In this document: in pieces, positions 1 through 64,000 of the stretch
Numbering within the stretch: the first letter of the stretch is position 1
Layout: the number at the start of each line of letters is the position of its first letter
Origin: an uncultured Acidimicrobiaceae bacterium
GTDB lineage: Bacteria; Actinomycetota; Acidimicrobiia; Spongiisociales; UBA5794
NCBI GenBank assembly: GCA_964579415.1
Contig: CAZOGW010000002.1
Coordinates: 14,612-78,611, forward strand
Length of the DNA stretch: 64,000 nucleotides
Reading direction: 5' to 3'
Notes under the pieces: model-generated
What the model saw: the letters and a program-made list of their open reading frames with translations, nothing else
Databases searched by the model: none
What the model was told of the DNA's origin: nothing
Translations under genes and position numbers: made by a program

Positions 1-135
1 TTCGTCCTGGGCGATCAGCGGGCCCGCTCCGCCGACGACAGCCGCCACCTCGGCCCCGTGCCCACAGCCGGCATGTGGCGCGGCGTGGCCCGCTACTGGC
101 CGCCAGGACGTGTGGGACTCCTCTGAAGAACGGGA

Positions 136-163
136 GTACTTGGTACTTGGTACTTGGTACTTG
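136..163. repeat. Tandem heptamer array (GTACTTG)x4, followed by GGGGTGG; left arm of an inverted pair whose partner is at 819-846
   Basis: Read directly: gtacttggtacttggtacttggtacttggggg. The reverse complement occurs at 819-846. Confidence 0.9.
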
Positions 164-174
164 GGGGTGGAGAC

Positions 175-828
175 TCAATGGGATGATGCGTCGAGAAGGA
201 CGTCGATGGCGTGATGGGTCTCGCCCTCGAGCTGCACAGGGCGGGCGACTCGTTCCAGGCGGTCGATGTGGAGAGAGGCGAAGTCGGTGCGGAGTTGCTC
301 CTCGTCGTAGAGCACCTCGGGGATCTGGGGACCCCCCACACCCTCGGTGAGGTTGTCGCGGTGGTGAGCGACGAGGAACAGCCGGCCGCCGGGCGCGACT
401 GCCGCGGCGGCGCCCCGGTGGACCGACTCGCGTTGCGCCGGGACGAGTTGCAGGTACGACAGCAGCACCAGGTCGAAGGCCGCCGGCTGGGGTACCCACT
501 CCAGCAGGTCGGCGGCGACGGCATCGACGCGGAGACCGTTCTCGGTGGCGAGCCCACGCAGTCGGTCGATGGCCACGTCGGACAGATCGACGGCCGTGAC
601 GTCGTGGCCCTGCGCCGCCAGCCACAGCGAATTCCGGCCCTGTCCGGCCCCCAGGTCGAGCACCCGCCGCGGCTCGAGTCCGGACAGGCTCCCGGCGACG
701 AAGCGGTTCGGTTCCATGCCGAAAACGCTCACATCTTCGGAGTACCGCTCGTTCCAGTAGGCCCGCCGCTCGCCCGGCGTAGGCATCGTCCAACTCACCA
801 ACGAAGTATCCCACCCACCAAGTACCAA
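175..828 (-). CDS. Class I SAM-dependent methyltransferase, small stand-alone; the true start is probably internal near 784 (MPTPGERRAYWNERY)
   Basis: Motif VLDLGAGQGRNSLWLAAQGHDVTAVDLS (SAM-binding motif I with acidic residue after beta2) and a GGRLFL post-II motif. The ORF is bracketed by the inverted heptamer arrays. Confidence 0.75.
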   Translation of the reverse strand: MVLGGWDTSLVSWTMPTPGERRAYWNERYSEDVSVFGMEPNRFVAGSLSGLEPRRVLDLGAGQGRNSLWLAAQGHDVTAVDLSDVAIDRLRGLATENGLRVDAVAADLLEWVPQPAAFDLVLLSYLQLVPAQRESVHRGAAAAVAPGGRLFLVAHHRDNLTEGVGGPQIPEVLYDEEQLRTDFASLHIDRLERVARPVQLEGETHHAIDVLLDASSH

Positions 829-846
829 GTACCAAGTACCAAGTAC
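819..846. repeat. Tandem heptamer array (CAAGTAC)x4, the reverse complement of the 136-163 array; right arm of an inverted repeat flanking the methyltransferase gene
   Basis: Read directly: ccaccc-aagtaccaagtaccaagtaccaagtacc-tcc. Both arms carry a G/C-rich cap (GGGGTGG or CCACCC) on the inner side. Confidence 0.9.
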
Positions 847-966
847 CTCCCCATGTGACGATGCCTTGCCCTCCTGATGGAACCCACCCCCACCCCCATG
901 CGTCTCGCTTGTGGGTCTTCGCTACGAGTCCGGCGTCGTGAGCAACCACGGCACCACTAGCCTCCG

Positions 967-1521
967 GTGAAGCCCTTGGAAGGTGTAGGTGTGGACCGGG
1001 AAGTGACCGGTGCCCAGGCCACGGATAGTCGTGGCGGCCCGGCGGTGCAGAAGATCCGCGAGCTTTCGTTCGAGGACTACTACCGCAACCACCGGGACCG
1101 CATGTTCCGGGCGCTGGCGCTGACACTCGGTGACGTCGACCTCGCCGCCGACGCGGCGGACGAGGCGATGGTGCGGACGTACCAGCACTGGCGCAAGGTT
1201 CGGGACTACGGCAATCCGACGGGTTGGACTTACCGGGTGGGCCTCAACTGGGCACGTTCCCGGCTGAGGAAGGCGAAGAGGGAGCAGCTCGGCATCGTGC
1301 CGGAGACCGCCCGTCTCGATCCGGAAGGATCGGACCCGGTCCTGGTGGCGAAGGTGGCGGAGCTGCCGCTTCCCGCCCGCTCGGTGGTGGTCATGAGGTT
1401 TTACCTGCAGTGGTCCCATGAAGAGATCGCAGAGGCGTTGGACATACCGATCGGCACGGTGAAGAGCCGCCTTCACCGGGCCGTTGCCGACCTGCGGGGC
1501 AAGCTGGAGGTGGCGGAGTGA
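967..1521 (+). CDS. ECF-family RNA polymerase sigma-70 factor
   Basis: Region 2 (FEDYYRNHRDRMFRAL...YQHWRK) and region 4 HTH (VVVMRFYLQWSHEEIAEALDIPIGTVKSRLHRA). A 4-nt GTGA overlap joins it to the next gene. Confidence 0.85.
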   Translation: MKPLEGVGVDREVTGAQATDSRGGPAVQKIRELSFEDYYRNHRDRMFRALALTLGDVDLAADAADEAMVRTYQHWRKVRDYGNPTGWTYRVGLNWARSRLRKAKREQLGIVPETARLDPEGSDPVLVAKVAELPLPARSVVVMRFYLQWSHEEIAEALDIPIGTVKSRLHRAVADLRGKLEVAE

Positions 1522-3182
1522 GCATCGAGGAACTGCTCCAGAGCGAGCTGGAGCACGCCGCCGCCCGCATCGACGCGCCGTCGAGCAGGCTGGAGGACGT
1601 GATGGCACGCGGCGGGCGCCGCCGAGCCGGTCGCCTCGTCGCTCTCGCCGGGACCGGTGTGGCGTGCCTCGCCGTCGCCGTGGGCGTCACCGCCCTGGTC
1701 GCCGGCTCCCGGGCACCGGTCACACCGGTGGCGACACCCACGCCGACCACGATCCAACCGACGGCCGCTCGAGGTGTGGTGGAGACCGTCGAGGGCGACA
1801 TCGTCGTCGACGGCCACGGCCTGGCGGTGCGTCCCGCCGCCGGCGGAGCTCCCCAGCCCATCATGGAGGCACACACCCTGCAACTGGGCGGGCGCCCCAG
1901 CTTCGGGCCGGCGCTGTCGGACGGTGCCGGAGGGTTCGTCTACTCGGTGGCGGAGGTCACCAGGTCCGCCACCGGCGTCTCCGGCCATGTGTTGTGGGTG
2001 CCTGCCGGTGAGACCACACCCCGCATCGTGGCGGTAGAACCACTGGTCGGCGTCGGAGAGGTGATCGGCGTCGTCGACGGGCCCGACGCCCGCGAGGTCG
2101 TGTATACGACCGCGGCGGGGCGCACCGCAGTGGTGCGCATGGCCCCCCTCAAGCGCGGCGCGGCACGCACCGTTGCCGAGGGAGTCCACGCCGTGGGGGC
2201 CTCGGGACGCCACATCATCGCCACCAGCCACGCCGGGGGCTGCACCCAGCTCAGGATCTTCACCACCCAAGCGACGGAGAGGCCCCTCTCCGAACTGCCG
2301 GGGACCACGTGCAAGGACATCCGCGGCACGGTGCTGTCACCGGACGGTACCGGCGCCGCCTTCCTGGATTTCACCGGTGGCGAGGCCACCCTCACCGTGA
2401 TCGACGCCACCAGCGGAAGGCCCGTCGCCGAGTGGACGGTGGGCGAGGGCCGGCTCGTCGACTTCGACGGGGAGTACGCCTACCTGGACGGCCGCCGCCG
2501 CGTCGCCATCGCCACCGGGGTGGTCGAATCGAACAGCTCCGCTCCCGGCGACGTGTTCCAGATCAACGACCGCCTCGTGCTGCAGGCGCCGGGGAACGCC
2601 AGCGTCTCCTACGAGGAGGCGGCCGGGGCTGCGCCCCAGCGAACCAGCGAGGACACCACCTCGACGGGAGGCACCGGGGGCGACTGGCGGGTGCTGGTTC
2701 GCTCGCAGTCGGTCGATCCCCCGGTCGATCTCGACGTGTTCGGCGTCACCACCACCGGGCTGGGGCCCTACGTCCTCGGTGCCCGCGTCCAGGCCGTCGC
2801 CGACGCTTCGGGACACGACCTGCTCGCCCCGGAGGGAGGGATCGGGTACTGCGGAACCGTGGCCCCGGGCCGTGCCGCCGCCGTGAGCCGCGGCGACCTC
2901 ACCGTCACCGTCGTCAACGATCGGGTGGTCCGCTTCGACTTCTCCACCCCCCGGTTCACCTTCGACGGGCTCGGTGTCGGCTCCAGTATCGACGACATCA
3001 TCCGGCGCTACCCGGCGGCCGAGGTCGTCCCGGTCGACACCGTCTTCGACCGGGAGCGGGTGACATTGTCGCCGGTGGACGACGACGGCATCGAGGTGGT
3101 GTTCGAGGTGGCAGGCGACATGGTGACCCGCTACCGCGTCGGCATCCCCCGCCATCTCGAACCGCCGGTGCCCTGCCGATGA
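1518..3182 (+). CDS. Putative anti-sigma factor-like membrane protein: short cytoplasmic N-terminus, one transmembrane helix, large extracytoplasmic domain
   Basis: Translationally coupled to the ECF sigma gene. One hydrophobic helix (LVALAGTGVACLAVAVGVTALVAG) after about 40 residues. No recognisable catalytic motif. Confidence 0.55.
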   Translation: MSIEELLQSELEHAAARIDAPSSRLEDVMARGGRRRAGRLVALAGTGVACLAVAVGVTALVAGSRAPVTPVATPTPTTIQPTAARGVVETVEGDIVVDGHGLAVRPAAGGAPQPIMEAHTLQLGGRPSFGPALSDGAGGFVYSVAEVTRSATGVSGHVLWVPAGETTPRIVAVEPLVGVGEVIGVVDGPDAREVVYTTAAGRTAVVRMAPLKRGAARTVAEGVHAVGASGRHIIATSHAGGCTQLRIFTTQATERPLSELPGTTCKDIRGTVLSPDGTGAAFLDFTGGEATLTVIDATSGRPVAEWTVGEGRLVDFDGEYAYLDGRRRVAIATGVVESNSSAPGDVFQINDRLVLQAPGNASVSYEEAAGAAPQRTSEDTTSTGGTGGDWRVLVRSQSVDPPVDLDVFGVTTTGLGPYVLGARVQAVADASGHDLLAPEGGIGYCGTVAPGRAAAVSRGDLTVTVVNDRVVRFDFSTPRFTFDGLGVGSSIDDIIRRYPAAEVVPVDTVFDRERVTLSPVDDDGIEVVFEVAGDMVTRYRVGIPRHLEPPVPCR

Positions 3183-3221
3183 TCACCGGTTAGACACCGG
3201 CCCCTCCTACACTCCGCCGCC

Positions 3222-4370
3222 GTGAACGCCTTCAACAAACTCATCGCCGCGCTCAAAGAGCTCCCGCCCGCCCGCCGCAACCTCCTCATCGGGCTCGGTG
3301 CCCTGGTGGTCGTGGTGCTCTTCGCCATCGTCTTCGCCCTCTGCAGCGGAGGGGACGACGCTCCCCCGACCACGACCACCACCACCGGTGCTCCCGTCAC
3401 CACGACGACCGCGGCCCCCACCACCACCGCAGAGAGCACGACATCCACCTCCACCACGGTCGCCGCCGGACCGGTGTCACAGCTCAACGGCCTCCCCACC
3501 GGGGAGGACACCGACCTGGATCGCAGGGTTGTTGCGGTGAAGGTCGACAACCACCCCGATGCCCGCCCCCAGTCCGGGCTGCAGGAGGCCGACGCCGTCA
3601 TGGAGCTCATCGTCGAAGGCGGGTTGTCACGGTTCATCGCCCTCTTCCACGAATCCGACAGCGAGTACGTCGGTCCGGTGCGGTCGGTGCGGCCCACCGA
3701 CCCCACGCTGGTACGCCCCCTCGACGCCGTCCTCCAGATCTCGGGCGGCCAGCCGTGGGTCCAGAACATCGTCAGCGGCGCCGGCGTCAACTTCCTCAGC
3801 GAGTCGGCCTCGAGCACCTTCCGCATCTCCGGCCGCAGCGCCCCCCACAACCTCTACGCCAGCACCCCCGCCATCCGCGAGCTGGCCGACGAGCGGGGTT
3901 GGCCCGACGAGCCGCCCGCCGACGGGGCATGGTTCACCTTCGGGACCCCGCCACCGGCCGACGCCACCGCCGAGACCGTGACCCTCGACTGGTCGTCGCA
4001 GCAGCCGGTGCCCGTGGTATGGCGCTGGGACGGCGAGCAGTACCTGCGCTCCTACGGCGAGACGCCTCACGAATGGGTCGATGCCGAGGGAGAGCGGGGC
4101 CAGATCGCCACCGACACCCTGGTGGTGCTCACCACCCCCCTCTACACCGCCTCCGGTAGCTCGGGCTCCTCGGTCCCGGCCCTGGAGACCACCGGCACCG
4201 GCACCGCCTACGTGTTCGTCGACGGGTCGGTCATCGAGGGCACCTGGCAGCGTGACGAGATCACCGAGGCGTTCTCGCTGACCACAGCCGACGGCGCCAC
4301 CATCGAGCTTCCCGCCGGCCGCCTCTGGGTCAGCGTGTTCCCCGACAGCCGGCCCGTCACCTGGGAATGA
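3222..4370 (+). CDS. DUF3048-family (YerB-like) membrane-anchored or lipoprotein with Thr/Pro-rich linker
   Basis: N-terminal TM or signal anchor with Cys (ALCSGG), a poly-Thr/Pro linker, then VVAVKVDNHPDARPQSGLQEADAVMELIVEGGLSRFIALFH, typical of DUF3048. Confidence 0.7.
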   Translation: MNAFNKLIAALKELPPARRNLLIGLGALVVVVLFAIVFALCSGGDDAPPTTTTTTGAPVTTTTAAPTTTAESTTSTSTTVAAGPVSQLNGLPTGEDTDLDRRVVAVKVDNHPDARPQSGLQEADAVMELIVEGGLSRFIALFHESDSEYVGPVRSVRPTDPTLVRPLDAVLQISGGQPWVQNIVSGAGVNFLSESASSTFRISGRSAPHNLYASTPAIRELADERGWPDEPPADGAWFTFGTPPPADATAETVTLDWSSQQPVPVVWRWDGEQYLRSYGETPHEWVDAEGERGQIATDTLVVLTTPLYTASGSSGSSVPALETTGTGTAYVFVDGSVIEGTWQRDEITEAFSLTTADGATIELPAGRLWVSVFPDSRPVTWE

Positions 4371-5773
4371 CCGCAGGCCGTCCCCGACCGGATGGCCTCG
4401 CCGCGCTGGCGGCAGCCGTCCGCCGCGGGGAGCGCTCCGCCGCCGACATCGCCGCCACCTACCTGGGACGGATCGAGAGCGCCGGGGCCTCGATCAACGC
4501 CTTCACCGCCCCACCGGACGGCACCGCCCTCACCGCCGCTGCCGCCGTCGACGCCGCGGTGGCAGCCGGAGCGGATCCGGGCCCGCTCGCCGGAATCCCG
4601 GTCGCCATCAAGGACATCATCGACGAGGCCGGTGTCCCCAACACTCGGGGCACGTCCTTCGCTCCCCCGGTGCCCGAGACGTCGGCGCCGGTCGTCGACC
4701 GCCTCGACGCCGCCGGGGCGGTGCGTTTCGGCCGCACCGTGCTGCACGAGTTCGCCTTCGGCTACAGCTCGGAGAACCACTGGTTCGGCCCGGTGCGCAA
4801 CCCGTGGGACACCGCCACCTCCTGCGGAGGCTCGTCCGGCGGTTCGGCGGCGGCTGTCGCCGCCGGATTCGCCCCCGCCGCCCTCGGCACCGACACCGGC
4901 GGTTCGGTGCGGGTCCCCGCCGCCATGTGCGGCATCGTCGGTCTCAAGGTGACCCACGGCCGCATCCCCATCACCGGGGTCTACCCGCTGGGACCGTCGC
5001 TGGACACGGTGGGCCCGCTAACGCGCAGCGTCGACGACGCCGCCTCGCTGTACCTGGCACTGGCCGGCCACCACCCCGGCGACATCTGGTCACGGAACGT
5101 CCCCGTCACCGCGCCGGGCACGCCCCCGCCCGCCGGGGACATCCGCCTCGGCATCCCCCACCCGTGGGTCGAGACGCCGCTCGACGGCGCCGTGGCGGAG
5201 GGATGGGCGTGGTTCCATGACCGCTGCCGGAAGCTGGGGATCGAGGTGGTGTCACTGCACCTGCCCGAGATCGACTTCCCCGGACGGGTGCTGGAGTCGA
5301 TCTACCCGGAGGTGGCCGAGATCCACCGGGAGCGGTTCGCCGCCCACCCCGAGGGCTACGGCCCGGAGGTGCGCCGGCGCGTCGAGGCCGCCATGGGCTA
5401 CACCATGGCCCACTACCTCGAGGGTCTGGCGTGGCGGAACCGGATCGGTGACGCCCTCTCCAGGGCGTTGCGCGACTGCGACGCCGTGGTCACCCCCACG
5501 GTCCCCACGATCCGCAAGGTCATCGGCGAGGACAGCGTCGCCCTCGGCGGCGAGGACTTCCACTACCGGGCGGCACTGAGCCGCTTCGCGGCGCTGGTCA
5601 ACCACGCCGGGGTACCCGCCCTGTCGCTCCCGCTGGCGATCGACGGCGCCCCTCCCCCCAGCGTCCAGCTCATCGGGCCTATGTGGGGCGAGCATCGCCT
5701 CCTCGAGCTGGGCGGCCTCCTCGAAGCCGAGGGCGTGGCCGGGGCACGCCCGCCCGCCGGATTCGATTGGTAG
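4367..5773 (+). CDS. Amidase-signature family enzyme (GatA-like amidase)
   Basis: GIPVAIKDIID...NTRGTS and the amidase signature GGSSGGSAAAVAAGFAPAALGTDTGGSVRVPAAMCGIVGLKVTHGRI (Ser-cisSer-Lys triad). Confidence 0.85.
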   Translation: MTAGRPRPDGLAALAAAVRRGERSAADIAATYLGRIESAGASINAFTAPPDGTALTAAAAVDAAVAAGADPGPLAGIPVAIKDIIDEAGVPNTRGTSFAPPVPETSAPVVDRLDAAGAVRFGRTVLHEFAFGYSSENHWFGPVRNPWDTATSCGGSSGGSAAAVAAGFAPAALGTDTGGSVRVPAAMCGIVGLKVTHGRIPITGVYPLGPSLDTVGPLTRSVDDAASLYLALAGHHPGDIWSRNVPVTAPGTPPPAGDIRLGIPHPWVETPLDGAVAEGWAWFHDRCRKLGIEVVSLHLPEIDFPGRVLESIYPEVAEIHRERFAAHPEGYGPEVRRRVEAAMGYTMAHYLEGLAWRNRIGDALSRALRDCDAVVTPTVPTIRKVIGEDSVALGGEDFHYRAALSRFAALVNHAGVPALSLPLAIDGAPPPSVQLIGPMWGEHRLLELGGLLEAEGVAGARPPAGFDW

Positions 5774-5960
5774 CGGCGCCGCTCCGGGTTCCGGGGACAA
5801 AGGGACGAAAGTCCCACTCGGAAGGTTCCACCTCCGGATCACTCGCGCATAGACTGCAAGCTCGGGTGGGGGCGTTGCGACACCCTACCTGGTGCGCCCT
5901 GGCGGGCACATCAACCAGAACTAAGAGGCCGCTCCCACGCGGCCACCAAGGAAGGCCACC

Positions 5961-7831
5961 GTGGCGGAAGACACCCTTACCAAGCCCATCGATCGCGAGA
6001 AGCTCGACCGGGTCGTAATTCGATTCGCCGGCGACTCCGGTGACGGCATGCAGCTCGCCGGGACCCGCTTCACCGACGCGTCCGCCCTGTTCGGCAACGA
6101 CCTGGCGACTCTCCCCAACTTCCCCGCCGAGATCCGGGCCCCCGCCGGCACGCTACCCGGCGTGTCGTCGTTCCAGGTCCACATCGCCGACTGGGACATC
6201 CTCACCCCGGGCGACGAGCCCGACGTGCTGGTCGCCATGAACCCGGCGGCCCTCAAGGCGAACCTGGGCGATCTGCGCAAGGGCGGGCTGCTCCTGGTGA
6301 ACAGCGACGCCTTCGACGAGCGCAACCTCACCAAGGCCGGGTTCACCGGCAACCCCCTCGAGGACGGATCGCTGGAGGGCTACCACGTGCTCACCGCCCC
6401 GATGGAGGAGCTGACCAAGCTGGCGGTCGCCACCACCGGCCTCACCGGGCGGGGAGTGCTCCGCTCCAAGAACTTCTTCGCCCTCGGCCTGGTGTCGTGG
6501 ATGTTCAACCGCCCCACCGACACGGTGTTCGCCTGGCTCGACGAGAAGTTCGGTCCCGACGACGCGGTGGCCAAGGGCAACGCCGCCGCCTTCCGCGCCG
6601 GCTACAACTTCGGCATCACCACCGAGGAGTTCCACCACACCTACGAGGTGGAACCGGCCCGGCTCCCCGCCGGCGAGTACACCAACGTCACCGGCAACCA
6701 GGCGCTGGCGTGGGGCCTCATCGCCGCCGCCTCCTCGGTCCGGTTGCCGCTGTTCTATGGCTCGTACCCGATCACCCCGGCGTCGGGCATCCTCGAGGAA
6801 CTGGCCCGCCACAAGAACTTCGGGGTTCGCACCCTGCAGGTGGAGGACGAGATCGCCGCCGTCGGCGTCGCTCTGGGATCGTCGTTCGCCGGCCACCTCG
6901 GTGTCACCGGCACCAGCGGTCCCGGGGTCGCCCTCAAGTCGGAGACGATCAGCCTGGCGTTCCAGACCGAGCTGCCGCTCATCGTGGTCGACGTCCAGCG
7001 CGCCGGACCGTCGACCGGCATGCCCACCAAGGTGGAACAGGCCGACCTGCTGCTGGCGCTCTACGGCCGGCATGGCGAGGCGCCGCTCCCCGTGATCGCG
7101 GTATCGTCACCCAGCGACGCCTTCGAGACCGCCATCGAGGCGGTCCGCATCGCCGTCAACTTCATGACCCCGGTGATCCTGCTCTCCGACGGCTACATCG
7201 CCAACAGCTCGGAGCCGTGGAGCCTCCCCGACGTGGAGGCGATCCCCGACCACTCGGTGGCTTTCGCCGCAGCGGTCGAGGGCAGCGAGTTCCTCCCCTA
7301 CCGGCGTGACCCCGAGACGCTGGCCCGCCCCTGGGCCGTCCCGGGGACACCGGGCCTGGAGCACCGTGTCGGCGGTCTCGAGCACGAGGACGGCACCGGC
7401 AACGTGTCGTACGAGCCGCTGAACCACGAGGCGATGACCATCGTGCGCGAGAACAAGATGCGGGCGGTGGCCCGTTCCCTGCCGCCGCTCGAAGTATGGG
7501 ACCCAGACGGAGACGCCGACCTGCTGGTGGTGGGCTGGGGTTCGACCTTCGGCGCCATCCGCGCCGGCGTGCGTAACACCGCCAAGGCGGGCTACAGCGC
7601 CGCCCACCTGCACCTGCGCCACCTGTGCCCCCTGCCCGACGACCTGGGCGACGTCCTGGCCCGCTACGACCAGGTGCTGGTGCCCGAGCTGAATCGAGGT
7701 CAGCTGGTCAAAGTGCTGCGGGCGGAGTACCTGGTTCCCGCCATCGGCTACGGGAAGGTCCAGGGGCTGCCCTTCAAGGCGGCCGAGATCAGCCGCAAGA
7801 TCATGGAGCTCATCGACCACAAGGACGCACG

Positions 7832-7835
<4 letters not shown>
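5961..7835 (+). CDS. korA: 2-oxoglutarate/2-oxoacid:ferredoxin oxidoreductase subunit alpha (KorA-type fused alpha/gamma)
   Basis: Length (624 aa), N-terminus RFAGDSGDGMQLAG, the POR catalytic domain, and a 4-nt ATGA overlap with a TPP-binding beta subunit gene. Confidence 0.85.
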
Positions 7836-8839
<1,004 letters not shown>

Positions 8840-8861
8840 CCGGTCGCCGGAGACCGAGCCC

Positions 8862-9848
8862 GTGACGGCGGCGCCGCCGGTGTCGTGTGTCATCCCGGTG
8901 CGCAACGAGGCGCACAGCATCGCCGCCGCGGTGGAGAGCTGCCTGGATCAGACCTATCCCGGCCCCCTCGAGGTGGTGGTGGCGGACGCCATGAGCACCG
9001 ACGGCACCCGCGACGTGGTCACCCGGCTCGCCGGTGCCGACGCCCGGGTGCGCCTGGTGGACAACCCGACACGGGTCACCCCCGCCGGACTCAACGCCGC
9101 CATAGCCGTCGCCGGCGGTGAGGTGGTGGCCCGCTGCGACGCCCACGCCGTGCTGCCCTCCGACTACGTCGCCACTGCAGTGCGGCTCCTCGACGAGACC
9201 GGCGCCGCCTGCGTGGGAGGGGTGCAGCGGGCGGTGGGCGTGACGCCGGTACAGCGCGCCATCGCAGCCGCCATGTCGACGCCGATCGGCGTCGGTGACG
9301 CCCGCTTCCACTACGGCGGCGACCCGGGGCCGGTGGACACCGTGTACCTGGGAGTGTTCCGCCGGACCGCCCTCGACACCGTCGGCGGGTTCGACGAGCA
9401 CCTGCGACGCAACCAGGACTACGAGCTCAACCACAGGCTCCGCCTCGCCCAGGGGCCGGACGCGGTGTGGTTCGACCCCTCCCTCGGTGTCGAGTACCGG
9501 CCCCGTGCATCTCTGCGGGCACTGTGGAAGCAGTACTTCGACTACGGTATCGGCAAGCGGGTCATGCTGCGCCGCCATCCCCGCTCTCTGCGTTGGCGCC
9601 AGCTCGTCGCCCCTGCGTTCGTGGTGTCGCTGGCGGCGTCCGTCGTCGCCCTCGCCGTGGGCTGGACCGCACTGGGGCTGGTTGTCCCGCTGGCGTACGC
9701 CGCGGTGCTGGCGTTCGGCACCGTCGTAGAGCTGTGGCGCCGTCGCGACGCCGCCATGCTGGCGCTCCCCGCCGCCCTCGCCTCGATGCACACCGCCTGG
9801 GGCCTCGGCTTCTTGGGCGCCTCGCTCGATTCCCGATCCCGGCGGTGA
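8862..9848 (+). CDS. Family 2 glycosyltransferase (GT-A) with C-terminal transmembrane helices
   Basis: SCVIPVRNEAHSIAAAVESCLDQTY...EVVVADAMSTDGT (GT2 DxD context). Two or three hydrophobic helices at the C-terminus. Confidence 0.8.
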   Translation: MTAAPPVSCVIPVRNEAHSIAAAVESCLDQTYPGPLEVVVADAMSTDGTRDVVTRLAGADARVRLVDNPTRVTPAGLNAAIAVAGGEVVARCDAHAVLPSDYVATAVRLLDETGAACVGGVQRAVGVTPVQRAIAAAMSTPIGVGDARFHYGGDPGPVDTVYLGVFRRTALDTVGGFDEHLRRNQDYELNHRLRLAQGPDAVWFDPSLGVEYRPRASLRALWKQYFDYGIGKRVMLRRHPRSLRWRQLVAPAFVVSLAASVVALAVGWTALGLVVPLAYAAVLAFGTVVELWRRRDAAMLALPAALASMHTAWGLGFLGASLDSRSRR

Positions 9849-9972
9849 CCTCGGCCCCGAGCGGCCTCCTTGCCGAAACACCGGACAGCACGGATCCGTG
9901 TGCCGGATCAGGGTTGGGGTTGCTTTCCAGCACCGGTACGGTGTCCATACCGATCGGGAGGACGATCGAAGC

Positions 9973-11154
9973 ATGGATGTCCCCAAGGTGACAGCACGAA
10001 GCCGGACGCCGCGACACCTGCGGAGCCCCGTCGTGGCGGTGGGGCTGACGCTGGTCCTGGTGACGGCGATGTCGCTGGTGCGGGTGGCGCCGACGTTGGC
10101 GGCCGACTCGATCGCCACCCCGGACAGCGCCGGCGCATCCATCTCGCCGGCAGGCCGCGCTGCGCCGCCGCCGACCTGCAACGGCGTACCGGCAACGATC
10201 CTGGGCACGTCCGACAGCGAGTGGATCATCGGCACACCCGGCGACGATGTGATCCATGCCGGGGCAGGCGACGACTTCGTTTCCGGCGGAGGCGGCGACG
10301 ACATCATCTGCGGGGGCGCCGGCAACGACAACCTCCAGGGCGGCGAAGGTGAGGACGAGCTCCACGGTGGGGCCGGCAGCGACATCCTCCGAGGCGGCCC
10401 CGGCGCCGACAAACTGTGGGGCGGCGCCGGCGACGACAACATGTGGGGTCACCAGGACGACGACAGCATGTGGGGCGGCGCCGGCAACGACAACCTCCGA
10501 GGCGGGACCGGGGACAACCAGATCCACGGCGGTTCCGGCAACGACACCCTCAACAGTGGCTGGGGCAACGACGTGCTCTGGGGCGATTCCGGTAATGACC
10601 TCCTCAACGGCGGCGGCGGCAACGATTCCCTCCACGGCCAGGCGGGTGCCGACAGGCTCATCGGAGGCTCCGGCGACGACACACTCAGCGGAGGCGCCGG
10701 CGACGACAAGCTGTGGGGCCGCTCCGGAGACGACACCCTCAGCGGTGGCGCCGGTAACGACCTGCTCTACGGCGAGGAGGACACCGACACGCTCGACGGC
10801 GGGCGCGGTGACGACAAGCTGCGGGGCGGGCCAGGCAATGACGACCTCCGTGGCGGCATCGGCAACGACAAGCTGTGGGGTGATTCCGGCAACGACGAGC
10901 TCCGGGGCGGCAAGGGCAACGACATCCTCAGAGGCGGTACCGGGCACGACAAGCTGTGGGGCGGCGCCGGCAACGACACCCTCAACGGCTTCGCCGGCAA
11001 TGATCAGCTCTACGGAGAACCCGGCAACGACACCCTCAACGGCGGCGGCGACGACGACCGGCTTCGGGGAGGCCCGGGCAGGGACATCTGCAACGGCAAC
11101 CACGGCATCGACACCGCCGACAGCACCTGCGAGACGAAGACCGGCGTCCCCTGA
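9973..11154 (+). CDS. Secreted RTX (hemolysin-type Ca2+-binding nonapeptide) beta-roll repeat protein with no other recognised domain
   Basis: Good SD (gggagga) 13 nt upstream of the ATG and a Sec-type signal peptide (RHLRSPVVAVGLTLVLVTAMSLVRVAPTLAADS). About 30 GGxGxDxLx repeats, a CxxxxATIxGTxxDxxI N-cap and a C-terminal CNGNHGIDTADSTCETKTGVP cap. Confidence 0.85.
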   Translation: MDVPKVTARSRTPRHLRSPVVAVGLTLVLVTAMSLVRVAPTLAADSIATPDSAGASISPAGRAAPPPTCNGVPATILGTSDSEWIIGTPGDDVIHAGAGDDFVSGGGGDDIICGGAGNDNLQGGEGEDELHGGAGSDILRGGPGADKLWGGAGDDNMWGHQDDDSMWGGAGNDNLRGGTGDNQIHGGSGNDTLNSGWGNDVLWGDSGNDLLNGGGGNDSLHGQAGADRLIGGSGDDTLSGGAGDDKLWGRSGDDTLSGGAGNDLLYGEEDTDTLDGGRGDDKLRGGPGNDDLRGGIGNDKLWGDSGNDELRGGKGNDILRGGTGHDKLWGGAGNDTLNGFAGNDQLYGEPGNDTLNGGGDDDRLRGGPGRDICNGNHGIDTADSTCETKTGVP

Positions 11155-11156
11155 CG

Positions 11157-11180
11157 TGGAGACGCCATAGACGTCTCCGC
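11157..11180. terminator. Possible bidirectional hairpin terminator between convergent genes
   Basis: GGAGACG-ccataga-CGTCTCC stem-loop sits between the stop of the RTX gene (+) and the stop of the LicD gene (-). No clear U-tract, as is usual for high-GC genomes. Confidence 0.4.
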
Positions 11181-11188
11181 CGGCAGGC

Positions 11189-13249
11189 TCAGCGGGCACC
11201 GCCGTTGTGCATGGCGAACGAACCGATCTCGACGCCCTGGCGGCGGGCGACTTCGTTGGCCTCGAGAAGAAGCCGGGCCTCCGAGGGCGCCAGATACGTG
11301 CTCTTGAGCACGTTCATGATCTGTTTGGACCGGTAGTACCGGAAGCCCGGGTTGGGTGTCCGCCAGTCCGGCCCGTAGGTGCCGGCGAGCAGGAGATCGG
11401 GGTCTCTCGGGACCAGGATCTCGGTGCCCAGCATCTCCCGGCGCTGCACCGGTAGGTAATCGGCCGGGGTGGCAGGGATGGCGTCGTAACCCCAGGCGCG
11501 CCCGTCACGGAACCAGATCGGGTACACGTCGATGTCGATGTCGCCGATCCACACCTTGAACAGGCCGCCGCCGTGGCGGGTGGTCACGTCGAGCCCGGCC
11601 CGCAGCACCGTGTCCACCACCTGGAGAGCCTGCGCCTTGACCTGGACCGGGTCGGTGCAGGCGGTGAGGTATCCCACGTCGAGATCGTCGTCGCCGGGAA
11701 TGAACCGACCGTCCCGATGGCAACCCAGCAGTGTCCCGTACAGCACGAAGAGCTCGACCTCGAGCTCCGTCGCGAACACCTCGCGGACGGCCGTGTAGGC
11801 CCCGAGCAGCTCCTCGGGGGAACGGCCCACCGAGTCCGGCGACACCAGGGCGCCCTTCTTGGTGAACAGCTCACCACGGTCGAGCCGGTCGAACAGGAGA
11901 CCGTCGCCGTGGGGAACGGACACGGTGAGTTCGACCCCACCGAGATCGGCTGCCAGCGGTGCAGGCCCGGCCGTCACCGAGATACGAGAGGAGGCGGGGA
12001 AGGTGGCCAGCGCAGAGTGGCGCACGGTGAACGTGAAGGCGGGGTGCGAGAACTGCCGGTTGAGATCGACCTGCTTGATGGGCCGCCCGTCGACGGCCAC
12101 GGTGACGGTGGGCACCGATCGATCGGCGGCCCGGCCACGGATCCGGAGACCGAGGTGGGTGACGTCCACGGAGAACTCACCTGCGGGGTCGCGGTCGATG
12201 CCGACGCCCCCGGCGGCGGGCAGGACGTCCACGGCCAGAGACGGCTCGACTCGATCGGGGGAACCGATGCGGCACCGGCAGTAGGCGCGGCGGAACTCCC
12301 ACTCCAGGGAGGCGAAGTGCGTCCAAGGTTCGTCGATCGCCGCCAGAACGCCCAGCGCGGTGTCGTAGACCTCCACCGCCTCGGCGAAGCGCCCGAGATG
12401 CTCCAGGGCCTCCCCGTGATGGAACAGCCAGCTCGGCGGAGCCGGACGGCGTCGCAGGGTGATCGCAAGCGGCCAGCGCCGCACCGCCGCCCGCCAGTCG
12501 CGACGGTCGCTGGCGACCCGAGCCGATGCGGCGTGGATGACGCTGGAACGGGGATAGACCTCCCAGCCGGCCTGCACCGCCGCCTCGGCACCCTCCAGGT
12601 CACCCTGTTTGCGCAGGGCTTCGGCCAGGTCGGAATACGCACCCGAGGGACCCGTACCGAACGCCTGCAGGGCGGCGTCGAGCATCTCAGCCGCCTCGGG
12701 ATACGATCCGCCGGCGGCGAACGCCCTTCCCGCCCTCCACATGGTGGTGGGATGCGACGTGAGCCGGGCCCGGCGCCGGTACGCCTCGGCGGCGACGTCC
12801 CAGTCCCCGTGCACCGTCGCCGCGCCGCCGAGACGACGCAGCAGGGAAGGACTTCCGGCGAGGGCGAAGGCGCGGTCGATCTCCGCCGACGACGCCTCGA
12901 CCCGGGCGAGGTGGGCGTGGGCGCGGGCGAGCTCGTAGTGCCACACCGGGTCGCCGCGGCCGGTTCGCTCCAGTGACAGGCGCCACGCTTCAGCCGCCTC
13001 TTCCCACCTTCCGGAGGCCGCGGCCCATCGTGCCTCGCAGATCGAACCGAAGGCCGACGGGGCGGCGAAACGCCCCAACCGGTAGGACTGGGCTTCCGCC
13101 CTCCCGGTGACGGAGCGGAGCCGCCGGCCCGGGGCGGAGCGGCGGAAGACGTCACGGGCGACTGCGGTGAATCCGTGGCGGCGAGCCAGCATGGAGCGCA
13201 GGCGGCGGTCCAGCGGGATGCGAAGAATCTCTGGGTCGGCCATCGCCAT
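11189..13249 (-). CDS. TPR-repeat N-terminal domain fused to a LicD-family (LicD/fukutin-type) phosphotransferase domain
   Basis: The C-terminal half carries LFVLYGTLLGCHRDGRFIPGDDDLDVGY...GGLFKVWIGDIDIDVYP (LicD nucleotidyltransferase-fold DxD motifs). The N-terminal approximately 400 aa are Ala/Arg-rich helical repeats (TPR-like). Start chosen at MAMADPEIL; the ORF is open upstream to 13303. Confidence 0.75.
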   Translation of the reverse strand: MAMADPEILRIPLDRRLRSMLARRHGFTAVARDVFRRSAPGRRLRSVTGRAEAQSYRLGRFAAPSAFGSICEARWAAASGRWEEAAEAWRLSLERTGRGDPVWHYELARAHAHLARVEASSAEIDRAFALAGSPSLLRRLGGAATVHGDWDVAAEAYRRRARLTSHPTTMWRAGRAFAAGGSYPEAAEMLDAALQAFGTGPSGAYSDLAEALRKQGDLEGAEAAVQAGWEVYPRSSVIHAASARVASDRRDWRAAVRRWPLAITLRRRPAPPSWLFHHGEALEHLGRFAEAVEVYDTALGVLAAIDEPWTHFASLEWEFRRAYCRCRIGSPDRVEPSLAVDVLPAAGGVGIDRDPAGEFSVDVTHLGLRIRGRAADRSVPTVTVAVDGRPIKQVDLNRQFSHPAFTFTVRHSALATFPASSRISVTAGPAPLAADLGGVELTVSVPHGDGLLFDRLDRGELFTKKGALVSPDSVGRSPEELLGAYTAVREVFATELEVELFVLYGTLLGCHRDGRFIPGDDDLDVGYLTACTDPVQVKAQALQVVDTVLRAGLDVTTRHGGGLFKVWIGDIDIDVYPIWFRDGRAWGYDAIPATPADYLPVQRREMLGTEILVPRDPDLLLAGTYGPDWRTPNPGFRYYRSKQIMNVLKSTYLAPSEARLLLEANEVARRQGVEIGSFAMHNGGAR

Positions 13250-13410
13250 TTTCCGAATCCCCGTCCGTTCCCGGTAGGCCCCACCGCCCGTCGATGGCCG
13301 CATCCTATCGACGGGCCGTTCCGCGGTCGAGGCTCACACGCGCCACCGGCGAACCCGCTCATCCTCCGGCGACCCCGCCCGCAGGCAGGTGCCGGCGCCG
13401 ACCATGGCGC

Positions 13411-14472
13411 CTACCGGGGAAGGCGGCTCTGATAGAAGCGGCGGACCTCATCGGTGGGCCAGCGGAAGCGGCGCGCCACCTGCGGAGCCAGGGCGACGGC
13501 GGCGGCGGTGGGCGCGGCGTCGGCGAGGGCATGGCGGATGCCGGTTCCGAGAGCTTTGTGGTCGCCGGGCAGCACCCAGGTGACGGCGTCGCCGGCGTCG
13601 AGCATGACGCGGCTGCCGGGCAGGTCGCTGGCGACCACGGGGACACCCGCCGCCAGGTACTCGTAGAGCTTGGTGGGTTGGGAGTGGCGGTAGTTGGGAA
13701 GGTCCCGCAGCGGGACCACCGCCACCGCGTGGCGGGCCACCAGGGGCAGGGCCTGGTCGTGGGCGAGGAACCCGGTCATGTGCAGGTCCACACCGGAGTC
13801 CTGCGCCTGGGACTCGAGATGCAGGCGCAGGTCGGCCGAGCAACGGCCGATGAGGGTGAGGCGCGGGGGCGGCGACAGGTCGGCCACGGCGGCGACGAGG
13901 ACGTCGGCTCCGCGGTCGCGGGTGATGTCGCCCAGGTACACGACGCCATCTCGCTGGGCTGCGGGTACCACCGGGATCTGGGGGCCGGTGAGCAGGTTGG
14001 GGAACACCGGGTGGGGGCGGCGGAAGAACCGCCGGTATCCCTCCTCGGCCAGTGTCACCTCACCGGTGCGCTCGGCGAGGCGGAGCAGCCAGCGGGCCAC
14101 GGTGGCGGCGACCGGCCTGAGCGGGCGCGGGACGACCTGTTTGTGAGCCATCTGCGATGCCAGGTTCTCGTGGAGGTCGAACACCACCCGCCGCCTCAGC
14201 AGGCCCGCCAGGATCGTCGCCGGCAGCAGTTCCGGGTCGTGGACCGACGCCACGTCGTAGTCGCCGGCGAGTATCCGCCACGAAGCCCGCAGCGAGCGGG
14301 AGAGCCGCCCCCCGGGAAGCAGTTCCACGGTGATCCCCTGCGACGATTCCGGGCCCGGCGCCCGCACCGCGTAGCGGACGTCGGCGACGGTACGCAGCGA
14401 CTCGATCAGCTTGAGGCGGATGCGGGGGTCGTCGGGCGGGTGGACCGAGGTGACGACCAGGATGCGTTTCAC
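13411..14472 (-). CDS. GT4-family (GT-B) glycosyltransferase
   Basis: The C-terminal E-x7-E region (KLYEYLAAGVPVVASDLPGSRVML). A GTG start at 14472 avoids overlap with the dehydrogenase; a longer in-frame extension to 14589 is unlikely because it lies inside the upstream gene. Confidence 0.7.
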   Translation of the reverse strand: MKRILVVTSVHPPDDPRIRLKLIESLRTVADVRYAVRAPGPESSQGITVELLPGGRLSRSLRASWRILAGDYDVASVHDPELLPATILAGLLRRRVVFDLHENLASQMAHKQVVPRPLRPVAATVARWLLRLAERTGEVTLAEEGYRRFFRRPHPVFPNLLTGPQIPVVPAAQRDGVVYLGDITRDRGADVLVAAVADLSPPPRLTLIGRCSADLRLHLESQAQDSGVDLHMTGFLAHDQALPLVARHAVAVVPLRDLPNYRHSQPTKLYEYLAAGVPVVASDLPGSRVMLDAGDAVTWVLPGDHKALGTGIRHALADAAPTAAAVALAPQVARRFRWPTDEVRRFYQSRLPR

Positions 14473-14479
14473 CGGAGGC

Positions 14480-15772
14480 TCATAAGGCGAAGACGTTGTC
14501 CCGGTCGAGGCGGTTGCGTCGATAGGCGCCGCGGGTGTCGAGCACGGTGGGGACCGCATCGGCGATGGCCCCGAGATCGAGCGAGGCATGATCGGTGAGG
14601 ATCACCGCCAGCTGGTACCCGCCGAGGGCATCCCCGCCGGCGGGGGTGAAGCCGTGGGCGGCGATGCGCTCTTCACCCACCAGCGGATCGAGGACCCCGA
14701 TCTCGGCCCCGCGGTCCGCCAGCAGCCGCAGCACGTCGATCGACGCCGATTCGCGGTCGTCGGCGACGTTGGGTTTGTAGGCGATCCCGACGCCGAGTAT
14801 CCGGGTGCCGGCGATCGGTAGGCGACGCTCGTTGAGCAGCGCGGCGACGCGTTCGACGGTGTAGGTGGGCATCGCCTTGTTCACCTGCTCGGCGAGGTCG
14901 ATGAACCTGGTGGCGACGTTGGCCTCCTTGGCCCGCCATGCCAGGTACTGCGGGTCGAGCGGTATGCAGTGCCCGCCGACTCCGGGGCCCGGATAGAACG
15001 CCTGGAAGCCGAAAGGCTTGGTGGCGGCCGCGTCGACCACCTCCCAGATGTCGATGTCCAGCTCGTGGGCCAGTTGCGCCATCTCGTTGATCAGCGCGAT
15101 GTTGACGGAGCGGTAGGTGTTCTCCAGGAGCTTGGCCATCTCGGCGATGCGCGCCGACGACACCGGATGCACCGAGGACACGACGCGGCGATAGGCGGCT
15201 GCGGCCACCTCGGTGGAGACGGGAGAAACGCCGCCGACCACCTTGGGTATGTCCCCCGTAGAGATGTCCCGACCCGGGTCGACCCGCTCCGGCGAGAAGG
15301 CGACGAACACGTCCTCGTCAAGGACCAGCCCGCCGGAGGTGGCTGCCTCCACCATCACCTCCTCGGTGGTCCCCGGGTATGTCGTCGACTCGAGCGACAC
15401 CAGTGTTCCCGGCTTCACCACGGCGGCGACGGTCTCCGCGGCCGAGTGGATGTAGGAGAGGTCGGGTTCGCGGTGGCGGCCCAGCGGGCTGGGGACGCAG
15501 ACGAAGATCGCGTCCGCTGCAGTGAGCACGGCAGGGTGGGTGGACACGGTCAGCCCTGCGTCGAGGGCGTCGCGCAGCGTAGCCCCGGGCACGTCGCCGA
15601 TCGTCGAGCGCCCCGAGGCCAGCCGCTCCACATGCTCCTCGGACACGTCGAAACCGAGGACGCCCAACCCCTTCTGTGTCATGCCGACCGCCAGCGGCAA
15701 TCCGACATAGCCGAGACCGATCACCCCGGCTGTCCAGGGCTCCTCGGCGAAGAATCGGGCGCGATCGTGCAT
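14480..15772 (-). CDS. UDP-glucose/GDP-mannose dehydrogenase family nucleotide-sugar 6-dehydrogenase
   Basis: N-terminal Rossmann motif VIGLGYVGLPLAV and catalytic-Cys region GGHCIPLDP; 430 aa. Confidence 0.85.
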   Translation of the reverse strand: MHDRARFFAEEPWTAGVIGLGYVGLPLAVGMTQKGLGVLGFDVSEEHVERLASGRSTIGDVPGATLRDALDAGLTVSTHPAVLTAADAIFVCVPSPLGRHREPDLSYIHSAAETVAAVVKPGTLVSLESTTYPGTTEEVMVEAATSGGLVLDEDVFVAFSPERVDPGRDISTGDIPKVVGGVSPVSTEVAAAAYRRVVSSVHPVSSARIAEMAKLLENTYRSVNIALINEMAQLAHELDIDIWEVVDAAATKPFGFQAFYPGPGVGGHCIPLDPQYLAWRAKEANVATRFIDLAEQVNKAMPTYTVERVAALLNERRLPIAGTRILGVGIAYKPNVADDRESASIDVLRLLADRGAEIGVLDPLVGEERIAAHGFTPAGGDALGGYQLAVILTDHASLDLGAIADAVPTVLDTRGAYRRNRLDRDNVFAL

Positions 15773-15836
15773 TGAATATCCCTGGGTCGGGGTGCGGCGA
15801 TTCTAGGAGGAGCTTCCCGCCTACGACACGTCAGCC

Positions 15837-17963
15837 TCAGGGTCCGATGCGAGTGAGCGTTCGGTCACCGGGGTCGCCATCGACGAGGAGGATGTCGATC
15901 TGGTTGCTGCCACTCACCAGGCTGCTCGGAGGCAGGAGGACATCGAACAGCTCTGGGTCGTCCGCCGACTGGTGAGATCTCGTCACCGCCACCACGACCC
16001 CGTTGACGCCCACTGCGAGCAGCGCGGGATCCGACCCTACCTCTGGACGTTCCAGGGTGCCCCTGATCATGATGGGGAGGACCGCGGCGGAGATATCGAC
16101 GTCGGCGAGCGCCTGGGCGCCCTCCGCCGACGCCACCAGCGGAGAGGTTCCGGAGGGGAACTGGTCGACGGCGACACCGAGAAGGTCGGCGGTGCCGTCC
16201 GGGACCAGGTCGTACGGAGTGCCGCCACGGAAGATCTCCACCTTGCGAGCGGCGGCGGCCAGCTTCTCCTCGCCACCGGCCCCGAAGTCGACCGTCCCAC
16301 CGCCGACGATGGTGCTCCCGCTTCGCTCCGGCCGGTCTGTGGCGAGGAGGGATGTCCCCTCCACTTCCCAGGGGAGGGCGAGGCCGATGGCGTCCGCCAT
16401 GGTGGGAAGGATGTCGTGGATCTCGGCGCGGTAGTCGTCGATGCCGCCGGTTTCCTGACGAGGGGTCTTGATGAACAGCGGGATGGCGGCGATCTCGCCG
16501 ACGCTGTCCTCGGTGGCGGCGCGCCGGTTCTCCACGTCGGGGCGGAACACGATGCCGTGGTCGGCGGCGACTACGAGCAGGGTCTCGTCGTAGATACCGA
16601 GAGCCTCGAGCCGGGCGATGAGCCGCCCGATCAGGGTGTCGACGAACTGGACCTGGAGGAGGTGACGCTGGTACACCTGGTTCACCGGCCACGGGTCGCT
16701 GAGCCACGTGTTCCCGTCAGCGCCGAGTTGGGGTCGCGGCGGCACGAAACTCTGCCCGTCGGGCAGGTACTCCCAGCGGCCATGGGGGAGCATCACGTGG
16801 ATGAAGTCGAGCGTCGGACGCTCACCGCGCACATCGATGCCGTCGACGAACCCCTCGAACGTCGCCTTGCGACCGGCGCGGACCGCTTCGTTGAAGAGCG
16901 CCCGCACCGCGTCCGGATCCGAGAACCCGGCAACGGGTTCCGCCGGCACATCAGCGACCTCTGCGAACGCCCCCCATGCCTGGTCGATGGGGGGAAGGGA
17001 CCGGGTGAGGTCCTCGGGAAGGAGCATGTGGGCGGCCACAACCCGCAGATCCGCGGCCATGGCCCGCCATCTCTCCCGATTCGGGACAGGATCGAGCGGG
17101 GACTCCTCGCACACCAGCGGGGGGCACAAGGCGGTGATCGGCTCCATGGCGTCCACGTCGTAGACGCCGCCGAGAAGCGTGAACAGGTTGCGGGGATGGT
17201 CGAAGGCGGTGGGGGTCTCCTCCAGGTCGGGCGTATAGCCGGTCAGTGCCGCCGGGACAGCCCACTGCGTCAGCCGCGCCGTGGTGACGGCGTTGCGGTA
17301 CCAAGTGGCGTCGCCGGCAAGGCGGGCGAAGGCGGGATAGAGGTCGGACTGCAGCTCGCCCTCACCGTCGATGAGTGAGGCCACCGGGAACTCGTCGAAC
17401 ATCACCATCACGATGGGTGGGGGATCGGCGACGACTACGCCCGCCACGGCCACCGTGTCGGAGGCGGTGACGAGACGGGAGGCGGGAGAGAGAAAGAGAA
17501 AGAACGCCGGTACCGCCAGGACGGCCACCGACCCGAACACGAGCAGGGATCTCACCGGCTCGAACCTGAAGTAGGCCACCGCCGAGACCAGCCCGAGGAG
17601 GAACGCCAGCAACAGCTGCACCGGCCCCGGGAGCGAGCCCAGCGGAGTATGCCTCAGGATCACGGCGGCAAGCACCCCGGCGAGGACGGTGAGCACCGCT
17701 CCGTGAAACAGGCGGCCCGCCGTGCCGTTCAGCGAGTATGCACACAGGACGACGAGGCCCACCAGGATGGGCAGGAGGATCCCGGCGACAAGCGCCAGCA
17801 GGACCACCTCGGCTCGGGTGGCGTCAGCGGCCACGAAGAATTCGGGGTTGTCCCCCAGCAGGTTGAGGACGGGCTGCACAATGCCCAACACGAGCAAGGT
17901 GGCACAGGAGGTGATGATCTCGACAGGCCCGATGTCTCGCCCCGCCGGAGGGGCCTCAGCCAT
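15837..17963 (-). CDS. Polytopic membrane protein with an extracytoplasmic alkaline-phosphatase-superfamily (LtaS/sulfatase-like) domain
   Basis: Five or six N-terminal TM helices, then MVMFDEFPV...VVAADHGIVF, typical of LTA-synthase/phosphoethanolamine-transferase-like enzymes. Start taken at MAEAPPAG; an alternative ATG lies at 17990. Confidence 0.6.
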   Translation of the reverse strand: MAEAPPAGRDIGPVEIITSCATLLVLGIVQPVLNLLGDNPEFFVAADATRAEVVLLALVAGILLPILVGLVVLCAYSLNGTAGRLFHGAVLTVLAGVLAAVILRHTPLGSLPGPVQLLLAFLLGLVSAVAYFRFEPVRSLLVFGSVAVLAVPAFFLFLSPASRLVTASDTVAVAGVVVADPPPIVMVMFDEFPVASLIDGEGELQSDLYPAFARLAGDATWYRNAVTTARLTQWAVPAALTGYTPDLEETPTAFDHPRNLFTLLGGVYDVDAMEPITALCPPLVCEESPLDPVPNRERWRAMAADLRVVAAHMLLPEDLTRSLPPIDQAWGAFAEVADVPAEPVAGFSDPDAVRALFNEAVRAGRKATFEGFVDGIDVRGERPTLDFIHVMLPHGRWEYLPDGQSFVPPRPQLGADGNTWLSDPWPVNQVYQRHLLQVQFVDTLIGRLIARLEALGIYDETLLVVAADHGIVFRPDVENRRAATEDSVGEIAAIPLFIKTPRQETGGIDDYRAEIHDILPTMADAIGLALPWEVEGTSLLATDRPERSGSTIVGGGTVDFGAGGEEKLAAAARKVEIFRGGTPYDLVPDGTADLLGVAVDQFPSGTSPLVASAEGAQALADVDISAAVLPIMIRGTLERPEVGSDPALLAVGVNGVVVAVTRSHQSADDPELFDVLLPPSSLVSGSNQIDILLVDGDPGDRTLTRIGP

Positions 17964-20961
17964 ATGTGTTGCCGTCGCAGTCCATGGCACGACCAGCCAG
18001 CAGGGGGCGCAGCAGGTCGGAGATCTGCTGTGCCCGGTGAGCGAAGGTGTGGTGCCCGAGAACCAGATCGCGGCCCCGGCGGGCGCGTTCGGTCCGCGAC
18101 CAATCGTTGCCGAGGAGGTCGCCTACGAGGCCGGCGAGGTCGTCGGTGCCGGAGTAGGTGTCCACCACGCCGTCGAACAGAGCACCGAGACCCTCCACGA
18201 GGTCGGACACCACGACGGCGCCGCTGGCCAACGCGTCGAAGACCGCGGGGGCCACGATGCCGTGCTCCGCCAGCTCCGGCAAGTGACGGTGAACGACGAC
18301 GCCCGCCGAGGCGTACATCTCGGCGAGTCGGCCCTCCCAGGCCGGTGGCTCGACGTCCTCGACGGCGTCGCCGTCCTCGCTGGTGACCGGCTCTCCGGCG
18401 GCAGGCGCCTGCTCTGTGGATATCGAAGCCCCGGTGACGTAGACGACCTCTGCGGTAAGGCCCGGATCGGGCTCGGCGCTACCGAACTGCGTGCCGTCGG
18501 CGGCGAACGGCAGGTGGACGACAGGCACGCTCGCCTCCGCCGCCAGTCGCTCCGCGGCGCGTGCCGACGCGACACAGACAAGGTCGTACCTCTCACACTC
18601 CTGAGGGGTGACCTCGCCGGCGTGGCTGGTGATCCAGAGCACGTTGACCTGGGCGCTCTTGGGTGTGTACCGGACCGCTCCGCGGAGGTGGACGACCACG
18701 TCGACATCCTGCCGGTCTTCCCTGTCCCAGTCGGGGAGGAAGTGGATCTCACCGGCGAACCCCTGCGTTTCCATCGCCCGCAACAGACTGCGGGCGACGT
18801 GGTGGTCGTTCGAGCCGGCCGCCTCCTCAGCATCGATGGCGGCCACCTTGGCCGCCACGCGGGGCCGCTCCACCGTGGCCATGGCCAGCTCGGCGAACTC
18901 GCGGGCGCGCTGGCCGTAGGTGTGACGCTCGAGGACCGTGGCGCGCAGCTTGTCCGCCAGTTCGCGACGCGCCGCCTCGTCGCCGAGGTAGCGGTCGAGA
19001 AGTTCCCGCAGCTCCCGCCCGTCACGGTAGGTGGGTAACAGCCCTCCGAACAGCTCCGCGGATCCGATCGGGTTGTTGGACACGACGAGGGTGCCGCAGG
19101 CGAGGGCATCGAAGACCCTGCTGTTGACGAACCCGTGCGGGAGGGTGTGGTGGGCGGTGTCGTCGAGCAGAATGTCGACCGACCGGTACACGTCCGGCAG
19201 GAGTTCGTAGGGAAGGTGCCCTCGCCAGTAGCGGAGCGCCAGCGGTTCCTCCCGCCAGTTCTTGCCGAAGAGGAGGAATCGCTCCCCGGTACGGACGTCG
19301 AGGTCGCCCAGGACGCTCCGACCGAAGCCCCAGTTGTTGCCGGTGAACGCGTAGTCGGCACGAAACGTAACCGAAGCCGCTCCGGGCTGGAAACGCTCCG
19401 GGTTCGTGGCGAGGGGTAGCACCGGGGGCTCACGCAGGGCGAACCTTGCCAGTGCCTCGGCGGCGAGGTGGCTCGACGCGACCACCTGGTCGTAGGCGTC
19501 GAACCATGGGTGAGACATCCAGCGCTCCACCCAGTTACGCACCCAGGCGATGGTTACAGCTCCTGTCGGTGCTCGCCTTACGTCGAACGAGTCGAGCAAC
19601 CCGATGACGACGTCCACGTCGTCGGGCAACTCGTACCAGCGGTGCCCGCGCCGCTCGGCGTACACGACCTCCCAGCCCTGGGCGGCGAAAGCGTCGCCGA
19701 GTTCGTGGGCCGTGTACCAGTCGCCCCAGCCCTTGGTGACATCGTCCTCGGTGATTGTGATGGCGACCTTGGGGGGCGAGCCGCCGGCCCACACACCCTG
19801 CCCGCCGAGGCGGGCCCTCCTCACCGAGCGGGACACCAGGGGTCCCCACGTCTCGGCATACTGTCGCCAGTTGCCCATGTGGTTGATGCGGGCTACATCC
19901 CGGGCGAGGCCGCGCCTGGTAGAAGACTCGGCGTGGAACAGCACCGCCTCTCCGGCCAGGGCGATGCGGCCGTGGCGCCGCAGCTTGAGACAGAGGTCCA
20001 GGTCCTCGCACCCGTACACGTAGCCCGGAGTGAATCCTCCCACCGCCTCGAAGCCGCTCCGGGTCACCAGGAGTGCCGCCCCGGTGGCCGCCGCCACCTC
20101 GATCGTCTCAACGAGTGCCGGGTCGGTGGGGTCGGACCATTCGATGTTGGTGGCGTGAGGGGCTCCCTCGCGGAAACCGAAGCGGATCCCGCGGTGTTGA
20201 ACGGTGCAGGCGGTTCCTCCCTGGCCGGTTTCACGATGCACCATGAGCGCCCCCACGGCCACCCATCCCCCGCCGCCGCCGAGGGTGGCCACCATCGCTC
20301 CCAGCCAGTCGTCGGTGATCGGCTCGACGTCGTTGTTGAGGAACAGGAGCAGGTCCCCCCCTGCCAGTTCCGCCGCCTGGTTGTTGCCCTCGGAGAACGA
20401 AGCGTTCTCCTGGTTCCTCACCACTCGCAGCGGGAAACTCCAGTCGCTACCGAGGACATCGGCGGTGTCGTCACCGGACGCGTTGTCCACGACGACGACC
20501 TCAAAGGAGCGGTACCGGGTGGCATCGAGCGCCGGGAGCAGCCGTCGCAGGTGGTGGGCACCGTCGCGGGTGAGGATGATGATGGTCACCAGCGGGCCTG
20601 ACACCGGGTGGCGCGCCGGGCGCAACTCGGCGATCCGCCCGGCCACGTCCTCCCGGGACTTCCTGGCCGGGACCGCTCTTGTCATCGCGGGCGCGGGGAC
20701 CGGATCGGCGGCAACGGGCTTCTTCCGCCCTCGCGCCAGATCAAAGAGGGGACGGAGCGGGCGGGTCAGTGCGAGCGACAGCCGTACGATGCGCCGCCCG
20801 GCAAGACGCTCGTAGGAGCGCTGCGCCGCCTCGGCGACGCGCTCCGCCGACCGGGCCTGCGCCGCCAGGTCGGCGAGCTCCTCCTTCAGTCTGATGTTCT
20901 CGCGCTGCAGCGCCTCCGGGGGCGGCGTAGCACCGGTCGGCAGGGGGTGATCGTCGGGCAT
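17956..20961 (-). CDS. Giant multidomain glycosyltransferase: N-terminal coiled coil, a GT2 domain, then two GT-B (GT4-like) domains
   Basis: GT2 domain: IIILTRDGAHHLRRLLPAL...FEVVVVDNASGDDT...LLFLNNDVEP. GT4-like domain: HTLPHGFVNSRVFDALACGTLVVSNN...LLDRYL. The coiled coil ends in the RRIVRLSLALTRPLRPLFDLARG motif. Confidence 0.75.
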   Translation of the reverse strand: MPDDHPLPTGATPPPEALQRENIRLKEELADLAAQARSAERVAEAAQRSYERLAGRRIVRLSLALTRPLRPLFDLARGRKKPVAADPVPAPAMTRAVPARKSREDVAGRIAELRPARHPVSGPLVTIIILTRDGAHHLRRLLPALDATRYRSFEVVVVDNASGDDTADVLGSDWSFPLRVVRNQENASFSEGNNQAAELAGGDLLLFLNNDVEPITDDWLGAMVATLGGGGGWVAVGALMVHRETGQGGTACTVQHRGIRFGFREGAPHATNIEWSDPTDPALVETIEVAAATGAALLVTRSGFEAVGGFTPGYVYGCEDLDLCLKLRRHGRIALAGEAVLFHAESSTRRGLARDVARINHMGNWRQYAETWGPLVSRSVRRARLGGQGVWAGGSPPKVAITITEDDVTKGWGDWYTAHELGDAFAAQGWEVVYAERRGHRWYELPDDVDVVIGLLDSFDVRRAPTGAVTIAWVRNWVERWMSHPWFDAYDQVVASSHLAAEALARFALREPPVLPLATNPERFQPGAASVTFRADYAFTGNNWGFGRSVLGDLDVRTGERFLLFGKNWREEPLALRYWRGHLPYELLPDVYRSVDILLDDTAHHTLPHGFVNSRVFDALACGTLVVSNNPIGSAELFGGLLPTYRDGRELRELLDRYLGDEAARRELADKLRATVLERHTYGQRAREFAELAMATVERPRVAAKVAAIDAEEAAGSNDHHVARSLLRAMETQGFAGEIHFLPDWDREDRQDVDVVVHLRGAVRYTPKSAQVNVLWITSHAGEVTPQECERYDLVCVASARAAERLAAEASVPVVHLPFAADGTQFGSAEPDPGLTAEVVYVTGASISTEQAPAAGEPVTSEDGDAVEDVEPPAWEGRLAEMYASAGVVVHRHLPELAEHGIVAPAVFDALASGAVVVSDLVEGLGALFDGVVDTYSGTDDLAGLVGDLLGNDWSRTERARRGRDLVLGHHTFAHRAQQISDLLRPLLAGRAMDCDGNTYG

Positions 20962-21029
20962 GCCGGGGAGTCTAAGTGGGCCGGAGCGACCGGCCCATCG
21001 CCACGGTGTGCCGTGTCGGGCCGATCACA

Positions 21030-21100
21030 CCTACGGTCGAGCGCTCTTCGGCGAGGAATCGGGCGCCATCATGCGCGGGATATCTCCATGGGACAGGACA
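21030..21100. other. Degenerate duplicate of the 5' end and leader of the nucleotide-sugar dehydrogenase gene (gene-start remnant)
   Basis: 21041-21090 (gctcttcggcgaggaatcgggcgccatcatgcgcgggatatctccatggg) aligns at about 80% to 15729-15780, which holds the ATG and first 11 codons of the dehydrogenase plus the upstream ccc[a]ggatat motif. The remnant reading frame terminates after 13 codons. Confidence 0.6.
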
Positions 21101-21123
21101 CGAATGAAGGGGCCACCACCGTG

Positions 21124-23520
21124 TCAGGGGATGCTCACCTTCACCTCGCATCTCGTCGCCGTGTCCGTGCCGGAGCCGCCGTGGCAGGTGTCGGTGTTGC
21201 CGCCTCCGCGGAGGTCGTCGGCGCCGCTGCCGCCGTACAGGGCGTCGGCGCCGGCTCCACCCCGGATCAGATCGGGACCGGCGTTCCCGTAGAGCGTGTC
21301 GTTCCCTGCCCCGCCGTCGACGGTGTCGCTGCCGTCGCCACCGCGCAGTATGTCGCCCCCGGCCTCCCCGTGAAGGGTGTCGTTACCCTTGCCTCCGTAC
21401 AGAAGGTCGTCGCCGGTGCCGCCGAGGATCAAGTCGTTCCCGGTGTTTCCCCAGAGGCGGTCATGCCCTCCCCCGCCGTGCAGGTAGTCGCTGTCGCTGC
21501 CGCCGCGCAACCGGTCGTCCCCTCCGGCACCACGGAGCGTGTCGCGACCTGTGCCGCCCCCCAGCTTGTCGTTCCCGGGACCCCCGTAGAGCAGGTCGGC
21601 GTCGGAGCCGCCGCTGATCTCGTCGTCGCCCCGCTGGCCGTAGAGCCGGTCGACCCCGCCCTCACCGTAGAGGCGGTCCTTGCCGGTGCCGCCGAGGATC
21701 AGGTCGTCGCCGACCCCGCCATGGATCGTGTCGGCTCCGCTCCCCCCGAAGACCACGTCGTTGCCGGGACCGGCGTAGACGCGGTCGTTGCCGGAGCCTC
21801 CGCAGATCACGTCGTTACCGCCGCGGCCGTGGATCACATCGTGACCCCGCCCCGCCCAGATGATGTCATTCCCCTTGGTGCCGTAGATGACGTCGTTGCC
21901 CGAGGTGCCCAGGATGGTGGCCCGCTCTCTGGTACACCACCACGCCTCGTTGTCGGCGGTGGCCGTATCGCACTTCCACCCGGCGGGGACGAACCACGAT
22001 GTCGGCGAGGCGCCAGGGATCGCCGTGTTGCCCAGGTACACGTCGAGGACGCCGTTGGTGCGGAGCAGGAACAGGTCGTCACGGCCGTCGCCGTCGAAGT
22101 CGTTGGCGAGGACGTCCGCCCAGGCGCCGGAGGCGGGCAGCGTCCTCGTCTCGTTGACTGTGCCATAGCCGTTGAGCAGGATGCGAACCTTGGCCCGGTC
22201 GATCGCATACAGGTCGGGCAGGTCGTCGACGTTGCGGTCGCCGAGGGTGAACTGCCACGAGCGAGTGTCGCCGAGCGGGGTTGCGGTGTCGGCGAGCTTG
22301 GACTTGTAGCCTCCCTTGCCGTTCCACACCTCGACCCGGGTGGCGGTCGCCGAACGGCGGATGACGAACAGGTCCTGCACGCCGTCGCGGTTGTGGTCTC
22401 CCAGCAGGTAGGCGGCGCCGGCCGAAGGCTTGACCGCGGTCGACAACTTCACGGTCTTCTTGAACTCCTTGGAGCGTAGAGCCACCTCCATCGCCACCGT
22501 GGAGCCTTTGCTGTCGATGAACCAGATGTCGGTGCGGCCGTGGCGCTCGTAGTCGGCGTAGGCGACCAGGCGACCACGCCGCGTCACCGCCGGCACCACG
22601 AACGACGAGGCGGCGCAGGCCCGGTGCAGTTGGTGGGTGCGGGAGAACTCCACCAGGAGGGAGGTGCCGGCGTCGCCCACCTCTACGACATCGGCGAGGC
22701 CGTTGCCGGTGAAGTCGGCCAACGCCTGCGGCTTGCCCGCCTCCGTGGGACCGATGGCGGCGACGTCGTAGGTGGCGGCGAGGGTGGTGAAGTTGGCCGG
22801 GCTGGTGGTGGGCGGGTACGGCTTGGGGACGGTGCCGTAACCCGGGGTGGCGTTGGGGCCCATCCAACTGAAGTGCATGGTGTCCTTGATGTCCATCCAG
22901 TCGCCGCCCCAGCAGAACCCGGCGTCGCGCCACGCCTGGACGAACCAGTCCGGCATGTCGGTGATCTTCGTGTTGTCGGAGCGGTAGGGGTTGGTGGTCC
23001 AGTTGATGTCGATGGTGGCGCCGAAGGTGTGGTTGGAGATGCTGAAGGAGCCACCCACCGTGCGCGGCACGTAGGTGGCGGTATCGCCGCTGCGGATGCG
23101 GTAAGGCTTACCGGGATTGGCGGCGGCAGCGGCGACGAGGTTGGCGCCTGCCTTCTGGAACGCCGGGAGCGCCCGCTCGTGGACCCTCACCACCTTGCCG
23201 CCGCTCAGCGGCACGGTCCAGTTGACCAGTTCGCTCGAGAGCTGGCCGATGGTGCGCCCGAAGAAGTCGCCGCGGTACCCGCGTATCCGGTCCGGCGACG
23301 ACAGCGGGCCGGAGCGGGTATGGAGCGGGTTCGACGTCGACGGGGGGCCGCAGCCCGCCGACTCGTTGAAGGAGGGGAACCCGCCACCTTCCCCGGCGAG
23401 TCCTTCCCCCAGCCCGTCGCCATGCGCCGGGTGATAACCCTCATGCTCGGGGGGGATCGGGTCGTCCGCAGGCTGGGACCAGGCCGGAGGCGCCGTCATC
23501 GTCACCAGGCCGAGCGCCAT
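21124..23520 (-). CDS. Secreted three-part protein: LAS/M15-like (VanY-type) D,D-peptidase domain, FG-GAP/VCBS repeats, then C-terminal RTX beta-roll
   Basis: Signal-peptide-like MALGLVTMTAPPAWSQP; the ORF is open further upstream, so the start is uncertain. Peptidase-like region SGDTATYVP...HTFGATIDINW...DTMHFSW. FG-GAP motifs (DFTGNGLADVV, GDHNRDGVQDLFVI, NDFDGDGRDDLFLL). About 25 GGxGxD repeats and a terminal CHGGSGTDTATRCEVKVSIP cap. Confidence 0.7.
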   Translation of the reverse strand: MALGLVTMTAPPAWSQPADDPIPPEHEGYHPAHGDGLGEGLAGEGGGFPSFNESAGCGPPSTSNPLHTRSGPLSSPDRIRGYRGDFFGRTIGQLSSELVNWTVPLSGGKVVRVHERALPAFQKAGANLVAAAAANPGKPYRIRSGDTATYVPRTVGGSFSISNHTFGATIDINWTTNPYRSDNTKITDMPDWFVQAWRDAGFCWGGDWMDIKDTMHFSWMGPNATPGYGTVPKPYPPTTSPANFTTLAATYDVAAIGPTEAGKPQALADFTGNGLADVVEVGDAGTSLLVEFSRTHQLHRACAASSFVVPAVTRRGRLVAYADYERHGRTDIWFIDSKGSTVAMEVALRSKEFKKTVKLSTAVKPSAGAAYLLGDHNRDGVQDLFVIRRSATATRVEVWNGKGGYKSKLADTATPLGDTRSWQFTLGDRNVDDLPDLYAIDRAKVRILLNGYGTVNETRTLPASGAWADVLANDFDGDGRDDLFLLRTNGVLDVYLGNTAIPGASPTSWFVPAGWKCDTATADNEAWWCTRERATILGTSGNDVIYGTKGNDIIWAGRGHDVIHGRGGNDVICGGSGNDRVYAGPGNDVVFGGSGADTIHGGVGDDLILGGTGKDRLYGEGGVDRLYGQRGDDEISGGSDADLLYGGPGNDKLGGGTGRDTLRGAGGDDRLRGGSDSDYLHGGGGHDRLWGNTGNDLILGGTGDDLLYGGKGNDTLHGEAGGDILRGGDGSDTVDGGAGNDTLYGNAGPDLIRGGAGADALYGGSGADDLRGGGNTDTCHGGSGTDTATRCEVKVSIP

Positions 23521-23720
23521 GGCAATCCCCACTACCCGCCGGCCACCACGGCGCAGTCCTTGATGAAGCTGTCGGCTCGTCACCCAGGCGAGGCTAACCC
23601 AGGTGGCGATATAGGCGACTTCCTCGCGGGCAGGCCCGTGCCCGGAAGCGGTTACTCCACGATGCCCTCCCCTGCCACTACAATCCACCCGCCGCCGCCG
23701 GGCCATCCCCCGGGAGAACG

Positions 23721-26700
23721 ATGCACCGTTTCTTCAAACCTGCCATCCGCCCACTTCTGGAGGCGACGAAGCCTTCTCTGGTGGTGGAGATCGGCAGCGA
23801 CTGGGGCCACGGCACCGAACTGCTCGCCACCTGGTGCCACGCCAACGGGGCTGCCCTGCACATCGTGGACCCGCTCCCCAAGTACGACGTGGACGAGTGG
23901 GCGCAGCGATGGCCGGGATCCGTCACCTTCCACCTGGACTTGTCGCTCAACGCACTGGTCGATCTCGACGCCCCCGACATGGTGTGCATCGACGGAGACC
24001 ACAACTGGTACACGGTGTACCACGAGTTGGAGCTCCTGGCACGCTCGGCCAGCGAGGCGGGGCGCCCCTTCCCGCTGACGCTGTTCCACGACGTGGCATG
24101 GCCCTACGGCCGCCGCGACCTCTACTACGACCCGGCCACGATCCCCGAGGCTCACCGCCATCCCTACCGCAAGGGAGGGCTGGTCCCCGGCCAGCGAGCG
24201 CTGACGGAGAGCGGCTTCAACGACCATCTCGACAACGCCCTCCACGAGGGGACGCTCCGCAACGGGGTTCGCACCGCCGTCGAGGACTTCGTCGCCGACC
24301 GCCCGCACCTGGCGCTCCACGTCGTTCCCGGCCTGCATGGACTCGGCATCGTCGTCGACGACGCCGCCGATGCGGCCGTGCACGAGGCCATCGCCGACGT
24401 CACCGGCCCAAGCGGGCTGATGCGGGTGATCGAAGCCGTCGAGGAGGACCGGCTGGCACGGCTGCAGAGGCTGTCCGAGATGCAGAAGGAACTCGTGCAG
24501 GAACGGGAGCGCGCCGGGCGGACCCGGGCCGAGGCTGCGCACCACGCCGAGCGGGCAGAGGCGCTGGCGGCACAGGTGAGTGCGCTCGGCGAGAACCTCG
24601 CCGAGGCGCGGGCACAGGCCGCGGAACTGGAGACCCTCCTCACACGGACCCGGCTCCGGGTCAGGAAGGAGAAGCGGCTGGCGGCGAGACGGCAGCGAGC
24701 ACTCGACAAGAAGGTCCGGGCGCTCGACAGGTCCCAGCGGTCGCTCGCCACCGTCCGCAGCAGGCTCGATGCCGCCGAGGCGGAGTCACGTGCCCTCAAG
24801 CGTCGGCTCGGGGCTGCCGAGGCCGACTACTCGCGGCTCCGCAACCGGCGCTCGGTGCGCCTCACGTTGCGGATGGCCTCCCTGTTCCGCCCGCTCTTCC
24901 GGCTTCGCCGCGGCCAGGGGTCCCGCAAGACGTCGACGCCGGCGACGTCGGCACGGGACGACGGCGCCAAGGAGGGCAAGCCAGGTAGCCGACCGCCCGC
25001 CGGGGCGACCGCGCCCGCCGACCCGGCGCCCGTAAGGCTGACGCCGTCGACCGCCGCAGCAGCACAGCCATCGCCGGAGGCCGCCGGCCGGCGCCGTCCA
25101 CGACGGATCAGGTCGCCCCGGGCAGCCCGCGCCGGCCGGGCTCTCTGGGCGGGCTTCGGCGGCATCGCCTCCGCCGAACTGGACAAGCTGGTGCAGGCAC
25201 GGCACGACTCCCCCGCCGAGGCTTCCCGTGCCGCCCTGGAACTGGCCAGGTGGTGGCGCTACCACGGCGACCTCGACAGGGCGCTGGACCTGGCTCGCCT
25301 GAGCCGGGCGGCACGGCCTGACGCCCCCTGGTCACGGGACGGGCAGTTCCTCGAAGCAGACGTCCTCCACGAATTGGGGCTTGCCGAAGAGGGCCGGTAC
25401 CTGCTCGACCACATGCTGGAGGGGGCACCCGACGACCCGCACCTGTTGTTGCGCCTTGCCAACACCTTCGCCTCACCGGCGGGGCCTGCCGGCGATCGGG
25501 ACGACCTGACCCGGCTCGCCATCATCAATCAGGTCCTCGCCAACGCCGGGCTGTCTTCCCTCCGTCTCGCCGACGCCGGCAGGGGTTTGCGCATCGACAA
25601 CCTCGCCGGGACCGGCCCCGAGCCGGTGCCGCACCAGGGCCCGGAGCCGCTGGTGTCGGTGGTCGTCCCGGCGTTCAACGCCTCCGACTGGTTGGCGACC
25701 TCGGTCGGTTCCATCCTGGCTCAGACTTGGCCGCGGATCGAGGTCGTCATCGTCGACGACGCCAGCAGCGACGGGACCGTCGAGGTGGCGCAGGAACTGG
25801 CAGCCCGGGATCGGCGGGTCCGGGTGCTCCGGCAATCGACCAACCGGGGCGCCTACGCGGCACGCAACCGGGGGGTGGCGTCGGCAACAGGCGACTTCGT
25901 CACCGTCAACGACTCCGACGACTGGTCCCACCCGGAGCGCATCGCCCGCGAGGTGCGGGCCCTGGTGGACGATCCCGACATCGTGGGTGTGATGCCCCAC
26001 CGCAGCCGCGTCACCGCCGATCTGGTGTTCATCGAGCCCACGGTGCGGTCCCGCCCCGAACGGGTCATCCCCGACATCTCGTCGCTGATGGTGCGCCGCG
26101 CCACCCTCGAAGAGGTGGGGCCGTGGGACGAGGTCCGCGCCGCCGGCGACCACGAGTTCGGCAAGCGGCTCGAGGCGTACTACGGCCCGGAGGCGGTGTT
26201 ACGTATCCATCCCGAGGCGCCGATGTCGCTCTCCCTGCGCCTCCCCGAGTCGATCTCGGCGGCGGGAGCGACCTCCATCCTCTCCCGGCATCACGTCATC
26301 GGGGCTCGGCGTCTCTACCACCAGGCGCTGGCACACTGGCACGACTCGCCGTCGTTCCGGGAGTCGCTGCCGTTCCGACCGGGAGAACCGCGACCCTTCC
26401 CCGCGCCGCGACCGATCACCGACGGGGATCCGGGCGGCACCCGAACCCGTCCCGACCTGGTGTTCCTCTCCGACTTCACCCCGTCCGGGGCCACCGCCGC
26501 CGCCGTCGAGGAGCTGGCGGCACAGTCGTCGGCCGGGCTTACGACGGCGCTCGTCCACAACCCGTCCTACCACGGGCGCTTCCTCGACCCCATCAGCGCC
26601 CGGGTCTGGGACGCCGCCGGCAGCACCGCCCTGCTGCTCGGCAAGGACGAGCGGATCGACACCGATCTCCTCGTCATCCGGGATCCCTGGATCGCCGAGC

Positions 26701-27482
26701 ACTTCGTCGACGGCCTTCCCACCGTCACCGCCGCCCGCACCATCGTGGTCATCAACCGCCCACCGCACCGGTCGTCCGGGCGACCGGTCCCCGACCTGGA
26801 CACGGTGATACGCAACGTGCGAGCTCGCTACGGTGACCAGGTCGTGTGGTACCCCGGCGATCCGTCGCTACGGCGGTCCCTGGAGGAGCTACGAACCGGC
26901 GCCGCGGGCGGCATCCGCCTCGCCGCCGAGGATTGGGCCGACGTCATCGACGTCGACGCGTGGCGGGGACCGCTGCGCCGGGTCGACGGCCCCACGGTCC
27001 GGGTCGGCCTGAGCCGCCGAGGCGCCCAACCGGAAAGGCAGGTCGGCCTCCCGGATCTCTCGGCCCATCTGCACCACGGCGACGTCACCATCCACACTCT
27101 CGGAGAAGCCGAGTTCGGTGGCGGATCCCTGCCGGGTGCCGGGCCCGTCGATGACGCGGACCCGGTGAGGGACTTCCTCGACGGTCTCGACATCTACGTC
27201 CACCTCGACGCCTCCACCGGGACAACCGATCGGACCTTGCTCGCCGCCCTCGCCGTGGGTATCCCGATCGTGACCGGCACCGGCCTCGCTCCGCTGCTGG
27301 GCCCGGCGGCCGTCTACGCCGCGCCCGAGGATGTGCTCGACGCCATCTTCGACCTCCGTGACGACCCGCGACGGTACGAAGCGCAGGTCCGCAGCGGCTG
27401 GCGCCTCGTCGAGGAACGATTCAGCCACCAGGCCCACATCGAGCGCCTCGGCGAGCTACGCGCCGGAATCACCCTGCTCTGA
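23721..27482 (+). CDS. 1253-aa multidomain protein: class I SAM-methyltransferase-like N-domain, long coiled coil, GT2 glycosyltransferase domain, and a C-terminal GT-B-like domain
   Basis: N-domain: LVVEIGSDWGHGT...IDGDHNWYTVY (Methyltransf_24-like DGDH). Coiled coil: 260-400, ending in RSVRLTLRMASLFRPLFRLRRGQG. GT2 domain: LVSVVVPAFNASDWLATSVGSILAQTWPRIEVVIVDDASSDGT...DSDD. C-terminus: LDIYVHLDAS...LAALAVGIPIVTG. Confidence 0.7.
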   Translation: MHRFFKPAIRPLLEATKPSLVVEIGSDWGHGTELLATWCHANGAALHIVDPLPKYDVDEWAQRWPGSVTFHLDLSLNALVDLDAPDMVCIDGDHNWYTVYHELELLARSASEAGRPFPLTLFHDVAWPYGRRDLYYDPATIPEAHRHPYRKGGLVPGQRALTESGFNDHLDNALHEGTLRNGVRTAVEDFVADRPHLALHVVPGLHGLGIVVDDAADAAVHEAIADVTGPSGLMRVIEAVEEDRLARLQRLSEMQKELVQERERAGRTRAEAAHHAERAEALAAQVSALGENLAEARAQAAELETLLTRTRLRVRKEKRLAARRQRALDKKVRALDRSQRSLATVRSRLDAAEAESRALKRRLGAAEADYSRLRNRRSVRLTLRMASLFRPLFRLRRGQGSRKTSTPATSARDDGAKEGKPGSRPPAGATAPADPAPVRLTPSTAAAAQPSPEAAGRRRPRRIRSPRAARAGRALWAGFGGIASAELDKLVQARHDSPAEASRAALELARWWRYHGDLDRALDLARLSRAARPDAPWSRDGQFLEADVLHELGLAEEGRYLLDHMLEGAPDDPHLLLRLANTFASPAGPAGDRDDLTRLAIINQVLANAGLSSLRLADAGRGLRIDNLAGTGPEPVPHQGPEPLVSVVVPAFNASDWLATSVGSILAQTWPRIEVVIVDDASSDGTVEVAQELAARDRRVRVLRQSTNRGAYAARNRGVASATGDFVTVNDSDDWSHPERIAREVRALVDDPDIVGVMPHRSRVTADLVFIEPTVRSRPERVIPDISSLMVRRATLEEVGPWDEVRAAGDHEFGKRLEAYYGPEAVLRIHPEAPMSLSLRLPESISAAGATSILSRHHVIGARRLYHQALAHWHDSPSFRESLPFRPGEPRPFPAPRPITDGDPGGTRTRPDLVFLSDFTPSGATAAAVEELAAQSSAGLTTALVHNPSYHGRFLDPISARVWDAAGSTALLLGKDERIDTDLLVIRDPWIAEHFVDGLPTVTAARTIVVINRPPHRSSGRPVPDLDTVIRNVRARYGDQVVWYPGDPSLRRSLEELRTGAAGGIRLAAEDWADVIDVDAWRGPLRRVDGPTVRVGLSRRGAQPERQVGLPDLSAHLHHGDVTIHTLGEAEFGGGSLPGAGPVDDADPVRDFLDGLDIYVHLDASTGTTDRTLLAALAVGIPIVTGTGLAPLLGPAAVYAAPEDVLDAIFDLRDDPRRYEAQVRSGWRLVEERFSHQAHIERLGELRAGITLL

Positions 27483-27529
27483 CCGGTCCGTTCAGATCCG
27501 GACGCCCATGCACGCACGGCTCTACCGGC

Positions 27530-27553
27530 CACTGGCTACTGGCTACTGGCTAC
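27530..27553. repeat. Tandem heptamer array (ACTGGCT / GGCTACT)x3 in a convergent intergenic region
   Basis: Read directly: ccactggctactggctactggctacgcc. Confidence 0.85.
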
Positions 27554-27597
27554 GCCGCCGGCCACCAGGAACGTCGCCGAAATTGACGCGGCGGCCC

Positions 27598-29208
27598 TCA
27601 GGCGCCCTCGTCCCCGGCCACAAGAGACACTTCCTCCGCGGTGAGCGTCGAGCGCCACACATCCAGGGCACGGCCCATCCCCGCCCACATCGGATCGACC
27701 AGCGTGACGTCGCCGGATCCCCACTCCGGCAGTGGACCGTCGAGCACGTAACGTGACCGGAAGTCGTGCCCGTCGACGATGAACTCGTCGAACAACCTCA
27801 CGTTGTCTGCCCGGACCGCGCCCATCAAGGCGCGGCGGCCGTCCTCGGTGAGGAGCCGCGGTCGACCGGTACGGAGCGTGCCCTGTGACTTCTGCAGGTT
27901 GCGTCGTACCGCCTCCCGCTCCTCGACTTCGAGCAGCGGTGCCAGCACCAGGGCGACGAGCAGCTCGCGTTCGGAGAAGCTCACATTGTGGACCGGGGGT
28001 TTGTCGACCCTCAGTTCGACGCCGAGTCTGGAGGTCATGGCGTCGATGACCCCGGTGGGACCGCGGGCGGCGAGATGCTCGTAGGGGACGACGGTGAGGG
28101 AGCGGTCGAGGCGATCTCGGAGCAACTCGAGCACCGGCGTCCAGGTGAGCTGCGACGCGTCGACCCTGTCGAGGAAGGCATCGAAGGTCTTGGAGCCCCC
28201 CGCCTGCACCGACTGCACGTAGTAGGACTCGAGGAAGTCGGCCTGGTTGCGTACCGCGAACACAACGGACACGTCGGTGCCCGCCAGCGCCTCGGCGAGG
28301 ATGTCGACTCGCCGCGGTGCGTTCTGATAGAGAGGTCCGTCGAGCCGTGGCGAGGGGGCGCCGATGAGGGACTCGTCCGACACGAACACCGCGGCCGACT
28401 CCCGGACACTGCCCAGGTCGGCTGCCAGCGCCCGCGCCGCTTCCGCCCGGGCGCCCTCGTCTCCTTTCGAAGCCGTCCTCACCAGCTTGAGGGCTTCGGT
28501 GAGCGGGCCACTGCTGCGAATCTGGCACACCCACCCCTGCAGCGCCAGCTCGTCGCCGTGCCTGCGGAAGAACCGCTGTAGCGAGGTGGTGCCCGTCTTC
28601 GAGGCGCCCAGGTGAAGCACGACCCGGCGGCGATGATTCCCGTCACCTGCGTCGGATTCTCGACGGGTCCGGACCCAGACCGACGTCAGGGCGGCCCGGC
28701 TCTCCGCATCGACCCCGGAGCCGGGGTGGAAGTCCTGGCGGTGGTAGTCCCCGGCATCGAGCTGCCCGACGAGGGCCGTCACCGCGTCGGCCGGCGAACC
28801 GACGTGGTGCACCAGCACGACCTTCGGCTGGTGGCGGGCGACGGCGGCGGCAACCTGGGCGCCTCCATCCGGGTGGGAGACGGCGTCGAAGAACACCGCG
28901 TCGACACGCTCGGCAAGGTGGAACGGCTCGTGTTCCGCACCGACGACATGGAGGCGCCAGCGGTCCATCAGCTCGGGACTGCGGCGCATCGCGTCGAGGA
29001 CGACCAGGGCCCAGCCGGGATCGGATTCGACGGTATGGAGAACGGCTACCTTGTCACACCAGTACGGGGTCGCGGCACCGCCGCCCCATTCCAATCCGGT
29101 CATCCCGGGATCCAGCTGGGAAGCGGCGAACCCGGCCGCCCCCCCGGCGAGTTGCGGCGAGGCGTCACGGAACCGGCGCGCCTCGGCCGCCTCCAACGGT
29201 GACACCAT
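27598..29208 (-). CDS. PAPS-dependent sulfotransferase-domain protein with an N-terminal Rossmann-like extension
   Basis: 5'-PSB P-loop RRVVLHLGASKTGTTSLQRFF and 3'-PB motif VVFAVRNQADFLESYY. Start assigned to ATG 29208; in-frame GTG codons up to about 29340 are alternatives. The annotated 1041-aa ORF (to 30723) is rejected upstream of about 29340 as the shadow of the opposite-strand gene. Confidence 0.65.
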   Translation of the reverse strand: MVSPLEAAEARRFRDASPQLAGGAAGFAASQLDPGMTGLEWGGGAATPYWCDKVAVLHTVESDPGWALVVLDAMRRSPELMDRWRLHVVGAEHEPFHLAERVDAVFFDAVSHPDGGAQVAAAVARHQPKVVLVHHVGSPADAVTALVGQLDAGDYHRQDFHPGSGVDAESRAALTSVWVRTRRESDAGDGNHRRRVVLHLGASKTGTTSLQRFFRRHGDELALQGWVCQIRSSGPLTEALKLVRTASKGDEGARAEAARALAADLGSVRESAAVFVSDESLIGAPSPRLDGPLYQNAPRRVDILAEALAGTDVSVVFAVRNQADFLESYYVQSVQAGGSKTFDAFLDRVDASQLTWTPVLELLRDRLDRSLTVVPYEHLAARGPTGVIDAMTSRLGVELRVDKPPVHNVSFSERELLVALVLAPLLEVEEREAVRRNLQKSQGTLRTGRPRLLTEDGRRALMGAVRADNVRLFDEFIVDGHDFRSRYVLDGPLPEWGSGDVTLVDPMWAGMGRALDVWRSTLTAEEVSLVAGDEGA

Positions 29209-29466
29209 CGCCTGGCGAGCCGTGACCTCGGTCTCGAGCCGGTCGATGCGACCGAGGACGTCCGCGGTGGACTGCTTCACCACCGCGTCGCCCCTGAGAC
29301 GCTTCCATAGCTCGCTCACGTTACGCGCCTTCCCGTCACACACCGCGATCCGGTACCCGGCCGAAACCCGGCCATCGGTGTAAGACGGCACCTTAGGACG
29401 TACGCGGATCGCGGTGACCCTAAAATGCCGGTCGCTCTTCTTCCCCCACCAGCGAGGTGCCGGTTC

Positions 29467-32400
29467 ATGACCGTCGGGTTTGTCGTCTGGAACCCGTTCC
29501 AGGTGTTCCACATGGGACCCATCGCCGAACACCTCGACGACGTCGTGTTCCTGGTCGTCAACCGGTGGGGCCTGGAAGAGTTGCGCGCCGGTTTCGGGGG
29601 CAGCGTCGGCGCCTTCATCGACCGTCCCCACCAGATCGTCACCACGCGTCAGCTCACGGCGCTCGACGGGAAGCTGGACGCCCTGGTCTGCCCGAACCCG
29701 TTTCCCGGGATGAACGCCCTGGCGGCGACCCGCCGCGTCGGGATCCAGTACTCGATGACCAAGGAGAGCTACCAGTACGGCACCTGGCGGTCGCAGTTCG
29801 ACGTGAACCTGGCCTACGGCGACTACACCGTGGGCAAGCTGCTCCGCTACGGCCCCGCCGTCGCCGTGGGGAACCCCCGGTTCGCTCCCTGGTTCAAGGG
29901 CGCTGACGAGCCGGCGCCGCCTTCGCCGCGCAAGACGGTCATCTACCTCCCCACCTGGGGCGAGTTCTCGTCGGTGCCCCGGTTCCTCCCCGCCATCGAG
30001 GCGCTGCAGGCCGACTACGAGGTCATCGTCAAGCTCCACCACAAGATCCACCTCACCGAACCGGACAAGACGGCGCAGCTGCAGTCGTCGGGCATCAAGA
30101 GCTCCTTCCTCCCCCACGACGATCTGCTGCCGCAGCTGCGCCGCGCCGACCTCGTCATCAGCGACTACAGCGGAGCGATCTTCGACGCCATCTACGTGCG
30201 GAAGCCGGTGCTGCTTCTCCAGGAGGACCCGGCGAGCCTCATCGGTGACAAGTTCACCTTCGACAGCATCGAGTACTCCCGGCGCGACGACATCGGCCCC
30301 GTGGTGGCGTCTCCCGCGCAACTGGCCGACACCGTCGCCGCCGTCCTGAATGGCTCGATCGACTACCGGGACGCCAACGAACGGCTCCGGGCCGAATGCT
30401 TCGCCGAAGACGTGCACGCCGCCGAACGGTGCGCCGAGGTGATCGACACCGTGGCGCACCAGCGCACGAACCCCCTCTCCCCCCGGTCCCACAGCAACAG
30501 ACCTGTGGTGGCGCCGGAGCGACCAGTGGAGCAACGCATCCTCCGCCTCGAGCAACAGCGCGCCGCCGGCGCCGGAACCTCGACCCCGGCCGGGGATGCA
30601 CAGGAGCACCTGCGGGCCCGGATGCGCCAGTCGGTCAGGGCGGCAGCGGGCGCCGCCGGCGCCGGCACGTTGCTGCCCGCCCTGGCGGCGGCACCCGGCC
30701 CTCACGGGAAAACGACCCGCCACCTGGCGGTCCGCACCGCACTGCGCGTCTCCGCCGACCCGTCCGTGGCCATCCGATCACTGGAGGCGTTGCAGCGTCG
30801 GGACCGGCTCGATACCGGGCAGCGGCTGTGGCTCGCCGACCTACTGTTCGTCACCGGCCGCGGCGACGAGGCGGCGCGGCTGGTCGAGGGGACAACCGGC
30901 ACCTCCGCCCCCGATCTCCTCAAGACGCTGGCCCGGGCCTACGAAACCCTGTCCGGCCCGGCGGCGAGTTGGAACACCCTCACCGGGTTGGTCTCGCCGG
31001 CGCCGGTTCCCGCCTCCAACAACGGGCTGCTGGCATCGACTCCCCTCTCCGTGGACGACATCCTGCGACGGGTGACTACCAACGCGGCGTCGATCGCCAC
31101 CGACTGCACCGAGTTCGAAACGGCGGCCGAGCTGTACGCCGAGTTGCTCAAGCTGGACGACGACGTGGCCGACCTCCACCACGGGTACGGAAAGGCGCTG
31201 GGCGGCGCCTTCCGGCTCGACGAGGCACGGCAGGCCTACGCCGAGGCGTTGCGGCGTGGCCCCTTCGTGGACACCTACCAGCGTTCCTACGCTTCCTCGT
31301 GCTCCAAGGCGGAGGACTGGGAGGGTGCACACCACGCCTGGCTGCGACCGCGCCGCGATCAGGTGCTGGACGCCAGCGCCGCCCTCGGCGCCGTGCGCCG
31401 GGAACGCACCGCCTTCGACACCCTCGATGCCGCCTTCACCGACCCTGTCGTGGTCTCCTCGCCGGCGTTCCGTGATGCTCTGGAGGACAGCGCCGCAGTG
31501 GCGCCGCTGCGCCCCGCCGAACAGTGGATGGCGCTGCACTGGCGGCTGATCCGGCTCGGAGCCTTCTCCGCCGCCTACCGGGTCAAGGACCTGGCGGCGT
31601 GGAGTCTCCTCGGCGACCTGTCACGCAGCAACGGCAACGATCCCCGCAGCACGGTGCGCCTGTCGCGGGCGCTCGTCACCGTGGGAGAGCACGACGAGGC
31701 GCGCCGGCTGCTCTCGTTGTGGCTCGCCGCCTCCACCGATGAGCCGGAAGGGCGCGCCGCCGTCACCAAGGCGCTGGCGGACCTCGACCTCCTCCAGGGG
31801 GAGACGTCGTCGATCGTGCGCTGGTTCGCCGCAGCCGCGGTCGATCGCTTCCCCCAGGACGAGGGCCGCCGCATCGCCCGGGACGTCTTCGAGGGGCGCC
31901 GCGTCGCCATCGTGGGCCCGGGTCGGCCGCCCGAGGGAGCCTCCCCCGACCGATTCGACGCCTACGACGTGGTGGTCCGACCCAACCTGTTCCTCGACGC
32001 CGCAACCGCCGCCGCCACCGGCTCGGAGCGCACCGACGTCGCCTACTTCAACAGCGGCATCACCCGGCTCGGACTGGACGACCTGCTCGACGTCGCTGCC
32101 GGCCAGGGGGTACGTCAGGTGGTGCTGAGGCGACCCCGCGACCTGGGCCTGCTCGCTCCCCGCCTGCGCTCGGGCAAGGTCCGTTTCGTCGACATCGAGC
32201 CGTCGTGCCACCTGTTCGCCTCCTCCTTCGGCATCCAGCGGATGTTGTACGACATCAACCTCTACCGGCCCCGCACCATCGACGTGTTCAACGTCGATTT
32301 CTTCGCCGGGGCGGTCGAGTACGTCGACGGCTACAAGATCGACAACGCCGACATCAGCTTCCGCGGGTACACCCATGACTTCCGTGGCGACTTCATCCTC

Positions 32401-32514
32401 TCGCGGAACCTGCGCGCCAGCGGTGCCGTCGGGTTCGACCCGGTGGCCGACGCCATCCTCGACCTCGACGTCGCCGCCTACCTGGAACTCCTCGACGCCA
32501 AGCCGTCGGAGTGA
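29467..32514 (+). CDS. 1015-aa fusion: N-terminal TagF/TagB-like CDP-glycerol glycerophosphotransferase-family domain, a helical repeat (TPR-like) middle, and a C-terminal domain with a sialyltransferase motif-L-like signature
   Basis: RBS gaggtg upstream. TagF-family: RKTVIYLPTWGEFSS (compare YAPTWR) and ...ADLVISDYSGAIFDA. C-terminal domain: RRVAIVGPGRPPEGASPDRFDAYDVVVRPN, resembling sialylmotif L / Cst-type GNGPSL...DVxRxN. See findings. Confidence 0.65.
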   Translation: MTVGFVVWNPFQVFHMGPIAEHLDDVVFLVVNRWGLEELRAGFGGSVGAFIDRPHQIVTTRQLTALDGKLDALVCPNPFPGMNALAATRRVGIQYSMTKESYQYGTWRSQFDVNLAYGDYTVGKLLRYGPAVAVGNPRFAPWFKGADEPAPPSPRKTVIYLPTWGEFSSVPRFLPAIEALQADYEVIVKLHHKIHLTEPDKTAQLQSSGIKSSFLPHDDLLPQLRRADLVISDYSGAIFDAIYVRKPVLLLQEDPASLIGDKFTFDSIEYSRRDDIGPVVASPAQLADTVAAVLNGSIDYRDANERLRAECFAEDVHAAERCAEVIDTVAHQRTNPLSPRSHSNRPVVAPERPVEQRILRLEQQRAAGAGTSTPAGDAQEHLRARMRQSVRAAAGAAGAGTLLPALAAAPGPHGKTTRHLAVRTALRVSADPSVAIRSLEALQRRDRLDTGQRLWLADLLFVTGRGDEAARLVEGTTGTSAPDLLKTLARAYETLSGPAASWNTLTGLVSPAPVPASNNGLLASTPLSVDDILRRVTTNAASIATDCTEFETAAELYAELLKLDDDVADLHHGYGKALGGAFRLDEARQAYAEALRRGPFVDTYQRSYASSCSKAEDWEGAHHAWLRPRRDQVLDASAALGAVRRERTAFDTLDAAFTDPVVVSSPAFRDALEDSAAVAPLRPAEQWMALHWRLIRLGAFSAAYRVKDLAAWSLLGDLSRSNGNDPRSTVRLSRALVTVGEHDEARRLLSLWLAASTDEPEGRAAVTKALADLDLLQGETSSIVRWFAAAAVDRFPQDEGRRIARDVFEGRRVAIVGPGRPPEGASPDRFDAYDVVVRPNLFLDAATAAATGSERTDVAYFNSGITRLGLDDLLDVAAGQGVRQVVLRRPRDLGLLAPRLRSGKVRFVDIEPSCHLFASSFGIQRMLYDINLYRPRTIDVFNVDFFAGAVEYVDGYKIDNADISFRGYTHDFRGDFILSRNLRASGAVGFDPVADAILDLDVAAYLELLDAKPSE

Positions 32515-32519
32515 CCCAC

Positions 32520-33707
32520 ATGGCGGTGTTGTGCGTCATACCTGCCCGCGGCGGATCCAAAGGTATCCCCGGGAAGAACCTGCGCCGGGTCGGTGGGTTG
32601 ACGCTGGTGGAGCGAGCGGTCCGGTCGGCGCTGGCGGCCGAGCGGGTCGACAGGGTGGTGGTCAGCACCGACGACACCGAGATCGCCGCCGCGGCTCGGC
32701 GCAGCGGGGCCGGGGTGGTGCACCGACCTGCCGATCTGGCCGCGGATACCTCCACCAGCGAGTCCGCCCTGGTCCACGCCGTCGGATCGGTGCTCGGCGA
32801 GCCGGGTGACGGCGACGTGCTGGTCTTCTTGCAGTGCACCAGCCCCCTCATCGATCCGGCGGACATCGACCGGGCTGTCGCCATGGTCACCGAGGGGGGC
32901 TACGACTCCGTCTTCTCGGCGGTTCGGTCCCATGCCTTCGTGTGGCGAGAGGAGGATGGCGGCGCCGTCGGGGTGAACCACGACTGGCGGGTGCGCCTGC
33001 GCCGCCAGGATCTGCCTGCGGAGTACCGCGAGACCGGTGCGGTCTACGTGATGCGTATCGCCGGCTTCCTCGAGAGCGGGCACCGGTTCTTCGGGCGTGT
33101 CGGCATCTGCGTCGTGTCCGCCACCCACGGTATCGACATCGACGCCGCCGAGGACCTGGAGATGGCTCGCTTCGTAGCCCGGCGGGCGGACCCGGGCCCC
33201 CTCGCCGGCCTGGACCCGTCGCGGGTGACGGCGATGATCACCGACTTCGACGGGGTCCACACCGACGATCGCGCCTGGGTGGCCCAGGACGGGCAGGAGG
33301 CGGTCAGGGTGAGCCGGTCCGACGGTCTCGGGTTGGCTGCGCTGCGTGACTCCGGGCTGGCCCTGCTCATCCTCTCCAAGGAGCGGAACCCGGTGGTGCG
33401 GGCGCGGGCCGGCAAGCTCGGGATCGAATGTTTGCAGGGGATCGACGATAAACTGGCGGCTCTCCGCCGGTGGGCCGAGGGCAGGGGTATCGACCCGGCA
33501 GGGATCGTGTTCGTCGGCAACGACAGCAACGACGTGCCGTGCCTCGAGTTCGTCGGATGGCCGGTGGTGGTCGCGGATGCCCACCACTCGGCCCACGCCA
33601 CCGGGGCGATGACGACGCGGCGGCGCGGCGGCGCCGGCGCGCTGCGGGAGATCGCAGACCGGCTGCTGGCCGGCCCGGGCCCCTACGGATGGCAGATCGA
33701 ACAGTGA
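32520..33707 (+). CDS. neuA: Acylneuraminate (nonulosonate) cytidylyltransferase fused to a C-terminal HAD-IIIA (KdsC-type) sugar-phosphate phosphatase
   Basis: N-terminal CMP-sugar synthetase motifs (VIPARGGSKGIPGKN...FLQCTSPL). C-terminal HAD motifs (DFDGVHTDD..., VGNDSNDVPCL). GTG 32511 is an alternative start overlapping the upstream stop. Confidence 0.8.
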   Translation: MAVLCVIPARGGSKGIPGKNLRRVGGLTLVERAVRSALAAERVDRVVVSTDDTEIAAAARRSGAGVVHRPADLAADTSTSESALVHAVGSVLGEPGDGDVLVFLQCTSPLIDPADIDRAVAMVTEGGYDSVFSAVRSHAFVWREEDGGAVGVNHDWRVRLRRQDLPAEYRETGAVYVMRIAGFLESGHRFFGRVGICVVSATHGIDIDAAEDLEMARFVARRADPGPLAGLDPSRVTAMITDFDGVHTDDRAWVAQDGQEAVRVSRSDGLGLAALRDSGLALLILSKERNPVVRARAGKLGIECLQGIDDKLAALRRWAEGRGIDPAGIVFVGNDSNDVPCLEFVGWPVVVADAHHSAHATGAMTTRRRGGAGALREIADRLLAGPGPYGWQIEQ

Positions 33708-33709
33708 GG

Positions 33710-34582
33710 ATGCAGATGAGCGTGATCGATGTCGGAGGACGCCCGGTCGGCGACGGTGAGCCTGTCTACGTCATCGCCGAGATCGGGATCAACCACAACG
33801 GCGACGTCGAGATCGCCAAGCAACTCATCGACGTCGCGGTGGAGGCCGGGTGCGACGCGGTGAAGTTCCAGAAGCGCACCCCCGAGATCTGCGTGCCGCT
33901 CGACCAGCGGGACAAGATGCGGGAGACGCCCTGGGGCGATATGACGTACCTGGCCTACAAGGAGCGCACCGAGTTCTGGGAGTCGGAGTACCGGCAGATC
34001 GACGAGCACGCCGCCGGCCTCGGTATCCAGTGGTTCGCCTCGCCGTGGGACGTGCCCTCGGTCGACTTCCTCGAAGGGTTCGGCGTACCCACCCACAAGG
34101 TGGCGTCGGCCAGCCTCACCGACGAGGCGCTACTCAAGGCGCTGGCGGCGACCGGCAAACCTCTCATCGTCTCCACCGGCATGTCGACGATCGACGAGAT
34201 CGACCGCGCCATGGAGTTGCTGGCGGGGTCGGATGTGGTCCTTCTCCACTCGACGTCGACGTACCCGTGCCCCCCCGAGGAATCCAACCTGAGGACCATC
34301 ACCACCCTCCGGGAGCGTTACCGCGTCCCGGTCGGCTACTCGGGCCACGAACGCGGGTTGCAGGTCACCCTGGGAGCGGTGGCGCTGGGAGCCGTCGCCG
34401 TCGAGCGCCACATCACCCTCGACCGGACCATGTGGGGATCGGACCATGCGGCCAGCGTCGAACCGCAGGGTTTGCGCCATCTGGTCCGCGACATCCGCAT
34501 CATCGAGACGGCGTTGGGTGACGGGGTCAAGCGGGTCTTCCCCGGCGAGGAGGAGCCGCGGCGGCGCCTCCGCTCGGCGTGA
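33710..34582 (+). CDS. neuB: NeuB-family nonulosonic acid synthase (TIM-barrel only, short form lacking the C-terminal SAF domain)
   Basis: VYVIAEIGINHNGD...AKxAG.DAVKFQKRT...LxSTGMSTIDEIDRAM...HSTSTYPCP. Start ATG 33710 is preceded by the gagga RBS, and its TGA overlaps the neuA stop. Confidence 0.85.
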   Translation: MQMSVIDVGGRPVGDGEPVYVIAEIGINHNGDVEIAKQLIDVAVEAGCDAVKFQKRTPEICVPLDQRDKMRETPWGDMTYLAYKERTEFWESEYRQIDEHAAGLGIQWFASPWDVPSVDFLEGFGVPTHKVASASLTDEALLKALAATGKPLIVSTGMSTIDEIDRAMELLAGSDVVLLHSTSTYPCPPEESNLRTITTLRERYRVPVGYSGHERGLQVTLGAVALGAVAVERHITLDRTMWGSDHAASVEPQGLRHLVRDIRIIETALGDGVKRVFPGEEEPRRRLRSA

Positions 34583-34592
34583 CGGTCGGCGC

Positions 34593-35327
34593 TCAGGAGA
34601 CCCGACGGAACATGAAGCTGGCGTAGTTGACGTCGGGGCGGATGTTGCGCACCTGCAACGGCTCGAACCCGGCCTCCCCGAGAAGCTGCCAGAACTCGTC
34701 GATGGCGTACGACGTGGCCGTGATGTAGTGAGATGCGTAGTCCCCGCTCTTGGGCAGGAACCGGGGATTGCCGTTGTCGTACCTGATCTGGATCAGGCCG
34801 AGCCCACCCGGCTTGGCGGCGCCGGAGAGGGCGTGCAGCACGGCCACGCCGTATTCCTTGCTGGGGAAGTGCTGGAAGACGGCGGTGCTCAACACGATGT
34901 CGAAGCTCTCCCGGTAGGGGGCCATGGCGTCGGCGGGAGCGCCGGTGAGGTGCACCCCGGTGAAGTCCCCGAAGCCGGCCTGCTCCGCCTGGGTGCGGCA
35001 CTCGTCGAGGTTCGGTCCCGAGATGTCGACGCCGACGTAGCGACGGGAGACGGGTGCCAGCGCCACCACGTTGCTACCCCCGCCGGGGCCCCACTCCAGG
35101 ACGGCCAGTCCCGCACCGGGAGCCAGGGGCGGTTGGGCGAGGCTGCGGCGGAACACGTCGAGTTCCCGCCTGACCCGGGTCCCGATGGCCAGCCAGGCGC
35201 GGTCGTCGGCGTAGCGCCCGAAGCCGCGCCAGTGGGAATGCTCCCGCTTCTTGTCGTCATGGGAGCTGCAGGCCCACACGTCGGCGGCGAGGCGCTGTTG
35301 TGCGATGAGGTCCGATTCCGATGTCAT
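34593..35327 (-). CDS. Class I SAM-dependent methyltransferase
   Basis: Motif I LAVLEWGPGGGSN and the later GGLGLIQI. About 244 aa; sits at the end of a minus-strand operon. Confidence 0.7.
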   Translation of the reverse strand: MTSESDLIAQQRLAADVWACSSHDDKKREHSHWRGFGRYADDRAWLAIGTRVRRELDVFRRSLAQPPLAPGAGLAVLEWGPGGGSNVVALAPVSRRYVGVDISGPNLDECRTQAEQAGFGDFTGVHLTGAPADAMAPYRESFDIVLSTAVFQHFPSKEYGVAVLHALSGAAKPGGLGLIQIRYDNGNPRFLPKSGDYASHYITATSYAIDEFWQLLGEAGFEPLQVRNIRPDVNYASFMFRRVS

Positions 35328-35346
35328 GCGCGCTGCTCCACCTCGA

Positions 35347-36210
35347 TCAGGTCGGGGGTACCGCCGACGAGAACCTGTTGGCGACCAGGGCCGCCATCTG
35401 CTCGTCGGGGAGATACCGCCGCGCCGCCTGGTGCCACAGCCCCTCCACCTTGGTGAGACGCCTGTCGTTGGCGGTGCGGGGGCGGGTCCACGGCTTCGAT
35501 CCGACGTAGTGGAGGAACCGGACGTCCCATCGCTCGATCTCCCCCTCCACCGATTCGAGCCTGTCGGGGAACATGCGCTTGGTGCTGTTGTAGCGGATCG
35601 GCAGCCAACGCACCCGGTAGGGGTAGAAGTAGAGGTTGAGTACCGCCTGGTCGGCCTTGCCGGTGTGGGGCCGGGCGTCGGCGAGCCGGGTCCGCGCCGT
35701 CAGGTCGTGGTAGGTGGCGCCGCCGAGGTAGCGCCGGCCCACCCGGAAGACGCCGGAGTTGAAGAACGGGAGCGGCTGCTGACCGCGGCGGGAAGCGGCC
35801 CGCACCGCGGCGAAACCGTCGTGGCCATCCGCCGGGTGCAGCAGCTCGGAGATGTCGCCCAGACACAACATGTCGGCGTCGAGGCACAACACCCGGTCGA
35901 ACTCGGTGAACCGGAACGCCTCAAGAATGAGGAACGCCGCCACCAGGTGTTGTGGCGTATCGAGGGCGGCGCGGCCCTGGGCCTGGAGGTGGGCCAGCGA
36001 CGGCGGCGATCCCTCGACGATGCGGAGTGACGGGTACCGGCGTCGCAGCAGGTCGGCGTTGGCCGCGGAGAGCCCGTTGTCGGGCGTGAGAACCAGCCAG
36101 GGTTCCTCGAGCCACGGGTTGTGCTCCAGCACCGTGGAGAGGAAGACGACGAAAGCGGGAACGAAATCGTCGGTGACCACGGTGACGATCGCCGCGCCCG
36201 GCGCCGTCAT
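35347..36210 (-). CDS. GT8-family (LgtC/glycogenin-like) retaining glycosyltransferase
   Basis: VTVVTDDFVPAFVVF... DxD context VLCLDADMLCLGDISELL; FNSGVFR; and the HYVGSKPW tail. Start at MTAPGAAIV with a 4-nt overlap with the upstream gene. Confidence 0.75.
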   Translation of the reverse strand: MTAPGAAIVTVVTDDFVPAFVVFLSTVLEHNPWLEEPWLVLTPDNGLSAANADLLRRRYPSLRIVEGSPPSLAHLQAQGRAALDTPQHLVAAFLILEAFRFTEFDRVLCLDADMLCLGDISELLHPADGHDGFAAVRAASRRGQQPLPFFNSGVFRVGRRYLGGATYHDLTARTRLADARPHTGKADQAVLNLYFYPYRVRWLPIRYNSTKRMFPDRLESVEGEIERWDVRFLHYVGSKPWTRPRTANDRRLTKVEGLWHQAARRYLPDEQMAALVANRFSSAVPPT

Positions 36211-36971
36211 GCGACCAGCTCTTCGAACACGGCCCGCTCGAACACCCCAGGGCCGCCTCCGGCAGTGGCGTCGAGCAGCCGGATCCCCTCGGTCTCCATC
36301 TCGGACTTCACCACCCGGTAGCTCTGCAGCAGCGGCGCATCGTCGCCGGCGCCATCGCACCCGAGGAGCACGATCTCACCGAAGCCCATCAGGCGGGCCA
36401 GCACCAGGGCGAAGGTCGTCACGGTGTCGTGGGCGTCATCGAGCGGCTGTGCCGGGTCGAGGTTCATCGTCCCCCGCTCCTCGACCCGGAGTCTGGGATC
36501 GTCGAAGAGAAGGAAACGCACCTCGGAGAGGGGGAAGAGACTCTCGGCGTGCAGCAGCGAACGGAACCGGAAGGGAAAGAACTTGGTCACGCCGCCGGTC
36601 CGCTCCCCCAACAGCGTCGCCAGCTCGGCATCGAGTCGGGGTTCGGGGTTCCCCCAGCCCCCGAACAGCTCGTGGCCGGCGCCGCAGTAATAGGTGGGCT
36701 TCCATCGATCGAGTGCCGGGTGGCGGACCACCCAATCGGTGCCGAAGGCGGGCGTGTCCCCGATGAGCGACAGGTCCTGGGTCAGCAGCGACGGCCCGCC
36801 GGCGATGACGAAACACCGCTCACCGGCATGGCTGTTGCGGAGCTGCTCGATGCGGTCCAGCTCACCGCTCTCCCCGTAGGCGCGGCTGAGCCGGCGGCGC
36901 TGCAGCATCTGGCGATCCGACAGGCCCTGGAGGGAGTCTGCGAGCGCGGGCATGCCGGAGGGTGAGGTCAC
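36207..36971 (-). CDS. DUF115 / MptE-like (Maf, motility-accessory-factor-like) protein; candidate nonulosonic-acid transferase
   Basis: CFVIAGGPSL motif (compare Cst-II VIIAGNGPSL) followed by LLGCDGAGDD. Translationally coupled to the GT8 gene. Confidence 0.55.
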   Translation of the reverse strand: MTSPSGMPALADSLQGLSDRQMLQRRRLSRAYGESGELDRIEQLRNSHAGERCFVIAGGPSLLTQDLSLIGDTPAFGTDWVVRHPALDRWKPTYYCGAGHELFGGWGNPEPRLDAELATLLGERTGGVTKFFPFRFRSLLHAESLFPLSEVRFLLFDDPRLRVEERGTMNLDPAQPLDDAHDTVTTFALVLARLMGFGEIVLLGCDGAGDDAPLLQSYRVVKSEMETEGIRLLDATAGGGPGVFERAVFEELVA

Positions 36972-37495
36972 CGCCGTCCCCGGGCGCCACCCCTGCGGAG
37001 GCGCCGGGGGACGTCGAGGATGCGCGCCATCCGCCGGCCGAGCCGGTAGCTCCGGGAGGCACGGATGGCGTCGAGCTCGGACTGACGTAGTCGCGCCTGC
37101 TCCCGGGCCTGGCGCAGGCGGCGGCGTGAGCGGGCGAGTTGCTGCGTCAGCTCCTCGGTCTGGATGCGTGCCTCGTCTTCGATCTCGTCGATGCGCGCCC
37201 AGAAGAGGTCGACGTGCCCTTCCAGTCGCAAGACTTCGCCTTCGACGGCGCCCAGCGTCCGTGCCGAGGCCTCCAGCTTCGCCTCGAGCTCCGCATTGGC
37301 GGCGGTCAGCTCAGTCACCCGCCGCGCAGCGGCTTCGCCGGCCTCGATGAGTTCAGCGATCTGCCGACGCAGGTCCCGGATCTCCCGTTCCGCCTCGGCA
37401 GCTGCGGCGACGTCCGCCGCCGTCGCCACGTGGACCCTCTCTTCGGGACCGTCGTCATGAGCCATCGCAGCCGTTCTGTCGTGTGGTAGCGCCAC
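36968..37495 (-). CDS. Small coiled-coil protein (hypothetical)
   Basis: Continuous heptad-like Ala/Glu/Arg-rich helix (EREIRDLRRQIAELIEAGEAAARRVTELTAANAELEAKLE...); no enzymatic motifs. A 4-nt overlap with the downstream gene supports expression. Confidence 0.45.
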   Translation of the reverse strand: MALPHDRTAAMAHDDGPEERVHVATAADVAAAAEAEREIRDLRRQIAELIEAGEAAARRVTELTAANAELEAKLEASARTLGAVEGEVLRLEGHVDLFWARIDEIEDEARIQTEELTQQLARSRRRLRQAREQARLRQSELDAIRASRSYRLGRRMARILDVPRRLRRGGARGRR

Positions 37496-37512
37496 ATCGG
37501 GGAGGATACAGG

Positions 37513-37542
37513 GTTGGGATCGTTGGGATCGTTGAGATCGGC
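37513..37542. repeat. Short tandem 9-mer repeat (GGGATCGTT x2 plus a GAGATCGG variant) in a divergent promoter region
   Basis: Read directly: ggttgggatcgttgggatcgttgagatcgg, between 37495 (start of a minus-strand gene) and 37664 (start of a plus-strand gene). Candidate operator. Confidence 0.6.
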
Positions 37543-37663
37543 TTCCCGGTGCCAGCCACGGGACTCACCGACGTCACGGCAGGAGGATCGGTTGCCGAGG
37601 CGACGCGTGATACCGTCGCTCTGTGACATCCGGTACCGGCCACGACCAGGACATCCGCCGAGC

Positions 37664-38599
37664 ATGATGCGGTGCCCGGTATGTGGCCGGTTGACCCGCT
37701 CGCGGAGCTATCCCTTCCTCAACGTGGGCCGGCACCGGCATCCGACCTTCGACGGCCGGCACCTGTCGGCCTGCTCCCGGTGCGACTCGATGTGGTGCAC
37801 CGACGCGCCCACCAACGGCGAGCTGGGCGACTACTACGCCACCAGCTACGTCCCGGCGAGAATGGGCGAGGCCGACAAGGACACCTGGCCCATCTGGGAT
37901 ACCCGGGCGTACTCGCAGATCATGCTGGCTCGCCTCTTCGTCGACTGGGCACCGGGAGACCTGTTCGTCGACGTGGGCCCGGGCAACGGTGCCGCCCTCT
38001 CCGTGGCGCCGCTGCTGCTGCGGGACGCCCACCTCGGATGTGTCGAGTTCAATCCCCACGCCATCGAGTTCTTCCGCCGCCACGTTCCCGACATCACGGT
38101 CACCGAGTCGATCGAGGAGTTCGCCCCGGGTTCGGCCAAGATGGTCTACAGCGCCCACAGCCTCGAGCACTACCGCCCCGGCGACGCCTTCGACGGTCTG
38201 CGCGGCATCGCCCGGGCCCTGGCGCCGGGCGGTGTCCTGGCGCTGGAGGTGCCGTGGGCCCCATCGGCCCGTACCATCGCCGCCGGACGCCACACCCCCC
38301 ATCTGTTGTTCTTCTCGCCCCAGGGCCTGCAGCGCCTGCTCACACGTGCCGGTTTCGAGGTGGTGTTGTGGTTCACCTCGCGGGGACGGCGCGGCAACCG
38401 TGACGCGGTGGCGGACCACCCGGTTCCCCCGGACCTCGGTCGTGGCCTCGCCGCCCGCCTCTCCACCTTTGTCACCGGCGACCTGATGGCCTCGGTCCCC
38501 CGCGACGGCCAGCCCATCAAAGGTGTCATCAAGGTCGTGGCCGTCAACGGCGGGCGCCGCCTGATCGGCGGTCAGGCAGATGCCAGCAGGATGCGGTAG
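37664..38599 (+). CDS. Class I SAM-dependent methyltransferase with an N-terminal Cys4 zinc-ribbon
   Basis: CPVCG...CSRCDSMWC zinc ribbon; motif I LFVDVGPGNGAAL; post-II GGVLALEVP. Its 3' end overlaps the convergent ADH gene by 28 nt. Confidence 0.7.
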   Translation: MMRCPVCGRLTRSRSYPFLNVGRHRHPTFDGRHLSACSRCDSMWCTDAPTNGELGDYYATSYVPARMGEADKDTWPIWDTRAYSQIMLARLFVDWAPGDLFVDVGPGNGAALSVAPLLLRDAHLGCVEFNPHAIEFFRRHVPDITVTESIEEFAPGSAKMVYSAHSLEHYRPGDAFDGLRGIARALAPGGVLALEVPWAPSARTIAAGRHTPHLLFFSPQGLQRLLTRAGFEVVLWFTSRGRRGNRDAVADHPVPPDLGRGLAARLSTFVTGDLMASVPRDGQPIKGVIKVVAVNGGRRLIGGQADASRMR

Positions 38600-39726
38600 A
38601 GGGCATCGTCCCCGTAGCGGACAGGGTTGTTGCCGAGGCGCTCGACGTTGACCGACTCCGCCAGCCTGCGCAGGCCGGGCTCGTCGCCGATACCCACCTC
38701 TCCCAGCGACGCCGGAAGGTCGATCTCCCGCAGCAGGGCGTTGAATCGTTCCCGGGCGGTGCCTTCCGCAGCGGCTCCAAGCCGGGACCTGATCTCCTCC
38801 ATCACGGAGAGGTGGGTGGCCCGATCGACGGTGGCCTGGAGATCGGCGGGGTCGGCAGCGGAGTGGGCGTCGATGAAGGCGCCCAGCGTCAGTGCCACCG
38901 CGCTGCCATGGTTGACGCCGTAGCCCTTGGTGATGGCGTACGACAGGGCGTGGGCCGCCGTGGTCCTCGACACGTCGATGGCCTTGCCGGCGAGGTGGCT
39001 GCCGATGCTCATGGCGCGCGCCGAGTCGATGTCGGGTCGGTTAACAAAGGTCTCGATGGCGGGGAGGAGCAGGTCGAGGGCACGCCGGGCGCGGCGGCGG
39101 CTCCACGGCGAAGCGGCCGCCGCCCACAGGCTCTCGACCGCCTGGCACACTGCGTCGATGCCGGAGGTGGCCCGCTGGTGCGCCGAGCCGCTCATGGCGA
39201 GCCGGGGGTCGAGGACGATGTGGTCGGCGTACATCCCCGGCCCGGCGATGGAGAACTTCTCCTCACCGGAGTAGACGACGGCGAAGTGGGTGGCCTCGCT
39301 CCCCGAGCCGCTCGTGGTCGGCACCAGCACCAGCGAGCGGTCGCGGGAGGCGATCGTGCCACCTTCCCGGATGGTCGCTTCGAGCCGGTGCGTCGCCGTG
39401 GATCCGTAACCACACAGCAGCTTGGCCATGTCCATGGCGCTGCCTCCGCCGACACCCAGCACCAGGTCCGGCTCCCACTCGGCGGCCAGGGCCAGCCCCA
39501 CTGCCAGGTCGGCGGCGTCGGTGTTGGGGGCGAAGTCGCTCCAGCGGTGCACCTCGGCGACCGCCTCCAGCCCGGGCAACATGGCGGCGGCGCCGCTGGC
39601 CTCGAACGAGCGTCGCCCGCACACCAGCATGATCCGCCGTGCCTGCAGCGCCCGGGCGATCCCGGGAACATCGCCGGCGGCGCCGTCGCCGTAACTGGTT
39701 GGCACCTTGCGGGCCGGTTCCTTCAC
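38572..39726 (-). CDS. Iron-containing (group III) alcohol dehydrogenase; predicted phosphonoacetaldehyde reductase (PhpC/FomC-like)
   Basis: Fe-ADH family motifs (GGGSAMDMAK, GxxHxxxH-type metal region AHALSYAITKGYGVNHG). Translationally coupled (ATGA-type overlap) to the phosphonopyruvate decarboxylase gene. Confidence 0.7.
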   Translation of the reverse strand: MKEPARKVPTSYGDGAAGDVPGIARALQARRIMLVCGRRSFEASGAAAMLPGLEAVAEVHRWSDFAPNTDAADLAVGLALAAEWEPDLVLGVGGGSAMDMAKLLCGYGSTATHRLEATIREGGTIASRDRSLVLVPTTSGSGSEATHFAVVYSGEEKFSIAGPGMYADHIVLDPRLAMSGSAHQRATSGIDAVCQAVESLWAAAASPWSRRRARRALDLLLPAIETFVNRPDIDSARAMSIGSHLAGKAIDVSRTTAAHALSYAITKGYGVNHGSAVALTLGAFIDAHSAADPADLQATVDRATHLSVMEEIRSRLGAAAEGTARERFNALLREIDLPASLGEVGIGDEPGLRRLAESVNVERLGNNPVRYGDDALYRILLASA

Positions 39727-40859
39727 GGCGCCGGCTCGGCGAGCGCCTTCATGAAGGCTGCCTTGGAGTCGGCGGGTGAGCGGGTGGGGCGGCCCAGGTC
39801 GGAACGATGCCCGGGGCGGACCACCAGTTCCAGGAGGCTCGGCCCGCCACCGCGGCGCATCTCCGCCACGTTGCGTTCCAGGTCCGTCACCCCGGTCAGC
39901 GACCGCGCCCAGCGGTACCCGGCGGCGATGCCGAGCGCGGGCACGTCCACGACGTCGATCGACGTCGGCTGGCCGCCGACGCTGTCATGGACCCCGTTGT
40001 TGAACACGACGTGGAAGTAGTTGGCCGGGGCGTGATCTGCGATGACGGCGAGGCTGCCCATGTGCATGAGCAGCGCACCATCGCCGTCGAGGCACCACAC
40101 CTCGCGGTCCGGTTCGTCGAGGGCGACGCCGAGGGCGATCGAGGAGGCGTGGCCCATGCCGCCGACGGTGAGGAAGTCGAGAGCGCGGTCCTCCCCGGCG
40201 CCGCTGCGCAGCTCGAACAGCTCCCGGCTCAGCATCCCGGTGGTGGACACGATGACGGCATCGTCGCCCAACAACCCGACCAGAGCGCCCAGCGCCTCCT
40301 CCCGGGTGGGTACCGCGGCGTCGGGCGACGGGTCGACGGGCACGACCGGTGCGAAGGTCCCCTTCTCCACCAGGAGGACGAAGGGCCCGCTGCGCTCCTC
40401 GGCGAGCCGGACCGCTTCGGCCACGACCTGGGCCGCATCCTCCGGCTCCCGGGGCAGCACCGACCACGGCAGGTCCATGCCGTCCAGCATCGACGTCATG
40501 ACCCGTCCCTGCTTGACGTGCTGCGGCTCGTCCTTGACGCCGGGCTGGCCCCGCCAGCCGATCACCAGGAGCATGGGGACGCCGTAGACGTCGGGGTCGG
40601 CCAGCGACAGCAGCGGGTTCACCGTGTTCCCGGTCCCCGAGTTCTGCAGGTAGACGGCGGCAGGGCGGCCGGTGCGCAGGTAGTGGCCGATGGCGATGCC
40701 GACCGAGCCGCCCTCGTTGGCGGCGATGACGTGTCGCGAGCGGGGTAGCTCCGCCATGACGTGCCGCCCCAGTTCCTTGAGCAGGCTGTCGGGCACCCCG
40801 GTGAAGAACGTGATCCCCTGCGCTTCGAGCCAGGCGACGAAGTCCTCCGCTCGGATCAT
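39723..40859 (-). CDS. ppd: Phosphonopyruvate decarboxylase (TPP-dependent)
   Basis: 378 aa with a TPP pyrimidine-binding N-domain and a C-domain carrying the GDG(X)n NN-like motif ([17 protein letters not shown]...FNNG). Start [12 protein letters not shown] at 40859 overlaps the ppm stop by 4 nt. The annotated upstream extension to 41825 is a shadow frame. Confidence 0.8.
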
Positions 40860-42166
40860 GTGGCGTTCTCCGGGACGATGGTGAGCACCTCGGAGATGGG
40901 GGCGATCATCTGGTCGGCTTCGAGGGAGCGGCCGTGGGTGAGAACGCTCTCGGCGACGCGTCGCATCTGCGGGTAGGCGGCACGGAGCATGTGGTTGGCG
41001 TAGATCACGATGCGCACGCCGGCATCGGCCAGCTCGGCCTCGGTGACCTGGTTGTACGACGTGGGCACGGCGACGATGGGGACCTGCTTGGCGAACTTGG
41101 CGGCATGGGCGCAGAACTCGAACACCTCTTCGGGATCCCTGCGCCGGCTGTGGATCATGATCCCGTCGGCGCCGGCATCGACGTAGGCTTCGGCCCGCTC
41201 GACGGCGTCGTCGACTCCCTTGTCGAGGATCAGGCTCTCGATACGGGCGATCACCATGAAGTCGGAGGTGATCTGCGACTGCTTGCCGATGGCGATGCGG
41301 CCGCAGAAGTCCTCGATGGAGGACTGGGTCTGGGTGACGTCGGTACCGAAGAGCGAGTTGCGCTTGAGGCCTTCCTTGTCCTCGATGATCACCGCCGACA
41401 CTCCGAGGCGCTCCAGGGAGCGCACCGTGAAGGCGAAGTGCTCCGGCTTGCCGCCGGTGTCGCCGTCGAAGATGAGGGGCTTGGTGGTGACCTCGAACAA
41501 TTCGTTCACCATCTGCAGCCGGGAGCTGATGTCCACCGCCTCGATGTCGGGTTTGCCCCGGGAGGTGGAATCGGTCAGCGAGCTGGACCACATCCCGTCG
41601 AATTCGACGGTCCTCCCGTCGCGCTCCACCTGGGCGTTCTCGACGATGAGCCCGGACAGCCCGCTGTGGGCCTCCATGATGCGCACCACCGGCTTGTTGG
41701 CCAGCAGGCGCCCCAGGCGCGCCAGGCGGACGTTGGGTGTGGTCCCCACCTGTTTGATGGCGGCGTTGAGCTGGGTCGAGGAGATGCCCTCCGTGTAGGG
41801 GACCTCCACCAACTCCCCTCCCCACTCCGCCAGGGCGTCGATGACCCGCTGGCGGGTGTCCCGCTGCACGCCGCTGCGCCAGTCGTCTCCGTGCACCACG
41901 AAGTCGGGGCGGAGGCGCTGCAGGTTGGGGACGTAGTCCAGAGTCTCCTGGGCCACCACCACGGTCACGCCCTTGAGGTTCTCCACCACCGCCCGGCGCT
42001 GCTCGTAGGTCATGTGCGGCAGCCGCTTGTAGCCGGAGATGGCCCGGTCGGTGAGCAGGCCGACGGTGACGTCGCCGATCTCGGCGGCGCGTCGGAGGAT
42101 GTTGATGTGGCCGGGGTGGATGAGGTCGGCGCTCATGCCCACGTACACGCTGGGGCGGGTTGACAT
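40856..42166 (-). CDS. ppm: Bifunctional phosphonate cytidylyltransferase (PntC-like HxGH nucleotidyltransferase) fused to phosphoenolpyruvate phosphomutase (Ppm)
   Basis: N-terminal approximately 140 aa: [15 protein letters not shown] (HxGH) plus an RISSTQ-like region [10 protein letters not shown], i.e. the GlpT/TagD-type cytidylyltransferase fold. C-terminal PEP mutase: [16 protein letters not shown]...VIIEDK...IARIES. Start at ATG 42166 ([10 protein letters not shown]); the 746-aa annotated ORF upstream of this is a shadow frame. Confidence 0.85.
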
Positions 42167-42195
42167 GTCGGGTGCTCCGTTTCGGGGTTGGGTAT

Positions 42196-44964
42196 TCAGG
42201 TGATCTCGAACGGGGAGGGGATCGGGTAGAGGGAATCGAGGAGCGAACGAACCACCGCCGCCTGGCGGGCGTGGTCGATGTCGGTGTGGAGGGTGGCGTT
42301 GAGGCAGAAGTACGTCGGCCGCCGCGACACGATGTCGTGGACTCGCCGCGCCATGTCGGCCCGACCGGTGTCGAGATACACGTAGGCGCCGGACGGCTGC
42401 GGCCACTCCACCGCGGCGCCGGTGGCGACGCCGTAGAAGTGGGCGAACATGCTGGGGATGGCCAGGTCGGTGGCCGACCTGAACCGGGCGGCCCTGGTGC
42501 GGGTGTACTCCTCCGGGTAGCGGCGTTCCATCTCCTCCAGCACGGAGCGGCGCAGGGCGTGGGGGATGTGCTGGACCTTGCGGTCGAAGCGGATGCCGAA
42601 GTCCCGGGCGATGATGTCGGAGGCGTTGTAGGCGGCCCAGTCGGTGGGGATCGCGTCGGGACCCGGTCGCCCCTCGTAGATGTACTGGGTGGGGGCGAAC
42701 CGCACCTTGCTCAACCCGGCACGGGTGAAGAAGTCGTCGACGGTCACCTCCCGGCCCAGGAACACGTCGTCGTTGAAGTAGAGGAAGTGCTCTGCGACGC
42801 CGGGTACCCGGTGCAGGTTGGCCTCGATGGCCTGCGAGTTGAAGGTGGGCAGCACCGACGGGTCGGGGAAGACGTCCCGGTGGGATACCACCGAGATGCG
42901 CTCGTCGGAGGTGTCCAGCCAGGCCGGCACCTGGTCGGCGGTCACCAGGTGGATGTGGCGGACGAACGGGGCGTACATCCACACCGACCGCAGCGAGTAG
43001 CGCAGCTCGTCGCGGTCGATGAAACGCTCGGCGTTGTCGGCGCTGGTGAGCGAGGTTCCACCCGCACCGCTGTGGGCGGCATGGGCGCGGCGCCATTCCG
43101 GGTCGGCCGGGTCGACCCAGGTGTAGACGACGTCGACCTCGCCGACGGTGTGGTGGCGGCCGACGGAGCTCACCGGCCGGGTCGGGGGCGGTGCCCCCTC
43201 CAGCAGCTCGGGGAACTCTGCCGTCCAGTCGACTCGGGCGGCGCGTGGCTCCACTGTGATGACCCGCTGCTTGGCGGGAACCGGCGCCACGAACATCACC
43301 CCGAGGCCCTGCACGCGGGCGGCGCCCTGCGGGAGACCGCCCGGGGCCGGCCCGACGGCGATCGATCGGGCCGGGAAGAGGTCCTCGAAGGTGACGGTGC
43401 CCATACCGACCATGCGGGACCTGCGGTCGCCCCCCGCCAGGTGAACCACCAGCCCCGGGTAGTCCCGGCCCACCGCCACCAACACGTCACCGAGCATGCG
43501 CTTGTCCCGCTCGGCCACGGCGCACAGCGGCCTGCCGTCGACCTCGGCGACGGCAAAGGCGAGCCCGGCCTCTTTGGCCGCCGTGGCGAGGACGGCGGCC
43601 AGCGCACGGCGTTGCCGGTCCGGGGTGGCGCCGAGGGCCTTCACCACGGGAGGCACGGCGGGCGGCCTCGGAGAGGCGGCGCCGTCCGCCGCGGTGCCGG
43701 CTGCGGGCGTGCCGTCCGCCAGCTCGTCGACCTCCCGCTTGCGGGCCACCTGCAGGATGTCGTGCCACGTCTTGAGCAGCCGCGCCTCGATGCGGGGGTA
43801 GCGAGTCATGGTAAGGCGGGCGCGCTGCTTGGCGCGAAGGGTGACGTCGCCGATGCCTTTGGGCCGGCCGGCACGGAGGCGGCTGTTCTGCCGGGAGAGG
43901 TGGCGATTCTCCGTCTCGAGGCGGCGGTTGCGCCCCATCAGCTCCCTGGTGCGTGCCCGCACCTGCCAGCGGGCGAAGTCGTAGGGTTCGCCGTTGTCGA
44001 TCAGATCGACGATGGCGTCGGCGCACGCTCTCCCTGCCGTCCCGTGGTTGACGAAGAAGCGGTCGACGAAGCCGCGGTAGGCGGCGTCATCGGCGAGCCG
44101 GCTGCGGGCCTCGGCGACGGCATCGTCGAGGGGGCGGCCCGACTCCCACACCACGCCGAGGCCGGCCAGGTGGGAACGGTCGATGTCGGCGGCGGAGAGC
44201 CGGTGGTAGTCCTCCGCCTCGGGATCGGCGTCGCCCACCAGGACCAGCGGCCGCCGGGCGTAGAGGGCATCGAAGGCGGCGCCGGAGAAGTCGGTGATGA
44301 CGAAGTCGGCGGCGCCGATCAGTTCGGCGGGCGAACGGTCGGCGCCGACCAGGCTGCAGTTGGGGGGAAGGATTCCGGCGGCGCGGGGGTCTTCGGCGTG
44401 GTGGAGTTTCACGCTGATCTCGACGGGGAGGCCGGAGAGGCGGCGGCCCACCGCCTCCAGCGAGGACAGCGACCCGTAGGTGGGCAGGTAGAGGCCCTTC
44501 GCCGATCCGCCCTGTGGCGCAGGCGGCAGTCCCCCGGCGAGAAGCTCGTCGAACAGGGGGTTGCCCACGGCCCGGGCGTGGGCGAACCCGGCAACCCGGT
44601 CCACCGAGTACGGCCCGTACATGAGATTGGCGTTGGCCAGGGAGCGCCACACGCCGTACTGGTAGGTCTCCTTGCCCAGGCTGTACTGCTGCGCAACCAC
44701 CAGCGACCGCTCCAGGAGGGCGTTGGGGAGGACCGGCGTCTGGCACACGATCACATCGAAACGGCCGTCGAGGGTCCGCAGATGCTGCTTGGGGACCCAT
44801 TCCACGGTGGCGGCGGGCAGGTGTGCCCGGATGAAGGCCTCATCGACCTCGAAGTCACGGTCGCGCGTCTCAATGACGAACGTCGACGCCCCCAGCGCGG
44901 CCGCGATGGGTCGGTAATGGTGGACCTGATACCGGTTGGTGATGAGGAATGCGATACGTGTCAT
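42196..44964 (-). CDS. Fusion of a TagF-like glycerophosphotransferase-family domain, a coiled-coil linker, and a C-terminal Stealth (CR1-CR4) hexose-1-phosphotransferase domain
   Basis: TagF-like: [13 protein letters not shown]...[14 protein letters not shown]. Stealth CR1-CR4: [46 protein letters not shown]...[32 protein letters not shown]. Confidence 0.8.
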
Positions 44965-45075
44965 CGTCCGCTGCGCGAGTCGAACCGGCGGCCAGACCAG
45001 GGGGATCCACCGGGGGAAACCCCGAGTTTACCTCAGCGTCATTTCCAAGGCATCATCATGCGGCGTCCGCTCACG

Positions 45076-46785
45076 TCAACGCTCCCAGGGCGACGCCACC
45101 GGGAAGTACTCGCCGAGGAAAGCTCCGAGCCGGGCCGCCGCCGCGGGCGGATCGGTCTCCCATCGTTCGGTGGCGTTGATGCACACGACGTCGAGGTCCC
45201 GGCCCAGCGAAACCCGGCGCAGGAAGGTGCCGAGGCGGCGGCTCCCCAGGTTCTGGTAGGCGATGCGCAGCTCGCCGGGCACGGCGCGCCCCGTGCTGAA
45301 TGCGTAGTGGTGGGCAAAGGCCGAGGCCACCGACAGGTCGTCGCTGCTGCGGAAGCGGTGGCGCGCCGTGGCCTCCATGGCCTCGGGGAAGCGCTCCTCG
45401 ATCTCGAAGAGGACGCTGCGCAGCAGCGGGTACGGGGCATGGTGCAGCTTGCGTCCCACCACCGAGCCGAACTCGCCCTCGATGAGTCGGCGCCCGGTGC
45501 GTGCCGCCGCGTCGGCGGCGAGCGCCTCGCCTGCGCCCCCGGCGGGAAGTGGGATGCGGGCCTCGCTCTCGAAGAACCGGCTCAGGCCGTTGGCGGTGAA
45601 GAAGGCCTCGGGGGTGAGCGGGCGACCCAGCAGCATGTCGTCGTTGAAGTACACGAAGTGCTCGGCGAGCCCCTCGATGTGGTGGAGCCGGGCCTCGATG
45701 GCGTGCGAGTTGAACGTGGGCAGCCAGTCGCCGGGGAAGATGTCGCGATGTGACACCACGGTGAGCCCGTCGTCGGGCGCCAGCCAGGCGGGGACCTGGT
45801 CGGCGGTGACCAGGTAGATGTGGCGCACCCACCCGGCGTTGAGCCACAGCGACCTCAACGAGTAGCGCAGCTCGTCGAAGGAGGCGAACCGGGAAGGATC
45901 CACGGCGTCGGCGGCGCGTGCGCTCCCCTGGGCCGGGGACCAGCGGTCGAACCGGTCCCGCCAGGTGGGATCGGAGCTGTCGACCCAGGTGTAGACCACG
46001 TCGATCGGGTCGCGGAACTGCAGCAGGCCGCGCCCCACCGGGAATGCCGTCAGGCCCGGGTAGTCGTTCCCCGCCACCGACTCGGTGGTGGGCTCGGCGG
46101 ACCGCTCGAAGCGGTTGAGGCCGCGGTGGCCGAGTCGCTCCATCCGGTCACCCGAAGCCGTCCAGAAGCTGATCAGGATTCCGTCGTCCGGGCCCACCAC
46201 CGCGTCGGGACCGATGCTCAGGCAGCGAAAGAGCACCCAGGACTCGGCGCGCCGGGCACGGCGGCGGGTGCCCCGCGCCCGCAGCAGCCCGGTGTGGTGG
46301 CGACCGCCCCGCCGCCACCGGAGGTACCAGGCCTCGGTGGGATCGGCCCCGCTCAGGGCGCCCAGGGCGGCAGCGCGGTCGCCGGCAGGGAGCCCGAAGT
46401 GGAGTCGGCCGCCGTCGGTGTCGACGAGGAAGGGATGCAGGCCGGCCCGCTCCAGGCGGGGCAGCAACGATCCTGCGAACCCGTGGGGCAACTCGGACCG
46501 GGGTCGGTCGATGGTGCCGGTTGCCACCCAGCGCCGCCACTCGCCGGTGGCGGCAACGGTGCGACCACGCCATGCCCGCGGCCCGCCGTTAGGTGGCAGC
46601 AGGCGGGCCGTCACCCGCTGCAGCGCGGCCCTCAGCTCGAGCCGCCACCTCTCGCCCAGCAGTCCCACCACCGGCTCGGGGAAGCGCCCGTCGAGGCGGC
46701 GCAACGCCAGCGCCCGGCGCAGCCGGCCGGCGACGGTGCGGAGCCGTGCGGTGAAGACGCCGGCTCCCTCACTCTTGGGAGTCAT
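45076..46785 (-). CDS. Stealth-family hexose-1-phosphotransferase (second paralog, no TagF domain)
   Basis: [46 protein letters not shown]...PTFNSHAIEARLHHIEGLAEHFVYFNDDMLLG. Confidence 0.8.
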   Translation of the reverse strand: MTPKSEGAGVFTARLRTVAGRLRRALALRRLDGRFPEPVVGLLGERWRLELRAALQRVTARLLPPNGGPRAWRGRTVAATGEWRRWVATGTIDRPRSELPHGFAGSLLPRLERAGLHPFLVDTDGGRLHFGLPAGDRAAALGALSGADPTEAWYLRWRRGGRHHTGLLRARGTRRRARRAESWVLFRCLSIGPDAVVGPDDGILISFWTASGDRMERLGHRGLNRFERSAEPTTESVAGNDYPGLTAFPVGRGLLQFRDPIDVVYTWVDSSDPTWRDRFDRWSPAQGSARAADAVDPSRFASFDELRYSLRSLWLNAGWVRHIYLVTADQVPAWLAPDDGLTVVSHRDIFPGDWLPTFNSHAIEARLHHIEGLAEHFVYFNDDMLLGRPLTPEAFFTANGLSRFFESEARIPLPAGGAGEALAADAAARTGRRLIEGEFGSVVGRKLHHAPYPLLRSVLFEIEERFPEAMEATARHRFRSSDDLSVASAFAHHYAFSTGRAVPGELRIAYQNLGSRRLGTFLRRVSLGRDLDVVCINATERWETDPPAAAARLGAFLGEYFPVASPWER

Positions 46786-47539
46786 ACGCTGCGAGCACCT
46801 CGTCCACCGTCCCGTCGAGATGGATCTTCCCCTGCTCGAGCCACATGGCGCGGCTGCACGTGGCCCGAATCTCGTTCATGTTGTGCGTCACCATGACGAT
46901 GGAGCCGGCGTTGGCCTGCAGGTCCCGGATCCGAGCCATGCTCTTGCGTTTGAAGGTACGGTCACCCACCGCCAGCGCCTCGTCGATGAACAGCAGCTCG
47001 GGTTGCTGCAGCGTGGCGATGGCGAACGCCAGCCGCGCCCTCATCCCCGACGAGTAGGTGCGCAGCGGCCGCCTCAGGGCCTCGCCCAGCTCGGTGAAAT
47101 CGGCGACTTCCTCGATGCTCTCGCGGATCTCGCTCATCGGCATTCCCATGGCGAGGCAGCCGATTGTGATGTTGCGGTAGCCGGACAGCTCCGGCTTGAG
47201 GGCTGCCCGCACCGTGAGCAGCACCGGCTCGGAGCGGACCAGGACCGACCCCGATGTCGGTTGCAACAGGCCGGCGAGGGCACGCAGCAGCGTGCTCTTG
47301 CCCGACCCGTTGGAGCCGACGATGCCGACCACCTCGCCGACGTCGATCTGGAACGTCACTCCCTTGACCGCGTGCACCTCGTCGGAGACGCGGCTGCGGA
47401 AGCCCCCGCTCATCATCCGGCGCAGGGTGAACGATTGCTCCTCGTAGACCTTGAACCGCACGTGGATGTCGTCCGCCACGATGGCCGGTGTCCCGGTGGC
47501 GATGCTCCGCTCGGTGACGACGGCGCGCTCAACTGCCAT
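46769..47539 (-). CDS. ABC transporter ATP-binding protein of the polysaccharide/teichoic-acid exporter type (TagH/KpsT/Wzt-like, no C-terminal carbohydrate-binding extension)
   Basis: Walker A GIVGSNGSGKST, signature YSSGMRARLAFA, Walker B LLFIDEA, and the H-loop. Overlaps the permease gene by 11 nt. Confidence 0.85.
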   Translation of the reverse strand: MAVERAVVTERSIATGTPAIVADDIHVRFKVYEEQSFTLRRMMSGGFRSRVSDEVHAVKGVTFQIDVGEVVGIVGSNGSGKSTLLRALAGLLQPTSGSVLVRSEPVLLTVRAALKPELSGYRNITIGCLAMGMPMSEIRESIEEVADFTELGEALRRPLRTYSSGMRARLAFAIATLQQPELLFIDEALAVGDRTFKRKSMARIRDLQANAGSIVMVTHNMNEIRATCSRAMWLEQGKIHLDGTVDEVLAAYDSQE

Positions 47540-48371
47540 ATCTGGCCTCCCCCCGGCGGAACCAGATGATGCCCCCCAGGCCCAGCACCAGCGTCCACAG
47601 CACCGCGGCGGCGGCTTCGACCCAGAGGACCTCCATTCCCAGCACCGCCCAGCGGTACAGCGCCAGGTAGTCGAACACAGGGTTGGCGATGAACAGCCAC
47701 CGCAGCGACTCGTGCTCGAGGTAGGCGTAGACGTAGAAGATCACACCCGAGCCGTAGAAGAGCAGCCGGAACAGGAACGGCAACAGGTTCTCGATGTCCC
47801 GGTAGGCATGGTTGGCCCGAGCCGCGATCAGGGCGCAGCCGGTGTTGAATACCACCTGGAAGGCGATGAGCGGGATCAACACCAGCCAGGTGAGGCGTAC
47901 CGGCTCGTCGGTGAGCACGGCGACGGCGAGGAACACCAGGACGCCGGGCAGGAACGCCATCGCCTCGGTGACGACGGCCGTTATCGGGACCATGGCGCGA
48001 GGGAAGCTGATCGACCGCATCAACCCCTGGTTCTGGATCAGGCTCTTCGCCCCTGCCATGGTGCTCTTCTGTGTGAAGCGGAAGACGAACACACCGACCG
48101 CCAGGAAAGCGATGAAGTTGTCCACGCCGCGGGTGACCTCGAGGAGCACGCCGAAGACCAGGTAGTAGACGGCGACGCCGAGGATGGGGTTGAGCAGGTG
48201 CCACAGATTGCCCAGCACCGTGTTCATGTTCTGGGAGCGCAGCTCGTTGCGCGGCACATGGAACATGTACTCCCGGCAGGCCCACAGGCGTTGGAGGTAC
48301 GCTCTCCAAGACGAGTAGGTGCCAGGAGGATGGAGCTGACTCGACGCAGCCCGCGTCGTCATGACTGACAC
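47529..48371 (-). CDS. ABC-2-type exporter permease (TagG/KpsM/Wzm-like)
   Basis: Six TM helices. The N-terminal ELRSQNMNTVLGNLWHLLNPI is typical of Wzm/TagG. Confidence 0.8.
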   Translation of the reverse strand: MSVMTTRAASSQLHPPGTYSSWRAYLQRLWACREYMFHVPRNELRSQNMNTVLGNLWHLLNPILGVAVYYLVFGVLLEVTRGVDNFIAFLAVGVFVFRFTQKSTMAGAKSLIQNQGLMRSISFPRAMVPITAVVTEAMAFLPGVLVFLAVAVLTDEPVRLTWLVLIPLIAFQVVFNTGCALIAARANHAYRDIENLLPFLFRLLFYGSGVIFYVYAYLEHESLRWLFIANPVFDYLALYRWAVLGMEVLWVEAAAAVLWTLVLGLGGIIWFRRGEARYGS

Positions 48372-48633
48372 GCGAACAGCTTAGCGAGAGCCGATCTGTA
48401 GCCCTGATCTCCTGCGGGGAGGTGGCTGGGACGGTGGAGGTCTCTGTGGGTATCGGGCGGTGGACATCCGGCGTGTCGCCGGGGCCGTGGGCGGTACACC
48501 GCCCGCCCCCCAGGGCCCGAGGGACACGACCATGATCGTAGTGAAGGGAGATCGGAGGAGATGGTGACGGCATACGGTTGCCCGGTCCGCGGTCGCATCC
48601 ACCACGGACGAGCTATGCACCCGTGGGCGTGAC

Positions 48634-49929
48634 ATGAGGCTCCTGGCGATTGCCCTTTCGGTGCTGGTGGCGCTGACAGGGCTCGGCGGCTCCGTCGCGT
48701 CCGCCGCACAGGGGGACGACGAGCGTCGGCGCATCGGATATCTGGCGGGTGACGAGGGGAAGGATTGGCACCTGAAGCACTTCCCGGTGCCGCACCGCAA
48801 GGTGGTCGGCTCGGAGTCGTACTACCTCACCTTCGACGACGCCCAGACCGAGAACACGGTCGCGCTTCTCGATGGGCTGAAGGCATGGCCGGACGTCAAG
48901 ATCACGTTCTTCGTCAACTGCTACGAGATGAGCCCCGGCGTCTACCAGCGCATCCTCGACGAGGGCCATGCGATCGGGAATCACACCTGCAACCACGTCC
49001 CTCTCACCGAGCTCGGCAAGCAGGGACGCACCGAACAGTTCGACAAGCTGCGTCGCTTCGTGATGGCGCGTGTGGATCCCGACAAGGCCATTGGCTGTTA
49101 TCGGCCCCCGTTCGGGCTCACCAGCGACTCGGTGCGCGATCACGCCTGGAACTCGCTGGATCTTTACGAATGGGGATGGAACGTCAATACCGAGGACTAC
49201 GAGTACCCCGGGACCGCAGCCATCCAGCATGACCTCGACACCATGCGCGCCGGCGATATCGCTCTCATGCACACGTCGAGAGGCAAGTCGGCGACGGTGC
49301 AGGCGACGTTGAGCCACCTGGCCCGGTATGCCGGGATGCGGTCGTACGAGGTCCTTCCCGGGTGCGCCACGTATGCGCCGCCTCTCTGCCAGGGCAGGCC
49401 TGCCACCATCGTGGGGACGCCGAAAGGGGACCGGATCAAAGGCACGTCCGGCGACGATGTGATCTGGGCCGGTCCCGGCGACGACGTCGTCCATGCCCTG
49501 GCCGGTGATGACATCGTCTGCGGCGGCGGGGGTTCCGACGTCATCCACGGCGGGCCCGGAGACGACGTGCTGTCGGGGGAGAAGGGGAAGGACGTTCTGC
49601 GGGGCGGTCCCGGTAGCGACCTGTTGGATGGTGACACCGGCGCCGACCGGCTCTACGGAGGAAGGGGCAGCGACACGCTGCGCGGCCGTACCGGCTCCGA
49701 CCGGCTCTGGGGCGGTCCCGGAGCGGACCACCTGTACGGCGGCAAGGGAGCCGACCACCTGCGCGGCAACGCCGGCGACGACCGGCTGGTGGGAGGACCC
49801 GGAAGCGACCACCTCCGCGGCGGCAAGGGAGCCGACATATTGCGCGGTGGCGCAGGCACCGACATCTGTATCGGTGGACCGGGAGCGGATGCCGGACATC
49901 TCTGCGAGACGACGGTATCCATCCTCTGA
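48634..49929 (+). CDS. Secreted CE4 (NodB-homology) polysaccharide deacetylase fused to a C-terminal RTX beta-roll
   Basis: Signal peptide MRLLAIALSVLVALTGLGGSVASA; CE4 motifs TFDDA and GNHTCNH; N-cap CQGRPATIVGTPKGD; about 18 GGxGxD repeats; terminal CIGGPGADAGHLCETTVSIL. Confidence 0.8.
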   Translation: MRLLAIALSVLVALTGLGGSVASAAQGDDERRRIGYLAGDEGKDWHLKHFPVPHRKVVGSESYYLTFDDAQTENTVALLDGLKAWPDVKITFFVNCYEMSPGVYQRILDEGHAIGNHTCNHVPLTELGKQGRTEQFDKLRRFVMARVDPDKAIGCYRPPFGLTSDSVRDHAWNSLDLYEWGWNVNTEDYEYPGTAAIQHDLDTMRAGDIALMHTSRGKSATVQATLSHLARYAGMRSYEVLPGCATYAPPLCQGRPATIVGTPKGDRIKGTSGDDVIWAGPGDDVVHALAGDDIVCGGGGSDVIHGGPGDDVLSGEKGKDVLRGGPGSDLLDGDTGADRLYGGRGSDTLRGRTGSDRLWGGPGADHLYGGKGADHLRGNAGDDRLVGGPGSDHLRGGKGADILRGGAGTDICIGGPGADAGHLCETTVSIL

Positions 49930-50067
49930 GCGCCGCAGCGCCGAGGCACTGCGGACCTAGGTGACTGCTCAAAGACGAGTACGGCAGCTCGATGGCATGG
50001 GAGTTGCCGACAACTTACGGCATCGTAAGTAGCTGCCCGAGCTACCTGCCGACCTTTCAGCAGCCTC

Positions 50068-51270
50068 CTAGAGCATCGCCACCTCGGGGTGGCGACCGTC
50101 GGCCACCCTGTGGAGGCCTTCGAGATAGTCGGCTCCCGGGTTCCAGGTGTGCTCGCCGTTGCGGACCTGGACATAGTTGAAGCGGTCGGCTGCAAACGAC
50201 AGGTGGCCGGCGCGTTCGCAGCGGCGGATGAAGAGGCGGTCCTCGCCGAGGGTGCGGTCGGGGAACCGGATCGAGCCGGTGCGGTGGCGGTCGATAACCA
50301 GGGTTCCCCCGGCGAGGTAAGACGTGTATTCGAACTCACGGCCGGGGAAGCGCACCGCGGTGACGTCCTCGGCGGCGACGGTCACGAAATGGCTGTGTTT
50401 GCCCACGACGGCGGCGTCGGCGTACGAATGCGCCAGCAGGAGGTCGGAGAGAAAGTGTTCCCCGTACTCGTCGTCGTCGTCGAACTTGGCCATGTAGCGG
50501 GTTCCCACCCGCTCCAGGGCGACGTTGAGGCAGGCGCCCAGCGTGAGGCTCTCGTCGGTCTCCACCACCGCGGCACCGGGGACAGCGCCGAGGCGGTCCC
50601 GCACCGCGGCGATGTCGAAGCCGGACGAGTTGGTCACCACCAGGAGTGCCTGGGCGCTGTCACCCTGCTTGGCGTAGTTGGCGATCAGATGCTCGAGCCG
50701 GTGAGGGCGGTTGGTGACACAGACCACGGTGCAGCCGCCGGCGGCTGTGTGTTCCCGTCCCACCCGGCCCAGGGCAGCCGCCAGCTCATGGCGGCTGGTG
50801 TACCCCAGAGCCGTCCGGTAGGGGCCATGGGCCGCCGCGGTCGCCGCCAGCCACCGATCCACCTCCGCCCCGCCGGCGGAGCGGGAGAGGACAGGTACGC
50901 CGCGGCGTGCTGCAGCGGCGGCCAGGGAGCGCCACTCCTCAGGGAGGCCGGCGGAATGGTGCAGCGGCCGGGTCGGGTCAGCCTGCGCCGCCGCTACGAA
51001 AGGCCGCCCCGACCAGGCGACGACGCCGCTCCCCTCCGATACGGCGGCCTCCGCCCCGGGACCGGCGAGGATGACTTCGGGCCTGGCGGTGGTGGCGACG
51101 ATCCGCGCCTCGCCCTCGAACAGGGCGGCGAACCACGCCGGGCCGATCACAGCCAGGCGTGGGGCGTGGCGGCGGCGGGAGGCCCGGCGCATCGCCGTCG
51201 AGAGGCGAGCCCAGCCGCGCAGCACCCGGTTGGCGGAGCCTCGCAGGAACCTACCGGCGGCGCCGCTCAC
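50068..51270 (-). CDS. Putative glycosyltransferase (GT-A-like C-terminal domain) with an N-terminal domain of unknown function
   Basis: TVVCVTNRPHRLEHLIANYAKQ...VTNSSGFD...MAKFDDDDEY, a GT2-like DxD arrangement. Weaker than the other calls. Confidence 0.45.
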   Translation of the reverse strand: MSGAAGRFLRGSANRVLRGWARLSTAMRRASRRRHAPRLAVIGPAWFAALFEGEARIVATTARPEVILAGPGAEAAVSEGSGVVAWSGRPFVAAAQADPTRPLHHSAGLPEEWRSLAAAAARRGVPVLSRSAGGAEVDRWLAATAAAHGPYRTALGYTSRHELAAALGRVGREHTAAGGCTVVCVTNRPHRLEHLIANYAKQGDSAQALLVVTNSSGFDIAAVRDRLGAVPGAAVVETDESLTLGACLNVALERVGTRYMAKFDDDDEYGEHFLSDLLLAHSYADAAVVGKHSHFVTVAAEDVTAVRFPGREFEYTSYLAGGTLVIDRHRTGSIRFPDRTLGEDRLFIRRCERAGHLSFAADRFNYVQVRNGEHTWNPGADYLEGLHRVADGRHPEVAML

Positions 51271-51307
51271 CCCGGACGCCCCGCACAGACCGGCGCCGCG
51301 GCTGCCG

Positions 51308-52600
51308 TCACTTGGCTCCGAACCCCGAGACCATCGTCCACACCGATCGCCCCAGGATCTCCAGATCGAGCCATGGCGACATGTGCTTGACGTAGTACAG
51401 GTCGTAGGTGAGCTTGTCGAAGGTCTGCGCCTCGTCGTCGGCGTACCCGTAGTTCACCTGGGCCCAACCGGTGAGGCCGGGGCGAACCACGTGGCGGTAC
51501 CCGTAGAAGGGTATGGAACGCTCGAACTGCTCGGTGAACACCGGGCGCTCCGGGCGGGGTCCCACCAGACTGACGTCGCCGCGCAGCACATTCCACAGTT
51601 GCGGGACCTCGTCGAGGCGGGTGCGGCGCAGCCAGCGGCCCGACCGGGTGAACCGGACATCGTCGGACCGGGCGAACTGCGGACCGTCGGTCTCGGCGTC
51701 GACCACCATGCTGCGGAACTTGTAGAGCGTGAAGGGACGGCCGTTCCATCCCACCCGCTCCTGGCGGTAGATGACGCCGCGGCCGGCATCGAGGAGCACC
51801 GTCACCGCGATGACGGCGCCGAGCACCAGCCACAGCGGCAGCGTCACCAGGATGAGAGCGGTGTCGCCGGCGCGCTTGAAGCCGGCGTAGCGGTTGCGGT
51901 CGAGCGGGGCGGAGAGCTCCCAGCCCTCATCGAGGTGCACCAGAGGGAAGCGGCCGGTGTGCTGCTCGTAGATCGTCGACAGCGGCACCACGGAGCGCCC
52001 GGCGAGGTGCCAGGAGAACACGAACTTGGCCATCTCCTCCGACAGCACCGGGCGCAGGTCGAGGACGAGGAGCAGGCCGTCGTCGAGACCGTTGTCCGGG
52101 GCGGCCCCGGCAGGGTCGTGGACGGCGACCACGTCGGCGTGGCCCGAGGTACGCAGGTCGTCCACCAACCCCTTCTCGTAGGTGATGACGATCATCCGCT
52201 CCGACCACGGCATCCGGCGCCGGACCCCGCGGTGGATCAGCGCCCCGGCCAGCCACACGGCGATGGTGCCGGCGAACACCGCGTTGGAGTAGTAGGGCCG
52301 ACCCACGGCGACACCGAGGGCGGTGACCATCACCATGATCCCGGCGATGGCGAAGGCGCGCCCGTAGGACGGCCGGGGCGTCGCGGTCCCCCGCGCACGG
52401 AAGGTGACGAAGGTACCGATGAGCAACCCGGCGGTGAGCAGGCCGGCGAAGGGCCACACGGTGGCTCCGGCCGCCGCGCCGCGCAGCTCCACCCTCCAGG
52501 GGAGGGGGGAACCGAGGACCACCCACGCCGAGAACGCGAAAGCCAGTCCGAGAATGGCCAGGTCGCCGGCGAGAACGGAGAGAACGAACCGCCTACGCAT
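51308..52600 (-). CDS. Polyprenyl-phosphate glycosyl-1-phosphate transferase (WbaP/CpsE-like 'bacterial sugar transferase'); candidate priming enzyme
   Basis: Four N-terminal TM helices. C-terminal catalytic domain VIYRQERVGWNGRPFTLYKFRSM...LDEVPQLWNVLRGDVSLVGPRP. Start at ATG 52600; the upstream annotated extension to 52981 is a shadow frame. Confidence 0.8.
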   Translation of the reverse strand: MRRRFVLSVLAGDLAILGLAFAFSAWVVLGSPLPWRVELRGAAAGATVWPFAGLLTAGLLIGTFVTFRARGTATPRPSYGRAFAIAGIMVMVTALGVAVGRPYYSNAVFAGTIAVWLAGALIHRGVRRRMPWSERMIVITYEKGLVDDLRTSGHADVVAVHDPAGAAPDNGLDDGLLLVLDLRPVLSEEMAKFVFSWHLAGRSVVPLSTIYEQHTGRFPLVHLDEGWELSAPLDRNRYAGFKRAGDTALILVTLPLWLVLGAVIAVTVLLDAGRGVIYRQERVGWNGRPFTLYKFRSMVVDAETDGPQFARSDDVRFTRSGRWLRRTRLDEVPQLWNVLRGDVSLVGPRPERPVFTEQFERSIPFYGYRHVVRPGLTGWAQVNYGYADDEAQTFDKLTYDLYYVKHMSPWLDLEILGRSVWTMVSGFGAK

Positions 52601-52653
52601 CCTCACGATTCTACCGGGGGCTGCGCGAAGCCCGAGCTTTGTGCAACGCGGGG

Positions 52654-52716
52654 AGGTACTTGGTACTTGGTACTTGGTAAGGCACGGATACCAAGTACCA
52701 AGTACCAAGTACCTCC
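52654..52716. repeat. Perfect palindrome: (GTACTTG)x3-containing 27-bp stem, 9-nt loop (aggcacgga), then reverse-complement arm
   Basis: Read directly: gaggtacttggtacttggtacttggta-aggcacgga-taccaagtaccaagtaccaagtacctc. It lies between the rmlD stop (52758, minus) and the PGT start (52600, minus). Confidence 0.9.
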
Positions 52717-52757
52717 GCGCGACAAGACAAGATTGCTGGACCTCAAACACCCCTGGC

Positions 52758-53594
52758 TCAACCTCGGGCGATCTGCGACGCCACCACTTCGGGGAGGGAG
52801 TCCTTCCAGTGGGGGAGGTCGGGGAGGCCCAGCGGGGCGCGGCGCTCCGAGGCGAGGACGGAGTAGGCGGGGCGGGGAGCGGGACGGGGGAACTCCTCTG
52901 TGGCGCAGGGGACCACCAGGGTCGGGTCGAGGCCGGCCAACCGGACCGACTCGGCGGCGAGCCCGTGCCAGGTGGTGACACCTTGGTTGGTCAGGTGCAG
53001 GATCCCGGAGACGCCGGCGTCCAGCGCCGCCAGGGTGGTGGCGGCGAGGTCGTCGGCGACGGTGGGGCACCCGTGCTGGTCGTCGACAACCCGCAGCCCG
53101 CCCGATCGCGCCAAGCGGAGCATGGTGGCGACGAAGTTGGGGTGGGTTCCTGAGATCACCCACGAGCTGCGCACCACCAGTGCCCCCGGGTGTGCCGCCA
53201 GGGCACGCCGCTCCCCATCCCGCTTGGTGCGGCCGTAAGCGTTCAGCGGCGCGGTGACGTCGCCCTCGACGTAGGGCCCACCCTTGGTGCCGTCGAACAC
53301 GTAGTCGGTGGAGAAGGTGACCAGCGGAATGCCGAGGCGGGCGCACACCTGTGCCATCTCCTCGACGGCCTCGGCGTTGACCAGGTGGGCGGTCTCCTCG
53401 TCGGTCTCGGCGGCGTCCACCGCGGTGTAGGCGGCGCAGTTGATCACGGCCTCGGCGCCGGAGTCCTCCACCCAGGGACCGATGGCGGCCGTGTCGACGA
53501 GATCGAGCTCGGAACGGTTGGGGAAGCGGGCCCCGGGGAGCAGGCCCCGAAAGGCGGTGCCGAGCTGGCCGCTGCCCCCGGTGACGACGATCAA
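52758..53594 (-). CDS. rmlD: dTDP-4-dehydrorhamnose reductase
   Basis: [12 protein letters not shown]...YxxxK (YGRTK) short-chain reductase of the RmlD type. A 4-nt overlap with rmlA. Confidence 0.85.
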
Positions 53595-54466
53595 AGCCCC
53601 TCCCGCTCCTCGGCGACGATCTCCTCGAGGTAGGCGCGGTAGGCCGACCCGGGCATGGCGTCCACCAACTCGCCCAGATCGTCGAGGCTCACATAGCCGC
53701 AGCGGAAGGCGATCTCCTCCAGGCAGGCGATCTTGCTGCCCTGCCGGTGCTCGACGGTGGCGATGAAGTTGGCGGCGTCGAGGAGGCTGTCATGGGTACC
53801 GCTGTCGAGCCAGGCGATGCCGCGGCCGAGGCGCTGCACCCGCAGGGCTCCACGTTCCAGGTAGTGCCGGTTGAGGTCGGTGATCTCCAGTTCCCCGCGG
53901 CCCGACGGCTCCAGGCTGCGGGTCGTCTCCACCACTTCGGCGTCGTAGAGGTACAGGCCGGGGACGGCGTAGCGGGATCGGGGCTGGCGGGGTTTCTCCT
54001 CGAGCGATATGGCCCGCCCCTCGGCGTCGAACTCGACGACTCCGTAGCGCTCGGGGTCCCGCACCGGGTAGGCGAAGACCAGCGCCCCGCTGGTGAAGGT
54101 GCGCGCCGCCTCGGCGAGCCCCATGGTGCCGTAGAAGATGTTGTCCCCGAGGATGAGGGTGACCGGCTCCCCGCCGATGAAGTCGGCGCCGATGAGGAAC
54201 GCCTCGGCGATGCCGGCGGGCCGGTCCTGGGTGGCGTACGAGAAGGTGACGCCCCACTGCGACCCGTCGCCCAGCAGCGATCGGAACCGCGCCTGGTCGA
54301 CCGGTGTCGTGATCATGAGGATGTCGGTGATCCCGGCCAGCATCAGCGTCGACAGCGGGTAGTAGATCATCGGCTTGTCGTACACCGGCTGGAGTTGCTT
54401 GGAGGCGACCCGCGTCATCGGGTCGAGCCGGCTCCCGGCGCCTCCGGCGAGGACGATGCCCTTCAT
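53591..54466 (-). CDS. rmlA: Glucose-1-phosphate thymidylyltransferase
   Basis: [18 protein letters not shown]...[17 protein letters not shown]...ILGDNIFYG. Confidence 0.9.
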
Positions 54467-54526
54467 CGCCGAACCGTCCCTTCAAGTTGCGATCCCATGT
54501 GCGGGTCCTCCCGGAGCGCGATGCGG

Positions 54527-55075
54527 TTAGTCGAAGATCACGGCGTCGGCCAGCGCCGGAGCGGCGCCGTCCTTCGCCGACAGGACGGGGTCGATGCCTT
54601 CGAGCGGCCAGGTCACGCCGATTGCGGGATCGTCCCAGCGGATGGAGCGGTCGGCCTCGGCGTCGTAATAGTCGGTGACCTTGTAGAGCACCTCGCTGCC
54701 GTCTTCGAGGGCGACGAAGCCGTGGGCGAAGCCGGGCGGCACCCAGAGCTGACGCTTGTTCGTCGCACTCAGCTCGAGGCCCACCCACCGGGTGAAGGTC
54801 GGCGAGGAAGCACGGATGTCCACCGCGACGTCCCATACCGCCCCGGCAACCACCCGCACCAGCTTCCCCTGGGGGCGGGGTAGCTGGTAGTGCAACCCAC
54901 GCAGCACCCCACGCGCCGAGCGGGAATGGTTGTCCTGAACGAACTCGGCGGAGATCCCCGCTATCTCGGCCACCTTGGCCCGGTGGTACGCCTCGAAGAA
55001 GAACCCGCGTTCGTCGCCGAACACGGCCGGCTCGATGACCAGCACCTCGGGTATCTCGGTTTCGGTCACCTTCAT
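54527..55075 (-). CDS. rmlC: dTDP-4-dehydrorhamnose 3,5-epimerase
   Basis: FGDERGFFFEAY...RGLHYQ...QGKLVRVVAGAVWDVAVDIR...VPPGFAHGF. Confidence 0.9.
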   Translation of the reverse strand: MKVTETEIPEVLVIEPAVFGDERGFFFEAYHRAKVAEIAGISAEFVQDNHSRSARGVLRGLHYQLPRPQGKLVRVVAGAVWDVAVDIRASSPTFTRWVGLELSATNKRQLWVPPGFAHGFVALEDGSEVLYKVTDYYDAEADRSIRWDDPAIGVTWPLEGIDPVLSAKDGAAPALADAVIFD

Positions 55076-55241
55076 GGCGGTCGGTCTTCCTGGTTGAGAG
55101 CGGGGCCGCGGCGGGTGGGCACGGCAGCGAGGATGCGCCTGTCGGAGTCCGGGAGCGTGGCGATTCTAACGTTTCTGAGGGCCCTCTCCGGATGCCGGCC
55201 GCGGGCCCCATACCGCGGTACAGTGGCATCGGCGCAACAAG

Positions 55242-57191
55242 GTGTCTGGCGCAGTGGAACCTGCGTGTGTCACCGGGGTCGATGCTGGAGGCCGGATGCC
55301 TGAATCGAGAGTCAAGGCGTATCTGCCGCCGGGGATCGGCGACAATCGCCTCCTCATCGACGGCACCGATGGCAATCAGCGGCCGTTGGATCCCGACATC
55401 CCCGACGGATTGGCCATCATCGGTCCCTACTGGACCCGTGCCACGTGGTCCAACGGCAAGTACAACGACATCTCCTGGCTCGGCCATCGCATGAAGCAAC
55501 TCCCCGAGGACATCGTGATGCTCCAGGAGGTCTTCTGGGAGGTTCGCCCCCACGTCGTGGTCGAGACCGGCGTCGCCGATGGCGGCAGCTCGGTCTTCTG
55601 GGCATCGCTGCTCGCCGTGAGCGGTGGGCGGGAGGTCGTGGCGATTGACATCACCATCCCCGAGAGCGTGAGGGAAGCGATCGCGGCTCACCCGCTTGCG
55701 GGACTGATCCACCTCGTTGAGGGAGACTCGGTGGATACGAGCGTCATCCACGCCGCCCGCGCCCGCGTCCGGGCCGACGATCGGGTGATGGTGGTGCTGG
55801 ACAGCAACCACACCGAAGCCCACGTCCTGGGCGAACTCGACGCCTACGCCAGCCTGGTCACCGCCGGCTCGTACATCGTGGTCACCGACGGTGTGATGCA
55901 GGTACTCTCGGACGCCCCCAAGGGTCGGCCCGAGTGGGAAGGCGACAACCCGCTCACGGCCATAGAGCGGTGGCTGCCCCAGCACGCCGAGTTCGTCCGC
56001 GACCTGCACCGGGAACACCTCGGGGCCACCTACTTCCCGGGCGGGTGGCTGAGGAGAGTCGGCGACCCACCCGCGACCGAGGATCCGGCGACTCCGTGGG
56101 GCGAGCCATTGCAGCACCTCCATCAGGGACGCGAGGAATGGAGGGTGAACGCTTTCGAGACGGAACGGCGTCGCCAGCAGGCAGAAGCGGAGAGGGACGG
56201 TGCAATGGGAATAGCCTCTGCACTGCTCGACTCCACCTCGTGGAGGGTGGGCCATGCCTTGGTGGGACCGTTGGGCAAGGCCCTCCGCCGACTGCGAGGA
56301 CAGCCCGCCGCAGTCGACCCGAGAGATCGACTAATACGGGAGAATCCAGAGCGACTGGAGCTCACCAACCTTGCCCGACGACACCTCGATTTGCTCAAAC
56401 GGTCGCTCACCGACTCGTTGCGTGGAGATCCGTACCGTCCATACGCACCCGACCGCGGCACCGAGGCGGACGATGCCTGGGTCCGGCTGCGCGGCCTGCT
56501 GGACCGCGGCGACGTGGAACTGGTTCGCCGCGTCGGGTACGACCCGGAGCGACGCGCAGTGGGAGGCGATTGGCCGTTCCTCGGGGAGACGATGGTGGGC
56601 ATGGCGCGCCTCGACAACCTCCAGGATTGCGTCGAGGCGGTCCATCTCGCCGGCGTCCCCGGCGATCTCGTCGAAACCGGTGTATGGCGGGGCGGCGCCT
56701 GCATCCTGATGCGTGCGGTCCTCGCCGAACTAGGAGACAGGTCTCGCCAGGTGTGGGCCTGCGATAGTTTCGAGGGCCTACCCCCACCCGATGAGGCCAC
56801 CTATCCCGCCGACACTGGCGATCGGCATTGGAGGCGGGGTGAGCTGGCGGTTTCGTTGGCCGAGGTCAAGCAGAACTTCGCCCGGTATGGGCTCCTCGAC
56901 GACCAGGTTCGCTTCGCCAAAGGATGGTTCGAGGACACTCTCTCCCAGCTGCCCACCGAGACGATCGCCGTGCTCCGCCTCGACGGCGACATGTACGGGT
57001 CGACGATGGTGGCTCTCGAGTCCCTCGAGCCGAAAGTGCCGCCGGGCGGCTTCGTCGTCGTCGACGACTACGGCGCCATACCTGCCTGCCGTCTGGCAGT
57101 TGACGACTACCGACGGGACCAGGGGATCGATGATCCCATCGAGCCGGTGGACTGGACTGGTGTCTTCTGGCGCAAACGGCGAACCCGATAG
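55242..57191 (+). CDS. Didomain sugar O-methyltransferase: N-terminal CmcI/rhamnosyl-O-MT-like domain plus a C-terminal TylF/MycF (macrocin O-MT)-like domain
   Basis: N-domain: ISWLGHRMKQLPEDIVMLQEVFWEVRPHVVVETGVADGGSSVFWA (CmcI-family). C-domain: LVETGVWRGGACILM...WACDSFEGLPPP...AVLRLDGDMYGSTMVALESLEPKVPPGGFVVVDDYG (TylF-family). The start could be the downstream M at 55296. Confidence 0.75.
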   Translation: MSGAVEPACVTGVDAGGRMPESRVKAYLPPGIGDNRLLIDGTDGNQRPLDPDIPDGLAIIGPYWTRATWSNGKYNDISWLGHRMKQLPEDIVMLQEVFWEVRPHVVVETGVADGGSSVFWASLLAVSGGREVVAIDITIPESVREAIAAHPLAGLIHLVEGDSVDTSVIHAARARVRADDRVMVVLDSNHTEAHVLGELDAYASLVTAGSYIVVTDGVMQVLSDAPKGRPEWEGDNPLTAIERWLPQHAEFVRDLHREHLGATYFPGGWLRRVGDPPATEDPATPWGEPLQHLHQGREEWRVNAFETERRRQQAEAERDGAMGIASALLDSTSWRVGHALVGPLGKALRRLRGQPAAVDPRDRLIRENPERLELTNLARRHLDLLKRSLTDSLRGDPYRPYAPDRGTEADDAWVRLRGLLDRGDVELVRRVGYDPERRAVGGDWPFLGETMVGMARLDNLQDCVEAVHLAGVPGDLVETGVWRGGACILMRAVLAELGDRSRQVWACDSFEGLPPPDEATYPADTGDRHWRRGELAVSLAEVKQNFARYGLLDDQVRFAKGWFEDTLSQLPTETIAVLRLDGDMYGSTMVALESLEPKVPPGGFVVVDDYGAIPACRLAVDDYRRDQGIDDPIEPVDWTGVFWRKRRTR

Positions 57192-57210
57192 AGCCAGGGC
57201 CACCCAGATC

Positions 57211-58860
57211 TCAGGGGGCGCACACCACGGCACCGATGATCAGGTAGCCGGTGGCGGTGACCGCGTAGGGGTTGGCGGCGCGGACCTTCGGGTACTGCGA
57301 CGCCGGGAGCCCGAGGCGGACGGTCACCGACGCCCAGCCCTCCCCCTTCTTCACGCTGACGCAGGGTCGGTCGGTGACTCGCGCCTTCAACGTGAAGTAG
57401 GCCGACTTGAGGCCGAAGGTGGAGCGTACCCAGGCGCCGGAGCGCTCCACGGTGGCGGGCTTGCCGTCCTTGTAACCGGAGAACTCCACGGTCTTCGCCG
57501 AACCGCCGGCGGTGCGCGCCTTCACCTTCACCGACCCGACCTCGTCGAGACCGGTGGCCTTCTCCACGTCGGCGACTGCCACCGAAGCCCGCCACGAGGC
57601 GTTGGGGTTGGGGACGCTGCCGTCGACGGCCCAGACGTCGTTCACCGACTTGTAGTAGGGCACGGGCGGGGAGACCCGGACGTCCTGGATGCTTTCGGTG
57701 CGGCCGCCGGTCGACGAGCTGTAGTAGGCGCGCACTATCCCCTGCTGGGGAGCCTTCGGGTGGGTGACGACGACATCGGCGGTGGACGACACCGCCTCGG
57801 CCCAGTTCGCCTGGAGGTGACCGTAGCCGACGTAGCGCTGGTCCCAGGTGGTGTCACGCACGTGGCAGAAGGCGTCACAGACGTTGGTGGAGAGCTTTCC
57901 CCGGGTTAGCTGGAGCTCTCTGGCGTAGGACCGGGCGGCGACCGCCTGCGCCCGTAGCGCCGCCATCCCCTTCCCCGAGCCCCAGTGATAGGGCATCTCG
58001 GAGATGCCGAGCAGGTAGTCCTCGAGGCGCAGACGAACCGAGAGGTCCAGGCCGCCGGGACCGGACCTGAGATGGAGCTTGCCGTGGGCGTAGCGGCACC
58101 CGCGCGACACCGAGGGGATGACGTTCCAGTCGGTGTTGGTGCAGCCGATGACGGCGACGGCGGTCTTCGGCTTGGCGCCGGCTCGGTTCCACCGGTACCA
58201 GGAGAAGTCGAAGTTGCACGGCCCTGAGGAGATCTCGGTCTTCTTCCCGCTCGGCCCGGTGATGGTGAGGGCACATGTGCTCGACCCCCTGATGGTGATG
58301 GTGCTGCCCGGCGGCGCCGACCACTCGTCGTCGCCCCGGGTGATGACCACCGGCTTGCCTTCACCCGAGATGGCGTCGACGCGCAGCTTCTTCGACGTGA
58401 AGTCCTGCTCCAGGTTCACCACGATGGGCGAGGTGGCGTCGCGGCGGCCGGTCCCCAGCTTTCGCGTCTTCGATGCGGCGTAGTAGTGCCCCAGGATCAC
58501 CCGGTAGCTCTTGCCCTTGAGCGCCATGGCATAGGCGCCCCACTGCGACATGCCGAGGCCGTGGCCCCACCCCTTGCCGTCGAAGTCGAGGGCACGCATC
58601 ACCTTCCTCTCGACCGGCTGCCCGCCCGTTCCGTCGGGCTGTGCCACCACCCCGATTGCGGGCAGCAGCAGAGCCACCACGACCATCACGATCAGCACGG
58701 CACGGCGTCCCACCGCAGGCAACCTAGTGGTCCGTCGCCCATATGACGATCGGGCGCGGCATCCCGGGGACGGATCGGCACCCAGCCCGCGGGGTTCGGA
58801 CCTCCACGGCGCCCCGGCGAGGAATGGGTCGGCCGCACCGGTGTGCCCGGCGGTTCCCAT
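57211..58860 (-). CDS. SpoIID/LytB-domain protein (amidase enhancer-like) with one C-terminal Cys-framed LysM-like domain
   Basis: SpoIID core (GKGWGHGLGMSQWGAYAMA...RAYYSSSTGGRTE). C-terminal CVSVKKGEGWASVTVRLGLPASQYPKVRAANPYAVTATGYLIIGAVVCAP. One TM or signal anchor; the start may be the internal GTG near 58713. Confidence 0.7.
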   Translation of the reverse strand: MGTAGHTGAADPFLAGAPWRSEPRGLGADPSPGCRARSSYGRRTTRLPAVGRRAVLIVMVVVALLLPAIGVVAQPDGTGGQPVERKVMRALDFDGKGWGHGLGMSQWGAYAMALKGKSYRVILGHYYAASKTRKLGTGRRDATSPIVVNLEQDFTSKKLRVDAISGEGKPVVITRGDDEWSAPPGSTITIRGSSTCALTITGPSGKKTEISSGPCNFDFSWYRWNRAGAKPKTAVAVIGCTNTDWNVIPSVSRGCRYAHGKLHLRSGPGGLDLSVRLRLEDYLLGISEMPYHWGSGKGMAALRAQAVAARSYARELQLTRGKLSTNVCDAFCHVRDTTWDQRYVGYGHLQANWAEAVSSTADVVVTHPKAPQQGIVRAYYSSSTGGRTESIQDVRVSPPVPYYKSVNDVWAVDGSVPNPNASWRASVAVADVEKATGLDEVGSVKVKARTAGGSAKTVEFSGYKDGKPATVERSGAWVRSTFGLKSAYFTLKARVTDRPCVSVKKGEGWASVTVRLGLPASQYPKVRAANPYAVTATGYLIIGAVVCAP

Positions 58861-58919
58861 CGGTACTCTCCTCGACGACGCAGCGGGGAGGGGCTCGCTG
58901 CGACACGAAGGGGTCCCGC

Positions 58920-60371
58920 ATGTCTCGCATTGCCCAGACGACCGGCCGCGATACGCGGCGGCGTCGCAACCGTCGCGTCCTGATCGTCACCGTGGCGCTG
59001 TGGGCCTTGCTGCCGGTGCATGCCGGCGGCGCCTCCGCTGGTGGTCACCAGCCGGAGGACGCCACGGTGGGTTCGGCGGCCGAACCCGAGGATCTCACCC
59101 GACCGCTCGCCGCCCCACAATCGGGCCCGGCTTCCACCGGCGGCAGGGCCGTGGTGTACTTCGGCATCGACGACGGGCCTTCCTGCTCCGACAAGGTGAC
59201 CTGGGGAATGCTCGACCTCTTCGCCCGCCACGGCGCAAGGGCCACCTGGTTCGTCACCGGCAATGTCAACTGCAACTCTGACGCTCTCCGGGCCATCGTG
59301 ACCGGCGGTCACGCGGTGGGAAGTCACACCTACGGCCACGACAACCTGACACGGCTCTCCCACGGGGCTCGCCTGGCCACCTTCGACAAGCTGCAGTCGG
59401 CTGTCACCCGGCACGGCGGCCCCAAGATGACCTGCTACCGGCCGCCCTACGGAGCCACCAACAGCTCGGTGCGGGCCTCGGCGGCCCAGCGTGGGATGGT
59501 GGAATGGCTGTGGAACGTCGACCCGCGCGACTGGAGCGACCCGGGCGTCTCCAAGATCCTCGCCAGCTTCAACCGGCTCGAGGACGGTGACGTGGTGGTG
59601 ATCCACGACGGCAACAGCAACCAGCAGACTCTCGACGCCCTGCGCATCTGGCTGCCCGCCAACGCCTCCCGGTTCGCGCTGAGGCCGCTCCCGGGGTGTG
59701 CCGCCGCAGAACCGCTGCGGTGCCAAGGCGAGCCGGCGACCATCATCGGGACCGACGGCGACGACATCCTTCAGGGCACACCGGGTAGGGACGTGATCTG
59801 GGGTGGGGAAGGCGACGACACCATCCGTGCGGGAGCGGGCGACGACGTCGTCTGCGGCGGGCCCGGCGACGACAAGATCTACGGCGAAGCCGGCAAGGAC
59901 ATACTGGCGGGAGGGCCGGGGAAGGATGATCTCATCGGCGGGCAAAACGCCGACACCCTCAAGGGAGGGCCGGGAGCGGACCGGCTGTGGGGCGGGAAGG
60001 GCGCCGACACGCTCAGCGGTGGTCCGGGCGCAGATGAGCTCTACGGCGGTCCCGGACCCGACACCCTCCGCGGCGGGTCCGGTGCCGACCAGTTGCGAGG
60101 AGGCAGTGGCGCCGACAGGATGTGGGGAAGCACCGGGCAGGACCTCCTGTCGGGTGGCTCCGGCGCCGACAGGATATGGGGGAACGCCGGGCGGGACCTC
60201 CTGTCGGGGGGACCCGGCGCCGACGTCTTAGCCGGGGGGGACGGGCACGACACGCTGGTGGGGGGCCGCGGGCCTGACGTCCTCAGAGGCGGGCCGGGCC
60301 GTGACACCTGCCGCGGCGGGCCGGGCATCGACAAGGCCACATCGTGCTCGACGGTGAGCAGCGTGCCCTGA
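58920..60371 (+). CDS. Secreted CE4 polysaccharide deacetylase fused to a C-terminal RTX beta-roll (paralog of 48634-49929)
   Basis: Signal peptide RRRRNRRVLIVTVALWALLPVHAGGASA; CE4 motifs (GIDDGP, GSHTYGHDN); N-cap CQGEPATIIGTDGDD; about 22 GGxGxD repeats; terminal CRGGPGIDKATSCSTVSSVP. Confidence 0.8.
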   Translation: MSRIAQTTGRDTRRRRNRRVLIVTVALWALLPVHAGGASAGGHQPEDATVGSAAEPEDLTRPLAAPQSGPASTGGRAVVYFGIDDGPSCSDKVTWGMLDLFARHGARATWFVTGNVNCNSDALRAIVTGGHAVGSHTYGHDNLTRLSHGARLATFDKLQSAVTRHGGPKMTCYRPPYGATNSSVRASAAQRGMVEWLWNVDPRDWSDPGVSKILASFNRLEDGDVVVIHDGNSNQQTLDALRIWLPANASRFALRPLPGCAAAEPLRCQGEPATIIGTDGDDILQGTPGRDVIWGGEGDDTIRAGAGDDVVCGGPGDDKIYGEAGKDILAGGPGKDDLIGGQNADTLKGGPGADRLWGGKGADTLSGGPGADELYGGPGPDTLRGGSGADQLRGGSGADRMWGSTGQDLLSGGSGADRIWGNAGRDLLSGGPGADVLAGGDGHDTLVGGRGPDVLRGGPGRDTCRGGPGIDKATSCSTVSSVP

Positions 60372-60406
60372 CCGGGCCGCGGCCTGGCGCGCTACGCTGC
60401 GGGCCC

Positions 60407-60835
60407 ATGCCGTCCGCTCGCTTCGTCCACGCCGCTATGTCCCCGCGCTCTCCTCGCGAGGTGTGGGACGGGCTCCAGGATGCGTCCACCTGGGCCAACA
60501 TCGGCCCGGTGGAGCAGGTGTGGGAACCAGTCCACGCCTCGGAGGCGCTGGTGTCCTTCAAGTGGCGGACCACCGTAGGCCCCACCCGCTATGACGGTGT
60601 CGCCAAGGTCGTCACTTCCGACCCCCTCCAGGCGATGGAGCTGAGCCTCGACGCCGGTGAAGTGACCGGATCGCTGCGCACCGACCTTGCCCCGGAGGCC
60701 ACGGGCACCCTCATCACGGTGACGCTGGTGGTGGTGTCCCGGGGACTGCTGTCGACGATGTTCTTCCCGGTCATCTCCGAGGCGGTGGGGAAAGGTCTCG
60801 CCGCCCAGGTGGAGCACTTCGCCGCGACGCTTTGA
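60407..60835 (+). CDS. SRPBCC (START/Bet v1/polyketide-cyclase-like) small protein
   Basis: 142 aa. The N-terminal RFVHAAMSPRSPREVWDGLQD pattern matches the SRPBCC beta1-alpha1 signature; it has a helix-grip-length C-terminal helix. Confidence 0.5.
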   Translation: MPSARFVHAAMSPRSPREVWDGLQDASTWANIGPVEQVWEPVHASEALVSFKWRTTVGPTRYDGVAKVVTSDPLQAMELSLDAGEVTGSLRTDLAPEATGTLITVTLVVVSRGLLSTMFFPVISEAVGKGLAAQVEHFAATL

Positions 60836-60836
60836 G

Positions 60837-60865
60837 AGGTACTAGGTACTAGGTACTAGGTAGGT
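60837..60865. repeat. Tandem heptamer array (GTACTAG)x3, a one-base variant of the GTACTTG arrays
   Basis: Read directly: gaggtactaggtactaggtactaggtagg, between two convergent stops (60835 and 60856). Confidence 0.85.
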
Positions 60866-63012
60866 GGGCATACCTTGGCGCCGGGTTTGAGGTGGCCGGC
60901 GGTATTTACCGCCTTGGGGTTGGCTGCCCGCACGTCGGGGTAGCGGTCCCACTTCAGCCCGAGCCGGATGGTGACGGCGACCCAGCCCTCACCGCTCTCG
61001 ACGGTGAGACATCTGTCCTTCTTGGGTGGGTTCGTCGGCTTGTCGTCGGTGGACGATCCGGGGGCGCAGACCTTGGCGCCCAGTTTGAGGAAGCCGGCGG
61101 AGTTGGCAGCCTTGGGGTTGGCCGTCCGCACCTCGGGGTAGCGGTCCCACTTCAGCCCGAGGCGCATCGTCACCGCAACCCAGCCCTCACCCTTCTTGAC
61201 CTTGACGCACTTGGCGTTCTTCGGGGGATCCTTGGGCTTGTCATCGGTCTTGTCGTCGTCGGTCGACGACCCGGGGGCGCACACCTTGGCCCCGATCTTG
61301 AGGTAGCCGGCGGCGTTCACCGCCTTCGGGTTGGCCTCACGCACCGCAGGAAGGTCCGAAGCAGGCAACCCCAGCCGGGCAACCACCTTCGACCAACCCT
61401 CGCCCTTCTTCACCTTGACGCACTTCTTGGGCGGGTCCTTGGGTTTGTCGTCTGTCGACGATCCGGGGGCGCATACCTTGGCCCCGATCTTGAGATGGCC
61501 GGCGGGGTTCACCGCCTTCGGGTTGGCCGCCCGCACCGCGGCGATATCCGAAGCAGGCAAGCCGAGCCGGGCAACCACCTTCGACCAACCCTCGCCCTTC
61601 TTCACCTTGACGCACTTGGTCGGGTCGGTGCCGTCCCCGTCGGGTGAGCTGCCGTAGGACACCGAGAAGTGGGTCGACTTGAGGTCGAAGGCCGAACGAA
61701 CCCAGGTGCCCTGACGCTCCACGGTCACAACCGCCCCGCCGCGGGTGCCGGTGAAGGCCACTGTGTGGGCGGAACCGCCGGCGGTGCGCCGGGTCACCTG
61801 CACCCCGTCAAGCCTGTCGAGCCCTGCGAGCCGGGCCACGGTCGACGCCGACGGTGAGGCGGTCCACGACCTGTGCGGGTTGCCAACGGTGCCGTCGATA
61901 GCCCACGAGTCGTTGACCGACTGCAGGTAGGGGATCGACGACCCGCCCCGGATCTCGTGGTACGCCTCGGTACGCCCGCCGGACGATGAGCTGAAGTAGG
62001 CGCGGACCACGGTCTGGTGCGGGGCCTTGGGATGCGAGACCACCAGTCCGGCGGTCGAGCGCACCGCATCGGTCCACGAGTCCTGGCCGTGACCGTAGCC
62101 CACGTAGCGCTGGTCCCAGGTGCTGTCGCGGACGTGGCAGTAGGCGGCACAGGCGTTGTCGCCCGCCGGGCCCCGGTAGATCATCAACTCCCTGGCATAG
62201 GAGCGGGCGGCGACCGCCTGGGCCTGGAGGGCGGCCATGCCCTTGCCCTTGCCCCAGTAGTAGGGCATCTCCGAGATCCCCAGCAGGTAGTCCTCGAGGC
62301 TGAGCTGGACGGAGAGATCGAGGCCGCCGGGCCCGGAGCGGAGGTGCAGCATGCCACGGGCGTAGCGGCACTCACGGGCCTTGGTGGGGCTGACGTTCCA
62401 GTCGCTGTTGGTGCAGCCGGCGATAGCCACCGCCGACCTGGGGTTCGCCTTGGGACTCTTCCAGTCGTACCAGACCAGGTCGAAGGCACACTTGCCCGAC
62501 GGGATCGTGGTGCTCTTTCCCTTGGGAGGCTTGATGACCAGGGAACACTCGCTGCCGCCGTCGATGGTGATGGTGCTGCCCGGCGGCGCCTTCCACGTCT
62601 TGTCCCCGCGGACGATCTTGACGGTGTCGCCGCTCCCGGAGATGGGGTCGACTCGGAGTGTCCTGGATCGGAAGTCCTGTTCCAGGTTGACCACGATCGG
62701 GGGCGACGCCTTGCGGCTCCCGGTACCCAGGGCGGCCACGGTGGAGCCGGTGAAGTAGTGCTCGACGATCTTGCGGAAGTCGGACCCCTTCATCGCCATG
62801 GCGTAGGCACCCCATTGCGACAGGCCGATGCCGTGGCCCCACCCGCTGCCCTTGAAGGCGACGGAGGCGGACGCCTGGGAGGCGGTGTCGGAGGTCCCCC
62901 CTTCCTCGGCTCGGGCACCCGGCGAAGGCGCTAGCAACATGAGCATGGCGGCCACCACGGCAACGACGAACGGGCGCACCGACCAAGACTCTCCCAATCT
63001 CATGGGAGTCAC
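60856..63012 (-). CDS. SpoIID/LytB-domain protein with four C-terminal Cys-framed LysM-like repeats separated by SSTDDKPKDPPK linkers
   Basis: Signal peptide (VVAVVAAMLMLLAPSPGARA) and SpoIID core (GSGWGHGIGLSQWGAYAMA...RAYFSSSSGGRTE). Four copies of C[VL][KT]V[KE][KS]GEGW..V..RLGL.....[AV]R.ANPKA.N.AG.LK.GAKVC.P. Confidence 0.75.
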   Translation of the reverse strand: MTPMRLGESWSVRPFVVAVVAAMLMLLAPSPGARAEEGGTSDTASQASASVAFKGSGWGHGIGLSQWGAYAMAMKGSDFRKIVEHYFTGSTVAALGTGSRKASPPIVVNLEQDFRSRTLRVDPISGSGDTVKIVRGDKTWKAPPGSTITIDGGSECSLVIKPPKGKSTTIPSGKCAFDLVWYDWKSPKANPRSAVAIAGCTNSDWNVSPTKARECRYARGMLHLRSGPGGLDLSVQLSLEDYLLGISEMPYYWGKGKGMAALQAQAVAARSYARELMIYRGPAGDNACAAYCHVRDSTWDQRYVGYGHGQDSWTDAVRSTAGLVVSHPKAPHQTVVRAYFSSSSGGRTEAYHEIRGGSSIPYLQSVNDSWAIDGTVGNPHRSWTASPSASTVARLAGLDRLDGVQVTRRTAGGSAHTVAFTGTRGGAVVTVERQGTWVRSAFDLKSTHFSVSYGSSPDGDGTDPTKCVKVKKGEGWSKVVARLGLPASDIAAVRAANPKAVNPAGHLKIGAKVCAPGSSTDDKPKDPPKKCVKVKKGEGWSKVVARLGLPASDLPAVREANPKAVNAAGYLKIGAKVCAPGSSTDDDKTDDKPKDPPKNAKCVKVKKGEGWVAVTMRLGLKWDRYPEVRTANPKAANSAGFLKLGAKVCAPGSSTDDKPTNPPKKDRCLTVESGEGWVAVTIRLGLKWDRYPDVRAANPKAVNTAGHLKPGAKVCPPT
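60900..61650. repeat. Four near-identical coding tandem repeats (about 160-185 nt unit) inside the SpoIID gene, encoding the LysM-like modules
   Basis: Long identical runs (e.g. ggtagcggtcccacttcagcccgag...; ccttcttcaccttgacgcacttg... recur). Conservation at the nucleotide level is higher than amino-acid constraint would need. Confidence 0.8.
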
Positions 63013-63044
63013 ATCGGCAACTAGCCGTCCGACCTTGAGTCATT

Positions 63045-63630
63045 CCTGACCGCCGAAGCCGCGGGAGGGACGAAGCTTCTTCATCTCCCCCCGGGCTTTG
63101 ACGGGGGGAGTGGCCCGCCCGCAGGCTTTGCGGAGGGCGGGTCGAGGGGGGTCTTCATCGCTCACCCTCCCCCGGCTCGCAGCCAGCTCAACACGGACCT
63201 GGGACGAAGACCCCCTCCGTCCGATCGGATCGGAACGAGACTGCGGACGCGATGAGGTCTGATCGCGCCAGGTCAGCCGATCGGACACCTCCCCCGCCGA
63301 AGCGGCGGGGGAGGATGAAACCCGACCCCACGAAGCGGCGGGGGAGGACGAAGCTTCTTCATCTCCCCCCGGGCTTTGACGGGGGGAGTGGCCCGCCCGC
63401 AGGCTTTGCGGAGGGCGGGTCGAGGGGGGTCTTCATCGCTCACCCTCCCCCGGCTCGCAGCCAGCTCAACACGGACCTGGGACGAAGACCCCCTCCGTCC
63501 GATCGGCCTACGGCAAGACTGCACCACGCCATCAGGCGTCACTACGCCAGGCGAGCCGATCGGACACCTCCCCCGCCGAAGCGGCGGGGGAGGATGACAC
63601 CCGGCCCCACGAAGCGGCGGGGGAGGACGA
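63045..63630. repeat. About 280-bp direct repeat, roughly 2 copies, rich in nested perfect hairpins; non-coding, upstream of the SpoIID gene and downstream of atpC
   Basis: Unit 'gacgaagcttcttcatctccccccgggctttgacggggggagtggcccgcccgcaggctttgcggagggcgggtcgaggggggtc...ccgatcgg...tcggacacctcccccgccgaagcggcgggggaggatga' occurs at about 63066-63345 and 63346-63625. Hairpins: CCCCCCG/CGGGGGG, CCCGCCC/GGGCGGG, CCTCCCCCGCC-gaa-GCGGCGGGGGAGG (x4), and the GAAGCTTC palindrome. Confidence 0.85.
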
Positions 63631-63650
63631 AGACGACCGCAGCGCGCCTG

Positions 63651-63941
63651 TTATCGGTCAGTCGGTGGCGCGGTGCTGTCTTCGATGAGGGCGCGGTCGG
63701 TGATGAGGGTGACCTGATTGGCGAGGACCTGGAGGAAGCCGCCCTCGACGTCTACCTTGGTGCGGGCGCCGTCGGCGCCGTCGACGTGGACGATGCCGGG
63801 AACGAGAGCGGCCATCACCGGCTCGTGGTCGGCCATGATGCCGATCTCGCCGTCGGGGGTGCGCGCCACCACGAAGGTGGCATCACCGGACCATGCCAGG
63901 CCGTCGGGTGAGACGATGTCGACGCGGAACTCCTTCGCCAT
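63651..63941 (-). CDS. atpC: F0F1 ATP synthase subunit epsilon
   Basis: 96 aa. VDIVSPDGLAWSGDATFVVARTPDGEIGIMADHEPVMAAL...GGFLQV is the canonical epsilon beta-sandwich. Confidence 0.85.
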   Translation of the reverse strand: MAKEFRVDIVSPDGLAWSGDATFVVARTPDGEIGIMADHEPVMAALVPGIVHVDGADGARTKVDVEGGFLQVLANQVTLITDRALIEDSTAPPTDR

Positions 63942-63943
63942 CA

Positions 63944-64000
63944 GGCGGCGGCACCTTCCTTGGCCATCTCTCCGGCCTTGCGCTCGACGTCTTCGGCGCC
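63944..64000 (-). CDS. atpD: 3' end (C-terminus) of ATP synthase subunit beta, truncated by the window edge
   Basis: The reverse-complement frame reads ...GAEDVERKAGEMAKEGAAA-stop immediately upstream of atpC, the usual atpD-atpC order. Only 19 codons are visible. Confidence 0.5.

Follow-up and report, generated by a model that had tools for sequence, protein, structure and literature searches.

A lid-less sialyltransferase-like protein coupled to a GT8 glycosyltransferase, probably a helper subunit rather than a second nonulosonic acid transferase

The window, by which the whole 64-kb stretch of DNA analysed here is meant, encodes glycosyltransferases of the GT2, GT4 and GT8 families, Stealth and TagF-like proteins, an ABC transporter, Bac_transf and Rml proteins, NeuA and NeuB homologues and phosphonate genes, and by this content the locus is predicted to be one of cell-wall glycopolymer biosynthesis. 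Within it, an operon of four genes on the minus strand opens with a coiled-coil protein (36968-37495; 175 residues from a GTG start, 153 according to the gene caller), for which Pfam and NCBIfam return matches of the coiled-coil type only. It is followed by the protein under study, referred to as the target (36207-36971, minus strand, GTG start, 254 residues), by a retaining GT8 glycosyltransferase of 287 residues (35347-36210, minus strand) and, last, by a SAM methyltransferase (34593-35327, minus strand), which starts 19 nt past the GT8 stop codon and has its own ribosome-binding site, GAGGTGGAG. The stop codon of the coiled-coil gene and the start of the target overlap in a GTGA (36968-36971), and the target stop and the GT8 start overlap in an ATGA (36207-36210), which bears out the 4-nt translational coupling to a GT8 transferase described in the initial annotation. 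The GT8 protein matches PF01501 with 43 bits, has an intact DxD motif (DAD, residues 111-113) as well as the stretch HYVGSKPW, and finds GlyE and AgtA in the PDB. A scan for promoters and terminators and a tRNA scan found no features.

On the plus strand, a TagF-like protein with a Glyphos_transf domain and TPR repeats (29425-32514; PF04464, 29.3 bits) overlaps by 4 nt a gene for a fusion of a NeuA-like cytidylyltransferase with a HAD domain resembling KdsC and KDN-9-P phosphatase (32511-33707). Next to it lies a NeuB-family ulosonate synthase (33716-34582, plus strand; PF03102, 272 bits), a short protein with no SAF domain that scores under the NeuB and PseI equivalog cut-offs and whose start is uncertain inside the open reading frame 33470-34582. 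The NeuA-HAD and NeuB genes are 1.6-3.7 kb away from the target. A phosphonate module of three genes occupies 38572-42166 on the minus strand and comprises a cytidylyltransferase-PEP mutase (Ppm) fusion (40856-42166), a phosphonopyruvate decarboxylase (Ppd, 39723-40850) and an Fe-ADH (38572-39726). The window also holds a sulfotransferase-like protein (27598-29319, minus strand) and a LicD-family protein (11189-13333).

The target open reading frame has GC fractions of 0.72, 0.47 and 0.87 at codon positions 1, 2 and 3, in that frame only, a coding signature that matches a genome of 70% GC, and the third-position value is that of the neighbouring genes. This GC content and the gene content together suggest a high-GC member of the Actinomycetota. 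The sequence is not an assembly artefact, since the identical 254-residue protein is present in assemblies from two independent read sets. Its codon signature, the coupling on both sides, a confident predicted fold and the retention of 16 of 19 core positions mark the target as an intact gene and not a wreck.

A full HMMER search collected 2306 relatives of the target at E<=1e-3 (best 2.8e-51), and because all of them align across the GGPSL motif, the sequence CFVIAGGPSL (36786-36815, minus strand; residues 53-62), which the initial annotation had singled out, is a homologous motif rather than a chance resemblance. For 38 representatives the homology covers the full domain, at E-values from 2.8e-51 to 1e-30. 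The target itself forms a singleton cluster, with its nearest relative only 42-46% identical and no close orthologues. Searches that used the single protein returned little: phmmer against the PDB gave nothing relevant, NCBIfam gave no match, and a word-indexed protein search retrieved only the target protein itself. The same type of search with two profiles, A1 and A2, gave 12 and 7 proteins, the known lid-less relatives described below not being among them.

The proposed DUF115/MptE-like assignment holds at the level of the superfamily. Close homologues pass the PF01973 profile (P0010 with 37.9 bits, P0011 with 38.9, P0012 with 37.8, P0036 with 36.9 and P0014 with 34.6), whereas the target, with 24.5 bits (E 2.6e-5) over residues 183-208 only, outside the GGPSL motif, falls short of the gathering threshold of 34.6 bits; judged by its sequence, it belongs to the PF01973 family by transitive homology only. 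Motifs of the PF01973 type, AGGPSL at residues 57-62 and LLGCD at residues 202-206, are present in it and align with those of the family and of Campylobacter jejuni Cst-II. When the family profile is run against the PDB with HMMER, it matches Cst-II, Cst-I, a Pasteurella sialyltransferase, the Maf protein 5MU5 and the MptE protein 8SD5. Cst-II is the best match among solved structures (E 4e-4 over about 170 residues, profile positions 48-225), in an alignment that pairs GNGPSL, CNQF, GYKEIYLSGIDFY and SSYAFD, and the matches to Maf (4e-3, around the GxD strand) and MptE (0.017) are weaker. A comparison of the family with Cst-II in hhalign gave 92% probability for the N-terminal motif only, with 35 columns aligned. 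The AF2 model of the target has a compact fold with a pLDDT of 92.5, while prediction from the single sequence gave a pLDDT of 39 and an unusable model; the top Foldseek matches of the former are ST8SiaIII and the Pasteurella sialyltransferase 9C08, with a probability of 1.0 and a TM score of ~0.4. The target is a single-domain member of the MptE-like/GT42 sialyltransferase-like superfamily, the likeness being weak and at superfamily level.

What sets the target apart is the absence of a segment of about 35 residues, referred to here as the lid, at the junction GCDGAGDDA (36336-36362, minus strand; residues 204-212), where the target has 3 residues and its relatives a median of 36. In the relatives this segment reads DY...YFYD..H..T...L.R.W, and among the 39 nearest of them Y206, Y219, H224 and W238 are each conserved in 36, F218 in 35, Y217 in 34 and R236 in 30. 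In the HMMER alignment Y206 corresponds to Tyr156 and Y217 to Tyr162 of Cst-II, and the segment, which in Cst-II closes over the donor, extends up to His188. The mapping is based on this profile alignment and on the Cst-II sequence, hhalign having aligned N-terminal columns only; past residue 173 the Cst-II sequence is presumed, with a length that fits the HMMER numbering at residue 206. In Cst-II, His188 is the catalytic base and binding of CMP orders the lid (PMC4202792), and Tyr156 and Tyr162 assist the transition state (bioRxiv 10.1101/2023.08.01.551455). For the family, the corresponding role of His224 is putative: the nearest subfamily conserves this residue, whereas across all 150 domains it occurs in only 68.

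Two further changes affect Asn9 and Asn31 of Cst-II, which we take to be donor-site asparagines and on whose roles a literature search found nothing usable. CFVIAGGPSL aligns with IIAGNGPSL of Cst-II, and the consensus of the family is GNGPS; the Asn9 column holds N in 120 of 150 representatives and G in the target alone (Gly58). In the Asn31 column (N in 134 of 150) it has Asp79, the Thr78-Asp79 pair (36735-36740, minus strand) being aligned with Cys30-Asn31 of the CNQF motif. AGGPSL and GCD align with Cst-II and the family, and the equivalents of both asparagines are changed. Since most core motifs are kept (GGPS, GCD and NAT.GG, with GPS and GCD among the 16 of 19 conserved positions present), the target could still bind a CMP-sugar, and Asp79, His100 or Glu101 might serve as an alternative base. 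Nevertheless, the missing lid and the substitutions at the Asn9 and Asn31 positions, as read from the alignments, argue against an ordinary CMP-nonulosonate transferase. A stretch of the GT8 protein, YFYPYRVRW, was considered as a source of lid residues in trans and rejected, as inspection by eye found that neither P0020 nor P0040 conserves it in its GT8 domain.

Pairing with GT8 is a conserved trait of the target's family. A GT8 domain homologous to that of the window is part of the same polypeptide as the family domain in 27 of 149 representatives, a GT8 gene adjoins the family gene in the loci L003, L004, L005 and L007, and it lies directly downstream in the closest genomic relatives; adjacent or fused, the two occur in either order. 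Where the GT8 and GT42-like domains are fused, as in P0040 and P0014, coiled-coil linkers connect them. P0014, P0031 and the L004 protein also carry, N-terminal to their GT42-like domain, a sulfotransferase-like domain homologous to the protein at 27598-29319. Family loci were sought in genomes with the pattern G[NG]GPS, with a preceding Gly required. Of 80 family loci, 53 have a NeuA-like gene, within 3 kb in 38 and on the same strand in 49 of the 53, and 15 have NeuB. The closest relatives of the target are found in clusters with NeuB, NeuA-HAD and GT8, and TagF-like genes are essentially absent across the 80 loci, which are lid-bearing.

Lid-less domains are rare, with only five among 150 representatives, the target included. 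All five have Asp at the site of Cst-II Asn31, compared with none of 139 lid-bearing domains, and a fusion or coupling links four of them, the target included, to GT8; P0020 and P0040 are fusions, and P0053 has a 4-nt overlap with a GT8 gene. These three have lost the GPS loop and/or the Asp of GxD, keeping 12, 12 and 9 of the 19 core positions in P0020, P0040 and P0053, respectively, and have retained the link to GT8; in P0020, which belongs to the L083 locus, GSACS replaces the GPS loop. Neither NeuA nor NeuB lies within 10 kb of P0053. Lid-less domains persist as GT8 fusions in unrelated lineages, and the Asn-to-Asp exchange with lid loss has at least two independent origins; a neighbour-joining tree did not support a common origin of the lid-less domains (13 of 60 bootstraps). 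By sequence, the recurrence of this combination suggests a directed change of function more than simple decay. Neither the lid-less profile (A2) nor a profile of the N-terminal half (A3) found MptE, Maf or a significant sialyltransferase match in the PDB. That Asp79 reflects an MptE-like kinase state is unsupported, as neither profile retrieves MptE. A metagenome scan with A2 gave one partial locus.

The L083 locus is syntenic with the window in having Ppm, the lid-less-GT8 gene, a TagF-like gene, NeuA and NeuB. Its TagF-like homologue is 44% identical to that of the window, its Ppm homologue is 69% identical and adjoins the lid-less-GT8 gene, and the order of TagF-like followed by NeuA and NeuB is common to both, beside lid-less-GT8 and PEP mutase. 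PEP mutase thus adjoins two of the four lid-less contexts (the window and L083); none was seen in the contexts of P0053 and P0040.

The initial annotation had placed a sialyltransferase-like domain at 29467-32514 and had counted it with the target as two independent candidate CMP-nonulosonate transferases. Pfam identifies this region as a TagF-like Glyphos_transf domain with TPR repeats, so that the presence of two such candidates is not shown; the target, for its part, is without the lid that carries the catalytic residues in its relatives. The TagF-like/TPR protein is itself an alternative candidate for the CMP-dependent transfer of nonulosonate, or of phosphonate, although we know of no TagF-like enzyme with CMP-nonulosonate as its donor.

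Taken together, these observations make the target a probable helper subunit for the GT8 enzyme, rather than a second nonulosonic acid transferase. Ordinary members of the family would transfer a nonulosonic acid from its CMP form, beside a GT8 hexosyltransferase, and the nonulosonate at this locus is most likely Kdn. The target is a rare derivative in which the lid is gone and two donor-site asparagines are altered, and on its own it would no longer act as a nonulosonate transferase. It may have become a subunit without catalytic activity, perhaps with nucleotide binding preserved, that joins the intact GT8 enzyme and the coiled-coil protein in a complex and contributes scaffolding, oligomerisation or the positioning of the acceptor; we infer the complex with GT8 from gene coupling and fusions only. 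In this case the TagF-like/TPR protein, whose gene is translationally coupled to neuA, would transfer the nonulosonate that NeuB and NeuA-HAD produce. For this reading in full, in which the target is a non-catalytic GT8 partner and nonulosonate transfer falls more likely to the TagF-like protein, we regard the chances as about even.

A further explanation, which we consider unlikely but of real weight, is that the target is an active transferase of CMP-nonulosonate (of the Kdn or sialic acid type) with altered machinery, such as Asp79 as the base or a metal site in place of the lid tyrosines, and that the coupled GT8 adds a hexose. The association of the family with NeuA-like and NeuB genes, with the former in 53 of 80 loci, speaks for it, as do the NeuB, NeuA-HAD and GT8 clusters of the closest relatives and the 16 of 19 core positions kept; the recurrent Asn-to-Asp exchange alongside lid loss could be compensatory. 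In GT80 sialyltransferases the catalytic base is an Asp. Against this, the entire lid with its near-invariant Tyr, Tyr, His, Arg and Trp residues is gone, the equivalents of Asn9 and Asn31 are altered, and other lid-less domains are kept beside GT8 although the nucleotide loop or the Asp of GxD has visibly disappeared from them. In addition, the lid-less-GT8 pair of P0053 has neither NeuA nor NeuB within 10 kb, and the lid-less profile retrieves no sialyltransferase from the PDB.

The loss of the lid together with the Asn31-to-Asp exchange may instead represent a recurrent, convergent switch to a new GT8-bound task rather than decay, a proposal that we hold to be rather improbable; such a task may be a metal-assisted transfer, the use of a CMP-phosphonate donor or a regulatory or processivity function in GT8 polymerases, within a conserved system that unites enzymes of nonulosonate and phosphonate metabolism with TagF-like ones. 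More doubtful still is a neofunctionalised enzyme that uses another CMP-linked donor, for instance by transferring 2-hydroxyethylphosphonate from CMP-HEP onto the GT8 product, or that carries out a metal-dependent phosphotransfer of the MptE type. The perfect covariation of Asp with lid loss in at least two independent origins would fit it, and so would the PEP mutase beside two of four lid-less contexts, with the full set of cytidylyltransferase-Ppm, Ppd and Fe-ADH present here, and the fold shared with MptE kinases (PF01973; 8SD5 matched by the family profile). However, in the Ppm-linked L083 locus the GPS loop of P0020 is destroyed, which makes nucleotide binding there doubtful, the contexts of P0053 and P0040 are without Ppm, the lid-less profiles fail to retrieve MptE, and the LicD-family and TagF-like proteins are more conventional candidates for a phosphonyl or phosphoryl transferase.

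We give very little credence to the idea that the target is a functionless, decaying remnant which the operon has kept since the TagF-like enzyme assumed its role. The lost lid and asparagines would be expected of it, and the target is a singleton with its nearest relative at 42-46% identity, but the frame of 254 codons is intact with the GC3 of its neighbours (0.87), both sides have 4-nt overlaps, the predicted fold is compact and of high confidence with 16 of 19 conserved positions kept, and lid-less domains are maintained as GT8 fusions in unrelated lineages. The weak PF01973 match and the family-profile matches to 5MU5 (4e-3) and 8SD5 (0.017) could be cited for a flagellin glycosyltransferase of the true Maf type or for a pterin pyrophosphokinase of the MptE type, but architecture and context effectively refute both: the target has 254 residues in one domain compared with the three of Maf (PMC11339370), fits Cst-II better, and lies in a locus of glycopolymer biosynthesis where the 64 kb contain neither flagellar nor folate/pterin genes.

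The GxGPSL motif and a weak DUF115 match would mislead annotation towards a second nonulosonate transferase in a protein from which the part with the catalytic residues is gone. If the target is indeed a helper subunit, only the TagF-like protein is left as a likely nonulosonate transferase of the locus, and the prediction of the glycan changes accordingly. Beyond this locus, GT42-like domains in partnership with GT8 emerge as a large and so far unstudied family, and they probably assemble polymers of hexose and nonulosonate, Kdn teichulosonic acids for instance; Streptomyces has an alternating polymer of this kind, a galactose-Kdn teichulosonic acid (PMC7831098). The rare lid-less subtype, with its perfectly correlated Asn-to-Asp exchange and at least two origins, offers a case of pseudo-enzyme formation or of a switch in function among glycosyltransferases. 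Moreover, the combination of lid-less-GT8, PEP mutase, NeuA/NeuB and TagF-like genes in two unrelated genomes points to a gene set for phosphonate-bearing acidic cell-surface polymers.

Among known systems, the GT42 alpha-2,3/2,8-sialyltransferases Cst-II and Cst-I of C. jejuni (1RO7, 2DRJ, 2P2V) provide the best solved-structure match of the family. The likeness consists of the N-terminal (A/G)GxGPSL loop, a strand followed by an Asn motif (CNQF in Cst-II, TNWF in the family) and the pair GYKEIYLSGID and GFxEIYLLGCD; Cst-II and the target are both single-domain proteins of about 250-290 residues, and the AF2 fold of the target is of the sialyltransferase type. In contrast, identity is very low, the target lacks the lid (residues 155-188 of Cst-II, with Tyr156, Tyr162 and the base His188; His202 in Cst-I) and has Gly for Asn9 and Asp for Asn31, and the Cst-II gene belongs to an LOS locus, whereas the target is found with GT8, NeuB, TagF-like and phosphonate genes in a high-GC genome.

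The Maf flagellin nonulosonate transferases (Maf of M. magneticum, 5MU5; Maf_flag10/PF01973) belong to the same superfamily. Maf proteins have N-terminal, central and C-terminal domains (PMC11339370), and the donor site of their PF01973 domain is structurally related to that of Cst-II (PMC11339370; bioRxiv 10.1101/2020.06.03.131540). The Maf-like label originally given to the target does not suit it: 5MU5 has 666 residues in three domains, acts on flagellin and belongs to flagellar loci, whereas the target is a single domain of 254 residues, the counterpart of the central domain only, is closer in sequence to Cst-II, has no lid and scores under the PF01973 threshold. The genes scanned in the 64-kb window include none for flagella, and it has no folate/pterin genes either.

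The multidomain proteins with GT8 and GT42-like domains (P0005, P0010, P0011, P0014, P0026, P0036 and others) share with the target a domain that is 38-46% identical and with its operon a homologous GT8, and coiled-coil linkers and sulfotransferase-like domains recur in them. The window has the same parts, but as separate coupled genes, whereas these proteins are mostly single polypeptides that keep the lid (Y...YFY...H...R.W) and the Asn residues; a literature search found no experimental study of them. Neisseria meningitidis serogroups W and Y have bifunctional hexosyl/sialyl capsule polymerases (GT4 + GT97), in which a retaining hexosyltransferase and an inverting sialyltransferase are combined in one protein, similar to the logic of the intact family, but GT4 and GT97 are unrelated to GT8 and the GT42-like domains, and the nonulosonate-side domain of the window appears catalytically compromised. 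A parallel to the role proposed for the target is GtfB, the non-catalytic GT-fold partner in the streptococcal O-GlcNAc transferase GtfA-GtfB. GtfB differs in having a GT-B fold; like it, the target may be a degenerate GT-fold protein retained as a support for an active glycosyltransferase encoded beside it.

A minus-strand ORF (36207-36971) starts with GTG and encodes a protein of 254 aa (hereafter, the target), in which residues 53-62 form the motif CFVIAGGPSL. Its frame alone shows the codon-position GC of a real gene (0.72/0.47/0.87, in a window of 70% GC), and two independent read-set assemblies encode an identical protein. The stop codon of the target and the ATG start of a GT8 gene (35347-36210, minus strand; PF01501, 43 bits) share an ATGA, the stop of an upstream ORF for a 175-aa coiled-coil protein overlaps the GTG of the target in a GTGA, and a methyltransferase gene starts 19 nt past the GT8 gene. 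This arrangement defines a four-gene minus-strand operon of the coiled-coil protein, the target, GT8, and the methyltransferase. The GT8 is intact, as it keeps its DAD and KPW motifs. Both the motif-bearing ORF and its translational coupling to GT8 by a 4-nt overlap, as described in the initial annotation, are therefore upheld.

The PF01973 profile (MptE-like/DUF115) matches the target, yet below threshold (24.5 versus 34.6 bits) and over residues 183-208 alone. NCBIfam contains no match to it, a PDB search with the single sequence returned nothing, and a word-indexed search across 5.8 billion proteins recovered the target itself alone. Full HMMER against 1.84 billion cluster representatives yielded 2306 relatives at E<=1e-3 and 38 at E<=1e-30, the best of which are 38-46% identical; several close relatives exceed the PF01973 threshold. 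A profile of the target and 22 relatives (A1), compared with solved structures, matches the GT42 sialyltransferase Cst-II of Campylobacter jejuni (E 4e-4; positions 48-225 of the profile aligned with residues 3-170 of Cst-II), Maf (5MU5, E 4e-3), MptE (8SD5, E 0.017), Cst-I, and the Pasteurella sialyltransferase 9C08, and hhalign gives a probability of 92%, confined to the N-terminal motif. The AlphaFold2 model of the target, with A1 as alignment, is confident (pLDDT 92.5, pTM 0.90), and Foldseek against the PDB places the sialyltransferases ST8SiaIII and 9C08 on top with a probability of 1.0, at TM-scores of only ~0.4. The relatives above threshold, the A1 matches, and the Foldseek result together sustain the proposed membership of the MptE-like/DUF115 superfamily. 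The searchable literature holds no experimental study of proteins of this family.

Directly after the GCD motif, alignment to the family HMM leaves 3 residues in the target, versus a median of 36 in its relatives. The missing segment is near-invariant in the 39 nearest relatives (Y206 in 36, Y217 in 34, F218 in 35, Y219 in 36, H224 in 36, R236 in 30, W238 in 36, and G242 in 36). In the profile-to-Cst-II alignment, Y206 corresponds to Cst-II Tyr156 (GIDFY) and Y217 to Tyr162 (SSYAFD), and the stretch absent from the target equals in length and position the Cst-II lid, with His188 at its end. This lid becomes ordered on CMP binding, and His188 is the catalytic base (PMC4202792), while Tyr156 and Tyr162 are thought to aid an oxocarbenium-like transition state (bioRxiv 10.1101/2023.08.01.551455). 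In the AlphaFold2 model, the strand IVLLG (199-203) passes directly into helix 212-227, as would be expected for a lid that is simply absent. The GGPSL motif does align with the family, with Gly58 in place of the Asn of GNGPS (Cst-II Asn9); N fills this column in 120 of the 150 representatives, G in the target alone. The second changed donor-site position is the Asn of TNWF (Cst-II Asn31), which is Asp79 in the target.

A full-length domain without the lid is rare: among the 150 representatives, it occurs in the target, P0020, P0040, P0053, and P0051 (first of two copies) only. All five carry Asp in the Asn31 column, versus none of 139 lid-bearing domains (N in 131, S in 7, K in 1). Their grouping as a clade is unsupported (13/60 bootstraps), and P0051 copy 1 belongs to a separate subfamily, with its own lid-bearing copy 2 among its nearest relatives; lid loss with Asp thus arose at least twice. 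The 1172-aa P0051 is a natural paired case of the two states, with the lid-less Asp-type copy at residues 1-215 and the lid-bearing Asn-type copy at 880-1135, 36% identical on either side of a ~650-residue central region. The other four lid-less domains are tied to GT8: P0020 combines TPR, lid-less domain, and GT8; P0040, GT8, coiled coil, and lid-less domain; P0053 has a coiled region before the lid-less domain, with a 4-nt overlap to a GT8 gene; and in the target the same parts are divided among three coupled genes. Of 19 otherwise conserved core positions, P0020, P0040, and P0053 have lost 7 to 10, the GPS loop or the GxD Asp among them, and the target 3, inside the normal range. A profile of the lid-less domains detects no sialyltransferase, Maf, or MptE in the PDB. 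The strongly degenerate P0053 is encoded in a high-GC genome (L087/L088; GCA_900109245.1, GCA_000759715.1; 10001-12342 in L087), where the P0053-GT8 pair is flanked by the nusA-infB-truB operon and proS, and no NeuA or NeuB gene occurs within 10 kb of it.

On the best-supported reading, the target would be a structurally intact, catalytically compromised GT42-like subunit that partners the intact GT8 and the coiled-coil protein, rather than a second independent nonulosonate transferase; we give this reading about an even chance, and we infer activity, complex formation, and sugar identity alike. Two independent transferases had been proposed, but the target lacks the lid and has two donor-site Asn residues changed, and the product of 29467-32514 is TagF-like by Pfam. 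The strict co-occurrence of Asp and lid loss also fits a target that is still active with altered machinery, the main rival and a clearly less probable one, and also a switch of function, in which both changes give the target a new role, which we hold to be less probable again. The intact frame, gene coupling, codon bias, and confident fold make plain decay unlikely.

Among 80 genome loci encoding relatives, 53 have a NeuA-like cytidylyltransferase in the fetched flanks (38 within 3 kb, 14 within 400 nt, 49/53 on the same strand) and 15 have NeuB. A GT8 gene adjoins the domain in all four closest loci, L003 (Rhodobacteraceae), L004 (Verrucomicrobiota), L005 (metagenome assembly), and L007 (Sphingomonadaceae), three of which also have NeuB, and a NeuA-HAD fusion like that of the window. 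A GT8 domain homologous to the window's is present in the same polypeptide, in either order, in 27 of the 149 other best representatives, often with coiled-coil linkers and sometimes a sulfotransferase-like domain; these gene fusions indicate that the GT42-like domain and GT8 act together. Its genomic context suggests that the intact family adds the nonulosonate within a pair of enzymes for hexose-nonulosonate glycans. The window's separate sulfotransferase-like protein (27598-29319, minus strand; PF00685, weak) probably belongs to the same functional unit, since P0014, P0031, and L004 (5489-7831) carry a homologous domain fused on the N-terminal side of the GT42-like domain.

The gene at 29425-32514 (plus strand) overlaps neuA by 4 nt and is translationally coupled to it. 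Its product, previously called sialyltransferase-like (29467-32514), belongs by Pfam to no known sialyltransferase family, consisting of PF04464 (Glyphos_transf, 29 bits) and TPR repeats, and has no PDB sequence match. The P0020 loci L083/L084 (Logan SRR28388794, SRR33696503), from an unrelated organism of 57% GC, share the window's gene set of PEP mutase (69% identical), lid-less-GT8 gene, TPR protein, TagF-like protein (44% identical, equivalent position), NeuA, and NeuB, which looks like a conserved multi-gene system undescribed so far. TagF-like proteins are near-absent from the 80 lid-bearing loci (two weak matches); where the lid-less domain occurs with NeuA/NeuB, a TagF-like gene thus lies in the neuA-neuB operon. 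The TagF-like protein is nevertheless the likelier candidate for CMP-dependent transfer of the nonulosonate, and could in addition handle the CMP-phosphonate from the adjacent cytidylyltransferase-Ppm, Ppd, and Fe-ADH genes. Together these minus-strand genes make up a complete module for nucleotide-activated phosphonate (38572-42166): the cytidylyltransferase-PEP mutase fusion (40856-42166; 415 bits to the PEP_mutase equivalog), phosphonopyruvate decarboxylase (39723-40850), and an Fe-ADH of phosphonate type (38572-39726). The module suggests CMP-2-hydroxyethylphosphonate as a product decorating a surface glycan.

A TPR and LicD-family protein (11189-13333, minus strand) is a conventional candidate for phosphonate or phosphocholine-type transfer from a CMP/CDP donor. 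Two tandem Stealth (hexose-1-phosphate transferase) proteins lie on the minus strand (42196-44964 and 45076-46785); tblastn with the first also matches the L083 TagF-like gene (137 bits), so the long N-terminal part of this protein may contain a TagF-like domain unreported by Pfam. Two very large glycosyltransferases, of 1253 aa (23721-27482, plus strand; methyltransferase and GT2) and ~1022 aa (17956-21024, minus strand; GT2 and Glyco_trans_1_2), may be polymerases for further polymers of the locus. Four proteins rich in RTX calcium-binding repeats (9730-11154, 21124-23706, 48634-49929, 58743-60371), two fused to polysaccharide deacetylase domains and one to peptidase M15 and FG-GAP, are unusually concentrated around a glycopolymer locus of a high-GC genome.

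The NeuB-family synthase (33470-34582, plus strand) is short (~288 aa, without the C-terminal SAF domain) and falls short of the equivalog cut-offs of NeuB and of PseI, NeuA has a KdsC/KDN-9-P-phosphatase-like HAD domain, and the window genes scanned include no NeuC, Pse, or Leg amino-sugar genes; these features point to a Kdn-type sugar, and the short NeuB with NeuA-HAD suggests that the pathway passes through a phosphorylated intermediate. In Streptomyces coelicolor, partly methylated galactose-Kdn teichulosonic acids form the main polymer of the wall (PMC7831098); they offer a plausible model for a high-GC locus that encodes GT8 and methyltransferases, such as this one. In Maf, the PF01973 domain has a modified GT-A fold with a donor site like that of Cst-II (PMC11339370; bioRxiv 10.1101/2020.06.03.131540). 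Identity of the target as Maf or MptE is ruled out by architecture and context, and the Maf-like label falls with it: Maf has three domains, whereas the target is a bare Cst-II-like domain. Cst-II in turn has a lid with Tyr156, Tyr162, and His188, plus Asn9 and Asn31, whereas the target has no lid, Gly58, and Asp79.

Follow-up and report, generated by a model that had tools for sequence, protein, structure and literature searches.

A Fom1-type phosphonate cassette in an actinobacterial glycopolymer locus, predicted to supply CMP-2-hydroxyethylphosphonate for cell-surface decoration

In a 64,000-nucleotide stretch of DNA from an uncultured Acidimicrobiaceae bacterium (hereafter the window), we identified a three-gene phosphonate cassette that probably serves as a self-contained supply of CMP-2-hydroxyethylphosphonate (CMP-HEP) for the decoration of a cell-surface glycopolymer. 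Sequence, profile and comparative analyses show the enzyme identities and motifs, the coupling of the genes, the absence of genes for rival pathways and the conserved neighbourhood. The cassette, located on the minus strand, encodes a bifunctional Fom1-type fusion of a HEP cytidylyltransferase and a PEP mutase (40856-42166, 436 aa), a phosphonopyruvate decarboxylase of the Ppd/Fom2 type (39723-40859, 378 aa) and a PhpC/FomC-type phosphonoacetaldehyde reductase, which is a group III metal-dependent alcohol dehydrogenase (38572-39726, 384 aa). The first-pass annotation had described three coupled genes here, and both junctions indeed overlap by 4 bp, with ATGA at 40856-40859 joining the fusion gene to ppd and GTGA at 39723-39726 joining ppd to the dehydrogenase gene; if the latter starts at the alternative GTG at codon 8, the second junction becomes a 17-nt gap. 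A SAM-dependent methyltransferase gene on the plus strand (37664-38599; Methyltransf_23 and _11) is convergent with the dehydrogenase gene and overlaps its 3' end by 28 bp, a layout also seen in locus L081. The window contains many methyltransferases, consistent with O-methylated sugars.

The fusion protein consists of the Pfam domains PF01467 and PF13714, and its mutase part scored 415 bits against TIGR02320 (curated cut-off 320), in agreement with the earlier call of a PEP mutase with an N-terminal HxGH cytidylyltransferase. An HPGH motif is located at residue 17 and the EDK-X5-NS motif of the mutase, for which a check had been suggested, is present at residue 262. The N-terminal domain (aa 1-140, nt 41747-42166) aligned end to end with the cytidylyltransferase domain of Fom1 (PDB 5X3D, E=1.5e-67) and is 75% identical to that of Streptomyces wedmorensis, while the mutase domain (aa ~148-436, nt 40856-41725) is 73% identical. 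According to passages in PMC6697681 and PMC9088020, the Fom1 domain forms CMP-HEP in vitro (Cho et al., 2017), and because of the 75% identity the domain in the window is predicted to be HEP-specific; the earlier proposal that the fusion implies a CMP-activated phosphonate is thereby strengthened. The JGI annotation likewise names the protein a PEP mutase/HEP cytidylyltransferase. The PntC label given to the domain by the first-pass annotation was not retained, since the domain is of the Fom1-type PF01467 class and not the LicC-like PF12804 class to which the PntC characterised on 2-aminoethylphosphonate (AEP) belongs; no PF12804 match was obtained for the fusion with Pfam. A Pfam scan covering every gene-sized ORF in the window (46) gave PF01467 only once, in the domain fused to the mutase.

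The assignment of the decarboxylase stands, with 436 bits against TIGR03297 (curated cut-off 312) and the TPP_enzyme_N and TPP_enzyme_C domains. The dehydrogenase contains the Fe-ADH and ADH_Fe_C domains and is approximately 50% identical to FomC of the fom locus L018; its top NCBIfam match, TIGR03405, scored 149 bits, which is under the cut-off of 424 bits for that model. Its metal ligands are D191, Q195, H259 and H273. Two further residues, K157 and Y263, show virtually no variation and agree with the contacts described for PhpC (PMC13576164), a signature that favours the suggested reduction of phosphonoacetaldehyde. A role as a propanediol or lactaldehyde enzyme was considered and rejected, as the best PDB match is 6JKO/6JKP and not one of those enzymes. 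With all three enzymes identified, the earlier prediction of HEP formation is upheld: the mutase domain would convert PEP to phosphonopyruvate, Ppd would decarboxylate this to phosphonoacetaldehyde and thereby draw the unfavourable mutase equilibrium forward, and the reductase would yield HEP. The N-terminal domain of the fusion would then join CTP and HEP; the resulting CMP-HEP is the phosphonate counterpart of a CDP-alcohol.

The cassette forms the 3' end of a proposed seven-gene unit that extends from 48362 to 38572 on the minus strand, with gaps of -11, -17, 111, 29, -4 and -4 bp, a spacing that suggests co-transcription. The unit opens with an ABC transporter permease of the Wzm/RfbD type (47529-48362), whose top NCBIfam match is a galactan export permease model at a score under the cut-off, and a Wzt/TagH-like ATPase probably involved in glycopolymer export (46769-47539; PF00005), homologs of which were found in 14 cassette loci. 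These are followed by a putative Stealth-family sugar-1-phosphate transferase (45076-46785, 569 aa; Stealth CR1-4), which had no NCBIfam match and an N-terminal stretch of 250 aa without assignment, and by a multidomain protein of 922 aa (42196-44964), whose gene ends 29 bp before the fusion gene begins. The first-pass annotation had omitted this gene, the most tightly linked partner of the cassette, as well as a second TagF-like gene (29425-32514).

In the 922-aa protein, residues 1-325 (nt 43990-44964) are predicted to form a GT-B domain that is TagF-like but divergent, and residues 330-416 a coiled coil. A small alpha/beta domain (aa 440-570) precedes the C-terminal Stealth hexose-1-phosphate transferase domain with CR1-4 (aa 610-922, nt 42196-43137). 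We compared it to TagF (3L7J), Cps3D (8QOY), CpsY (8J2N) and GlcNAc-1-phosphotransferase. In an AlphaFold2 model (pLDDT 85.9), the Stealth domain superimposes on CpsY with a TM-score of 0.92 at 34% identity; the N-terminal domain has a GT-B fold that matches TagF no better than it matches other GT-B enzymes. Although this domain scored only 17.3 bits against Pfam Glyphos_transf, below the threshold and unlike known TagF/Stealth polymerases, HHalign gave a probability of 97.2% for the TagF-like assignment. It is also a paralog of the Glyphos_transf domain of the second TagF-like protein (31% identity over 411 aa, E=2e-38), a plus-strand gene product of 1029 aa with TPR repeats (29425-32514; PF04464 29-31 bits, cut-off 22.1). 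The coiled-coil/TPR-type multidomain build resembles that of multi-enzyme capsule polymerases, from which the 922-aa protein would differ in its proposed donor, CMP-HEP. Ten loci with homologs of it were examined, including those of Stackebrandtia albiflava and Glycomyces albus, and in every one the homolog accompanies cassette genes. The protein is a candidate for an enzyme that both uses CMP-HEP and builds the polymer. No description of a TagF-like and Stealth fusion was found in the literature searched.

A further candidate for the transfer of the phosphonyl group from CMP-HEP to the glycan is a TPR-LicD family protein of 686 aa, encoded on the minus strand 26 kb from the cassette (11189-13249). 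Its earlier assignment to the LicD family was borne out by a Pfam score of 24.8-26.2 bits (cut-off 22.6), to which only ~29 residues align, and it also carries TPR repeats. Homologs with the same architecture adjoin the cassette in Glycomyces paridis (two copies), S. albiflava, Nonomuraea and Ilumatobacter-type loci. By contrast, the LtaS-like call for 15837-17963 was not supported, the LtaS model giving 18.7 bits against a cut-off of 970, a generic match to the sulfatase fold; no homolog was present in any of the 88 comparison loci. An enzyme of the LtaS family would draw on extracellular lipid donors and not on a CMP-activated one.

At least 572 species-representative genomes carry the three-gene cassette. 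The Ppd gene comes after the fusion gene in 79 of 80 loci, and the complete order is kept across phyla (71/80 loci). The nearest relatives of the core genes, at ~80% identity, are from Jiangellaceae, Nitriliruptoria and Acidimicrobiia MAGs. Flanks of 8 kb or more were available for 60 loci. In 49 of these, across phyla, the cassette has a LicD-like or TagF-like neighbour, mostly within 250 bp, and both types are present in only 5 (Fisher p=4e-4, not corrected for phylogeny). Neither type is present in the two loci from fosfomycin producers, and in Natronosporangium hydrolyticum the cassette has no obvious transferase nearby. The LicD-like and TagF-like neighbours are candidate CMP-HEP transferases; no report of such an enzyme using a CMP-phosphonate was found in the literature searched.

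The first-pass annotation considered the gene set undescribed, which does not hold. The cassette corresponds to fom1-fom2-fomC of S. wedmorensis, with the same genes, order and domain fusion, 74/62/51% identity and the same Asp/Gln/His/His metal ligand set in FomC. In addition, HEP phosphonoglycans and pepM clusters are known from Glycomyces and Stackebrandtia, where, as outlined in PMC8942020, the glycans were purified in 2014 (Yu et al., 2014) and HEP was obtained from the exopolysaccharide of S. nassauensis; these clusters also appear as named known-cluster matches in a genome-mining table. In the loci of Glycomyces sp. NRRL B-16210 (KJ125437) and S. nassauensis (CP001778), the HEP core is located inside a polysaccharide locus (Yu et al., 2014), as in the window. 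We used congeneric loci for the comparison (G. paridis L016, G. albus L085, S. albiflava L084 and Ca. S. faecavium L013), which share with the window the cassette (73/67/60% identity in G. paridis) and the TPR-LicD, Glyphos_transf and TagF-like-Stealth proteins, the latter at 42-45% identity. In the window, however, these parts are spread over ~37 kb and combined with nonulosonic-acid, sulfotransferase, rml and RTX-repeat genes, and the host belongs to a different actinobacterial lineage. PntC (Ari1348, Tde1415; Rice et al., 2019) likewise activates a phosphonate with a cytidylyl group for cell-surface tailoring, often as a mutase fusion with LicD-like genes nearby, but differs in fold and substrate (PF12804 and AEP, as compared to the PF01467 HxGH class and HEP). 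Since the pathway type is known from fosfomycin producers and from Glycomyces and Stackebrandtia, the locus adds an example to a known kind of system and does not define a new one; what is new is the linkage to the TagF-like-Stealth gene and the LicD-like/TagF-like flanking pattern.

The similarity to the fom genes, together with the role of CMP-HEP as a transient intermediate in fosfomycin biosynthesis, could mean that the cassette contributes to a diffusible small-molecule phosphonate, either a fosfomycin-like compound or some other antibiotic derived from HEP, with the glycan genes as unrelated neighbours. We consider this extremely improbable. The fosfomycin cluster also has Fom3 (a B12 radical SAM enzyme), Fom4, FomA/B and FomD, to which the window has no equivalents, and the other filtered ORFs of the L018 fom locus (expected at the Fom3, Fom4, FomA/B and FomD-F positions) were unmatched. 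As had been noted for phosphonate tailoring genes, the Pfam scan of the 46 ORFs recovered no radical SAM, cupin/dioxygenase, NRPS or ATP-grasp genes, and no unannotated gap is big enough for an aminotransferase, radical SAM or cupin/dioxygenase gene. The cassette moreover closes a unit whose first genes encode a polysaccharide ABC exporter and a pair of Stealth transferases. Fosfomycin producers use CMP-HEP as a transient handle and hydrolyse it at a later step; in the window, where the surrounding genes encode glycan transferases and an ABC exporter, it is probably the donor. The methylphosphonate adduct of Nitrosopumilus, which stems from a PhpC-containing cluster, suggests another possibility, that an MpnS/HEPD-type oxygenase encoded outside the window converts HEP to attached methylphosphonate or hydroxymethylphosphonate. 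This is scarcely credible here: the window yielded no cupin or oxygenase ORF, HEP itself is a demonstrated substrate for this type of fused cytidylyltransferase, and the two previously unannotated stretches encode a deacetylase and an O-methyltransferase.

Among cell-surface phosphonates AEP is the most common, and it is the substrate favoured by characterised PntC enzymes; the window covers only 64 kb of the genome, so that a transaminase could be encoded elsewhere, the cytidylyltransferase could activate AEP and the dehydrogenase could have a side or salvage role. The retention of the dehydrogenase gene immediately behind ppd (71/80 loci), the phosphonate-binding Lys and Tyr of its product, and the close relationship of the cytidylyltransferase to HEP-specific Fom1 and not the AEP-specific class make AEP decoration very unlikely; in line with the first-pass annotation, no aminotransferase was identified among the 46 ORFs. 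A weightier, still doubtful, alternative concerns the transfer step: the TagF-like domains may use ordinary CDP-glycerol or CDP-ribitol from enzymes encoded outside the window, leaving the transfer of HEP to the LicD-family protein or an unrecognised enzyme. The divergence of the TagF-like N-terminal domain is compatible with this, and IspD/TarI-like genes occur together with a canonical Glyphos_transf gene in some loci of the Glycomycetaceae type. The Glycomycetaceae work of 2014 is said to include a HEP-glycerol ester, and therefore glycerol in the polymer. The Pfam scan detected no TagD/TarI-type gene in the window, and one could be located elsewhere in the genome. The use of CMP-HEP by the TagF-like domains is favoured by the lack of another local cytidylyltransferase in 27 of the 30 TagF-only loci, by the near mutual exclusion of TagF-like and LicD-like partners and by the constant position of the TagF-like-Stealth family beside cassette genes.

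Since the cassette lies within a glycopolymer locus, its end product is best read as a HEP-bearing glycan, as the earlier placement of the phosphonate on a cell-surface glycan had anticipated. A cytoplasmic phosphotransferase of the CDP-alcohol type would release CMP and pass the hydroxyethylphosphonyl group on to an undecaprenyl-linked glycopolymer, at one of its hydroxyls. Candidates for this step are the TagF-like-Stealth protein, through its TagF-like domain, the 1029-aa TagF-like protein and the TPR-LicD protein. The acceptor polymer, probably rich in sugar-1-phosphate linkages given the two Stealth enzymes, would be exported through the ABC transporter, which is probably co-transcribed. 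The locus thereby directs attention to the still-uncharacterised enzymes that attach phosphonate.

The three phosphonate genes were found on the minus strand where the first-pass annotation had placed them, and encode a 436-aa cytidylyltransferase/phosphoenolpyruvate phosphomutase (Ppm) fusion (40856-42166), a 378-aa phosphonopyruvate decarboxylase (Ppd; 39723-40859) and a 384-aa alcohol dehydrogenase (ADH; 38572-39726), as identified by ORF calling. The G+C content of the window is about 70%, and antisense shadow ORFs were excluded on the basis of codon-position GC. The junctions between the three genes are ATGA and GTGA overlaps; an alternative ADH start, a GTG located seven codons downstream and preceded by GAAGGAA, would leave a gap of 17 nt. 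The Ppm domain scores 415.2 bits against TIGR02320 (curated cut-off 319.55) and matches the mutases 5UNC (E = 1e-47) and 1M1B (E = 1e-39) in the PDB. The catalytic motif EDK-X5-NS, by which mutases are distinguished from the rest of the isocitrate lyase superfamily, was identified at residues 262-271 of the fusion ([10 protein letters not shown]) and in all 83 fetched homologs, and the mutase assignment made in the first pass thus holds. Ppd scores 436 bits against TIGR03297 (cut-off 312.5) and contains the N- and C-terminal TPP domains PF02776 and PF02775.

The N-terminus of the fusion contains a PF01467 domain (aa 12-133) with an HPGH motif at aa 17, and its 140 residues can be aligned along their whole length with the Fom1 cytidylyltransferase domain (5X3D; E = 1.5e-67 over aa 4-140, 75.2% identity). 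Fom1 from Streptomyces wedmorensis has been shown to form CMP-HEP from 2-hydroxyethylphosphonate (HEP) and CTP (Cho et al., 2017, as summarized in PMC6697681 and PMC9088020). By homology, the protein is a predicted Fom1-type bifunctional HEP cytidylyltransferase/PEP mutase, and its N-terminal domain is not a generic cytidylyltransferase. Enzymes of the PntC type that have been characterized with 2-aminoethylphosphonate (AEP) are LicC-like PF12804 proteins (Rice et al., 2019; PMC6697681), and no Pfam match to PF12804 (MobA-like NTP transferase) was obtained for the fusion protein. The earlier name "PntC-Ppm fusion" is thereby acceptable in the loose sense of Li and Horsman (2022; PMC8942020), who apply PntC to the PF12804 and PF01467 classes alike, but not in the sense of a PF12804 enzyme.

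The third gene product has the fold of a group III ADH, with matches to PF00465 (Fe-ADH) and PF25137 (ADH_Fe_C) and a metal site formed by D191, Q195, H259 and H273, of which the glutamine at the second position is also found in FomC and in the zinc site of 6JKP. It is approximately 50% identical to FomC. Its best NCBIfam match is the phosphonate-associated TIGR03405, with a score of 148.9 bits that is far below the cut-off of 423.7, and PhpC-type enzymes are very divergent. A generic 1,3-propanediol or lactaldehyde enzyme was an alternative named in the first pass for this gene; the closest solved relative is instead the sulfoacetaldehyde reductase 6JKO/6JKP, which is the structural reference for PhpC. 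In PhpC from P. fungorum, the phosphonate is contacted by Lys157 and by the strictly conserved Tyr264, which is replaced by Phe in the sulfoacetaldehyde reductases (2026 study; PMC13576164). The equivalent residues in the ADHs of the cassette, as we refer to the fusion, Ppd and ADH genes, are Y263 (74 of 74) and K157 (73 of 74), while comparison with PhpC gave no clear match for Arg349. At its 3' end, the ADH gene overlaps by 28 bp with a convergent methyltransferase gene (37664-38599, plus strand), an arrangement that is repeated in L081, the only other assembly of the same sequence.

The pathway predicted from the sequence and the comparisons thus leads from PEP via phosphonopyruvate and phosphonoacetaldehyde to HEP and CMP-HEP; the enzyme identities support the earlier interpretation of a CMP-activated HEP. 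When all gene-sized ORFs in the window were compared with Pfam, no aminotransferase, radical SAM, cupin/dioxygenase, NRPS or ATP-grasp domains were identified, in agreement with the previous reading that the window contains neither an AEP transaminase nor tailoring genes for a small molecule. The window also contains no TagD/TarI-type gene and, apart from the domain in the fusion protein, no PF01467 domain. The cassette corresponds to the Fom1/Fom2/FomC module of the fosfomycin cluster, but the window differs from that cluster in lacking the remainder: when the filtered ORFs from the fom locus of S. wedmorensis (L018) were searched with tblastn, only Fom1 matched the window, with no match for the Fom3 radical SAM methyltransferase, the Fom4 epoxidase or the FomD hydrolase. 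A HEPD/MpnS-type enzyme in the initially unannotated stretches at 48.4-50.0 kb and 55.1-57.2 kb was also considered and was ruled out by the Pfam domains found there: 48634-49929 (plus strand) encodes an RTX-repeat polysaccharide deacetylase, and 55242-57191 (plus strand) a double O-methyltransferase of the CmcI+TylF type.

Nearly every gene between approximately 8.9 and 57.2 kb is related to glycans, including glycosyltransferases, a UDP-sugar dehydrogenase, rmlCAD, a Bac_transf priming enzyme, methyltransferases, a sulfotransferase and a nonulosonic-acid module. A tightly packed minus-strand unit (48362 to 38572) ends with the three phosphonate genes. It opens with an ABC permease and an ABC ATPase, followed by a Stealth protein and a 922-aa protein and then by the fusion, Ppd and ADH, with gaps of -11, -17, 111, 29, -4 and -4 bp. 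A deacetylase gene on the plus strand stands between this unit and the array of rml, Bac_transf and GT2 genes.

Several other features of the locus were observed. The nonulosonic-acid module (32511-34582, plus strand, and 36207-36971, minus strand) includes a short NeuB synthase of 292 aa and a CTP_transf_3 cytidylyltransferase fused to a HAD domain similar to KdsC and Kdn-9-phosphate phosphatase; a nearby MptE-like/DUF115 protein could be the transferase for this module. Methyltransferases are unusually numerous (55242-57191 on the plus strand, 175-717, 23721-27482 and 34593-35327) and include a protein that combines CmcI (rhamnosyl O-methyltransferase) with TylF as well as a 1253-aa Methyltransf_24-GT2 fusion, suggesting that the sugars are extensively O-methylated. 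Sulfation of the polymer is possible as well, since a protein with a sulfotransferase domain (27598-28989, minus strand) is encoded within the locus. Four predicted secreted proteins contain many calcium-binding RTX (HemolysinCabind) repeats (9973-11154, plus; 21124-23214, minus; 48634-49929, plus; 58920-60371, plus), which in one of them are joined to an M15 peptidase and to FG-GAP repeats, and in two to polysaccharide deacetylase domains. At the locus edge, a deacetylase-RTX gene is flanked by genes for two SpoIID-domain proteins (57211-58722 and 60856-63003, both minus strand).

Candidates for the transfer of the phosphonate were sought among the neighbors. The 922-aa protein (42196-44964), the gene of which adjoins the fusion gene, and the protein encoded at 45076-46785 both score above the cut-offs of all four Stealth models (CR1-CR4), and the C-terminal Stealth domain of the former (AlphaFold model, pLDDT 85.9) superimposes on CpsY from M. 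tuberculosis (8J2N) with a TM-score of 0.92. The first approximately 325 residues are modeled by AlphaFold as a GT-B domain. This N-terminal domain is, as judged by BLASTP (31% identity over 411 aa, E = 2e-38), a paralog of the Glyphos_transf domain in the TagF-TPR protein (29425-32514, plus strand), which passes PF04464. Its own PF04464 score of 17.3 bits (E = 0.0024) is below the gathering score of 22.1, but precomputed PF04464 matches exist for two members of the family, and HHalign pairs it with the Glyphos_transf proteins that in other phyla are encoded on their own after the cassette (97.2%, E = 2.9e-11). In a fold search, TagF (3L7J, E = 7e-8) was recovered among the GT-B matches, although not as the top one, and the label TagF-like therefore reflects profile evidence rather than the fold.

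The first-pass annotation had proposed two other transferases, of which the LicD-family call stood. The TPR-LicD protein (11189-13249, minus strand) scores 24.8-26.2 bits against PF04991 (threshold 22.6), with only about 29 of the 227 model positions aligned, and a sequence search against the PDB gave no solved relative of the LicD-like domain. The "LtaS-like" protein (15837-17963) did not hold up: it scores 18.7 bits against the curated LtaS model, for which the cut-off is 970, with arylsulfatase models scoring higher, and no homolog was identified in any comparison locus. Enzymes of the LtaS/EptA type act outside the membrane and use lipid donors. This sulfatase-family gene was rejected as the phosphonate transferase because it has no comparative linkage and the wrong type of donor.

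We compared the cassette to related loci in other genomes. With one genome scanned per species, relatives of the fusion numbered at least 572, the best of which are approximately 80% identical and come from Jiangellaceae, Nitriliruptoria and Acidimicrobiia MAGs, and at least 8000 candidate matches were obtained from protein databases at E <= 1e-50. Of the 80 best loci, 71 keep the gene order fusion-Ppd-ADH, which occurs in Actinobacteria, Bacteroidota, Ignavibacteria, Proteobacteria and archaea, fom1-fom2-fomC included. Iterated profiles built from the domains in the window and spot-checked with Pfam identified LicD-like genes in 26 loci and TagF-like genes in 35. The association test was limited to the 60 loci with 8 kb or more of flanking sequence. 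A LicD-like or TagF-like gene is present in 49 of these (approximately 80%), generally no more than 250 bp from the cassette, and only 5 contain both (Fisher p = 4e-4, ignoring phylogeny). Both fosfomycin-producer loci are among the 11 with neither gene, and 27 of the 30 TagF-only loci have no other cytidylyltransferase in the fetched flanks. Nine cassette loci with NeuB were also observed (L022, L028, L052, L054, L064, L069, L070, L073 and L083), all of the LicD type and none TagF-only (Fisher p = 1e-5, ignoring phylogeny), which hints that LicD-type HEP transfer goes with polymers that contain nonulosonic acids.

Homologs to the 922-aa protein are few, with 33 found, including those in Stackebrandtia albiflava, a Stackebrandtia MAG, Glycomyces albus and Natronosporangium. 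Five of these loci were inspected, and all five have cassette genes within 10 kb (the full cassette in three, a single gene at the edge in two), with TPR-LicD and Glyphos_transf genes also present in the inspected loci. In total, the TagF-like-Stealth architecture occurs with cassette genes in 10 of 10 loci (the window, L005, L007, L011, L013 and the five inspected). In L083, a locus of the Ilumatobacter type, the cassette, two LicD-like genes, the cytidylyltransferase-HAD fusion known from the window together with NeuB, and a methyltransferase are all located within 10 kb. The modules that are scattered in the window thus recur as a set. The cassette is not always situated in a glycan locus, since in Natronosporangium hydrolyticum (L082; CP070499, 477228-498538) it is accompanied by a second Fe-ADH upstream, and neither a glycosyltransferase gene nor a LicD-like or TagF-like gene lies within 10 kb.

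CMP-HEP would mimic a CDP-alcohol, the donor from which enzymes of the LicD and TagF families transfer an alcohol-phosphate onto a hydroxyl with release of CMP. On this basis, one or more of TagF-like-Stealth, TagF-TPR and TPR-LicD may esterify HEP to a lipid-linked polymer at the cytoplasmic face, with the two Stealth domains contributing sugar-1-phosphate linkages and the product then being exported by the ABC transporter. The sulfatase-family gene was left out of this scheme because comparison loci lack homologs and its action is expected to be extracytoplasmic and lipid-dependent. A more far-reaching and rather improbable alternative is that TagF-like-Stealth is a co-polymerase with two active sites, in which CMP-HEP, as a surrogate for CDP-glycerol, alternates with hexose-1-phosphate so that the phosphonate is part of the polymer backbone. 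The product would then be a teichoic-acid-like "phosphono-teichoic acid", in which the free 2-hydroxyl of HEP serves as the next acceptor and the phosphonate is not a terminal head group. More broadly, the LicD-like and TagF-like enzymes would in that case be the long-sought interchangeable phosphonyl transferases of a widespread CMP-HEP pathway.

The esterification of HEP to a glycan has precedents, and the earlier suggestion that the gene set appears undescribed was not upheld. Apart from the fom1-fom2-fomC module and the many relatives of the fusion, numerous JGI entries among its homologs are already named [quoted passage not shown], and HEP phosphonoglycans have been published. A HEP conjugate of the S. 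nassauensis exopolysaccharide is one of two products isolated from PhpC-type neighborhoods (Li and Horsman; PMC8942020), and the "phosphonoglycans" of S. nassauensis and Glycomyces B-16210 are named as known-cluster matches in a genome-mining table. Like the window, the HEP-phosphonoglycan loci of Glycomycetaceae (Yu et al., 2014, as cited in PMC8942020) have a pepM-ppd-ADH core within a polysaccharide locus, and parts of the window are shared with the loci of G. paridis (L016), G. albus and S. albiflava, congeneric proxies for the two producers. A review stated that PepM fused to a cytidylyltransferase occurs only in the fosfomycin clusters of Streptomyces (2019; PMC9088020), which is contradicted by hundreds of non-fosfomycin loci and by the finding that 23.6% of Ppm proteins contain PF01467 fusions (Rice et al., 2019; PMC6697681). 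The locus is thus a further example of established chemistry in an actinobacterial lineage and not a new system.

According to Rice et al. (2019), the steps that follow the cytidylyl activation of phosphonates "remain enigmatic", and no report of a characterized CMP-HEP or CMP-AEP transferase was found in the searchable literature. The value of the locus is that it provides concrete candidate enzymes for this acknowledged gap, the attachment step, with the comparative pattern of LicD-like or TagF-like genes next to the cassette, their absence from fosfomycin loci, and the rare TagF-like-Stealth fusion naming the enzymes to be assayed. About half of the microbial phosphonate pathways are thought to lead to phosphonoglycans, which are also regarded as contributors to dissolved organic phosphorus in the sea, and the enzymes that attach the phosphonate would therefore matter beyond the organism from which the sequence was obtained.

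Follow-up and report, generated by a model that had tools for sequence, protein, structure and literature searches.

In a 64-kb window, the whole stretch of DNA analyzed here, we found a 922-aa protein that joins a TagF-like domain to a Stealth domain and whose gene shares an operon with those for an ABC exporter, a second Stealth protein and enzymes of phosphonate biosynthesis. The cluster in itself is very probably a hydroxyethylphosphonate (HEP)-phosphonoglycan operon. We propose that the operon builds and exports a HEP-carrying surface glycopolymer and that the TagF-like domain uses CMP-HEP as its donor, and we give this statement as a whole roughly even odds. As judged from sequence, the most likely role of the TagF-like domain is HEP transfer from CMP-HEP, and that of the Stealth domains is to add hexose-1-phosphate.

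Organization of the operon and its exporter

The four minus-strand ORFs of the original prediction, encoding a permease, an ATPase, a 569-aa Stealth protein and the 922-aa fusion, were all present at the coordinates given for them (Table 1), and their strong third-position GC bias (GC3 0.85-0.91) agreed with this assignment. They had been described as running without gaps. This holds for permease and ATPase, whose ORFs overlap by 11 bp, and for ATPase and Stealth, which overlap by 17 bp, but not for the fusion gene, whose ATG lies beyond a gap. In the gap region, a single weak sigma-70-like match was found (45079-45052, 9/12 positions), which is not significant (1 site versus 0.6 expected). 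The operon runs past 42196 down to 38572, with three more genes for phosphonate biosynthesis. Because neighbouring genes overlap or stand 29-111 bp apart, and terminator-like sites were not found in the operon, the stretch from 48371 to 38572 is one seven-gene, 9.8-kb minus-strand operon, of which 42196-48371 is the upstream two-thirds.

Table 1. Features of the operon and of other genes in the window
Feature	Position	Strand	Remarks
ABC-2 type permease, Wzm/TagG-like, 280 aa	47529..48371	-	First operon gene; GC3 0.89
ABC ATPase, Wzt/TagH/KpsT class, 256 aa	46769..47539	-	ABC_tran PF00005, E 2e-24
Stand-alone Stealth protein, 569 aa	45076..46785	-	Stealth domain aa 260-569, preceded by N-terminal 259 aa
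Intergenic gap	44965..45075	-	111 bp, 569-aa stop to 922-aa ATG, upstream of fusion gene
TagF-like/Stealth fusion protein, 922 aa	42196-44964	-	C-terminal Stealth domain unambiguous
Fusion aa 1-325, divergent TagF-like GT-B domain	43990..44964	-	Profile, fold and paralogue evidence
Fusion aa 330-416, Arg-rich helical linker, possible short coiled coil	43717..43977	-	AF2
Fusion aa 439-570, alpha/beta middle domain	43255..43650	-	AF2
Fusion aa 605-922, Stealth hexose-1-phosphate transferase domain	42196..43152	-	CR1-4 above Pfam cut-offs
Cytidylyltransferase (PF01467) fused to PEP mutase, 436 aa	40856..42166	-	Starts 29 bp past fusion stop codon
Phosphonopyruvate decarboxylase (Ppd), 378 aa	39723..40859	-	4-bp overlap with preceding gene
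Fe-dependent alcohol dehydrogenase (Fe-ADH), 384 aa	38572..39726	-	Last operon gene; Fe-ADH and ADH_Fe_C domains
TPR and LicD-family protein, 714 aa	11189..13333	-	About 29 kb away; LicD 24.7 bits, cut-off 22.6
GT2 glycosyltransferase	50068-51270	-	Pfam
Bac_transf phosphoglycosyl transferase	51308-52981	-	Pfam

NCBIfam and Pfam matches bore out the Wzm/Wzt-type class proposed for the exporter. The permease matched the NCBIfam model galactan_ABC_perm Wzm/RfbD (E 2e-18, under the equivalog cut-off) and had no match in a Pfam search; its orthologues adjoin the same ATPase at loci L002, L003 and L005. For the ATPase, the best NCBIfam matches were Wzt/RfbE (186 bits) and TagH (173-184 bits), all under the equivalog cut-offs, and the profile search found no C-terminal carbohydrate-binding domain. 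Further upstream, the GT2 and Bac_transf pair is a probable source of primer for the exported glycan, and orthologues of both are found in L003 and L005. Several methyltransferase genes also lie near the operon.

The TagF-like/Stealth fusion and its domains

The fusion is genuine and conserved, as originally predicted for a single polypeptide: 31 orthologues that span its full length (875-966 aa) were found in Glycomyces, Stackebrandtia and Natronosporangium and in Ilumatobacter-type MAGs. These orthologues rule out a frameshift artefact, and the alternative of two genes split by an unnoticed frameshift was rejected. The best matches came from Ilumatobacter-type Acidimicrobiia, and identity to the Glycomycetales orthologues was 42-46%. 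In a relative, the TagF-like and Stealth modules are separate neighbouring genes. Literature searches gave no published description of such a fusion, in keeping with the earlier statement that none had been characterized, and the capsule-polymerase literature handles the two as separate enzyme classes. The fusion is conserved but uncharacterized.

We place the N-terminal domain in a divergent TagF-like subfamily on profile, fold and paralogue evidence. The HMM assignment itself fell short, since Glyphos_transf (PF04464) scored 16.4 bits with the whole protein and 18.2 bits with aa 1-400, both under the Pfam cut-off of 22.1 bits. The TagF-like character stood nonetheless: the family profile matched Cps3D (8qoy) at E 5e-5, hhalign gave 97.9% probability against canonical Glyphos_transf, a paralogue in the window matched at E 6e-40, and TagF was the top Foldseek match of the domain, whose AF2 model reached a pLDDT of 87 and a pTM of 0.88. 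The TagF-type donor-side motifs PTxG, KxHH and DxSGxxxD align with Cps3D and TarL, and their residues (P161, T162, G164, K186, H188, H189, D225, S227, G228 and D232) are invariant in 31/31 orthologues. A different reading would make this domain a GT-B sugar transferase/epimerase-like module or a non-catalytic scaffold, with Stealth as the sole active enzyme. The sub-threshold PF04464 score points that way, as do GT1 glycosyltransferases (CalG2) and UDP-GlcNAc 2-epimerases, which score close to TagF in fold searches, and the first TagF catalytic histidine (WHG motif), for which no counterpart could be detected, since hhalign places it in a gap beside the invariant Y94/S95. The invariant motifs, the hhalign match and the linkage to cytidylyltransferases across phyla argue against it, making it highly improbable.

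Both Stealth assignments were confirmed by Pfam matches. In the fusion, CR1-4 lie at aa 610-921 (CR2, E 1e-44); in the 569-aa protein, CR1-3 exceed the Pfam cut-offs and CR4 is marginally under (27.0 versus 27.4 bits). The two Stealth domains are 45% identical, and orthologues of the 569-aa protein, N-terminal region included, occur in L003 and L005. The closest solved structures to the fusion Stealth domain were M. tuberculosis CpsY (8j2n; E 5e-60, TM 0.92) and GNPTAB. The UDP-sugar/Mg-binding residues of GNPTAB are kept as H802 and the catalytic residues S710, E714, D732, D733, H799, R829 and N889, the latter seven in 31/31 orthologues. With the motifs of the TagF-like domain equally kept, both catalytic domains of the fusion look active. 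The four conserved regions and the catalytic and Mg/UDP-binding residues are shared with N. meningitidis CsaB/CsxA, CpsY and human GNPTAB. Unlike known Stealth enzymes with CLND/CIND, the CR4 tetrapeptide here reads CLN[A/T/V/S]T, and no conserved Gln counterpart of the GlcNAc-contacting Gln992 of GNPTAB was found in the alignment. Whereas bacterial Stealth polymerases have been described as having a single domain (PMC5974469), the Stealth domain here is preceded on the chain by a TagF-like domain, then a helical linker, then a middle domain.

The middle domain was modeled with pLDDT 85-96 in most 10-residue blocks, with lower values of 71 and 51 near aa 511-520 and 541-550; it had no match in a Pfam search and resembled the N-terminal region of the 569-aa protein weakly (hhalign probability 31%). 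The coiled coil proposed for the linker was retained in part. An Arg-rich helical segment of about 85 residues is predicted (helices 330-366, 372-388 and 390-416), but with low confidence (pLDDT 53-76), and among the Leu/Met heptad positions L342, L349, L356 and L363 only L349 is conserved among orthologues. The segment is found in stand-alone N-domain homologues too. The dimeric 'ruler' raised in the original prediction would have to be built from this short and poorly conserved helical stretch. WbdD of E. coli O9a unites kinase and methyltransferase with a coiled-coil ruler. The linker here, helical and perhaps a coiled coil, stands between catalytic modules in an ABC-transporter-dependent pathway, and methyltransferases are encoded nearby. 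This could suit a WbdD-like chain terminator or length regulator in place of a polymerase, one that would cap the non-reducing end of the ABC-exported glycan with HEP and/or hexose-1-phosphate and use the helices as spacer or ruler. We consider this improbable, since the ATPase lacks the C-terminal cap-binding domain of terminator-dependent Wzt, the helices are short (<=37 residues each) with heptad positions not conserved, and capping needs less than two Stealth domains and a TagF-like domain.

The phosphonate module and the proposed donor of the TagF-like domain

The cytidylyltransferase (CyTase)-PEP mutase (PepM) protein scored 415 bits with PEP_mutase TIGR02320 (cut-off 319.55) and matched PF01467 at E 4e-12. 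Its CyTase domain matched the Fom1 CyTase structure 5x3d (E 1.5e-67, about 79% identity over 137 aa), and Fom1 converts HEP to CMP-HEP (PMC6697681). Ppd scored 436 bits with TIGR03297 (cut-off 312.5) and carries TPP_enzyme_N and TPP_enzyme_C domains. The best NCBIfam match of the Fe-ADH was the phosphonate-associated Fe-ADH TIGR03405, under its cut-off; it is predicted to be a phosphonoacetaldehyde reductase yielding 2-HEP, and an Fe-ADH after Ppd marks the HEP branch (PMC8942020). Together, the three proteins would make CMP-2-hydroxyethylphosphonate (CMP-HEP), with strong homology behind the CyTase step. The set resembles Fom1/Fom2/FomC of fosfomycin biosynthesis, in which a CyTase-PepM fusion, Ppd and Fe-ADH lead to CMP-HEP. 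No Fom3/Fom4-type tailoring enzyme was found, and CMP-HEP is therefore not en route to fosfomycin.

The original prediction put forward polyol-phosphate donors and named phosphonate in brackets. Within the 64-kb window we found no TagD-, TarI- or IspD-type (CDP-glycerol/CDP-ribitol) genes, and the one PF01467 cytidylyltransferase encoded there belongs to the HEP-specific type seen in Fom1; the polyol donors were not borne out, and the phosphonate option becomes the main lead because the adjacent cytidylyltransferase is Fom1-like.

Of the 12 fusion loci examined, 11 have the CyTase-PepM/Ppd/Fe-ADH module, whole or in part, no more than 10 kb away (the window, L001, L002, L004, L006 and L020-L025); in L005, from an Ilumatobacter sp. 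MAG, PepM was not found within 10 kb on either side. Stand-alone N-domain homologues stand beside the phosphonate module in L003 and L007, so that 13/14 loci pair the N-domain, in either its fused or its stand-alone form, with the PepM module. Directly before the genes of distant proteobacterial homologues lies one for a TagD-like (glycerol-3-phosphate) cytidylyltransferase. Because one or the other adjoins the homologues, the N-domain family keeps company with the enzyme, of either kind, that supplies its CMP-linked donor.

The TagD-linked homologues, the nearest relatives with clear genomic context, probably use CDP-glycerol. They favour a rival, built on the original prediction, in which a TagF-like domain that acts as a classical CDP-glycerol/CDP-ribitol polyol-phosphate transferase makes, with the Stealth domains, a teichoic-acid-like polymer of mixed polyol-phosphate and sugar-1-phosphate, while HEP is attached separately by the TPR-LicD protein. 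PF04464 is matched by 40 of 52 long subfamily members, canonical Glyphos_transf, IspD-like and CDP-OH_P_transf genes lie nearby in L021 and L025 (Glycomycetales), and TPR-LicD homologues recur near the fusion gene (L003, L005, L006, L020, L022, L024 and L025). In their 2014 work, Yu and colleagues reportedly recovered a HEP-glycerol ester from exopolysaccharide, which would mean that the polymer contains glycerol. Against this stand the cytidylyltransferase content of the window and the tracking of the PepM module by the N-domain, and we hold this rival to be unlikely. LicD-like enzymes are the class suggested earlier for CMP-phosphonate transfer (PMC6697681), and the TPR-LicD protein is a serious rival for HEP transfer, which it could carry out in place of the TagF-like domain or together with it. 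PntC/LicD-type phosphonyl tailoring (Rice et al. 2019) likewise uses cytidylyl activation and then transfer to a cell-surface acceptor; the transferase proposed here differs in being TagF-like, instead of or besides LicD-like.

Related systems and the proposed pathway

Exopolysaccharides of Glycomyces and Stackebrandtia carry 2-HEP (Yu et al. 2014, J Bacteriol 196:1768, as cited in PMC8942020 and PMC13576164). Their HEP-phosphonoglycan clusters share the cytidylyltransferase-PepM, Ppd and Fe-ADH core, which the orthologous fusion adjoins in Glycomyces albus (L020) and Stackebrandtia albiflava (L006). Gene order differs, and here the ABC exporter and second Stealth belong to the same operon. 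The system had been thought unlike classical routes; the fusion is indeed without published description, but the gene set is shared with these HEP-producing genera. Papers citing Yu 2014 (PMC8942020, PMC13576164, PMC12723261) do not mention the fusion gene, and literature searches gave no functional assignment.

The N-domain has its donor-side motifs, and the second of the two catalytic histidines, in common with TagF/TarL, Cps1B, Cps3D, Cps7D and Bcs3 (Litschko 2018, Cifuente 2023), and the multi-domain polymerase architecture and ABC-transporter context also recall TagF-like capsule polymerases. In those enzymes, however, the partner is a GT-A/GT-B glycosyltransferase or phosphatase, not Stealth. 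Compared with TagF/TarL, the WHG motif with the first histidine is missing or escapes detection, the half on the acceptor side has diverged strongly, and the adjacent donor enzyme makes CMP-HEP, not CDP-polyol.

In the proposed pathway, PEP mutase, Ppd and Fe-ADH would convert PEP to HEP (for PEP mutase and Ppd, on equivalog-level homology), and the Fom1-like domain would convert HEP to CMP-HEP. The TagF-like GT-B domain may then move the hydroxyethylphosphonyl group of CMP-HEP onto a hydroxyl of the glycan as it grows, with release of CMP, the same chemistry as TagF with CDP-glycerol. The fused and separate Stealth domains would add hexose-1-phosphate from UDP-hexose, as their conserved catalytic residues indicate, and the Wzm/Wzt-type transporter would, by homology, export the completed lipid-linked polymer. 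The covalent fusion suggests that a single acceptor undergoes phosphonyl transfer and hexose-1-phosphate transfer one after the other. The fusion is thereby a candidate, open to testing, for the enzyme that links phosphonates to polysaccharides on the bacterial surface.

The fusion gene and its operon

Because a G+C content of ~70% makes long spurious ORFs common in the window, third-position GC (GC3) was used as the coding test for its ORFs. The four minus-strand ORFs of the original prediction, encoding an ABC-2 permease, an ABC ATPase, a Stealth protein and a TagF-Stealth fusion, all passed this test, with GC3 values of 0.85-0.91. They had been described as running without gaps; the permease and ATPase genes overlap by 11 bp and the ATPase and 569-aa Stealth genes by 17 bp, but a 111-bp gap lies 5' of the fusion gene, so the description was slightly overstated. 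The single promoter-like match in this gap was not above chance. No terminator-like site was found in 38300-48800, which points to an operon of seven genes, the last three of which are predicted to supply CMP-linked 2-hydroxyethylphosphonate (CMP-HEP). The predicted glycan ABC exporter was confirmed by the overlapping permease and ATPase genes inside a glycan cluster, with best NCBIfam matches to Wzm/RfbD, Wzt/RfbE and TagH; as these matches all fall below the equivalog cut-offs, the exporter is assigned to its class only.

A frameshift or mis-fusion artefact was ruled out: no stop interrupts the 922-codon frame, GC3 stays at 0.91 along its whole length, and the architecture is common to 31 orthologues. 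These were the full-length orthologues found in a full-length search besides an identical copy (P0015). Their lengths are 875-966 aa and their identities 40-60%, and in nearly all cases they cover the whole query. Their sources include Stackebrandtia albiflava, Stackebrandtia sp., Natronosporangium sp. and Glycomyces albus. A genome scan showed that Ilumatobacteraceae MAGs also carry the fusion, the best match among GTDB representatives being 58%. Databases name the protein 'Stealth-like' or 'hypothetical', and the enzyme appears to be uncharacterised. In some relatives, the N-domain and helical tail form a separate protein of ~400 aa, and one related locus (L003) has a stand-alone N-domain with a Stealth gene nearby. 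That the two modules occur both split and fused suggests that they are functionally linked.

In two ENA metagenome contigs (L001, 10001-12602; L002, 923-3562), the orthologous fusion gene was called as two or three fragments, for example as an N-domain of 509 aa and then a Stealth piece of 261 aa, or as pieces of 309, 327 and 84 aa. The neighbouring PEP mutase (PepM) and phosphonopyruvate decarboxylase (Ppd) genes are also broken up, and the fragments are most likely assembly frameshifts rather than natural splits.

The full-length model of the fusion (pLDDT 86) contains four modules, which are listed in the table. Helices were predicted where a coiled coil had been proposed, but each spans at most 37 residues with low pLDDT, and only L349 of the four heptad positions is conserved; a short dimerisation helix is the most that is plausible here. 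A WbdD-like chain-length regulator would be expected to have a long, conserved coiled coil between its catalytic and its membrane- or partner-binding parts, which these helices do not match. A WbdD-like terminator role of the fusion is also a less likely explanation in view of the ATPase, which at 256 aa has no extra domain and lacks the cap-recognising Wzt C-terminal domain. The middle domain aligned weakly with the N-terminus of the second Stealth protein (hhalign probability 31%), and BLAST found nothing between the two.

Most of the window forms a single glycopolymer island that exceeds 50 kb. Among its four RTX proteins, two are paralogous proteins combining a polysaccharide deacetylase with RTX repeats and one combines an M15 peptidase, FG-GAP and RTX repeats; RTX-rich proteins are unusual in a high-GC Gram-positive-type genome. 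The double O-methyltransferase adjoining the rml genes fits the presence of O-methylated sugars in the glycan.

Features of the glycopolymer island, in window coordinates (aa positions for the modules of the fusion protein)
Feature	Position	Strand	Description
RTX nonapeptide-repeat proteins (four)	9730-11154; 21124-23733; 48634-49929; 58728-60371	+; -; +; +	calcium-binding repeats
TPR-LicD protein	11189-13333	-	714 aa
Sulfatase/phosphodiesterase-fold protein	15837-18122	-	possibly LtaS/EptA-like
GT2 + Glyco_trans_1_2	17956-21024	-	1022 aa
Methyltransferase + GT2	23598-27482	+	1294 aa
Sulfotransferase-like protein	27598-29250	-	real gene by GC3 frame plot
TagF-like paralogue	29467-32514	+	1067 aa; N-domain + TPR repeats
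CMP-sugar synthetase	32379-33707	+	CTP_transf_3 + HAD; directly 3' of 1067-aa paralogue
Nonulosonate synthase	33452-34582	+	NeuB family; 3' of CMP-sugar synthetase
Fe-alcohol dehydrogenase (Fe-ADH)	after Ppd gene, 4-bp overlap	-	adjoins PepM/Ppd
Phosphonopyruvate decarboxylase (Ppd)	after CyTase-PepM gene, 4-bp overlap	-	TIGR03297 436 vs cut-off 312.5
Cytidylyltransferase (CyTase, PF01467)-PepM fusion	40856-42166	-	29 bp 3' of TagF-Stealth fusion gene; TIGR02320 415 bits vs cut-off 319.55
TagF-Stealth fusion	42196-44964	-	922 aa; Stealth CR1-4 at aa 610-921, CR2 E 1e-44
GT-B domain	aa 1-325		model
Arg-rich helical stretch	aa 330-416		model, low confidence
Alpha/beta middle domain	aa 439-570		model; family not assigned
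Stealth domain	aa 605-922		model
Stealth domain lacking CR4 Asp (fusion)	42196-43152	-	CLNAT
Stealth domain lacking CR4 Asp (second Stealth protein)	45076-46008	-	CINAT
Second Stealth protein	45076-46785	-	569 aa; CR1-4 at aa 260-569
ABC ATPase	46769-47539	-	256 aa; best matches Wzt/RfbE and TagH
ABC permease	47529-48371	-	280-aa membrane protein; sole family match Wzm/RfbD-type glycan ABC permease (NCBIfam E 2e-18); no Pfam match
rmlA/C/D	52758-55165		adjoins double O-methyltransferase
Double O-methyltransferase	55179-57191	+	670 aa; CmcI/rhamnosyl O-methyltransferase + TylF domains
SpoIID-domain paralogues (two, large)	57211-58986; 60856-63039	-	

The TagF-like N-domain and its predicted donor

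The N-domain had been predicted to be TagF-like, which we assessed with the Glyphos_transf profile (PF04464). The profile scored 16.4 bits against the full protein and 18.2 bits against aa 1-400, below the gathering score of 22.1, and its alignment was restricted to aa 205-304 (profile positions 254-350). The N-domain thus falls short of the family cut-off, but five independent lines of evidence support its assignment as a putative member of a divergent TagF-like subfamily. Its GT-B fold is nearest to TagF-type enzymes. The profile built from the 13 closest N-domain homologues (alignment A1) had a single meaningful match among solved structures, Cps3D (8qoy; E 5e-5), which is a TagF-like capsule polymerase, with the motifs YxPT(Y/W), (K/G)HH and ITD(F/Y)S(G/S)xxxD in register between the N-domain family and Cps3D. 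A homologue with 32% identity (P0013) matched Cps3D at E 2e-8, and also TarL. When the extended family was compared by hhalign with three canonical Glyphos_transf proteins from related loci, the probability was 97.9% (E 2.8e-12, 304 columns). An exhaustive profile search of 1.84 billion representatives yielded 197 subfamily members at E <= 1e-30, and PF04464 matched at E <= 1e-3 in 40 of 52 long members. The single-sequence phmmer search of the PDB with the N-domain returned only CalG2 (E 0.04), and the NCBIfam search gave no match for the fusion or the second Stealth protein.

The catalytic histidines of S. epidermidis TagF are H444 and H584. The second is present in the N-domain as H188/H189, aligned to 'GHH' of Cps3D and to 'RKHS'/'RPHP' of canonical members. 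The first (WHG, H444) has no counterpart detectable by hhalign, which places a gap beside the invariant Y94/S95. The N-terminal half of the N-domain aligns to canonical Glyphos_transf with near-zero confidence, and the acceptor-side half is very divergent; H16, also invariant, is another candidate for the base. That the N-domain is not a phosphotransferase at all is less likely.

Fusion partners were compared among the 52 long representatives of the wider subfamily (alignment A3). The commonest was PF05159 Capsule_synth (KpsC/KpsS-like; 33/52), with Stealth in a minority (14/52); ten matched Epimerase_2. The KpsC/KpsS family consists of CMP-Kdo-dependent transferases.

The combination of PepM, Ppd and Fe-ADH defines the HEP branch of phosphonate metabolism (Li and Horsman, PMC8942020). 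The operon carries this combination, with TIGR02320 and TIGR03297 above their cut-offs and Fe-ADH adjacent, together with glycan-assembly genes; at the level of the cluster, it is very probably a HEP-phosphonoglycan operon. The CyTase domain matched the crystallised CyTase of Fom1 (5x3d) at E 1.5e-67, with ~79% identity over 137 residues by our own count. Fom1 converts HEP and CTP to CMP-HEP (Rice et al., PMC6697681), and the adjacent CyTase is predicted to be HEP-specific.

We inspected 12 loci carrying the fusion (the window, L001, L002, L004-L006 and L020-L025). The CyTase-PepM/Ppd/Fe-ADH module, or a part of it at the locus edge, lies within 10 kb in 11 of them and is usually directly adjacent. 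The sole exception is the Ilumatobacter sp. MAG locus L005, with no PepM, Ppd or ADH gene within 10 kb on either side. Its gene order (REDU01000138, 3336-12676) is permease, ATPase, TPR-LicD, Stealth, GT2 and fusion, and resembles that of the window. The stand-alone N-domain homologues of L003 and L007 likewise adjoin a CyTase-PepM module. Distant proteobacterial homologues (26-36% identity) lie away from PepM, and directly 5' of most of them stands a gene for a small cytidylyltransferase that matches the glycerol-3-phosphate cytidylyltransferase TagD best. The PepM- and TagD-type neighbours suggest that the subfamily travels with whichever enzyme makes the CMP-linked phospho-donor.

The window holds a second TagF-like protein, which aligns with the entire N-domain of the fusion at 32% identity (E 6e-40) and, at 29.2 bits, exceeds the PF04464 cut-off. 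It is followed by a CMP-sugar synthetase gene, so each TagF-like paralogue of the window adjoins a maker of a CMP-activated donor. In L023, NeuB and CTP_transf_3 genes also adjoin the PepM module.

A polyol-phosphate donor (CDP-glycerol or CDP-ribitol) had been proposed for the TagF-like domain. Enzymes that use such donors normally have a gene for CDP-glycerol or CDP-ribitol synthesis close by. The gene content of the window does not support the proposal: no TagD-, TarI- or IspD-type gene occurs in its 64 kb, and its predicted makers of CMP-linked donors are limited to the Fom1-like domain and one CMP-nonulosonate synthetase. The main rival explanation keeps a CDP-polyol, made elsewhere, as the donor and has the TPR-LicD protein install HEP. 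That protein is encoded in the window and is itself a candidate CMP-phosphonate transferase; a LicD-like class was suggested for this transfer by Rice et al. (PMC6697681), and TPR-LicD homologues occur near the fusion gene in seven loci (L003, L005, L006, L020, L022, L024 and L025). The absence of CDP-polyol synthesis genes from the window weighs against this explanation. We put the chances that CMP-HEP is the donor of the TagF-like domain at even, and both proteins might use it at different sites. Chemically, CMP-HEP closely resembles CDP-glycerol, having P-C where the latter has P-O-C.

The Stealth domains

Both Stealth assignments were upheld. The fusion contains CR1-4 in order and above the Pfam gathering scores (36.7, 151.5, 67.6 and 36.0 bits); in the second Stealth protein, CR1-3 exceed the cut-off and CR4 is marginally under it (27.0 vs 27.4 bits). 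The catalytic, UDP-sugar-binding and Mg-binding residues of GNPTAB are S385, E389, D407, D408, H956, H959, R986 and N1151 (PMC9388126). Alignment to 7s6n and 8j2n gave S710, E714, D732, D733, H799, H802, R829 and N889 as their counterparts in the fusion. Invariant residues occur in both halves of all 31 aligned orthologues, among them the GNPTAB counterparts in the Stealth half, and the N-domain and the Stealth domain both look catalytically active. GNPTAB contacts GlcNAc through Gln992, whereas the fusion alignment contains no conserved Gln counterpart. The modelled Stealth domain resembles M. tuberculosis CpsY, with a TM score of 0.92.

The CR4 tetrapeptide CLND/CIND is described as 'almost universally conserved' in Stealth proteins (Sperisen 2005). 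It was found in neither Stealth protein of the window, CR4 reading CLNAT in the fusion and CINAT in the second Stealth protein. All 31 fusion orthologues (alignment A2) have CLN[A/T/V/S/C]T at this site. The change removes the Asp alone, and the Mg-binding Asn is kept.

A putative HEP-phosphonoglycan pathway

In the proposed pathway, PEP would be converted through phosphonopyruvate and phosphonoacetaldehyde to HEP, with the first two enzymes assigned by equivalog-level homology, and strong homology suggests that HEP would then be activated to CMP-HEP. The fold, motifs and gene context of the TagF-like domain suggest that it would transfer the phosphonyl group onto a glycan hydroxyl, releasing CMP. 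The Stealth domains, judged by their conserved catalytic residues, would add hexose-1-phosphate from UDP-hexose. A Bac_transf phosphoglycosyl transferase, a GT2 and rmlACD, encoded just upstream, probably make a lipid-linked primer, and the polymer would be exported by the Wzm/Wzt-type transporter.

A more specific reading is that the fusion is a bifunctional polymerase, in which transfer of HEP to a sugar hydroxyl by the TagF-like domain alternates with addition of hexose-1-phosphate to the HEP 2-hydroxyl by the Stealth domain, giving a phosphono-teichoic acid backbone. We consider this alternation improbable. If true, it would place a C-P-bonded phosphonate where glycerol phosphate stands in a teichoic-acid-like backbone; even in a weakened form, it would mean that the N-domain is the first CMP-phosphonate:glycan phosphonyltransferase to be identified, and one of the TagF class. 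Overall, the ORFs and the Stealth and exporter observation of the original prediction were confirmed, and its interpretation was borne out in part only.

According to the accounts of Yu et al. 2014 in PMC8942020 and PMC13576164, exopolysaccharides of Glycomyces sp. and Stackebrandtia nassauensis have been proven to contain HEP. Fusion orthologues are present in the pepM clusters of these genera, and the neighbourhoods in Glycomyces albus and Stackebrandtia albiflava are orthologous. The cluster type is therefore already known, and what is new is a variant enzyme within a known kind of cluster. Stealth and TagF-like enzymes are treated as separate classes in the capsule-polymerase literature, with Stealth polymerases being single-domain (PMC5974469). 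As originally suggested, we found no characterised TagF-Stealth fusion in the literature, nor a TagF-type phosphonate transferase or phosphonate-linked glycerophosphotransferase.

Decoration of the cell surface is the presumed role of about half of all phosphonate gene clusters in bacteria. What follows activation of the phosphonate, especially the enzyme that moves the CMP-phosphonate onto a glycan, has been called 'enigmatic' (Rice et al. 2019, PMC6697681). The locus offers a testable candidate for phosphonyl transfer, a divergent TagF-like domain that is fused to Stealth and nearly always accompanied by a CMP-HEP module, and its orthologues are carried by the cultivable genera Stackebrandtia and Glycomyces. 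If confirmed, it would extend TagF-type chemistry from CDP-polyols to CMP-phosphonates, join the Stealth and TagF-like classes of phosphodiester polymerase in one enzyme, and provide a tool for the enzymatic synthesis of phosphatase-resistant, phosphonate-bearing glycans.
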